Of a DNA stretch of 17,442 bases, positions 1-17,442 are shown one piece after another. The notes under the pieces were generated by a model. It was not told the origin of the DNA and searched no databases. It saw nothing but the letters and a program-made list of their open reading frames with translations. How positions within the stretch are numbered: the stretch's first letter is position 1; each line of letters starts with the position of its first letter. Location of the stretch: NCBI GenBank assembly GCA_900299205.1, contig OMIW01000087.1, positions 1-17,442 of the forward strand, written 5' to 3'. A program made the translations under genes and the position numbers. The DNA comes from Pseudomonadota bacterium. GTDB taxonomy: Bacteria > Bdellovibrionota_C > UBA2361 > OMIW01.

Positions 1-50
1 AACTAAGAGGTGGGCAAGCTCTAGGCAAGGAAGAGGAGGCCAGAGCGGAA

Positions 51-1493
51 TTGAAGAGCCTTCGAGACCAGCGAGATACCCTGAAGGAGACTTTTTCGGA
101 ATTAGTATCTCAAACCGATCCCTCGGGGCTTGAAGAGTCTGCGGAGCAGCAGGAGCTCGACCTTGACAAAGAATTGCGAGCGCTTCTGGGACCGCTCATA
201 AAGGAGCTCAAGGAGCTTACTCGGCGACCTCGGGAGATAGAAAGGATTCGTTCAGATATCGTAAGGGGGCAACTTCGACTCTCTCGGATTGACAAGGCGA
301 TTGAAAACATTGGCATCTCTCGTGCGCAGCTCACGGATAAAGAGGTCCTCGATAAAATCGATGAAGTAGCCGCCTCGTGGGAGGCGCAGAAAAGAGCGAC
401 CTCGACTGATATAGAGATAAATCGCCAGCGACTCCAACAGAAGGAGGCGGAAAAAATATCGCTCTCGGCGGCTTTAGCTGAGTTATTTGGTCTCTTTTTC
501 AGGAGTCGGGGGAGAAATCTTCTCGTTGCCCTAACGGCTGCTGTGCTTTTTTGGGTTCTGGCACTTGAGGTGTGGAGGAGGTCGATGAGGCTTTCCTTTT
601 TTGCTCGTCGTCAAGCCTCCATGCCCATGCGATTCCTTAATCTCGTGGCGATGGGCGGAGTCGGTATGGGCTCCCTTATCATGTTCGCGGTTGTACTTTA
701 TTTTTTCGGTGATTGGGTACTTCTCATCCTCACTATTGCGCTGCTTGTGGGAATTGTGTGGACGTCGAAACAAGCGTTCGCAAGATTTTGGGCGCAGTTG
801 TCTCTGCTGATGAACGTCGGTTCGGTTCGGGAGGGAGAAGTGGTGGTGATAGACCAGCTTCCCTGGATTGTGCAGCGACTCAATCTACACAGCCAGCTGA
901 TAAATCCTCGGCTATCGGGCGGGTTTGTGAGGGTTCCTCTCAACCACCTGCTTTCTCTGCGATCTCGCCCCCTGAATCCCAGGGAAAAGCTCTTTCCAAC
1001 TAAGGAGGGGGACTGGGTAATTTTGGCCGATGATGTACTTGGACGGATAGCTTTGCAGACACCGGAAGTGGTGAGAGTAGACCTTATGGGAGGGGCCTAC
1101 AAAAACTATCCGACACCGTCATTTCTTTCCCTCCATCCACGAGTTCTTTCCCGGGGGTTCCGTTTATCCGAAATATTCGGATTGGATTACCGTCATCAAA
1201 AACAACTGATGGTCGAGATGGTCCCGAAGCTACGAGAATTTATTGAGGAAAAACTGAGGAACTTGGGATTCGGTGAGGATCTCGTTCAGGTATCAGTTGA
1301 GGTGCACTCGGCAGCATCATCGTCCCTCGAACTGATAGTTCTTTGCGATTGTCCGGGAGAATTAGCCGAGCACTACGATAAATTGAAGAGAAGTATCCGA
1401 CGATTTTTTATCGAAGCGTGCAATACGTTCAATTGGACGATACCTTTTGCACAAATGATGCTACATCTCGCGCCACCACGCTCAGAGGGGTGA
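51..1493 (+). CDS. MscS-family (small-conductance mechanosensitive channel)-like membrane protein with N-terminal coiled-coil region. Possibly 5'-partial: the frame is open back to base 3, so the true start may lie upstream of the window.
   Basis: 480-aa ORF. Residues 1-140 are charged heptad-like (ELDLDKELRALLGPLIKELKELTRRPREIERIRSD). Hydrophobic helices follow (LLVALTAAVLFWVLALEVW; FLNLVAMGGVGMGSLIMFAVVLYFFGDWVLLILTIALLVGIVW). The segment KEGDWVILADDVLGRIALQTPEVVRVDLMGGAYKNYPTPSFLS resembles the MscS beta-domain signature (GDW[IV]..G..G.V..I....T.i.....PN). A TTG at 51 is preceded by GAGGAGG at 33-39 (11-nt spacer), so it is a plausible start, but no in-frame stop occurs upstream within the window. 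Confidence 0.6.
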   Translation: MKSLRDQRDTLKETFSELVSQTDPSGLEESAEQQELDLDKELRALLGPLIKELKELTRRPREIERIRSDIVRGQLRLSRIDKAIENIGISRAQLTDKEVLDKIDEVAASWEAQKRATSTDIEINRQRLQQKEAEKISLSAALAELFGLFFRSRGRNLLVALTAAVLFWVLALEVWRRSMRLSFFARRQASMPMRFLNLVAMGGVGMGSLIMFAVVLYFFGDWVLLILTIALLVGIVWTSKQAFARFWAQLSLLMNVGSVREGEVVVIDQLPWIVQRLNLHSQLINPRLSGGFVRVPLNHLLSLRSRPLNPREKLFPTKEGDWVILADDVLGRIALQTPEVVRVDLMGGAYKNYPTPSFLSLHPRVLSRGFRLSEIFGLDYRHQKQLMVEMVPKLREFIEEKLRNLGFGEDLVQVSVEVHSAASSSLELIVLCDCPGELAEHYDKLKRSIRRFFIEACNTFNWTIPFAQMMLHLAPPRSEG

Positions 1494-1613
1494 GCCAGTA
1501 ATGGCTCAGTGGAAGTAGGGTGGCGTTTCATTGCGGCGGCGACTGAGGCTAATAGTAAGCTACTAGTATCTCAGCTTATTTAGTGCTCTGCCCCTCAAAA
1601 TGATGATGCACGG

Positions 1614-1645
1614 CATATTTTTTTAGCTAAAGCCCAAAAAATATG
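1614..1645. promoter_or_regulatory. Perfect 10-bp inverted repeat with a 12-bp spacer upstream of the kinase gene. Candidate operator, in the AT-rich putative promoter region.
   Basis: CATATTTTTT (1614-1623) ... AAAAAATATG (1636-1645), spacer TAGCTAAAGCCC, lying 60-90 bp upstream of the GTG at 1705. A two-half-site geometry is typical of dimeric transcription-factor sites. The all-A/T stem makes a terminator unlikely. Confidence 0.25.
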
Positions 1646-1704
1646 CGGAATAGGGTCAAATCGAGTCGATAAACGAGGTAACCAAATGATTTGTGGGCTA
1701 ATCG

Positions 1705-2841
1705 GTGGGAAAAGATGTGTATGAGATCCTTTCGGACTCACCCAACAAACGGGATGGTTCTACCAATCAGGATCTAAACATTCTTGAGCCGGGTACTCTT
1801 ATCGGCAGAGTGTACCGGATTTTGCGCTGCCTTGAGATTGGCAGGATGGGGGTGGTGTATGTATCGGAAGTTCTTGAGGATGATGTCTCCCCACCTCCCT
1901 TGGTCGTCATCAAAATGCTTTTTCCCTCGATTGTCGCCGACGGAGAGAGTAACCCCCTCTTTGTCAGGTTTCACCGTGAAGTCGATGCGCTCTTCAGAGT
2001 CGCTCATCCAAATGTAGTCGGGGCTCTTCAGTTCATAGGCGTCGACAATCATGTCGGATACTCAATGGAGTATGTCGACGGAGGCGATCTTTCCCGAATC
2101 CTCGCCTCTCAGGGGCCATTCGACGAACAAAAATCCATAGAAGTGCTCACGCAGATCGCGAGGGGCCTTGAAGCAATTCACAGAGCGGGAGTTATTCATC
2201 GAGACCTGAAGCCGGAGAATATCCTTGTTACCCGACAAGGGGAGCCTAAGATCTCCGATTTTGGTGTCGCATATTGTGGGTATGGGCAAAGACTAACCAC
2301 GAGAGGGTCGATTGTCGGCACTCTTTCGTATCTATCCCCAGAATATCTAGAGAAGGGGATAGTTCTCCGTCAAGGGGATGTCTATGCTCTAGGGGCTATC
2401 GGTTATGAAATGCTTATTGGAGAGCCACCTTTTTGGGGACTGAGTCTTTGTGAGACGATCGAATCAAAGGTATCTCGTCCCCCTCCTGACCCACGAGAAA
2501 AAAGGAGTGCTGTATCGAGAGCCCTCTCCGAGATCATAATGAAAGCCCTTGCGACTAACGTTGATGCACGATTTCGGACCGCCAGCGAATTCTGTGATGC
2601 GTTAAAGATGTTAGTCGGGACACCGGTAACTTCTCCACGAAGTAGGCACCTTCTGGACTCTGGGGATACCGTCAAAGAAATCGAGGCCAAATTAAATGAC
2701 GACAATGACGCTTCCGCTCCGATTGAAGTAGGTCAGGCTCCCTCAAGCGCTACGAATATTCAAGAGATTACCTATTGGCTCTCAATTCTGCTTGTCGCTA
2801 TCCTAGGGGGCTTAATAATATTCTTGGCTTTGTCGCGATAA
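1705..2841 (+). CDS. Hanks-type serine/threonine protein kinase with a C-terminal transmembrane tail anchor
   Basis: 378-aa ORF with a GTG start at 1705 (an alternative GTG lies at 1717). Kinase subdomains are readable: Gly-loop LEIGRMGVVYV, invariant Lys in VVIKML, catalytic loop HRDLKPENILV, DFG in ISDFGVA, activation/P+1 GTLSYLSPE, subdomain IX DVYALGAIGYEMLIG. A single hydrophobic helix sits at the extreme C-terminus (ITYWLSILLVAILGGLIIFLALSR), leaving only two residues beyond the membrane. Confidence 0.85.
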   Translation: MGKDVYEILSDSPNKRDGSTNQDLNILEPGTLIGRVYRILRCLEIGRMGVVYVSEVLEDDVSPPPLVVIKMLFPSIVADGESNPLFVRFHREVDALFRVAHPNVVGALQFIGVDNHVGYSMEYVDGGDLSRILASQGPFDEQKSIEVLTQIARGLEAIHRAGVIHRDLKPENILVTRQGEPKISDFGVAYCGYGQRLTTRGSIVGTLSYLSPEYLEKGIVLRQGDVYALGAIGYEMLIGEPPFWGLSLCETIESKVSRPPPDPREKRSAVSRALSEIIMKALATNVDARFRTASEFCDALKMLVGTPVTSPRSRHLLDSGDTVKEIEAKLNDDNDASAPIEVGQAPSSATNIQEITYWLSILLVAILGGLIIFLALSR

Positions 2842-3074
2842 TTTGCGAGTCGCACCAAAAAGCTCTTATCGCTTTGATGGAAACAAATTTTCCCTTGCAC
2901 CCCAAAGTGCTCTCACTCAAAATCAAGGGGTCAGTTTTCACAAGAGGAAGAAGAGGCATGGTCTGATCAGTGCTTTGGCGAAGCCAAACTCATCATGAGC
3001 AGAAGGAATAATAAAGATGGCGGATGCCATCTCCTCGGCTATTTCTTGCACCTTTGAATCGGTAAGAAGGCGTC

Positions 3075-4613
3075 GTGAGGGACATTCCCGTGAGATTGAG
3101 AAGCCCTTTTATATTCGTTCGAATCGCCGATTATTGTCGCTGGTGTGTGCTGTTATTTCTTTTGGTTGCCACGCTGCGGTGCGATGCGAGCCCGTCCTCT
3201 GATCCAGAAATTCTTGCTCGCCGAGGCATCTCCGCTCCTGTTAGTTCTGACGGTGAGCAGCTGGTACCGGAGCTCACCCTTGAGAGCCCGATTGGTGGAT
3301 GGACCTCCTCTCAGATGTTGGATATTCGGGGTCGATGTAGCGATGAAACCGTCAATCCAATCGTCGTTAATATTAACGGTGCTCGGTATCTTGTTTCTCC
3401 CAATACTGACGGTGCTTTCGCCCGCTCATTTCCCGCATCACAGGGCAGGAATACCGTTGAGGTCATCTGTCAGAATACCAAAGGAGTCGCACGACAGATT
3501 CGCTCTCTGTATGTTCAAACTGCCCCTCTTCCCCTCAAGGTAGTCCTTACCAGCGATACGGATGGGGTCTACACAGACTTACATGTTTATGAGCCAAATG
3601 GGGCGCATGTCTATTGGGCCCAAACAAAATCTCCTAGTGGCGGATTGTTTTTTCTCAATACGCAGGGGGACAATTTTGATAAACCGGGATACGGTCCCTA
3701 TTTATACGCTCATCCTGCCCCACCTATCGGCGTGTATCAAATCGACGCGAACTATTGGCCTGGAGGAGCCGTTCAGCACACCCTGGGTAATCTTGAGATT
3801 ATCACTAATGAGGGGACTCCTCAGGAATCTCGAAGGCGAGTGCAACGGCCTCTCGCACGACCAGGTGAGACGGCGACTCTTGCCTTCGTGATCATGCGAG
3901 GAATCGCCCAGAGCCCTGTCATTTATGTGCCCGGACAGGACTCCGAGGCGACTATGCCACCCGAGATCGCCAAGTACCGGCAGGAACATCCTCCATCAAC
4001 AGGAGGGGAGTATGCATCCCTACCTCTCAATGACAAAAGTCACCTAAGGGAAGCTGTCGTCGGAGTAGCTCTCGCTCAAGCAAAAGCGTTTAGCCCCCTC
4101 TGGGAACCATCGCAGCGAGATTGCGCCGGCCTCGTTCGGTTCGCCTTCCGTGAGGCGCTCAAGCCAAGAACGCTTGAACAGCGGGTTAAGCTTGGTTTGC
4201 CATCCCAGCTCACGTTTCCGCCAGTGTCGATTATGGCTCGACTTCACTTCCCCGAATATCCACGATTATGGCGGCAGGGAAACGGCACCCACGGAGCCTT
4301 CGCAGACAGTGAGATCTTGATTGGGCATAATTTTCTCCCGATAGGTCGATCGGTTGAAGAGGCACAGAATGGCGATATCCTGGCTTATGCGAAGTCATTC
4401 ACGACGGATGATCCGTTACATCTCATGATAGTAGCGCGGTCTCCCCACGGGGGACTGATGACGGTGTATCATAATGGAGCTCGCGCCCCGCACGGGGCGG
4501 TACGGGTCGTGCGCATCGGTGAGCTTGATACGGCTGATGATGAAACCTGGAGACCGGTCGCGGCAAATCCTCATTTCTTAGGAGTCTATCGGTGGAAACC
4601 CCTCATGGGCTGA
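3075..4613 (+). CDS. Secreted protein. It has an N-terminal signal peptide, a central beta-rich domain (possibly DUF2135/YfaP-like), and a C-terminal papain-fold-like domain with NlpC/P60- or DUF1175 (YfaT)-like Cys/His signatures.
   Basis: 512-aa ORF with a GTG start at 3075, preceded by AAGAAGG at 3064-3070. N-terminus has a hydrophobic h-region CVLLFLLVATLRCDASP. C-terminal ~190 aa carry RDCAGLVRFAFREAL (Cys codon 4122-4124), as in the DCSGLV catalytic-Cys block of NlpC/P60. Later NGDILAYAKSF...PLHLMIVARSPHGGLMTVYHNG (His codon 4419-4421) fits the GDLvff...HvgIY.G.g..iHa pattern. The stop at 4611-4613 overlaps the next gene's start. Confidence 0.6.
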   Translation: MRDIPVRLRSPFIFVRIADYCRWCVLLFLLVATLRCDASPSSDPEILARRGISAPVSSDGEQLVPELTLESPIGGWTSSQMLDIRGRCSDETVNPIVVNINGARYLVSPNTDGAFARSFPASQGRNTVEVICQNTKGVARQIRSLYVQTAPLPLKVVLTSDTDGVYTDLHVYEPNGAHVYWAQTKSPSGGLFFLNTQGDNFDKPGYGPYLYAHPAPPIGVYQIDANYWPGGAVQHTLGNLEIITNEGTPQESRRRVQRPLARPGETATLAFVIMRGIAQSPVIYVPGQDSEATMPPEIAKYRQEHPPSTGGEYASLPLNDKSHLREAVVGVALAQAKAFSPLWEPSQRDCAGLVRFAFREALKPRTLEQRVKLGLPSQLTFPPVSIMARLHFPEYPRLWRQGNGTHGAFADSEILIGHNFLPIGRSVEEAQNGDILAYAKSFTTDDPLHLMIVARSPHGGLMTVYHNGARAPHGAVRVVRIGELDTADDETWRPVAANPHFLGVYRWKPLMG

Positions 4614-6304
4614 ATCGTGTTGTGGTAGATCGCCGAAAGTGGATATTTTCAGCGATATTGCTGGTCGCCACTGTGTTGGCCGGTTCCGCGATATATGGGG
4701 TTCCTCGACTAACCGATTTCGGTCCCTTAGTGAGTGCTCTTCCTTCATCGATAGTCTACCAACCCGTATCCATAGTGCTCGATGGTAATCCTTGGGACCT
4801 GCCTGGGGCGGAGACTAAAGGTGAGACCGATAAACCGCGAGCTTCTCCTTCCGTTTCCTCTGCGGGAGGGGCGACTGCAACACTCCCCGAGGTGCCGACA
4901 TCAGGCACAGTTGAAACTGAGACCTGGGAGCTGGAAAGTAAATCATCGATCATTTCGGCTGAAATCGTCTCACCACGGCGTGTGATCAGTGCCGGTGAGT
5001 ATCTGTTCTCGGATGCCGGCCCTTTTGGTCCTAAGCTGGCTCCCTTGGTGCGAGCTGAAGTAGGCACATTGATAACCTCATATGAGCGCTCGCTTCTCTC
5101 GTTTTCTCCTGATGGCAGATTGCTGTTGACCGCATTGAAGCTTGGAGCAGTCAGTGGTTCGCAATTAGTCGTTACCTTCAACGATGAAAACGCGTCTGTT
5201 GCCTTCTTGGTGCCTCGTCGTGGAGCCCGATTGTTTAGTGCATTTCTGCGAGCGGTTATCCAATTATCAGCGCGCAAAGCATTCTCGCTCAGGAATGGTT
5301 CGGTGATTATAGAGGCGCGCATCGGACGAAGCACCGTTGGAATAGCGGAGACCGAGCAGTGGTATGTGATAGGCTCAACACCTCGCTCGGTAGCGCAGGC
5401 GTTGATTGATTCTCCGCCTGGGACTCAAACTCATAAGGTCAAGGGGGATGTCGTTATTTCGATCTGTGGTGAGGGACGACTAGGTGGGGCATTGCTGCGT
5501 ACCTTGACCGGCAGTGAACGATATCAGGTAGCCGTTGGAGTGGACCTGCGGATTCCATCACAGCCGAAGCTCACAGCTCTCCTTCCACCTGCCCGCATTT
5601 TTTCCGCGCTCTCTCGCCCTGTTCCCATTTCCCTCTTGCGATCAATTCCACACGACGTTGGAGTTGGGATTATTTCCTCCATTCCGATGCCTCTGAGTGC
5701 GGTAAGTGCTCAGTGGGTTAGTTTGGCCCGTGGTGAATCGTCGCTCTTGGAGCTACCTGCGGCCGATGGCGTAGGGCTTGTCTGGGATATTAATGCGGAC
5801 GACTCGGTTGCGGCAATTACGGTTGCTGTTCCTTCTGAACGCCCGGATGGAGTCGAAGAGACGTTCTGGCGGAAGGACCTTCCGCGAGGAAGTTGTGGTG
5901 CAAATTCTGTTCAAATTTATGCGACGACTACCTCCCTGTACCAGAGCATTCGAGAGTCGTGCGATGGTGCGTCTTTATCACTCGCATCTTCCCTTGATTT
6001 AACGGCTGCAGAGAATTCATCGCAGCTGGTAATAACTGTTCAGCCGAGTCAGATTCTGGCTGGTATCATTGACCAGGGAACCCCCAAATTTCCGAAAAGT
6101 ATTGGGTGGCAAAGGTCATGGCAGAGGAGAGCAGGTGCAAATCCATCATCAATGGAGGAAGTAAAGGTTCTGGTCAAGGATCTGATACCGTTGATGGAGG
6201 GCGCCCTGAGTAGATTGCCAGCGATTGTATTTTCGGGCAACAAGGGGAGTGATGGCTTCGTATGGTTGACATCGCGCATGAAGAGTCCGAAGCGGAGTGG
6301 ATGA
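4592..6304 (+). CDS. Periplasmic protein anchored by one N-terminal TM helix. No recognisable catalytic motif. Candidate accessory protein of the macroglobulin operon (size and topology reminiscent of YfaA/MagB-type partners).
   Basis: 570-aa ORF with a GTG start at 4592, with AGGAG at 4580-4584 (7-nt spacer). Its start overlaps the upstream stop by 22 nt. The N-terminal segment RRKWIFSAILLVATVLAGSAIYGV is a signal-anchor-type helix. The remainder is Ser/Gly/Ala/Val-rich and beta-like. Its stop at 6302-6304 is 2 nt before the ATG at 6307 of the macroglobulin gene. Confidence 0.7.
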   Translation: METPHGLNRVVVDRRKWIFSAILLVATVLAGSAIYGVPRLTDFGPLVSALPSSIVYQPVSIVLDGNPWDLPGAETKGETDKPRASPSVSSAGGATATLPEVPTSGTVETETWELESKSSIISAEIVSPRRVISAGEYLFSDAGPFGPKLAPLVRAEVGTLITSYERSLLSFSPDGRLLLTALKLGAVSGSQLVVTFNDENASVAFLVPRRGARLFSAFLRAVIQLSARKAFSLRNGSVIIEARIGRSTVGIAETEQWYVIGSTPRSVAQALIDSPPGTQTHKVKGDVVISICGEGRLGGALLRTLTGSERYQVAVGVDLRIPSQPKLTALLPPARIFSALSRPVPISLLRSIPHDVGVGIISSIPMPLSAVSAQWVSLARGESSLLELPAADGVGLVWDINADDSVAAITVAVPSERPDGVEETFWRKDLPRGSCGANSVQIYATTTSLYQSIRESCDGASLSLASSLDLTAAENSSQLVITVQPSQILAGIIDQGTPKFPKSIGWQRSWQRRAGANPSSMEEVKVLVKDLIPLMEGALSRLPAIVFSGNKGSDGFVWLTSRMKSPKRSG

Positions 6305-9300
6305 GTATGACTGAAAGGGATGAGCCGATGAGCATGAGCGGCGATACTAATCGATCATCAATCGCTTTCGGTAGAATCGGTCAGCAGTGTGCCATGGGCA
6401 GGGTACCCAATGCCCTAAGGTTTTTTATCCTTTTTGGGATTCTTGCTCTGGCTACGGCCGTAAGGGCTGATAGCCCCTTTTACCTAACGGTTTCTCGCTC
6501 CATGAGCGAAAAAGAGCCGGTGCAGATCCGTCTCGATTCATCTGACAATCAATCTCCATTTCTTCTCCGTATTCTTAAGGCATCAGATGTTGACGCCTAT
6601 CTTGATGGCCAAGTGATGTTGAGTCGAGCATATGAGCCGCCGACAACGATTCCCAGTTTGTTGCGGGTTTTCGTTGATGGAGCGAATAAGGCAGTTTCTC
6701 CCCTGACGACTCTGAAGTCAGCGCTGGATAAAGATTTTCGGCGAGCACTTCACGATAGCGTTTCTCCACCTTTGCGCCGCTTCTCATCGGAACCGTTCGT
6801 GGGACCACCATCGATCAGGTATGACCCCCCTAAAGGTTTTTCTATTATTCGACAAACGTACCTTGATTTGTCGACTAGCGGCAAAAAAGCGGATGATGCT
6901 TGGTGGTGGTTTGGCGAAACCCCGTGGGCGATGCCAGAGCAGGCTGGTTATCGAACAAGAGTCATATACATAGATCCCCTGCCACCGGGGCTTTACACTG
7001 TTCAGGGAATTCAAGGAGATAATGAAGCTCAGGCGTTACTGCAAGTTAGTGCGTTATCGGTACAGGTAAAACAGTCAAGTAAGGATCTGCTCATTCGTAT
7101 AATGAACAGAGAAGGGCACCCAGTTTCGGGCGTGACGGCTCGAATTCGCGGGCGGTCTGGATCATGGGAATCGATATCAGGAGTCTCGAATCAGGACGGT
7201 GAGCTGACGGTGACCCGTTCAGAGCCCTTCGATGGACGGCTCGTTGTTCAGGTACATTCAGGATTGTATGGGGATGCTCTGGTAACAACTGATTTCCTCG
7301 CGTCGAGTCACGAGGTTCAGGATGCATTTATCTTTACAGATCGCCCAATTATCAAGCCCGGTGAAGAAGTATTCTTTGGGGGGATTGTCAGAAACTTTCG
7401 CGATGGTCGGCTGGAGGCAGGGACAACTGGAAGCGCGGGGTCGATGACCCTAAAAAACGGAGACTCGACCATTGGTCCTTTGCCAATAACGGTTTCGCCT
7501 GAGGGTAGCTTCAGTGGCATGGTTCCTCTGCCATCAGATGCGATACCGGGGCTGTATCGAGTTACCGCGACTCTCGATGAAAAGCGATATCAGGGGGAGG
7601 TGCGGATTCAGGAGTATGTGAAGCCTAGCTTTTATCTGACATTTGTTGAAAAACCGGCAACATTAATGCCGGGCCAGAATGTTCGATTGGTGTTGTCAGC
7701 GCAACGGTACCGCGGTGGACCTGCTCACCATGTCCGCTATGAGGTTTTTGTTTATAGGAAGCGATTTGAAACGCCTCAATTCGTTGCTGATGCTGGCGGA
7801 GGATTGGTGACGGGGAGCGACTATTACAACGATGTCCGAAGTGGTTCTGCTCTGACTCAGCCACAGCGAGTTTATAGCACCGTCGATAAGCGGATTCAGG
7901 ATGATTCAACCGGGGCAGTGTCATTGAATCCCTGGGCAAGCAGTCCCCTGATGGATGACTTGGGAAAAGCCACCATTGAATTTGTCATTCCTGAGGTACC
8001 TCAGGAGCAAGTGAACGAACAAGGGGGACAGGAGTGGATATATACAATCGTGGTGCGTGCTCAGGATGATGAAGGGGGTAATGCAACTGCATCTGAAAGT
8101 ATATATGTCACCAAAAGTTTGGCATACGCTGCGGCTGGCTTTGCAAAGACCTTCTATGATGAGGGAGATCTTGCGGTTCCATTATCCATCCAGACCTCCA
8201 ATGCTTCCGGCGATTCTGTGGGGCTCGCGAAAGGAGAGGTCCGATGTACCTTGGAGGGAATTGAGGGGAACGAGAATCCCCTACAAACGATACCGTTTGT
8301 GACTGACGACAAAGGTTCAGCGTTAGTATCGATTCCTCTTCACCGAGGTGAGCGAGGAGTGCTGCGAGCTTATCCGAAGGTTACTCAGGTAGAAGACCGG
8401 CCGAATCCATCGCCAATTGAGCCCGACCCAAGTCAGACGATTATCGTTGGTAAAAAAAATGAAAAGATAGTGAAAGAGCCGGTGCTCAATCTGATTCAGT
8501 CGCGTTCGGTATTGTCACCCGGTGAGCACGACACGCTCGTCGCACTCCTTCCTGAGGGTGCGCTTCTTGGTGAACGTCAACGTATGTGGGTATCGGTTGC
8601 AGGACGCAAAATATATGATCGTATGAGCATTCCCCTGAGCGGATCGACACTGAGTATTCCTATTAAAGCAAAGCCGGAGTATGGGACTGCTTTCTATGTC
8701 TCGGTGGCATTGCCGGTCGCGGAAGGACGCTTTGAGGAGCGCACGGTTAGTTATCGGATCGTTCCGAAAGATCAGCTTCTGAGGGTTGAGGTGGCACCTG
8801 AGATTGATGTGGTGGCTCCGTTGCAAGATGCCGCGATTGTCCTCAAGGTGACTGATTCCGAGGGAACGCCGGTGCCTCAGGTCGAAACCTTTACCTCCGT
8901 GGTTGATGAGGCGGTGTACGCCGTTCAGCCTGAGTTCCGACCAACGCTTCTTTCATTCTTTCTCCCCATCGATCGACTCAACGTGAGTTCATTCCTATCC
9001 GATGAACTTCAGGGATATGGGTATGCAGACCGCTTCTTTCGAGCGAACTATCGACTCCATGCATTGAAGGTTCAAAATCAGCCCAAGGATAGGTTGATGC
9101 GGGATACCGCTGGCTTCTTTCCTCATCGCATCACGGATGCAAACGGTGAGGTGCGGATTGTGGTTCCCATGCCATCAAATGTAACGAAGTGGCGGGTTTC
9201 CTCGTTGGCAATCGATCGGTCTGGGAGATTGGGCGAGGGGCGGGGCTACTTCTCCACCAAGAGCGATATCTCCGTAGAGGCTCGGGTCCCTTCGTTTCTT

Positions 9301-11316
9301 CGACAGGGAGATTCGGTGACTGGGAGCGTTGTGGTGGGAAGCCAGGTAGCATCCCAAGAGGTTTCAGGTGAGATAAATATAGCGGTGGAGCGCGGACTTG
9401 GAATTGGTTCGCCAGTGGTTCAGCGACCATTCTCTCTTACCGCCTCCGAGTCGGCGGTTGAACCGCTCAATCTAGTGAGTAGTTCAAATGTCGGAATGGG
9501 GGGAGTACGGGTAGAGATAAAGGGAGCAGCGCCTTCTCTGAAGATTGGTGGAGGACGAGAGTTTGATGTGACCCTTCGCTCTTCTGCAGAAGCGTTCAGT
9601 GAGGCAATTCCTCTCACCTCGGGATTCTGGAAGCTGGAGCGTCCGGAGAGTGTCAGCCGACTAGAGATTATTGGCACCCCTGGATTGGCCGCAGCGGTTA
9701 AGGAGGCCCAGAAATTCCTTCTCAGCTATCCCTATGGCTGCACCGAGCAGCTGTTAGCCTCGACCGTCCCCAATTTCCTAGCGCTTGCGGGGGAAAACTC
9801 ACCAGTAGCGAAGCAAAACCTCGCAACGGGATTGAGGAAACTATTAGCGCATCAGGGCCAGAGCGGAGGCTTTGGTATGTACGCAGGGGACAATCCCTCA
9901 GTTGACCTCACTGCCCTGGTGTATTCGACTCTCATTCCGTTTAAGGATGAAGCATCGCTTACGGGTACCGAAGTTGAGCGGTTGCTGGATGTAATCTTAG
10001 AACGGGGCAAGCAATATTTTCGAGGGATTAAAGAGGAAAACCCCGCAGAGGTATCGGTTGCGCGGGCGCGGGTGTTCGCCAAAATCGGCCCATCAGAGGT
10101 TCCGGGTTCAAATGGAACACTGGGAGAGGACACGTTGAGGAGGTTGTTTGAGGAGGTTGCCCGTAACGATAGTGCGCCGTCAATATCGGCGATAGCCACC
10201 GCATCAGAGCTTCTTCGTCAGTGGGGTGACTATCCTCCTGACGGGGTGTTCCCGCATGGAAATCGGGAAGCGTTCGTTTCACTGGTGAAGAAGCAGTTAC
10301 ACGTCGCCATATCTCAGATTAATTCCGATAGTTCTGGTAAAGGGATCGGGAAGGGTGATCTCCCGTTCTGGTCAGAGGGGAGTGCGCAGACGGCTTCAGT
10401 ATTGAGTGAGCTTTTCGCGTGGGATGAACTCAAGCCTGAGGAGGAGCGAACACTCGCTGAGTATCTCATGAAAGCGTACGATCCTGAGGATGGGTGGGGC
10501 TCCACTCTTGAGACCTCCTCGGTATTGCTCGGTCTGAGGGATTATCTCAGAGTTCGTGAAATTGGATCTAATGAGAGGGAGAAAGCTGATGGACGGGTAT
10601 GTCCGAGCAGTGTCTCGTTGGGTATCGGGTCCGAGACAGTTGCGTGTTTATGCCAAGAGTCGACTGTCCACTGTCTGATCGATAAAGAGAAGCTACGTGT
10701 GTCCCGAGAAGGCCACGTCTTGGTTAAATTGCCCGATTTGCCGAAATCATATCAACTAACTGCTCGTGTAGACCGAGAGGGTAAGCCGGGAGAAACTCCC
10801 CCAGCCGCAGGGGCTCTTCGCGTTGAGCGTACGTTGCTTCGAGTGATTGGCGGAGGCAAAACAGAAGCGGTAACCTCATCGACCAAGCTCCACCGTGGGG
10901 ACACGGTATTAAGTATTGTACGATTCTCCGATCTTCCCGCACCGCGACGACGCTGGCGGGTGAGAGCTGCGAGTAGTCTGTTCGTGGTGAAAGACACGAT
11001 ACCATCGATTGCCATCTCCGTGAATGACGAGCGCGAGGTCCTTGCTGATGCAGGTATTTCTGGTCCTGCGGAGTCAGAGGCATCGAATGATTATTGGGGC
11101 TCGATTCGCGAGACCCATCGGTTCCCGTGGCACATCGAGCGCGTCTTTCAGCTTCCCCGGAGGGAGTTTATTGGGAAGACAAGAACCGTCTACACCGGCT
11201 GGAAAGTTCTGTATTCCGGTAAAGCATCGCTCCCTGCGGCTCGCGTAACGGATATGTATAACGGTGAGCGATATGGGTTGGCCACGGGCGGGGTGCATGA
11301 AGTGGTTGCTGAATAG
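6262..11316 (+). CDS. Alpha-2-macroglobulin family protein (bacterial A2M/thioester-containing protein) with an intact thioester motif. The likely true start is ATG 6307 (GGAG 9 nt upstream) or ATG 6394, just before the signal peptide.
   Basis: 1684-aa ORF. Signal-peptide-like MGRVPNALRFFILFGILALATAVRA|DSP has no lipobox Cys. Thioester pentapeptide GCTEQ lies in LLSYPYGCTEQLLAS (codons 9736-9750, Cys residue ~1160 of the long ORF), at the position expected for the A2M thioester domain. The long beta-rich N-terminal two-thirds is consistent with macroglobulin (MG) domains. Overall length is typical of bacterial A2Ms (1500-2000 aa). The stop is at 11314-11316. Confidence 0.9.
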   Translation: MVDIAHEESEAEWMSMTERDEPMSMSGDTNRSSIAFGRIGQQCAMGRVPNALRFFILFGILALATAVRADSPFYLTVSRSMSEKEPVQIRLDSSDNQSPFLLRILKASDVDAYLDGQVMLSRAYEPPTTIPSLLRVFVDGANKAVSPLTTLKSALDKDFRRALHDSVSPPLRRFSSEPFVGPPSIRYDPPKGFSIIRQTYLDLSTSGKKADDAWWWFGETPWAMPEQAGYRTRVIYIDPLPPGLYTVQGIQGDNEAQALLQVSALSVQVKQSSKDLLIRIMNREGHPVSGVTARIRGRSGSWESISGVSNQDGELTVTRSEPFDGRLVVQVHSGLYGDALVTTDFLASSHEVQDAFIFTDRPIIKPGEEVFFGGIVRNFRDGRLEAGTTGSAGSMTLKNGDSTIGPLPITVSPEGSFSGMVPLPSDAIPGLYRVTATLDEKRYQGEVRIQEYVKPSFYLTFVEKPATLMPGQNVRLVLSAQRYRGGPAHHVRYEVFVYRKRFETPQFVADAGGGLVTGSDYYNDVRSGSALTQPQRVYSTVDKRIQDDSTGAVSLNPWASSPLMDDLGKATIEFVIPEVPQEQVNEQGGQEWIYTIVVRAQDDEGGNATASESIYVTKSLAYAAAGFAKTFYDEGDLAVPLSIQTSNASGDSVGLAKGEVRCTLEGIEGNENPLQTIPFVTDDKGSALVSIPLHRGERGVLRAYPKVTQVEDRPNPSPIEPDPSQTIIVGKKNEKIVKEPVLNLIQSRSVLSPGEHDTLVALLPEGALLGERQRMWVSVAGRKIYDRMSIPLSGSTLSIPIKAKPEYGTAFYVSVALPVAEGRFEERTVSYRIVPKDQLLRVEVAPEIDVVAPLQDAAIVLKVTDSEGTPVPQVETFTSVVDEAVYAVQPEFRPTLLSFFLPIDRLNVSSFLSDELQGYGYADRFFRANYRLHALKVQNQPKDRLMRDTAGFFPHRITDANGEVRIVVPMPSNVTKWRVSSLAIDRSGRLGEGRGYFSTKSDISVEARVPSFLRQGDSVTGSVVVGSQVASQEVSGEINIAVERGLGIGSPVVQRPFSLTASESAVEPLNLVSSSNVGMGGVRVEIKGAAPSLKIGGGREFDVTLRSSAEAFSEAIPLTSGFWKLERPESVSRLEIIGTPGLAAAVKEAQKFLLSYPYGCTEQLLASTVPNFLALAGENSPVAKQNLATGLRKLLAHQGQSGGFGMYAGDNPSVDLTALVYSTLIPFKDEASLTGTEVERLLDVILERGKQYFRGIKEENPAEVSVARARVFAKIGPSEVPGSNGTLGEDTLRRLFEEVARNDSAPSISAIATASELLRQWGDYPPDGVFPHGNREAFVSLVKKQLHVAISQINSDSSGKGIGKGDLPFWSEGSAQTASVLSELFAWDELKPEEERTLAEYLMKAYDPEDGWGSTLETSSVLLGLRDYLRVREIGSNEREKADGRVCPSSVSLGIGSETVACLCQESTVHCLIDKEKLRVSREGHVLVKLPDLPKSYQLTARVDREGKPGETPPAAGALRVERTLLRVIGGGKTEAVTSSTKLHRGDTVLSIVRFSDLPAPRRRWRVRAASSLFVVKDTIPSIAISVNDEREVLADAGISGPAESEASNDYWGSIRETHRFPWHIERVFQLPRREFIGKTRTVYTGWKVLYSGKASLPAARVTDMYNGERYGLATGGVHEVVAE

Positions 11317-13393
11317 AAATACGCTTCGAGAAGTAGCCTCGATATTTGTCATCGCACAAAGTCTGGCGAGTGGGGGTGGACTACAAAGACGGGCGGAATC
11401 GTACGCAGAGCGGTATACCAAAGTGGGGTATACCCTTCCCGAACGAATTGTCGTCACCGAGGCGGTAAACGGTGATGGATCGTTATCTGGACTACATGCA
11501 GGTGGCTGGTCACCGGGAGTCATCGGACTGCGAGCAAATCCAACGGGATTATTTGGTATCGATCAGTATCTTGCCCATGAATTAGCTCATGAGGCGGTAT
11601 TTCGGACCTGTGGAGGAATTCCCGAGTGGAAAAGTGAAGCGCTCGCGATGCTCTTGAGTGGTGAGCTCGCACAGGTCTGGGAGGTGGAGCAATCGGCTCT
11701 TAAGGATCGTGTGCATGATCGCAAGCTCCTGTGGGAGAGCGTCCGGGGTGTAAGGTCTTTCGAACCGGGTGCTGCTCGCGCACTACGTCAGATATTGCGA
11801 GCGTACGCACATCACAAACAACGACCGTGTGAGTTGCCGGAGGCAGCGGCCCAGGCTTTGCGTGGGCCAGTCCGAGATGAAACCCCTCGTTGGGTTGCAC
11901 TGTCTCTTTCGAGTGGTCGCTTGCTCGCCAAAAAGGGAGACATCTTCGATGAGGTCGCACCGGCCTCTCTGCTAAAGCTCCTCTATGTTGCGAGCGATAC
12001 TCGTGCTCTCTCCGTTGAGCAGGTTCAGGGGCTGCTCCGCAGTGATGAGGATCAGATTCGAGGGAGCAGTTCATTCGATCTAGGTCGCTACATGCTGATG
12101 TCAGCGCCTCTCCGAGATCACAGCAGTCTGCGAGAAGTTCCCCCAGCTCCGAGTGTTCTGATGGGTCAGGCAGATGCAGCCTCCTATCCCCTCCAGGGCT
12201 CATTGCAGGCGATTGCCCAAGCTGTTCGCAGTGCCATTCTTTTAAAGGGACGTTCATCTTGGAGCCCTTTGGTTAAGTTTGATGAGGATGAGAAGGCAAC
12301 AATCGGCATGGCCTCACAGAGCGTTCGACAGCTGATTCGAGAGCAGTCGGGCTGGGTAAAAACAGGCACAGCATCTTTGCACGATGGCACGCCCACAGAA
12401 GGAGTAATAGCGGTTGTGTGGCCGGCAACAGATCCGACCGTTCTACTGGTCGCTGCCCGAAACGGTGTGAAGGGAGCCCAGGTCTGGAATGGAGATGAGC
12501 CCACGCTCAATCGGGTCATGAAGCTTCTTGCGCCGTTTTCTCGAGATACGAAGAGTGAGGTTCTTTCGTTGCTTCCCCGAAACAGCTTTTCTATAAAAGC
12601 GCCATTTTCGGATACCTCCTGTGAACGGTTGATCCTCGATGATGGTGGCATTACCTCGACCTGTGGTGCTATTGAGATAGAAACCACCGTCAAGGGAGCC
12701 CTCCGTCGGCGATTCTTCCATGGAGTTCTCTCGTTTCGAGAGGATGCATTGGTTCTTCGGACGGATCCATACACCTACGGAGAGTATGTGGTTGAGGGCG
12801 AGGTAGCCCGGGAAGCTGGAGAACTGCGTGAGGCAGTTCAGATGGTCGGTGGTTGGAATAGTGCAAATGGCAACCACGGTCATCGATGGGGGACCGTGTG
12901 TGATACTTCGCATTGCATGGTTCAGAAGGGAAGCTCATCCCAATTGCTGCCACCAATCTCTCCTGAGCAGCTTGAACGCGTCGAACGCATATTTAGGATG
13001 CTTTCCGAATTTGCTGCGCGGCGAGGAGAGCGATGGTTCGAGTTTTCTTACAGCAAGCCAGCGGAATGGAGTCGAACGGTGCCAGTTATAGATGTTACCG
13101 CACGGATGGGGCTCGAGGGCAGTCTCTCGGTGTATCGTCAGCGAAACAAGGGAGGAGACGTGGCGATCGTGTTCAGCGGTGACGAGGTTACCCATGTAAC
13201 AACCTGCGATACTCTGATGGTAAAGCTCGATCTTCCCTCTTGCCCATCGCGAATCACGCAAGAGGAGGGGCTTGTTGCATTTCAGGGCGACATAGTCGGT
13301 CACGGTCGGGGGCTATCGATATGGGACTGGAATCGTCGTTGCATCGAGTCGCATTGCTCGGTTGAAGAAATTCTCCGGAGTAGCTATGGGTGA
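11264..13393 (+). CDS. Secreted multi-domain protein. It has an N-terminal zincin-like domain with a HExxH motif, a central PBP/beta-lactamase-like domain (SxxK ... KTG), and a Cys/His-rich C-terminal region. The probable start is ATG 11297, overlapping the A2M stop.
   Basis: 709-aa ORF. The weak signal-like N-terminus MKWLLNRNTLREVASIFVIAQSLASGGG begins at 11297. HELAH lies in QYLAHELAHEAVFRTCGG (11576-11590) and is followed by EALAML, a possible third ligand Glu. SLLK in APASLLKLLYVA (Ser 11966-11968, Lys 11975-11977) and, ~131 aa later, KTG in GWVKTGTASLHDGTPTEGVIAVVWPATDPTVLLVAARNG (12359-12367) match the serine-transpeptidase/beta-lactamase motif spacing and the context after KTG. The C-terminus carries repeated SHC/Cys-His blocks (GHRWGTVCDTSHCMVQ; RCIESHCSVEE). 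Confidence 0.65.
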   Translation: MSDMGWPRAGCMKWLLNRNTLREVASIFVIAQSLASGGGLQRRAESYAERYTKVGYTLPERIVVTEAVNGDGSLSGLHAGGWSPGVIGLRANPTGLFGIDQYLAHELAHEAVFRTCGGIPEWKSEALAMLLSGELAQVWEVEQSALKDRVHDRKLLWESVRGVRSFEPGAARALRQILRAYAHHKQRPCELPEAAAQALRGPVRDETPRWVALSLSSGRLLAKKGDIFDEVAPASLLKLLYVASDTRALSVEQVQGLLRSDEDQIRGSSSFDLGRYMLMSAPLRDHSSLREVPPAPSVLMGQADAASYPLQGSLQAIAQAVRSAILLKGRSSWSPLVKFDEDEKATIGMASQSVRQLIREQSGWVKTGTASLHDGTPTEGVIAVVWPATDPTVLLVAARNGVKGAQVWNGDEPTLNRVMKLLAPFSRDTKSEVLSLLPRNSFSIKAPFSDTSCERLILDDGGITSTCGAIEIETTVKGALRRRFFHGVLSFREDALVLRTDPYTYGEYVVEGEVAREAGELREAVQMVGGWNSANGNHGHRWGTVCDTSHCMVQKGSSSQLLPPISPEQLERVERIFRMLSEFAARRGERWFEFSYSKPAEWSRTVPVIDVTARMGLEGSLSVYRQRNKGGDVAIVFSGDEVTHVTTCDTLMVKLDLPSCPSRITQEEGLVAFQGDIVGHGRGLSIWDWNRRCIESHCSVEEILRSSYG

Positions 13394-13831
13394 CATGGTG
13401 GACAGGTAATCCGCAATGAATGACGCACTGTGGGGGACTCCCATGATTGCCCCCCGGTCACTCTTTGGCACTACGCCGAAAGGAAGCCTCTTTGGGGATG
13501 CTATCTCTTTGAAGCGGCGGCTCAGTAAAGTGGTAAAAACCGATCAGCTCAATAATAATAACGATTGAACCCAAAATGGGCAGAGCGGTTCACGGCGCCG
13601 TTTTTGAAGTTTTTCTTCGGTGATTGGTGGGTTAGCCCTGGACCACTAACCGATCCCTCAAGTTATGAATCTCTTATTCCGATACCGTCTTTTCGCGAGT
13701 CTCGAATCGGATCGGTTTTTTTAGCCGCAAACTGGATCGTATGGCTCCCTAAGCTCACCCTTCTTAATCGATAGTTGAAGAGAAAAAGGTCATCGGATTA
13801 AACTGGCCCCGCAAGGCATAGTGGCTTTTGA

Positions 13832-15919
13832 ATGCGGTCGAGAGAGGGAATTTTAGCTAACATTGAGGTTCTTATGGAAACAGTAACAAGCGATTTTGTT
13901 ATTTGGCGTTTCTTTTATCTGGTTTTGATCGGATTGGTAGGGTTTATCGCGTATAGAGGGCGTTTTATTCGTTACATTCCCAATAATCGGGTAGGTGTAG
14001 TAGAAAAGTTTTTTAGCACCCACGGATCGGTTGACGAGGGAATCATTGCTCTCAATGGAGAGGCTGGATATCAGCCGTCGGTGTTAAGAGGTGGATGGCA
14101 TCTTATGAAGCCGTTCATATACCGGATTCATAAGGTACCTTTAGTAACCATTCCGCAAGGCAAGCTTGGGTACGTTTTTGCGCGGGACGGCAAGGCACTA
14201 CTTCCCGAGCAGACCCTTGCGTCTAATGTTGAGGCATCTGACTTTGAAGATGTCGTTGATTTTCTCAGCAAGGGTGGGCAAAAGGGGCCTCAGCGGAAAA
14301 TTCTTCGGGAAGGAACTTACGCAATCAACCTCGCCCAGTTTGTCGTCATTACCCACGATACGCTCTACTATCACGATCTCGATGCGGGTGATGGCGCGCT
14401 GTTTCAGCAGATGGCTGAAGTCATCGCGGACCGCGGCGGTTTTGAGCCGGTCGTAATCAAGGACCGTGATGATAGTATCGGTGTGATAACCGTTCACGAT
14501 GGGCCATCGCTTAGTGAGGGCGAAATAATCGCCCCCATTGTCGGCAACGATGCCGGGGATAGGGATACCTTTCACAATAACTTTCAGGATCCGGAGGCGT
14601 TTCTCCGAGCTAAAGGAAGGAGGGGGCGACAATATCAGGTGCTCGTTGAAGGTACCTACTACATTAATCGATTATTTGCGACAGTTGAAGTCGTTCCGAA
14701 GACGATCGTAGAGGTGGGTCAAGTTGGTGTAGTGGTTTCGTACGTCGGAGCTCTCGGTGCGGATTTGTCGGGACTAGACTATAAGCACGGCGAATTGGTT
14801 CGGCAGGGTTCTCGTGGCGTATGGGAAACGCCGCTACTTCCTGGTAAATACGCTTTCAATACGTACGCTGGTAAAGTTGTAATGGTACCAACGACGAATT
14901 TTATTCTTAAATGGAATCGCTCGGAGACCGGTTCCCATAGGTTTGACGAAAATCTTGCAGAAGTTTCTCTTATCACTAAAGACGCTTATGAGCCGTCACT
15001 GCCATTAAGCGTTGTTGTGCATATTGATTATAAGAAGGCACCTCTGGTAATTCAGAGATTTGGAGACATTAAGCGGCTTGTCGAACAGACACTCGATCCA
15101 ATGGTTTCGGCCTATTTCAAAAACGTAGGTCAGACACGGACGTTGATTCAACTTCTCCAGGATAGGAGCGAAATTCAGCAGACATCATCGATGGAGATGA
15201 AAGCAAAGTTCGCCCACTACAATCTTGAGCTCGAAGAAGTATTAATTGGGACTCCGACATCAGGAGCGACCTCAGGGCAGATAGAGCAGATTCTGAATCA
15301 GCTGCGGGCCCGACAGCTTGCAGAGGAACAGGTGGAAACATATTCCCGTCAGCAGAAAGCATCGGTCAAAGAAAGGGAATTGAGGGAGACCGAGGCAAAG
15401 GCAAGGCAGCAGCAGGCGCTCACCGAATCTGAGATCAGTATCGAGATTCAATCAAATGAGGGAAAGGCCGAGTACCACCGGGCTTTGCAGCAGGCGGCTC
15501 AAATTCGTGCGCTTGCGGAGGCTGAAGCTGAGCGTGCAGCTCGAGTAGGAATTGGGCAGGCCATGGCTATCGAAGAGCAGGTGGCGGCCTATGGGGGTGC
15601 TCAATACCAGGTTCTGCAACAGGTGATAAACCGCTTTTCGGAAGCTATCGAAAAGTCCCGTGTAGATGTGGTTCCTAAGATAGTAATCGGCGGGGCTCAG
15701 GCCGGTAATAGTGAAAACTCGGGGCGCGGATTCTCTGGCGGTGGCGGTGCTAATGTTATCGAGGGGCTGATTGCTCTTTTGCTGTCCGAGAAGGTCGGTC
15801 TCGATATCCTGAACGAGTCTCGACCGCCACGAAATCCTGCCACCGAGGCAATGCGAAAGGCGATATTGACAAATATTGAAGCGGCAAATGAGACCAGTGA
15901 TCTCGAAGTGGGTAAATGA
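13832..15919 (+). CDS. SPFH/band-7 (flotillin-family) membrane protein with a long C-terminal Ala/Glu/Gln-rich coiled coil. The probable start is ATG 13874.
   Basis: 695-aa ORF. The N-terminal TM helix FVIWRFFYLVLIGLVGFIAYRG is followed by a beta-rich SPFH-like region. The C-terminal ~200 aa are flotillin-like EA/Q-rich coil (ARQLAEEQVETYSRQQKASVKERELRETEAKARQQQA...ALAEAEAERAARVG). A GAGG at 13865-13868 precedes the ATG at 13874. Confidence 0.7.
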   Translation: MRSREGILANIEVLMETVTSDFVIWRFFYLVLIGLVGFIAYRGRFIRYIPNNRVGVVEKFFSTHGSVDEGIIALNGEAGYQPSVLRGGWHLMKPFIYRIHKVPLVTIPQGKLGYVFARDGKALLPEQTLASNVEASDFEDVVDFLSKGGQKGPQRKILREGTYAINLAQFVVITHDTLYYHDLDAGDGALFQQMAEVIADRGGFEPVVIKDRDDSIGVITVHDGPSLSEGEIIAPIVGNDAGDRDTFHNNFQDPEAFLRAKGRRGRQYQVLVEGTYYINRLFATVEVVPKTIVEVGQVGVVVSYVGALGADLSGLDYKHGELVRQGSRGVWETPLLPGKYAFNTYAGKVVMVPTTNFILKWNRSETGSHRFDENLAEVSLITKDAYEPSLPLSVVVHIDYKKAPLVIQRFGDIKRLVEQTLDPMVSAYFKNVGQTRTLIQLLQDRSEIQQTSSMEMKAKFAHYNLELEEVLIGTPTSGATSGQIEQILNQLRARQLAEEQVETYSRQQKASVKERELRETEAKARQQQALTESEISIEIQSNEGKAEYHRALQQAAQIRALAEAEAERAARVGIGQAMAIEEQVAAYGGAQYQVLQQVINRFSEAIEKSRVDVVPKIVIGGAQAGNSENSGRGFSGGGGANVIEGLIALLLSEKVGLDILNESRPPRNPATEAMRKAILTNIEAANETSDLEVGK

Positions 15920-16091
15920 AAGAGATTGTTCGGAAAAGTTTGCCTTTTTCTGAGGCCGAGGGGCGTAAAGTGCCCCTCCCCTCTGAAGCAAGGCTCAGGT
16001 GATACGCCCGCAGTTCCTCGTACCCTGAAACTTACCCCTTTCGAAACAGCTCAACCGCAACGCGACCATCGAGAAACATCAGCTTGCCCAC

Positions 16092-16140
16092 GTTACCCTC
16101 TGCCGAGCATCGATGGAAATCCTGCTCGGTGGAGGGTAAC
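16092..16140 (+). other. Long imperfect inverted repeat (49-nt stem-loop) in the flotillin 3' intergenic region. It may be a structured RNA element or a protein-binding palindrome.
   Basis: GTTACCCTC-TG-CCGAGCA (16092-16109), loop TCGATGGAAATCC, then TGCTCGG-TG-GAGGGTAAC (16123-16140). Arms of 9 bp and 7 bp are separated by a 2-nt mismatch. It sits immediately upstream of the terminator-like hairpin. Confidence 0.3.
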
Positions 16141-16151
16141 AAGGAGTCCGG

Positions 16152-16184
16152 CTTGTTGTGTACCACACGACAAGCACCGTTTTT
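16152..16184 (+). terminator. Candidate intrinsic terminator in the 3' region of the flotillin gene
   Basis: Stem CTTGTTGTGT (16152-16161) / ACACGACAAG (16165-16174), 10 bp with one G-U, closed by a 3-nt loop. After a 5-nt spacer comes TTTTT (16180-16184). The spacer between stem and T-tract is atypical, which lowers confidence. Confidence 0.35.
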
Positions 16185-16522
16185 GAAACTGGGTTCATCT
16201 GAATCAGAGGAGTGGTGACCGTGTTATAGCTGGTCAGGCAAAGTTTTTTTATTATTATCCCGGACCCACTGAAAGAGCAGTAATGGCCTTTCTCGAAATT
16301 ATTTATCACGGATTTTTTGGTCCTCAAGGTTCAAGGCTTAAAATGTATATTTAAAGACCCCGATTGGGCGCTCTTACTAAGATATTGCTACTGTTGCTCG
16401 GAGTAACACCAACATAAGGCTGGGTAGCATTCGAGATCATAGGTACTCGTGCGGATGAGAAAAAAGGTTTCAAATCGTAACATTAAATTGGGACGCAACC
16501 TATCAAATAAGAATTGAAAAGA

Positions 16523-17442
16523 ATGATTGGGGGAATATTGGAAGTAAGGCGTAGTCTTGAAAATATCGAGAGAAGAATAGGTTCTATATCTATTTCAATA
16601 ATTCTATTTTTTGTTTTCTTCTTCGTCGTAGACTTTGGTATCGGCCTTTTTCTGGAAAGTAACAAAAAGAAAGAGAATAACTTCCGCATGAGAGCCTACA
16701 TGCAACCTCTTCCTTTTGTAGGATTTGGTGGAACCCGTGAGCCCGCACTTCAGAAAAGATATGGATTAAATCGACTCGGCTATCGTGGGCCCATTCCCCG
16801 GGTACCCAAACCAACATCTGAGTTCCGAGTCGTCGTAATAGGAGGATCCACCGTGATAATGGGGGATCCTAGCATATCGGAGCTGATACAGAGTTATTTC
16901 GAAGAATCGGATTTTCCCCGAGTGAGGACCTACAACTTTGGGGTTGCAGCATCAACTCTTCGGATGGATATCGCACGACTTGTCTTCGAGGTTGGAGAAT
17001 ACCAGCCAGATTTGATCATCTTTTATGGGGGCGGAAATGATATTGGAATGCCATATCAGGGAGACCCAAGACCGGGGTATCCCCCAAACTTTATGGCCTA
17101 TGAGAACAATCCGCTCCTACTCGCAGGAACGGACGATCAGTCCCTCGGCACCCTCTTAAAGCTTGGATTGTTCCACAGTAAGATAATCAGCGAACTGGCG
17201 GGGGATAGGCTTCGGGCATCTTTAGTCCCGCTTCAGCAGATTCGAGACCATGTGGGGTGGAATAAAAATAACTGGAGTAAGAATGTCGCAGAAACATATT
17301 TGCGTGATGTAGCCAAGGCAAATGATATATCTTCGGTGTTCGGTGCCAAGGCCGTTTTTATTTTTCAACCTATTCTCGCATTTAAGAGGCAAAAGGGTAA
17401 GCGAGAAGAGAACCTTATTGACCCATCGTTTGGTGAGCACTC
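16523..17442 (+). CDS. SGNH/GDSL-family hydrolase (esterase/acyl-hydrolase-like), N-terminally membrane anchored and 3'-partial. It runs off the window end and is not in the supplied ORF track because it has no stop.
   Basis: The frame is open from the stop at 16508-16510 to 17442; I checked it codon by codon. The ATG at 16523 gives the N-terminal hydrophobic helix IGSISISIILFFVFFFVVDFGIGLFL. SGNH block I-like RVVVIGGSTVIMGD (nucleophile Ser in G-G-S), block II Gly in YNFGVAAST and block III GGND in LIIFYGGGNDIG are present. Block V (DxxH) would lie beyond the window. Confidence 0.6.
   Translation, partial: MIGGILEVRRSLENIERRIGSISISIILFFVFFFVVDFGIGLFLESNKKKENNFRMRAYMQPLPFVGFGGTREPALQKRYGLNRLGYRGPIPRVPKPTSEFRVVVIGGSTVIMGDPSISELIQSYFEESDFPRVRTYNFGVAASTLRMDIARLVFEVGEYQPDLIIFYGGGNDIGMPYQGDPRPGYPPNFMAYENNPLLLAGTDDQSLGTLLKLGLFHSKIISELAGDRLRASLVPLQQIRDHVGWNKNNWSKNVAETYLRDVAKANDISSVFGAKAVFIFQPILAFKRQKGKREENLIDPSFGEH

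Follow-up and report, generated by a model that had tools for sequence, protein, structure and literature searches.

Bacterial alpha-2-macroglobulins (A2Ms) have been described in two genomic contexts, a thioester form paired with pbpC and a multi-gene form without the thioester; our literature check found that the initial annotation of the locus studied here had cited this division correctly. ECAM and Salmonella A2M use a bait-region/thioester architecture on proteases. The mag/yfa (Type II) operon type is defined in the literature consulted, dating from 2013 to 2025, by an A2M without the CXEQ thioester. In this system MagB anchors MagD, MagD traps TEV protease non-covalently, without a thioester, and the mag operon gives protection from T6SS effectors that target peptidoglycan.

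Here, we analyzed a 17,442-nucleotide stretch of Pseudomonadota DNA (the window) and conclude that it likely carries a four-gene, Sec-exported envelope-defence operon homologous to yfaATSQP/magABCDEF, whose central macroglobulin keeps an intact thioester motif. We read the locus as a conserved, thioester-bearing and probably ancestral form of the "trap and repair" system known from mag/yfa, for which a protease-trapping and repair function may be proposed.

Organization of the locus

Reading of the window revealed four open reading frames, all on the + strand (3075-4613, 4592-6304, 6262-11316 and 11264/11297-13393), with the following features:

3075-4613, +, gene 1, 512 aa, secreted; a YfaP-like part fused to a YfaT/MagC-like NlpC/P60 part (Pfam)
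3267-3845, +, YfaP-like part of gene 1, beta-sandwich and DUF2135/YfaP_C motif (Pfam)
3972-4604, +, DUF1175/MagC (NlpC/P60-like) domain of gene 1 (Pfam; alignment with E. coli YfaT)
4119-4136, +, DCAGLV with the putative catalytic Cys, NlpC/P60-like domain of gene 1 (homologue alignment)
4592-6304, +, gene 2, 570 aa, periplasmic protein with an N-terminal membrane anchor, in the YfaA/MagB position (TM segment, synteny)
6262-11316, +, gene 3, A2M, 1684 aa in the longest ORF, start probably within 6307-6394 (Pfam)
6394-6468, +, A2M Sec signal peptide without Cys or lipobox (sequence reading)
9004-9099, +, putative bait region ELQGYGYADRFFRANYRLHALKVQNQPKDRLM (position only)
9682-10587, +, thioester domain (TED), alpha/alpha toroid (helices 208-509 of the AF2 model; Foldseek; Pfam)
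9736-9750, +, GCTEQ thioester motif (translation, alignments)
11297-13393, +, gene 4, 698 aa, secreted; HExxH, PBP-transpeptidase-like and SpoIID-like modules (motifs, profiles)
11576-11590, +, HELAH (HExxH) motif of gene 4 (homologue alignment)
11966-11977, +, SLLK (SxxK) of the penicillin-binding-like domain, gene 4 (alignment, PDB profile)
12359-12370, +, KTGT of the penicillin-binding-like domain, gene 4 (homologue alignment)
12788-12916, +, SpoIID-like N-terminal motifs VVEGE (invariant Glu) and CDTSHC, gene 4 (alignment, PDB profile)
13298-13312, +, GHGRG of the SpoIID-like domain, gene 4 (alignment, PDB profile)

The overlapping or abutting junctions claimed in the initial annotation were recovered at the same coordinates. 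The GTG start of gene 2 at 4592, with AGGAG 9 nt 5′ of it, falls within gene 1, whose stop is at 4613; the gene 2 stop at 6304 is followed by an ATG at 6307; and the gene 4 ATG at 11297, a start also chosen by separate gene calling on a contig of 99% identity, falls within the A2M ORF, whose stop is at 11316. Within the longest possible A2M ORF of 1684 aa, the Sec signal starts only at residue 45 (nt 6394), so the A2M start could be 6307, 6328, 6334 or 6394, and the gene 2/A2M junction is consequently either a 2-nt gap or a gap of up to ~90 nt. Stop and start thus overlap at two junctions, and the layout stays uncertain at the gene 2/A2M junction. The window contains no glycosyltransferase or PBP1C gene.

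A thioester-bearing alpha-2-macroglobulin

Assignment of the large ORF to the A2M family, as first annotated, was upheld by Pfam matches to MG2, A2M, TED and A2M_BRD, and its full-length homologues share 30-44% identity with it. The architecture is MG2, bait region, MG7, CUB, TED and MG8. The signal peptide MGRVPNALRFFILFGILALATAVRA contains zero Cys, in agreement with the earlier reading of a Sec signal without a lipobox, and homologues begin with an equivalent signal followed by an SPFYLT motif. By its position between the A2M_BRD match and the Pfam A2M domain (9115-9345), we assign a putative bait region; directly 3′ of it, RDTAGFFPH marks the start of MG7.

The thioester motif, encoded by GGCTGCACCGAGCAG at 9736-9750, corresponds to residues 1159-1163 of ORF 6262-11316. 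It pairs with GCGEQ, the thioester of Anopheles TEP1, in an alignment, and lies inside the Pfam TED match (9697-9978). An AF2 model covering the C-terminal 751 aa (window 9061-11313; pLDDT 82, pTM 0.80) displays the layout MG7-CUB-TED-MG8 and places the thioester Cys at the N-terminal end of a TED helix. The top Foldseek matches of the model in the PDB are native ECAM (4ZIU/5A42) and Salmonella A2M (4U48), and further matches include C3, C5 and TEP1. GCTEQ therefore sits at the canonical thioester site and is not a chance motif; Pfam TED, the TEP1 alignment and the AF2 model agree with the intact motif of the initial annotation and place it inside the thioester domain. The protein shows the features of the A2M/C3/TEP superfamily, namely MG domains, a bait-region domain and an alpha/alpha TED with G-C-x-E-Q, and a reactive beta-cysteinyl-gamma-glutamyl thioester is predicted.

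Accessory proteins

Gene 1 matches Pfam Glucodextran_B-like (residues 65-138), DUF2135 (216-257; 35.5 bits, cut-off 22) and DUF1175 (300-510; 166 bits), and its YfaP-like part shares this pair of domains with E. coli YfaP. Myxococcota encode the two halves separately, in neighbouring genes. The DCAGLV motif, previously described as papain-like, corresponds to the NlpC/P60 catalytic Cys: it is invariant across six aligned homologues including YfaT, and in the alignment with E. coli YfaT the D-C and both His residues are invariant, leaving the Cys-His-His triad intact. DUF2135 and DUF1175 are signature families of yfa/mag operons; the flanking genes are not housekeeping genes.

Gene 2 encodes a TM segment, WIFSAILLVATVLAGSAIYGV, at nt 4640-4702, and its family is conserved adjoining the A2M in related loci. 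Searches of Pfam, NCBIfam and the PDB returned no match, and neither BLASTP nor hhalign was significant against YfaA (DUF2138); the agreement is limited to size, position and an N-terminal TM. With YfaA similarity undetected, an anchor role may be proposed from position and topology only.

The three modules of gene 4 were recognized through motifs and profiles; the window's protein has no Pfam match above threshold, DUF2300 included, and its structure model is of low confidence (pLDDT 34). Its HELAH motif is followed ~16 residues downstream by an invariant Glu. The earlier reading of SxxK and KTG as PBP-like motifs is borne out by the invariance of SxxK and KTGT in 17/17 homologues and by the homology of this domain to PF00905 transpeptidases at the same place in related operons (profile E-values of 8e-10 and 2e-9). 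At the second PBP motif, Myxococcota have SCN and the window's subgroup SDE/SDT; gene 4 of the window itself carries SDE in place of SxN, and catalysis by its transpeptidase-like domain may therefore be altered. Against the PDB, the gene 4 profile matched only SpoIID (5I1T, 5TXU, 4RWR) and PBP2/PenA/FtsI/class D beta-lactamase. It also matched the SpoIID-like protein of a related operon (E 1.4e-10), and gene 4 homologues carry the SpoIID/LytB motif set of invariant E502, CDTxHC and GHGxG; Pfam SpoIID matches, in 11/17 family members, are weak and all below the family cut-off.

Furthermore, gene 4 shows a weak link to YfaQ over 443 columns (hhalign E 3e-5, probability 73%), and YfaQ itself carries SxxK, HExxH and a SpoIID Pfam match above cut-off. 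Gene 4 thus appears to be a distant relative of YfaQ (DUF2300). With PbpC the profile makes contact only at the SxxK motif (E 0.055). Collectively, the domain searches first suggested for the locus matched the A2M models, DUF2135 and DUF1175, and gave no Pfam match to DUF2138 or DUF2300. Of the partners, gene 1 is homologous to yfa/mag accessory proteins and gene 4 probably so; for gene 2, no similarity to them was detected.

Conservation across species

The layout recurs in 39 species-level loci, with hosts from Myxococcota (cultured Myxococcus and Corallococcus among them), Syntrophobacteraceae, other Desulfobacterota and Bdellovibrionales. GCxEQ is kept in all 36 loci that cover the thioester site, and G-C-x-E-Q is invariant in 33/33 aligned members of the A2M clade. 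Among the best 150 A2M relatives, CxEQ is kept in 118/119 full-length proteins, and 27 have a single Cys in ~1600 residues, always the thioester Cys. Every related lineage with mag-type neighbours (groups g1, g1myx, g2 and g3) carries CxEQ.

The co-occurrence of the flanking genes with A2M extends to other genomes (upstream in 28/30 and downstream in 25/30 loci from other species), and the gene set and its order were found in three or more phyla. These comparisons indicate that the arrangement is a widespread, conserved lineage rather than a one-off hybrid. Of the earlier proposal of a "hybrid or third arrangement", the combination of a thioester with a multi-gene context stands, and the idea of a one-off hybrid does not.

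Evolution and proposed function

By sequence score, the A2M is overall nearer to Type II (YfaS) than to Type I (YfhM), both with the clade HMM (254 versus 129 bits) and with hhalign (381 versus 233). CxEQ is absent from E. coli and Citrobacter YfaS; in the alignment, YfaS 'EPWGGV----INT' stands opposite 'YPYGCTEQLVHTT' of the clade. We infer that the thioester-bearing form is the older, more widespread state, and that the gammaproteobacterial 'Type II' form may be a derivative in which the thioester and the KTG motif were lost. A neighbour-joining tree placed YfaS without support (bootstraps <50%), so that this direction of evolution is suggested rather than demonstrated.

In the mechanism we propose, the membrane-anchored gene 2 product would hold the A2M at the inner membrane, as MagB does with MagD. 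A protease breaching the outer membrane would cut the bait region, and the ensuing collapse of the A2M would expose the thioester, which would attach covalently to the protease in the manner of ECAM. The NlpC/P60-like, transpeptidase-like, SpoIID-like and HExxH modules could then trim and re-crosslink damaged peptidoglycan, making them the counterpart of the YfhM-PBP1C pairing.

The motif could have reached the locus by recombination, with a Type I (YfhM-like) TED grafted into a Type II (YfaS-like) gene of a mag-type operon and the thioester thereby re-acquired. BLASTP of the window TED region does match YfhM (residues 1107-1506) and not YfaS, and YfaS is the better match for the N-terminal and MG7 regions; however, YfaS has lost the motif by deletion and its TED is degenerate, which explains this asymmetry. 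CxEQ occurs in every related lineage with mag-type neighbours, its retention from one ancient state is a simpler account than several rounds of grafting, and the composition shows no break around 9682-10587. We consider such a graft improbable. It is more doubtful still that CTEQ is a sequence relic that forms no thioester, with trapping being non-covalent as in MagD. The capture of TEV protease by MagD does mean that covalent chemistry is not strictly needed in a mag-type operon, but a relic would be expected to drift, and here G-C-x-E-Q and the flanking YP[YH]G...L are invariant across proteins of ~25-44% identity, in addition to the sole-Cys relatives described above. A chance adjacency of four genes that form no single functional unit seems extremely unlikely: the one uncertain junction (gene 2/A2M) speaks for it, whereas all genes share one strand, stop and start overlap at two junctions, no internal terminator stands out (16 terminator-like sites versus 10.9 expected, all weak), and the gene set and order are repeated across phyla.

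A rather unlikely reading, though one that overlaps with protease trapping and repair and does not exclude it, holds that the main job is the protection or maintenance of peptidoglycan, for example against competitors' peptidoglycan-degrading effectors. The essential part would then be played by the wall enzymes, and the A2M would be a scaffold or a covalent trap for non-protease attackers. This would fit the peptidoglycan-enzyme folds of three or four accessory modules and the many hosts that are predatory or social soil bacteria (Myxococcota, Bdellovibrionales). Against it, the bait-region and thioester architecture is strongly constrained, as the single-Cys proteins show, and is the hallmark of cleavage-triggered covalent capture, an architecture that ECAM and Salmonella A2M apply to proteases.

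Comparison with known systems

With Type I systems (E. coli YfhM/ECAM with pbpC; Salmonella SaA2M), the locus shares a CxEQ thioester within the TED, a matching native-state fold from MG7 to the C-terminus (Foldseek E ~1e-30) and the coupling of an A2M to a penicillin-binding-type peptidoglycan enzyme. It differs in having no lipobox (LAGC in YfhM) and no pbpC or glycosyltransferase-51 partner, the penicillin-binding-like domain being embedded in the three-module gene 4, and its A2M resembles YfhM less than YfaS.

Insect TEP1, complement C3 and human A2M have GCxEQ at the homologous site (by the TEP1 alignment) and the same MG/CUB/TED fold. Identity to these eukaryotic thioester proteins is ~12-15%; the window protein has no anaphylatoxin or C345C domains, and its setting is bacterial and periplasmic, with wall-enzyme partners.

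Related operons of group g3 combine a thioester A2M with matching accessory modules. One example, locus L085, contains MagC, A2M, YfaP, a PF00905 transpeptidase, a SpoIID-like protein and a HExxH protein; the separate transpeptidase and SpoIID-like proteins of this group are those matched by the gene 4 profile. These operons differ in that the modules are separate genes in another order and the A2M is ~1530 aa, and no gene 2 homologue was detected in them.

The resemblance to P. aeruginosa magABCDEF and E. coli yfaA-yfaT-yfaS-yfaQ-yfaP extends to the whole operon: a multi-gene, same-strand arrangement around a Sec-exported non-lipoprotein A2M, DUF2135 (YfaP) and DUF1175 (YfaT/MagC) partners that both score above the Pfam cut-off in gene 1, an N-terminally anchored protein of ~560 aa (gene 2), and, as in yfa, a large partner of SxxK-bearing, SpoIID-like and HExxH modules (YfaQ/DUF2300 in yfa; here gene 4, its probable relative). 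Unlike in yfa, the order is P+T, anchor, A2M, Q-like rather than A, T, S, Q, P, a single fused gene stands for YfaP and YfaT, the gene 4 modules follow another order than in YfaQ with KTGT still present, and no similarity to YfaA (DUF2138) was detected in the anchored protein. Above all, the window A2M retains GCTEQ, whereas YfaS and MagD have lost the thioester. Type II operons have been taken as thioester-less; the thioester-bearing arrangement is nonetheless conserved in dozens of species.

Operon organization and translation starts

Seven long open reading frames (ORFs), all on the + strand, were identified in the window, and four of them span the alpha-2-macroglobulin (A2M) operon:

3075-4613, + strand: gene 1, 512 aa, YfaP-like/MagC-like fusion
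4592-6304, + strand: gene 2, 570 aa, with an N-terminal membrane helix at nt 4640-4702
6262-11316, + strand: gene 3, the A2M, longest ORF 1684 aa
11297-13393, + strand: gene 4, 698 aa; longest ORF from a GTG at 11264

All three gene junctions lie at the coordinates given by the initial annotation. The GTG of gene 2 (4592), with AGGAG 9 nt upstream, falls inside the end of gene 1 (stop 4613); the gene 2 stop at 6304 is followed by an ATG at 6307; and the ATG of gene 4 (11297) overlaps the A2M stop (11316). A separate gene prediction for a 99%-identical ENA contig agreed on the starts of genes 2 and 4. In the long ORF the signal peptide of the A2M, MGRVPNALRFFILFGILALATAVRA followed by SPFYLT, is found only from residue 45 onwards, so that the true start may be 6307, 6328, 6334 or 6394; the gene 2/A2M junction is abutting only with the 6307 start. 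Because this signal peptide contains no Cys, the A2M is without a lipobox. Export or anchor signals are present on all four operon products.

Promoter and terminator scans were uninformative, with counts near shuffle expectation. A terminator-like hairpin (13582-13604) lies just 3′ of gene 4, and a small 62-aa ORF (13416-13604, + strand) was called on the sister contig.

A2M domain architecture and thioester conservation

The sequence GGCTGCACCGAGCAG at 9736-9750 (+ strand) translates to GCTEQ, exactly as the initial annotation had read it. Pfam analysis revealed MG2, A2M (MG7) and thioester (TED) domains together with a weakly matched bait-region domain, in agreement with the proposed family assignment. 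The sole single-sequence match among all PDB sequences was Anopheles TEP1, whose GCGEQ thioester aligned under the GCTEQ of the window.

The C-terminal 751 residues were modelled with AlphaFold2 from an alignment with 32 homologues (pLDDT 82, pTM 0.80). The model comprises, in order, a beta-sandwich, a CUB domain, an alpha/alpha toroid (model residues 208-509), a second CUB domain and a further beta-sandwich, with the thioester Cys (residue 227 of the model) at the N-terminal end of one of the toroid helices. The best Foldseek matches were native E. coli A2M (4ZIU, 5A42) and Salmonella A2M (4U48), with E about 1e-30 and TM about 0.6, followed by native C3, C5, A2ML1 and TEP1. GCTEQ lies inside the thioester domain; the trap architecture of the protein is complete and its thioester motif intact.

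A whole-database search recovered CxEQ at the same place in all 35 full-length or near-full-length relatives (30-44% identity), and Y-P-x-G-C-x-E-Q-L is invariant across an alignment of 33 of the 35. We also scanned 1.84 billion representative proteins exhaustively with HMMER and took the best 150 matches, among which 118 of 119 full-length proteins carry CxEQ. Those relatives include 27 single-Cys proteins (about 1600 residues), and in all 27 the lone Cys is the thioester Cys. Such retention of CxEQ, with a lone Cys reserved for the thioester, is at the sequence level not what a relic motif would show.

The sole full-length relative without CxEQ among these best 150 matches is P0144. It resembles the window A2M only up to about residue 1019, and its C-terminal part is unalignable with the TED; this protein may have lost its thioester domain, or had it replaced, independently.

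Accessory genes 1 and 2

By Pfam, gene 1 encodes a Glucodextranase-B-like beta-sandwich, then DUF2135 (YfaP_C) and, last, DUF1175 (MagC; 166 bits). These domains are split over separate YfaP and YfaT proteins in E. coli, and in Myxococcota the two halves form adjacent genes. A D-C, H, H set is invariant between gene 1 and E. coli YfaT. The DCAGLV motif, initially described as papain-like, corresponds to a putative NlpC/P60 catalytic Cys within this set.

The gene 2 product consists of a membrane helix at the N-terminus and about 530 aa of periplasmic body; its family is kept adjoining the A2M across relatives. It yielded no match in Pfam, NCBIfam or the PDB; the family as a whole yielded none by Pfam (19 members) or by PDB profile search. 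Comparison with YfaA/DUF2138 by BLASTP or hhalign (with 1 and with 2 template sequences) likewise gave nothing, and gene 2 resembles YfaA/MagB in size, topology and position only.

Gene 4 as a putative three-module fusion related to YfaQ

Gene 4 of the window has no Pfam match of its own, and whole-database searches with its profile and with the single sequence returned at least three proteins. Across 17 family members from other genomes, an HExxH followed by a Glu, SxxK, KTGT, a Glu in V-V-x-x-E, CDTxHC and GHGxG are all invariant; these include the SxxK/KTG motifs that had been noted as PBP-like. Profile comparison with the PDB matched only SpoIID (5I1T, 5TXU, 4RWR) and penicillin-binding enzymes, namely PenA/PBP2, FtsI, class D beta-lactamases and a DD-carboxypeptidase, which aligned on SxxK. 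Weak Pfam SpoIID matches were present in 11 of the 17 members.

The same modules occur as separate proteins in g3, one of the groups of thioester A2Ms with mag-type neighbours. In two g3 loci (L085, L087) a PF00905 transpeptidase protein (48 and 94 bits) is encoded by its own gene after the A2M; next in L085 come a stand-alone SpoIID-like protein (24.9 bits, which exceeds the cut-off) and a small protein with HExxH. The centre of the gene 4 profile matched the two transpeptidase proteins (E 8e-10, 2e-9), and its C-terminal part matched the SpoIID-like protein of L085 (E 1.4e-10). These matches identify gene 4 as a predicted fusion of HExxH, transpeptidase-like and SpoIID-like modules. The second PBP motif of the window subgroup is SDE/SDT instead of SxN, so the transpeptidase-like chemistry of this subgroup may differ. 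A structure prediction for gene 4 from a 3-sequence alignment was unusable (pLDDT 34).

E. coli YfaQ, annotated as 'tandem DUF2300', carries SxxK at residue 60, within a segment alignable with the L087 PF00905 protein, a SpoIID Pfam match at residues 312-374 and a C-terminal HExxH at residue 520. The SpoIID scores of the E. coli and Citrobacter YfaQ proteins (27 and 28.9 bits) are both above cut-off, and the Citrobacter protein likewise has SxxK near its N-terminus and HExxH near its C-terminus. These features point to a peptidoglycan (PG) enzyme as the origin of YfaQ (DUF2300), an uncharacterized component of mag/yfa operons. When the gene 4 family was compared with YfaQ profile to profile, 443 collinear columns aligned with E 3e-5 and a probability of 73%. 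With moderate confidence, we consider gene 4 and YfaQ to be the same modules fused in different order.

In Myxococcota gene 4 homologues (L012, L015 and others), the SxxK stretch PYGSVLKPFVY is almost the same as SPGSVLKPFVY of E. coli PbpC, the Type I partner; this likeness is confined to the SxxK motif.

Conservation of the gene neighbourhood

A synteny scan restricted to one genome per species identified 39 loci of the clade formed by the window A2M and its nearest relatives, distributed over Syntrophobacteraceae, other Desulfobacterota, Bdellovibrionales and Myxococcota, the last including cultured Corallococcus, Myxococcus, Pyxidicoccus, Archangium and Cystobacter. Gene 1 homologues were found in 28 of the 30 loci with enough upstream sequence and a gene 4 homologue in 25 of the 30 with enough downstream sequence, so that the flanking genes co-occur with the A2M in other species. 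GCxEQ was present in every locus covering the site (36/36). Group g2 (P0145, P0155) shares the layout, with five genes encoding a YfaP-like protein, MagC, a 442-519 aa protein, the A2M and a 774-820 aa protein. Acidobacterial and spirochaetal thioester A2Ms have a MagC-like or YfaP-like neighbour.

The initial annotation had proposed a "hybrid or third arrangement". The combination of a thioester with Type II-like accessory genes stands; the locus is a member of a large conserved family and not a unique hybrid. The initial interpretation is thus supported with refinements.

Several further features were observed around these operons. In the 'Proteobacteria bacterium' MAG locus L031, an extra ~1.6 kb (7980-9626) separates the gene 2 homologue from the A2M, and a gene 4 homologue was not detected downstream. 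The remaining ORFs of the window are as follows:

51-1493, + strand: membrane protein, 480 aa (597 aa in the longer contig L001), unmatched in Pfam, NCBIfam and PADLOC
1705-2841, + strand: Hanks-type Ser/Thr kinase, 378 aa, C-terminal membrane helix, 234 nt upstream of the operon
13832-15919, + strand: SPFH/Band-7 protein, 695 aa, long coiled-coil tail, 440 nt downstream of the operon
16538-17442, + strand, running off the end: partial ORF, N-terminal membrane helix, motifs GGSTV ... GGGNDI

The kinase matched PADLOC PD-T4-6 anti-phage kinase models (E 1e-65), which also catch ordinary kinases; the four operon proteins matched none of the PADLOC anti-phage defence models. A kinase-like ORF also follows the A2M in Archangium (L039). 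An SPFH/Band-7 homologue (E 1e-91) lies ~4 kb downstream of the operon in Hyalangium (L032, 20965-23013) and is absent from the other loci. By eye, the motifs of the partial ORF look like those of an SGNH/GDSL hydrolase; SGNH hydrolases also precede the Citrobacter plasmid yfa operon, perhaps by coincidence. Beside the g3-type operon of L085, an Imm26 immunity-like gene and a PIN/PhD toxin-antitoxin pair (1595-3323) hint at an inter-bacterial conflict neighbourhood.

Proposed trap-and-repair function

The A2M is partnered by an NlpC/P60-like protein with Cys-His-His and by a protein of three modules with PG-enzyme folds. By analogy with MagB/MagD, the gene 2 product would hold the A2M at the inner membrane. 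The A2M would collapse once its bait is cut, probably around nt 9004-9099 and immediately before the RDTAGFFPH motif, and the thioester would then bond covalently to the attacker, as in the E. coli and Salmonella A2Ms. The wall enzymes would trim and re-crosslink the damaged sacculus, the logic proposed for YfhM with PBP1C.

A tentative reading is that, among bacterial A2M systems, the thioester-bearing mag-type operon is both the ancestral and the most widespread one, a periplasmic trap-and-repair machine that physically couples a covalent complement-like trap to PG enzymes (NlpC/P60, transpeptidase-like, SpoIID-like and HExxH). The E. coli and Pseudomonas Type II systems would then be degenerate offshoots that lost the thioester and KTG, and the machine may capture injected cell-wall-degrading effectors besides proteases. 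A version in which such effectors, and not proteases, are the main threat is compatible with the data, and we regard it as unlikely. According to the 2025 paper, the mag operon guards against the PG-targeting T6SS effectors VgrG3 and Tae1, and the absent catalytic residues leave Type II function unclear. Reinterpretation of YfaQ as transpeptidase-like, SpoIID-like and HExxH modules would link cell-wall enzymes to both A2M types, which could explain this protection. If true, it would also be the first functional assignment for DUF2300/YfaQ/MagE. Tractable hosts such as Myxococcus and Corallococcus would allow covalent trapping and the accessory proteins to be studied together.

Relationship to Type I and Type II A2M systems

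Our literature search found no thioester-bearing A2M in a mag-type operon; prior mention is possible, for example by Budd et al. 2004, reportedly the original description of the two bacterial A2M forms. Searches on Myxococcus A2Ms and on the DUF families found nothing relevant.

Two types of bacterial A2M have been distinguished since 2004, a thioester lipoprotein paired with PBP1C (Type I) and a thioester-less form encoded in the mag/yfa operon (Type II). The dichotomy invoked by the initial annotation corresponds to the definitions in papers of 2013, 2018 and 2025, in which Type I is thioester-bearing and pbpC-linked, whereas Type II (MagD, YfaS) is without CXEQ and lies in a six-gene operon. 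We compared the window family with E. coli yfaA-T-S-Q-P, E. coli yfhM-pbpC and the Citrobacter plasmid yfa operon, the last being the one extra Type II operon from a plasmid search with YfaS, which otherwise returned unrelated Deinococcus and Meiothermus A2Ms. A metagenome scan with a YfaS alignment for thioester forms with DUF2138/DUF2300 neighbours returned almost only E. coli contigs.

The window-clade profile scored 254 bits against YfaS versus 129 bits against YfhM, and global hhalign scores were 381 and 233, respectively. The profile aligns the N-terminal SPFYLTVERSFS of the clade with GTFFLLADSSFS of YfaS. At the thioester position YfaS reads EPWGGV----INT, a deletion relative to YPYGCTEQLVHTT of the clade. 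In BLASTP the TED region matched YfhM better than YfaS, as expected if the YfaS TED decayed. In a neighbour-joining tree of 65 A2Ms (100 bootstraps), YfaS fell close to the thioester groups with mag-type neighbours, with support of only 3-47%; on account of bootstraps under 50%, the tree was left out of the evidence.

Outside Gammaproteobacteria, an intact thioester is the usual partner of the mag/yfa gene set, which breaks the Type I/II dichotomy and suggests that the thioester-less Type II form is derived. YfaS of E. coli and Citrobacter lacks CxEQ, unlike the window A2M; YfhM shares a thioester (GCLEQ) with the window A2M but carries an LAGC lipobox that the latter lacks. The window family departs from Type II in its defining feature, the missing thioester, and from Type I in two such features, the lipobox and pbpC. 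Its accessory gene set resembles that of Type II.

Follow-up and report, generated by a model that had tools for sequence, protein, structure and literature searches.

What does the first gene of an alpha-2-macroglobulin (A2M) operon encode, and what could its product do beside a macroglobulin? Within the window, by which we mean the whole stretch of 17,442 nucleotides that was analysed, this gene is a 512-amino-acid open reading frame with a GTG start (3075..4613, forward strand). We find that it joins a YfaP-like (DUF2135) and a MagC-like (DUF1175) module in one polypeptide chain, upstream of a macroglobulin with a thioester motif. The features are collected in Table 1.

Table 1. Features of the fusion gene and of the operon that it heads. 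Positions refer to the window; aa, amino-acid residues; a slash marks a cleavage site or the junction.
Feature	Position (nt)	Strand	Basis
Whole gene: YfaP(DUF2135)-YfaT/MagC(DUF1175) fusion	3075..4613	+	ORF, Pfam matches, 99%-identical copy
Predicted Sec signal peptide, aa 1-38	3075..3188	+	Basic n-region, WCVLLFLLVATL core, CDA/SP site
Beta-sandwich (Ig-like) domain 1, aa 65-147	3267..3515	+	Pfam, AF2 strands 67-147, Foldseek
Beta-sandwich domain 2, aa 152-284	3528..3926	+	YfaP_C/DUF2135 signature, AF2 strands
Inter-module linker, aa 285-317	3927..4025	+	Low pLDDT, split-gene comparison
Fusion junction, aa ~310-317 (GGEY/ASLPLNDK)	4002-4025	+	Split-gene stop codons align here
MagC/DUF1175 domain, NlpC/P60 (papain-like) fold, aa 318-507	4026..4595	+	Pfam match aa 300-510
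Cys350 codon TGC (DCAGLV; in RDCAGLVRFAFREAL), putative nucleophile	4122..4124	+	N-terminus of helix 350-362
His449 codon CAT (PLHLMIVARS), putative general base	4419..4421	+	Start of strand 448-455
His466 codon CAT (VYHNG), putative third triad residue	4470..4472	+	End of strand 461-466
Gene 2: 570-aa protein, N-terminal transmembrane helix, MagB/YfaA position	4592..6304	+	Conserved synteny
Gene 3: alpha-2-macroglobulin, 1684 aa	6262..11316	+	Pfam MG2, A2M, TED, BRD
Thioester motif GCTEQ, aa 1159-1163 of the macroglobulin	9739-9750 (CTEQ)	+	Motif reading
Gene 4: 709-aa protein, MagE/YfaQ position	11264..13393	+	HExxH...E motif, SpoIID-like CDTxHC motif

The gene and its relatives

The gene is genuine. 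Five near-identical cluster members of 507-512 residues come from several sources, and it is also found on an independent 24 kb contig. The start codon is uncertain: a second GTG at 3090 would give a protein of 507 residues and is the one used in a 99%-identical metagenome copy (ENA contig), so that translation may begin at either 3075 or 3090. The nearest relatives are proteins of 57-58% identity, one of them in a metagenome-assembled genome of an 'uncultured delta proteobacterium'.

The fused architecture is common and is already named 'YfaT/YfaP' in automatic annotation, while the precomputed labels of the protein collection give PF06672 as 'MagC' and PF09906 as 'YfaP_C'. Since both halves fall into named families, one of which has a crystal structure, and since the combination already carries a label, the gene adds a member and not a kind.

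The N-terminal half

In the AlphaFold2 (AF2) model a hydrophobic helix (residues 13-34, DSSP) precedes the first strands and overlaps the predicted signal peptide, and the family consensus at the cleavage position reads A-x-A/TPSDDP. There is no lipobox, as the residue at position -1 of the Cys is an Arg. From the predicted Sec signal we infer that the protein is exported to the periplasm.

An earlier sequence-only reading had described an N-terminal part of about 300 residues as beta-rich and had considered a YfaP+YfaT-like fusion. Both proposals hold. DSSP on the AF2 model assigns strands from residue 67 to residue 284, arranged in two sandwiches, and Pfam finds DUF2135 and DUF1175 in the same chain. 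Domain 1 matches Glucodextran_B (residues 65-138; 29.7 bits, cutoff 27) and resembles tandem Ig-like domains in Foldseek. Its Cys88 and Cys132 are invariant in the homologue alignment, and a disulfide between them is possible. Domain 2 contains the match to PF09906 (DUF2135/YfaP_C; residues 216-257, nt 3720-3845; 35.5 bits, cutoff 22). In the alignment with the Escherichia coli proteins that the same reading had proposed, BLASTP covers residues 1-249 of the 258 residues of YfaP with 30% identity (E = 2e-24). Judged by sequence, domains 1 and 2 (residues ~39-284) are equivalent to the whole of E. coli YfaP and form a YfaP/MagA/MagF-type module; the profile score above the cutoff and the full-length similarity to YfaP place it in the YfaP/DUF2135 family.

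The C-terminal module

The C-terminal half matches DUF1175 (PF06672) with 166.5 bits (cutoff 27, E = 8.6e-49) over profile positions 5-225 of 226, and the isolated domain reaches 169.6 bits. With the DUF1175, DUF2135 and Glucodextran_B scores all over their cutoffs, the family match lies far above chance. BLASTP aligns this half with E. coli YfaT at 36% identity (E = 4e-24). Profile score, the fold of MagC (PDB entry 7BK8), the positions of one Cys and two His residues and the A2M operon context all agree with membership of the DUF1175/MagC family. When a profile built from 62 homologues was run against every sequence in the PDB, Pseudomonas aeruginosa MagC was the only solved relative; matches to calcineurin and HDAC6 (E between 0.0004 and 2) in the same search were discarded as chance.

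The sequence-only reading had seen here a papain-like (NlpC/P60-type) module with the Cys of DCAGLV followed by a downstream His. The peptides that it quoted are found in the translation, its codon positions for Cys350 and His449 are exact, and the predicted fold indeed places the Cys at the N-terminus of a helix and the His on a beta-strand. A second histidine, His466, completes a Cys-His-His pattern. All three residues are invariant in the 62 homologues and in all 82 loci, E. coli YfaT included. In the alignment with MagC, Cys350 corresponds to the MagC Cys, His449 to the His of QHLMI and His466 to that of AYHTG, which reads IYHTG in YfaT.

Of the Pfam families that the same reading named for comparison, DUF1175 and DUF2135 are matched and NlpC/P60 and CHAP are not: the window protein gives no match to PF00877 (NlpC/P60) even at E <= 10, and no sequence match to CHAP. 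Six homologues of 51-53% identity nevertheless pass the PF00877 cutoff of 23 bits over the Cys-to-His span (24.8-27.4 bits), and E. coli YfaT scores 20.8 bits. Relative to PF00877, an insertion of ~55 residues separates the Cys helix from the His strands. The link to NlpC/P60 is drawn from the fold and from the PF00877 matches of the homologues, the PDB profile search having returned MagC only. The module belongs to the NlpC/P60 superfamily (clan) and not to PF00877 proper.

The strict conservation of the Cys-His-His set suggests a latent or regulated activity over a dead site. MagC was reportedly found by Zouhir et al. in 2021 in an 'inactive conformation', with a rotated Cys. In the review PMC10318531, which cites Zouhir 2021, DUF1175 is described as 'inactive ... 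binding to peptidoglycan'. Such strict conservation calls the label 'inactive' into question.

The junction and the separate genes

The lowest internal pLDDT values of the AF2 model (below 50) are found for residues 310-313, and the pTM is 0.52 for the full-length protein compared with 0.86 for the C-terminal domain alone. These values indicate two modules that are tethered yet independent in the model, with a flexible linker of ~30 residues between them.

Among 80 genome loci that were classed, 46 carry a complete and two a partial fused gene, 31 have split genes and one, L057, shows a change of frame. Methylococcales, Syntrophobacteraceae and Bdellovibrionota are the groups whose species genomes contain the 46 complete fused genes, complete Methylomonas chromosomes among them, and the fused form is also present in hundreds of database proteins. 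In the 31 split loci, nearly all from Myxococcota, the halves are separate adjacent genes in the same order. Here the YfaP-like gene terminates at a stop codon in the stretch that aligns with the junction, after which a new Met opens a second signal peptide; this boundary sits just upstream of the conserved LLRxxVAxVALAQ with which the MagC module starts. It is these boundaries that place the junction at residues ~310-317. L057 is a close relative with its halves in different frames. The fusion gene probably derives from the joining of two neighbouring genes.

In the Myxococcota split genes (for example in Myxococcus, Corallococcus and Archangium; L051-L082), which are 38-42% identical to the fusion, the operon has the same order: P, T, a protein of ~560 residues, a thioester A2M and a protein of ~740 residues. 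The modules are divided by the stop codon and second signal peptide, whereas the window has a spacer of ~10 residues in their place.

The operon and its macroglobulin

Each gene of the operon starts before the preceding one has ended, the start of gene 2 lying 22 nt inside the fusion gene. Most of the examined loci that are long enough to show it have the order fusion, ~570-residue protein, A2M and ~710-760-residue protein; several Methylomonas loci either lack the fourth gene or have it elsewhere. CxEQ is present in the macroglobulin of 65 out of 65 syntenic operons. Read by eye, the N-terminus of the window macroglobulin (...LALATAVRA/DSP) is without a lipobox Cys.

Gene 2 has no Pfam match. 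A relationship of gene 2 to YfaA (DUF2138) was rejected after BLASTP, Pfam scans of nine orthologues and hhalign (probability 0.2%) were all negative. For gene 4, the gene call on L001 gives 698 residues from a start at 11297, and one orthologue passes the Pfam cutoff for SpoIID. Compared with YfaQ, gene 4 is negative in BLASTP and has no match to DUF2300, and hhalign is marginal (E = 0.01, probability 4%) and restricted to the SpoIID-like stretch.

The operon falls outside both published macroglobulin types. It differs from the Mag/Yfa 'Type II' operons in having GCTEQ and in the lack of DUF2138 and DUF2300 matches in genes 2 and 4. 'Type I' (ECAM/YfhM, with a lipobox Cys and an adjacent pbpC) shares the thioester, but no PBP gene lies within the window. 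Promoter and terminator scans of 2700-3200 and 13300-13900 gave counts not above the shuffled expectation, the fold of the 5' leader is ordinary (z = -0.38) and the base composition of the operon is not foreign. NCBIfam, PADLOC, Rfam and tRNA scans returned nothing relevant.

Comparison with the Mag and Yfa systems

MagA and MagF are assigned to COG4676 and MagC to COG3234 (PMC3735191). In the magABCDEF operon of P. aeruginosa, MagC (PA4490) is a stand-alone protein of ~24 kDa with its own signal peptide, whereas its counterpart here is the C-terminal half of a 512-residue chain. MagA (PA4492) and MagF (PA4487), which by COG assignment and the YfaP match belong to the same family as the N-terminal half, are likewise stand-alone proteins (28-29 kDa) present as two copies per operon. 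The window has a single copy fused to the MagC module, and while magB lies between magA and magC in Pseudomonas, the corresponding modules share one chain here. In E. coli, YfaT (b2229, DUF1175) and YfaP (b2225, DUF2135) represent the same Pfam families as the two halves, but in yfaA-yfaT-yfaS-yfaQ-yfaP a distance of 6.6 kb separates their genes, one at each end of the operon, and YfaA and YfaQ have no clear sequence counterpart in the window.

The macroglobulins differ as well. Published Mag/Yfa-type macroglobulins are without the CxEQ thioester, and MagD has neither a thioester nor a Cys (PMC3735191); the coding frame of E. coli yfaS also is without CxEQ, while the window macroglobulin carries CTEQ. 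Classical NlpC/P60 hydrolases (PF00877, MEROPS C40; MepS/Spr, LytE, CwlO and RipA/RipB) are 11-22% identical to the window module, which differs from them by the insertion, the lack of a significant PF00877 match and the putative nature of its catalysis.

Proposed role and alternatives

Our analysis favours, as somewhat the more probable role, an exported accessory subunit of the A2M system, in which the YfaP half would dock onto the macroglobulin and the MagC half would bind peptidoglycan. After Sec export, the YfaP-like half would bind the co-encoded macroglobulin in the way that MagA and MagF bind MagD. The MagC-like half would bind peptidoglycan, as the review mentioned above reports for MagC, so that a single chain would tether the thioester-bearing macroglobulin to the sacculus. 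Thus held, the macroglobulin could shield the wall from invading proteases or from enzymes that degrade it. The adaptor role of the N-terminal half is suggested by the finding that MagA and MagF each bind MagD 1:1 (PMC5764988). The anchoring role is hypothetical even in Pseudomonas, because MagC forms no stable binary complex with MagD in gel filtration and deletion of magC has little effect on MagD (PMC5764988). Transfer of the Mag model is moreover an extrapolation, given that genes 2 and 4 are without clear MagB/YfaA-type homology, and the thioester motif of the window macroglobulin, which sets it apart from MagD, argues against a Mag-type role.

A less probable but serious alternative is a working NlpC/P60 cysteine hydrolase, which could be a peptidase or could cleave peptidoglycan as an endopeptidase or amidase, and which the YfaP half would deliver to, or regulate through, the macroglobulin complex. 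A hydrolase that acts with the macroglobulin was the other option raised by the sequence-only reading. The task of such a protein would go beyond anchoring, to remodelling or repair of the wall or to the processing of a partner. The Cys-His-His set is retained in all fused, split and stand-alone relatives examined, down to 36-42% identity, and its invariance across phyla would be expected of an enzyme more than of a pure anchor. The classic NlpC/P60 pattern is matched (D-C-x-G-L-V; G-D-[IL]...H-[LV]-x-I; x-H-x-G), close homologues exceed the PF00877 cutoff, and the SpoIID-like and HExxH motifs of gene 4 likewise point to wall or peptide chemistry. Against this, the window protein itself falls short of PF00877, its ~55-residue insertion could occlude the groove, and the sole studied member is reported (PMC10318531) to bind peptidoglycan but to be inactive.

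Much less probable is an acyl-transferase or transglutaminase-like Cys module that works together with the thioester of the macroglobulin; it might, for instance, attach the macroglobulin-protease complex, once activated, by a covalent bond to the stem peptides of peptidoglycan. Activities of this kind occur in other members of the NlpC/P60 superfamily, the CxEQ macroglobulin accompanies the fused or adjacent gene type in every one of the syntenic operons, and E. coli YfaT has a faint TGL match in Pfam (E = 0.037). The idea is purely speculative, however, and we know of no precedent for coupling such a Cys module to a macroglobulin thioester. Stand-alone YfaT and MagC keep the triad beside macroglobulins without a thioester, which argues that the triad is not tied to thioester chemistry.

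An artefact of frameshift or misassembly, or a chance motif match, which the separate halves in Myxococcota and the two frames of L057 might bring to mind, is refuted by the near-identical members from several sources, the independent contig, the 46 complete fused genes and E-values down to 1e-49.

Implications for macroglobulin systems

The fusion argues that peptidoglycan-binding MagC-type and macroglobulin-binding MagA/F-type modules work side by side. The place of MagC in the Pseudomonas complex is hard to pin down, and the fusion provides a natural experiment for the Mag/Yfa complexes. The constant pairing with a thioester macroglobulin implies that the published two-type scheme, with a thioester and pbpC on one side and a six-gene operon without thioester on the other, is incomplete.

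A bolder reading, which we regard as rather doubtful, is that the fused or adjacent YfaP-MagC gene is the hallmark of a third macroglobulin class, undescribed in the literature searched. This class would combine a non-lipoprotein thioester macroglobulin with strongly diverged Mag-like accessory proteins, its MagC-type module would be a conditionally active enzyme and not the 'inactive' anchor that Pseudomonas has led one to assume, and the fusion would be Rosetta-stone evidence that MagA/F- and MagC-type proteins act as one unit.

The mag operon is protective against peptidoglycan-targeting T6SS effectors (PMC12663445), and a simpler set of four genes in which the adaptor is fused could for that reason be convenient for biochemistry.

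Domain composition and family membership

The fusion protein contains three Pfam domains, all scoring above their curated cutoffs (see table). The protein collection's precomputed annotations list DUF2135 and DUF1175 as YfaP_C and MagC. When compared by pairwise BLASTP with E. coli K-12 proteins taken from NC_000913, the N-terminal half matches residues 1–249 of the 258 of YfaP, which is nearly the whole protein (30% identity, E = 2e-24), and the C-terminal half matches YfaT (36% identity, E = 4e-24). The sequence-only reading had put forward such a YfaP+YfaT-like fusion; its observation is confirmed, and its interpretation is supported both by the Pfam domains and by these alignments. Direct reading of the DNA also reproduces exactly the positions and peptides that it had reported for the Cys and His. 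Among solved structures, sequence searches pick up a single relative, P. aeruginosa MagC (7BK8), at E = 2.9e-18 when the query is one sequence and at 3e-27 when it is a profile of 62.

Among the scored candidates of a large protein search there were at least 629 relatives. The top 120 all share the same architecture, are 492–593 amino acids long and come from Methylomonas and other Methylococcaceae, from Syntrophobacter and from numerous metagenomes. Several relatives are already labelled 'YfaT (DUF1175 family)/YfaP (DUF2135 family)' by JGI. The protein is a further member of known families, with an architecture already common in databases. The start codon is uncertain by five codons because an independent metagenome contig of 24 kb carries a copy of 99% identity whose gene call begins with the GTG at 3090 (507 amino acids); nothing downstream is altered.

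Features of the operon and of the fusion protein
Feature	Window position (nt)	Strand	Residues	Remarks
Ser/Thr protein kinase	1705–2841			C-terminal transmembrane helix; Pkinase E 1.5e-42; upstream flank
Fusion gene	3075–4613	+		512-aa ORF, GTG start; heads four-gene unit with overlapping junctions
Operon gene 2	4592–6304			570 aa; N-terminal transmembrane helix
Operon gene 3	6262–11316			1684-aa A2M; Pfam MG2, A2M, TED, BRD
Operon gene 4	11264–13393			709 aa
SPFH/Band_7 protein	13832–15919			695 aa; downstream flank
Codon TGC	4122–4124	+	Cys350	Direct DNA reading; within RDCAGLVRFAFREAL
Codon CAT	4419–4421	+	His449	Direct DNA reading; within DDPLHLMIVARS
Codon CAT	4470–4472	+	His466	Second His, in VYHNG
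Hydrophobic N-terminal helix			13–34	AlphaFold2 model
Two β-sandwiches			Strands 67–147 and 152–284	AlphaFold2 model
Internal low-confidence segment			310–313	AlphaFold2 model
α/β domain			318–507	AlphaFold2 model
Glucodextran_B-like Ig fold			65–138	Pfam, 29.7 bits (cutoff 27)
DUF2135			216–257	Pfam, 35.5 bits (cutoff 22)
DUF1175			300–510	Pfam, 166.5 bits (cutoff 27), E 8.6e-49

Origin of the fusion

A scan using one genome per species gave 180 relatives, and 80 loci (L003–L082) were fetched. Each was checked for stop codons between the modules, as tblastn crosses the stop codon of a split locus, which appears fused unless stops are checked. L003–L050 are true fusions (46 complete and two partial) from Methylococcales, Syntrophobacteraceae, Bdellovibrionota, Oligoflexus and Silvanigrellaceae. 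In 31 of the loci L051–L082, from Myxococcota and one Bdellovibrionales, two adjacent genes are present in the same order: the YfaP-like gene ends in a stop codon, and the DUF1175 gene begins with its own Met and a hydrophobic signal peptide. The two split genes share a reading frame (for example around 10800–10860 of L053). Among the species genomes, the nearest relative (57% identity) is L057 (10001–11487), from an 'uncultured delta proteobacterium' MAG. Its two halves lie in different reading frames, which could be an assembly indel error or an independent split.

Alignment of the fused and split forms places the junction around residues 310–317, between GGEY and ASLPLNDK (nt 4002–4025), coinciding exactly with the lowest-confidence stretch of the structural model. 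A spacer of about ten residues stands here in place of the second signal peptide, and the window gene is therefore derived, by fusion, from two neighbours. The two genes sit at opposite ends of the operon in E. coli and have magB between them in Pseudomonas (PMC5764988).

Structural model

The AlphaFold2 model of the fusion protein, built with 62 homologues, has a mean pLDDT of 83 and a pTM of 0.52, compared with 88 and 0.86 for the C-terminal domain modelled by itself. This gap in pTM, together with the linker, indicates tethered modules that are each predicted to fold independently. The C-terminal domain had been proposed from sequence to be a papain-fold module of NlpC/P60 or DUF1175 type. 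The DUF1175 assignment is borne out by Pfam, and the predicted structure confirms the papain-like NlpC/P60 fold. At the sequence level the fusion protein does not reach the Pfam cutoff for NlpC/P60 proper (PF00877), which is passed by six homologues of 51–53% identity (24.8–27.4 bits versus a cutoff of 23). Their match spans the Cys to His region and is interrupted by an insertion of about 55 residues that the classical domain lacks.

Cys88 (3336–3338) and Cys132 (3468–3470) of the first β-sandwich are invariant in the 62 homologues, which points to a structural disulfide and would fit a periplasmic location. In the YfaP_C-type sandwich, invariant acidic and His residues are densely clustered (Asp161, Asp168, His170, Glu173, His178, Asp202, His213 and Asp224; 3555–3746) in TDLHxYEP ... 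GYGPY ... DxNYWPG, in what looks like a metal-binding site.

Putative catalytic residues

Cys350, His449 and His466 are invariant in the 62-homologue alignment and in all 82 loci that cover them, including E. coli YfaT and Myxococcota down to 38% identity, and each aligns with its counterpart in MagC. In the model Cys350 is the first residue of helix 350–362, His449 is positioned at the start of strand 448–455 and His466 at the end of the next strand (461–466). This predicted placement is the canonical NlpC/P60 arrangement, which is also that of the Cys-His-His triad of MepS.

DUF1175 is called 'inactive ... binding to peptidoglycan' in PMC10318531, which cites Zouhir et al. (2021). The main alternative is that the MagC-like module would be a hydrolase that is active and perhaps regulated. 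That Cys-His-His is absolutely conserved speaks for this; we regard it as possible, if somewhat doubtful.

Proposed function

Table 2 of PMC3735191 assigns MagA and MagF to COG4676 (the YfaP family) and MagC to COG3234 (the YfaT family). The macroglobulin MagD binds 1:1 with MagA and likewise with MagF, and MagC alone forms no stable binary complex with MagD (PMC5764988). MagC is reported to bind peptidoglycan (PMC10318531, citing Zouhir et al., 2021). [quoted passage not shown]

By analogy, the fusion protein most likely works as an adaptor or anchor. It would be exported through Sec, and its signal-peptide features and conserved Cys88/Cys132 pair would fit an oxidising compartment. The YfaP-like half would dock onto the macroglobulin while the MagC-like half would grip the sacculus, so that a single chain would place the macroglobulin at the cell wall. 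As Rosetta-stone-type evidence, the fusion supports joint action of the two module types. Its import is modest and lies in this implication for the Mag complex, in a conserved triad within a family labelled inactive and in a hybrid operon class.

Operon and macroglobulin class

The four-gene order is kept in most fetched loci that extend far enough, fused and split alike, and neither the upstream kinase nor the downstream SPFH protein is kept beside the operon in other genomes; it is therefore correct to call the fusion gene the first of the operon. Several Methylomonas loci lack the fourth gene or have it elsewhere.

The window macroglobulin carries a thioester motif, GCTEQ (residues 1159–1163, in SYPYGCTEQL; CTEQ codons 9739–9750). 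CxEQ within YPYGCxEQL is present in 65 of 65 macroglobulins beside fused or adjacent YfaP–YfaT in the fetched loci (CTEQ in 31, CLEQ in 24, CAEQ and CVEQ in four each and CIEQ in two). Published 'Type I' macroglobulins are thioester-containing lipoproteins adjoining pbpC, and those of 'Type II' belong to multi-gene (six-gene) mag/yfa operons and lack CxEQ (PMC5764988, PMC3735191), as does the E. coli yfaS coding frame. The window operon type fits neither class because the thioester is present, no lipobox Cys is found at the end of the signal peptide and a pbpC neighbour is absent (no PBP gene nearby in the window by Pfam). No paper describing a thioester macroglobulin with a YfaP–YfaT operon was found in the searched literature.

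Genes 2 and 4 hold the positions of MagB/YfaA and MagE/YfaQ, and Pfam gives no DUF2138 or DUF2300 match for them. Gene 2 shows no similarity to YfaA (DUF2138) by BLASTP, hhalign or Pfam on nine orthologues; its family is very divergent (15–20% identity to the window copy). The window copy of gene 4 has no Pfam match, and its marginal match to YfaQ is confined to a SpoIID-like stretch. The SpoIID cutoff is passed by one gene 4 orthologue (25.2 bits) and by E. coli YfaQ (27 bits). The comparison loci include L052:17570–19780, L053:17730–19967 and L083:3149–4798 (E. coli yfaQ). Gene 4 combines LCDTTHCMVF, a conserved stretch characteristic of SpoIID, with an invariant His105-Glu-x-x-His109 ... 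Glu125 motif that looks like that of a zinc metallopeptidase. In YfaQ an HEYLH ... E motif lies close to the C-terminus, suggesting that the same pair of modules is present there with the order exchanged.

The magA leader of P. aeruginosa is a direct RsmA/CsrA target. The whole leader of the fusion gene folds no better than shuffles (z = −0.38). It contains a 7 bp hairpin, AGAUGGC-GGAU-GCCAUCU (3013–3034), whose loop presents GGAU 41 nt before the start codon; another GGA falls within the ribosome-binding region. An ORF with a hydrophobic N-terminal segment extends beyond the 3' end of the window (about 16510–17442; 310 codons or more).

Follow-up and report, generated by a model that had tools for sequence, protein, structure and literature searches.

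Organization of the operon

The stretch of DNA analyzed here (the window, 17,442 nt) carries a macroglobulin operon on its forward strand. The first gene of the operon (positions 3075 to 4613) is assigned by Pfam and synteny as a fusion of a DUF2135 domain (YfaP/MagA/MagF-like; E value 1e-8) and a DUF1175 domain (MagC/YfaT-like; E value 8.6e-49). It is followed by a gene (4592 to 6304) for a 570-aa membrane-anchored protein with an N-terminal hydrophobic helix. This protein has no Pfam match and no detectable similarity to YfaA, and synteny across about 25 loci points to it as a positional analogue of MagB/YfaA. The next gene (6262 to 11316) encodes an alpha-2-macroglobulin (A2M) with Pfam MG2, A2M, TED, and bait-region domains and a CTEQ thioester motif at residue 1160 (9739 to 9750). 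Directly downstream, at 11297 to 13393 on the same strand, the open reading frame list and its translation give a 698-aa protein in which three domains can be distinguished.

The order of DUF2135 plus DUF1175, membrane protein, A2M, and three-domain gene is conserved at about 25 loci. Of 67 evaluable loci, 45 have an A2M gene directly upstream of the family gene, and the CxEQ motif is present in all of the long A2M open reading frames found at related loci (39/39). The three-domain gene is thus co-oriented with a thioester macroglobulin gene, which it abuts or overlaps, and has MagC-like, DUF2135, and membrane-anchor genes alongside. About one third of the homologs, for example in Methylomonas, have no adjoining macroglobulin gene, suggesting that the protein need not depend on a macroglobulin for its function.

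A preliminary description of this DNA had seen in the gene pair an echo of the A2M-Pbp1C pairing. The linkage to a macroglobulin gene is borne out by the 45 loci above, but the operon is of the Yfa/Mag type rather than the A2M-PbpC type. As in the type I systems (ECAM/YfhM with PBP1c), a thioester macroglobulin stands beside a cell wall enzyme with a penicillin-binding protein (PBP) fold, a likeness that suggests the "trap proteases, repair wall" logic (PMC5764988). In contrast to those systems, the enzyme has no glycosyltransferase domain and is not of class A, and the DUF2135, MagC-like, and membrane-anchor genes are typical of type II (Mag/Yfa) operons.

Start site and export segment

The longest reading frame for the three-domain gene (11264 to 13393) begins with a GTG codon at 11264. 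The ATG at 11297 is the more probable start; the 698-aa product of that start is identical to a database protein (P0001) beginning with MKWLL, and its coding sequence would overlap the macroglobulin gene, which stops at 11316, by 20 nt. The basic and hydrophobic N-terminal segment (11297 to 11374, forward strand) is probably a Sec signal peptide or signal anchor. It is the only N-terminal hydrophobic segment of the protein, with the hydrophobic 12-residue maximum at residues 13 to 24. More distant relatives have classical signal peptides (for example, ...ASSVRA/GS), whereas the close family retains the hydrophobic segment with no obvious cleavage site, which makes it more like an inner-membrane anchor. 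The invariant cysteine pairs found in 96 relatives fit an exported protein. However, MagE of Pseudomonas aeruginosa, although it has a signal peptide, fractionated with the cytoplasm (PMC3735191), which counts against reading the protein as an exported enzyme.

Domain architecture

Searched alone, the 698-aa protein matches no Pfam or NCBIfam family. The HELAH (11576 to 11590), SLLK (11966 to 11977), and KTG (12359 to 12367) motifs of the preliminary description all translate as claimed in the forward frame of the 11264 to 13393 reading frame. The geometry of these motifs was judged by the positions of secondary-structure elements in an AF2 model.

The N-terminal domain (11378 to 11866, forward strand; residues ~28 to 190) is delimited by AF2 secondary structure and by weak matches to zincin families. 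In the model it consists of a helix, three strands, and two further helices (88 to 105 and 110 to 121), and this order of three strands followed by two helices fits the zincin fold. The HExxH residues H94, E95, and H98, read directly from the sequence (HELAH) and 100% conserved in 96 relatives, lie inside helix 88 to 105. The following helix carries E114 (11636 to 11638), which is likewise invariant and is a candidate third zinc ligand in an HExxH-x15-E arrangement. Searches with 32 N-terminal domains gave 14 weak matches to HExxH families, and the families recovered were only of the zincin kind: Peptidase_MA_2 (E values 0.08 to 0.12), eCIS_core, SprT-like, M78, BSP, and the M1 aminopeptidase zinc site. 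Every zincin-family Pfam match is weaker than an E value of 0.01 and individually non-significant; the alignment of E114 with the Glu of the NEGFA motif of M1 aminopeptidases (E values 0.23 to 1.7) is also not significant alone. Fold searches with the whole model, in which PBP matches dominated, returned PBP and SpoIID matches only and recovered no zincin fold. The earlier claim of a zincin is therefore supported in part: the invariant HExxH-x15-E over two consecutive helices and the weak matches are consistent with a zincin-like domain, but a structural match is missing from the fold searches.

The second domain (11879 to 12541, forward strand; residues ~195 to 415) has the mixed alpha/beta and all-alpha organization of the PBP/beta-lactamase fold. 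Its SLLK corresponds to SxxK, with S224 as candidate nucleophile and K227, both 100% conserved, at the N terminus of helix 223 to 232; in the family profile this segment aligns with the catalytic PASLTK of Escherichia coli DacC. KTGT (12359 to 12370) lies on strand 353 to 360, and two more antiparallel strands follow, in agreement with the strand-rich sequence previously noted after KTG. K355 and G357 are 100% conserved, with T or S between them. An SxN motif, which the preliminary description had proposed to look for between SxxK and KTG, is not present in that interval. Its position is instead taken by an invariant serine, S249, in SDE (12041 to 12049; family consensus SDT), on the loop between helices 240 to 248 and 251 to 255 of the model. 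The absence of the Asn of this second PBP motif means that catalysis could be altered or lost. One relative matches Pfam Transpeptidase (E value 4.5e-6). On the AF2 model, then, domain 2 has a penicillin-binding (serine DD-peptidase) fold in which SxxK, a second serine, and KTG occupy their canonical structural positions.

This domain shares with PBPs and beta-lactamases the SxxK at a helix N terminus, the KTG(T) on a beta-3-like strand, and a strand-plus-SxxK segment that can be aligned to DacC. It differs from them in a shortened helical subdomain (SxxK and KTG are 131 residues apart), in a second serine only 25 residues past the first, in the replaced Asn of SxN, and in the lack of a Pfam Transpeptidase or beta-lactamase match for the query. 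Unlike PBPs, it also has no glycosyltransferase or pedestal domain. It represents a candidate new penicillin-binding protein family that currently carries no annotation.

The preliminary description had treated the C terminus as a Cys/His-rich tail. It is rather a domain of about 280 residues (12548 to 13390, forward strand; residues ~418 to 698) resembling SpoIID/LytB lytic transglycosylases, according to Foldseek, the family profile, and Pfam matches of relatives. Foldseek matched it to SpoIID of Bacillus anthracis and Clostridioides difficile (E values 3e-6 to 2.5e-5; 4rwr at 3.2e-6), and the family profile aligned with SpoIID sequences (5i1t, E value 2.7e-4; 4rwr, 0.013). Pfam SpoIID (PF08486) is matched by 13 of 40 relatives (best E value 3.3e-5); the query itself has no PF08486 match and falls below Pfam detection. 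The invariant E502 (12800 to 12802) is the predicted equivalent of the SpoIID catalytic Glu and pairs with the Glu in the GVLAGEM segment of the C. difficile protein. A SpoIID-type zinc site, H529-x5-C535-DTS-H539-C540 (12881 to 12916), matches H134/C140/H145/C146 of the C. difficile enzyme, with both cysteines 100% and both histidines 94% conserved. The sequence GHGRG (13298 to 13312) corresponds to the C-terminal SpoIID signature GHGxG and aligns with GYGHGVGMSQ; H669 and G672 are 100% conserved and G668-H669-G670 are 94% to 100% conserved in the 96 relatives. In B. subtilis SpoIID, the catalytic Glu is E88. Domain 3 can thus be identified, from profile and motif evidence, as a SpoIID-like lytic transglycosylase domain with a predicted catalytic Glu, an H/C/H/C zinc site, and GHGxG. 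Of the repeated Cys/His blocks suggested earlier to bind metal, only the first, which coincides with this metal site, is conserved, along with G668-H669-G670; the last SHC (RRCIESHC) lacks conservation even in the closest homolog.

The fold, profile match, Glu, zinc site, and GHGxG are shared with SpoIID/LytB proteins (PF08486; PDB 4RWR and 5I1T). However, SpoIID itself is a single-domain, membrane-anchored protein dependent on a separate SpoIIP, whereas the domain described here is fused to two peptidase-like domains, has extra conserved cysteines (C442, C637, and C649), and occurs in Gram-negative, non-sporulating lineages. In C. difficile, E101 is the catalytic residue of SpoIID, the His/Cys zinc site is present, and prior action of SpoIIP is required (PMC6221140).

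Conservation across the family

A profile search recovered 216 cluster representatives of the three-domain family. In 96 full-length relatives, H94, E95, H98, E114, S224, K227, S249, K355, G357, E502, C535, C540, and H669 are, among others, 100% conserved, while sequence identity among the compared members is only ~14% to 39%. Of the 17 fully invariant positions, 12 are residues of the catalytic type from the three modules; such residues are also invariant within a 40-sequence close family. The preliminary description had allowed that HExxH, SxxK, and KTG might have arisen by chance, in which case the function of the protein could be an unrelated one. SxxK alone does occur in 89% of 20,000 shuffled versions of the protein (HExxH in 2.2%, KTG in 8.6%), and the missing database matches of the query would fit such a reading. 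However, all three motifs together, in the correct order and spacing, were found in only 0.015% of the shuffles, and two of the domains have independent fold matches. The decisive evidence that the motifs are real is their conservation in 96 relatives; together with the fold matches, it refutes the chance reading, to which we give practically no weight.

Relation to YfaQ and MagE

Profile alignment indicates distant homology of the three-domain protein to both E. coli YfaQ and P. aeruginosa MagE. An hhalign comparison of the family with YfaQ gave a probability of 90% (E value 1.5e-6) over ~280 columns, joining residues 194 to 515 of the query to 31 to 349 of YfaQ, and it pairs both the SxxK and the SpoIID motifs. 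YfaQ itself matches DUF2300 (PF10062; E value 2.8e-91) and Pfam SpoIID, whereas neither the query, its fragments, nor its nearest homolog matches DUF2300 at E values up to 10. YfaQ was described in 2025 as having a transpeptidase-like N-terminal domain and a SpoIID-like C-terminal domain, and its deletion gives wider cells and links it to peptidoglycan genes (10.1101/2025.02.11.637708). The architecture is accordingly undescribed only in part, as its PBP-like plus SpoIID-like core is homologous to the known fifth gene of Yfa/Mag operons.

YfaQ (b2226) and MagE (PA4488; DUF2300, COG5445) are likewise encoded directly after a macroglobulin gene, in operons that also have DUF2135 and DUF1175/MagC genes, and carry an N-terminal export signal; they come from different phyla than the protein described here. 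YfaQ lacks the ~160-residue N-terminal HExxH domain at the corresponding position, has KTW in place of the canonical KTG, and has DDSSASQ and no GHGxG in place of the CDT(T/S)HC zinc site and GHGxG of this family. The partner macroglobulin retains its thioester, whereas MagD and YfaS have none, E. coli yfaS lacking CxEQ. New features are the zincin-like domain at the N terminus, the KTG, zinc-site, and GHGxG motifs in their canonical form, and the pairing with a thioester macroglobulin (39/39).

[quoted passage not shown] In the present operons, the same slot is filled by three enzyme-like modules (metallopeptidase-like, serine DD-peptidase-like, and lytic-transglycosylase-like) that keep canonical catalytic residues and are paired with a thioester macroglobulin. 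This makes testable the idea that macroglobulin operons couple the trapping of proteases or hydrolases to cell wall remodelling.

Proposed function and alternatives

The protein is most likely the periplasmic peptidoglycan-remodelling arm of a macroglobulin envelope-defence operon. In full, we propose, with a probability of about 0.55, an exported three-domain peptidoglycan-processing enzyme that serves a Yfa/Mag-type macroglobulin envelope operon as its partner of the YfaQ/MagE type. The protein would cross the inner membrane, and its peptidase modules would act on peptide stems or cross-links, the PBP-like module as a DD-peptidase or transpeptidase with an acyl-enzyme at Ser224 and the zincin as a zinc peptidase; the SpoIID module would then cut the glycan strands. 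Glycan must be free of peptides before SpoIID enzymes can cut it, so the fusion would carry out the SpoIIP-then-SpoIID sequence by itself. The wall might be remodelled or repaired where the macroglobulin complex neutralizes incoming hydrolases, a parallel to the logic proposed for A2M-PBP1c, and the proposal fits the protection that the mag operon gives against peptidoglycan-targeting T6SS effectors (PMC12663445). MagC is cited as binding peptidoglycan (PMC10318531). Candidate substrates of the zincin are the peptides of peptidoglycan or proteins, for instance the macroglobulin.

As a rule, HExxH zincins cleave proteins, which lends some weight to a different, rather unlikely reading. Here, wall fragments, damaged peptidoglycan, or beta-lactams would bind the PBP and SpoIID modules and switch on the zincin with BlaR1-like logic. 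The zincin, once switched on, would cleave a protein, most plausibly the adjacent macroglobulin (in its bait region or for maturation) or another operon partner. In P. aeruginosa, processing turns the 165-kDa MagD into a 100-kDa form, and deletion of magE alters the forms and amount of MagD (PMC5764988). Macroglobulins that keep the thioester, as all 39 do here, work via bait-region cleavage, and in E. coli a zincin-free YfaQ goes with a yfaS devoid of CxEQ; that correlation, however, comes from two operon types only. The invariance of the SpoIID Glu and of all PBP catalytic residues suggests enzymes rather than mere sensors, and homologs with no macroglobulin neighbor also speak against this reading. 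In BlaR1/MecR1, an M56 zincin is joined to a PBP-fold sensor, whereas here the two domains are predicted to lie together in the periplasm, a SpoIID domain is added, and there is neither a multi-pass M56-type membrane domain nor a Pfam Peptidase_M56 match; no BlaI-type repressor is encoded in the window. A narrower version, to which we give slightly less credence still, makes the zincin the dedicated protease of the neighboring thioester macroglobulin, gated by the PBP and SpoIID modules on damaged peptidoglycan. If true, the operon would be a self-arming envelope immune device in which one protein senses damage, triggers the trap, and repairs the wall. The effect of magE deletion on MagD processing would be explained, and the long-unexplained Mag/Yfa operons would gain a mechanism.

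The missing SxN Asn and the degenerate motifs of YfaQ (KTW, no Cys/His zinc site) could also be read as signs of a non-catalytic peptidoglycan-binding scaffold or chaperone that tethers or stabilizes the macroglobulin complex at the wall. MagE has been proposed as a chaperone for MagD (PMC5764988), and the NlpC/P60-like MagC/DUF1175 has been classed as an inactive peptidoglycan binder (PMC10318531). However, binding alone would hardly account for 100% conservation of the catalytic residues of all three modules at such low sequence identity, and we regard a scaffold as improbable. Even less probable is an offensive enzyme, secreted to degrade the walls of other bacteria in predation or competition, with the macroglobulin operon as a mere neighbor or as self-protection. 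Members of the family occur equally in non-predatory Syntrophobacteraceae and methanotrophs, and the hydrophobic segment of its close members resembles an inner-membrane anchor; the tight operon linkage, with a start that overlaps the macroglobulin stop, points to a housekeeping or defence role common to the two genes. The peptidoglycan-processing reading is thus the one that we prefer.

The enzyme activities of this family, like those of YfaQ and MagE, are putative. Tractable organisms that have a homolog include Myxococcus xanthus and Methylomonas.

Conserved motifs of the protein encoded after the macroglobulin gene

The ORF list and the translation both support a real reading frame at 11264-13393 on the + strand. 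The start of the identical database protein (P0001, 698 amino acids) is the ATG at 11297, so that 20 nt are shared with the macroglobulin gene up to its stop codon (11316); residue numbers are counted from this ATG. Translation placed HELAH (11576-11590), SLLK (11966-11977), and KTG (12359-12367) exactly where the preliminary description had reported them. Judged on composition only, the motifs carry little weight: HExxH, KTG, and SxxK occurred singly in 2.2%, 8.6%, and 89% of 20,000 shuffles of the protein, while 0.015% contained all three correctly ordered and spaced.

Searches of Pfam, NCBIfam, and PDB sequences with the protein alone returned no match. A word-indexed homolog search recovered one relative (29-32% identity), also encoded directly after a macroglobulin gene, and again few were recovered when the family profile was used in this type of search. 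An exhaustive profile search yielded 216 cluster representatives, including about 50 full-length close relatives and about 90 remoter proteins, 700-800 amino acids long; the relatives are named only "hypothetical" or "uncharacterized" in public records. All full-length members carry HExxH (around residue 100) and K(T/S)G (around residue 370), and CD(T/S)THC(M/Q) is found around residues 540-600 in nearly all of them.

Relatives share about 14-39% identity with the protein in the alignment of N-domains, and those of the close family 22-37%; only 17 positions are 100% conserved in an alignment of 96 sequences. Twelve of these (H94, E95, H98, E114, S224, K227, S249, K355, G357, E502, C535, and C540) are predicted catalytic or metal-binding residues, and H669 is invariant as well. 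The motif His, Glu, Ser, and Lys residues whose conservation was to be checked according to the preliminary description are thus invariant. The presence of predicted catalytic and metal-binding residues among so few invariant positions indicates that the motifs are functional. Chance occurrence, ruled out by the shuffle test and by this invariance, retains practically no probability.

PBP-like and SpoIID-like domains

An AlphaFold model built from 40 sequences (pLDDT 89, pTM 0.80) was compared with the PDB using Foldseek. The matches of the whole model fell into two groups: SpoIID (4rwr and 5i1t), at E 3e-6 to 2.5e-5, and, at E about 1e-5, the transpeptidase domains of PBPs or class A beta-lactamases. 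In the secondary-structure map of the model, SxxK lies at the N-terminus of helix 223-232 after two strands, S249 in the loop between helices 240-248 and 251-255, and KTG on strand 353-360, after which come two antiparallel strands and a C-terminal helix. Each PBP motif is therefore predicted to be placed as in canonical enzymes. The family profile (syvlisllSGrvl...plGSLlK) aligned to DacC of E. coli at its strand and catalytic PASLTK (E 0.46), and one relative has a Pfam Transpeptidase match (4.5e-6). The Foldseek matches, motif positions, and conservation together bear out the original PBP/beta-lactamase-like assignment. The SxN motif that was to be sought between SxxK and KTG is absent from the translation.

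The C-terminal region, described initially as a Cys/His-rich tail, is instead a SpoIID-like domain that had been overlooked, as indicated by profile, Pfam, and Foldseek matches. The family profile matched SpoIID of C. difficile and B. anthracis (E 2.7e-4 and 0.013) across both lobes, pairing TDpesYadgVleaE with mDmENYLcGVLAGE, LCDTTHCmV with vvCtDYKHCqe, and GvGeGHGrGL...eiL..aY with GYGHGVGMSQ...diLshYY. Pfam SpoIID was matched by 13 of 40 relatives. In C. difficile SpoIID, E101 is catalytic and one zinc ion is bound by H134, C140, H145, and C146 (PMC6221140). The equivalents here are E502, H529, C535, H539, and C540, which are 94-100% conserved in the 96 sequences. By this alignment, the "HGH ... 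SHC" block corresponds to the predicted SpoIID zinc site. The final SHC of the protein is not conserved in its nearest relative.

N-terminal zincin-like domain

In the model, residues ~28-190 form a helix and three short strands, then a long helix on which H94-E95-x-x-H98 lies and a further helix with E114. The same order of elements is found in gluzincins (MA(E) clan). Peptidase_MA_2 matched this domain weakly (E 0.08-0.12). When its profile was compared with the PDB, 20 of 21 matches were M1 aminopeptidases and other zinc metallopeptidases, in which the HExxH-x18-E zinc site aligned with HExxH and E114 (E 0.23-1.7). Scanned singly, 32 N-domains gave 14 weak matches to HExxH families (eCIS_core, SprT-like, M78, BSP, DUF6782, MA_2, and Mx) versus 11 scattered singletons. 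The sequence matches are consistent with a zincin but weak, and searches with the whole model returned no fold-level match to the N-domain, PBP matches filling the lists. The zincin assignment of the preliminary description is probably right given the invariant HExxH and E114 and the matches to zincin families.

A Mag/Yfa-type operon with a thioester-bearing macroglobulin

The gene set of this region is that of the E. coli yfaA-yfaT-yfaS-yfaQ-yfaP operon and also of the P. aeruginosa magABCDEF operon (PMC3735191, PMC5764988), and the three-domain protein occupies the YfaQ/MagE slot. In the same direction lie a 512-amino-acid DUF2135+DUF1175 fusion (3075-4613; YfaP/MagA/MagF-like and MagC/YfaT-like), a 570-amino-acid protein that has a membrane helix at its N-terminus and matches nothing in Pfam (4592-6304), and the macroglobulin of 1684 amino acids (6262-11316). 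The fusion has an N-terminal Glucodextran_B-like domain, and its DUF2135 and DUF1175 parts are separate adjacent ORFs in Myxococcota loci. The 570-amino-acid protein resembles MagB/YfaA in size, topology, and place in the operon, and its synteny is kept in about 25 loci. No homology to DUF2138/YfaA/MagB was detected by Pfam (10 relatives), BLASTP, or hhalign, and the protein is a positional analogue only.

The macroglobulin contains CTEQ at residue 1160 (9739-9750), within the TED region, and CxEQ is found at the equivalent place in all 39 long macroglobulin ORFs of related loci (L003-L078). MagD is without the thioester cysteine (PMC3735191), and a search of E. coli yfaS for CxEQ found none. 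Published work divides these proteins into type I, with a thioester and PbpC, and type II, without a thioester and encoded in the Mag operon (PMC5764988). The thioester motif together with the Mag/Yfa gene set therefore indicates an operon of the Mag/Yfa type whose central macroglobulin bears a thioester, a combination not covered by this division.

YfaQ has been described as a transpeptidase-like N-domain plus a SpoIID-like C-domain with a Sec signal (10.1101/2025.02.11.637708), and thus a PBP-like and SpoIID-like core beside a macroglobulin is already known. In Pfam, YfaQ scores 2.8e-91 for DUF2300 and 7e-6 for SpoIID. Profile-profile comparison of the two families gave 90% probability (E 1.5e-6, about 280 columns). 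The alignment takes in the second Ser and the N-lobe of SpoIID as well as P.GSLLK, which is paired with PLGSLWK; the YfaQ profile itself matched SpoIID in the N-lobe only. In contrast to YfaQ, the present family has an added N-terminal HExxH domain and canonical KTG, CDTTHC, and GHGxG, where YfaQ has KTW and DDSSASQ; the protein has no DUF2300 match, and its partner macroglobulin differs from that of YfaQ/MagE in keeping the thioester. The architecture, proposed to be undescribed, is therefore in part known and represents a variant of the YfaQ/MagE component. Membership in BlaR1/MecR1 was ruled out, as there is no M56 membrane domain.

Toward the C-terminus, the YfaQ/MagE family has an HEYLH of its own, which is invariant, as are E536 and E540 after it (residues 520-540 in the E. 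coli yfaQ locus L002, 149-1798). The resulting HExxH-x15-E spacing equals that of the N-terminal motif of the present protein. When the YfaQ motif was tested as a circularly permuted copy of the N-terminal one, the two aligned in register in hhalign, but only at E 0.09 and a probability of 0.6%, and full-length alignment gave no reliable placement of the YfaQ HEYLH region. The YfaQ motif may be a zincin-like site, a permuted module, or derived from the GHGxG region of SpoIID.

Export and possible function

N-termini in the close family are basic, followed by about 12-15 hydrophobic residues, and classical Sec signal peptides occur in more distant members. Cysteines outside the zinc site (C105, C178, C442, C637, and C649) are 94-99% conserved in the 96 sequences, which fits an oxidising compartment. 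The protein is thus probably exported. Although P. aeruginosa MagE has a signal peptide, it was reported from the cytoplasmic fraction (PMC3735191).

Two of the domains have enzyme folds with complete invariant catalytic sets, except for the Asn of SxN, the third has an invariant zinc-peptidase signature, and the gene is linked in an operon to the macroglobulin system. We infer a periplasmic protein that acts on peptidoglycan. Cutting by SpoIID enzymes is restricted to glycan strands already stripped of peptides by SpoIIP (PMC6221140), and a single polypeptide in which a SpoIID module is fused to peptidase modules would be able to perform both steps. A role in wall remodelling or repair beside the macroglobulin trap is the best-supported reading (probability roughly 0.55), because the mag operon shields P. 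aeruginosa from peptidoglycan-targeting T6SS effectors (PMC12663445), MagC binds peptidoglycan according to work cited in PMC10318531, and yfaQ deletion widens cells and gives a phenotype profile tied to mepK, mepS, nlpI, and other envelope genes (10.1101/2025.02.11.637708).

The main rival, a BlaR1-like sensor-protease that cleaves the macroglobulin, is favoured by the changed forms of MagD seen when magE is mutated (PMC5764988) and by the fact that the zincin domain and thioester macroglobulins occur together. It is disfavoured by the invariant catalytic residues of the other two domains, and we consider this rival unlikely. A purely structural role appears less likely again, and use as an offensive secreted enzyme is the most doubtful of the three.

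Conservation of the gene neighborhood

The gene order recurs in a set of 75 loci from Syntrophobacteraceae, Methylococcaceae, Bdellovibrionota, and Myxococcota, and in 45 of 67 evaluable loci no more than 600 nt separate the end of a macroglobulin gene from the homolog start. Obligatory linkage was rejected, since the two genes are not adjacent in the other 22 and Methylomonas copies lie among unrelated housekeeping genes. Several Methylomonas genomes have no macroglobulin gene within 10 kb of the homolog (for example Methylomonas sp. TEB, locus L012, 9989-12100), and a YkuD L,D-transpeptidase gene lies ~3 kb downstream of the lone Methylomonas homolog. In locus L022, a macroglobulin cluster is near the homolog but divergently oriented.

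Directly after the three-domain gene, the stretch 13416-13604 contains a 50-amino-acid ORF that is called as a gene in loci L079, a near-identical metagenomic contig, and L080. The ORF is followed by a terminator-like hairpin (13582-13604), but hairpins are no more numerous than in shuffled sequence. The operon is flanked upstream by a Hanks-type Ser/Thr kinase (1705-2841) and downstream by a 695-amino-acid SPFH/Band 7 protein (13832-15919), both also present in L079.
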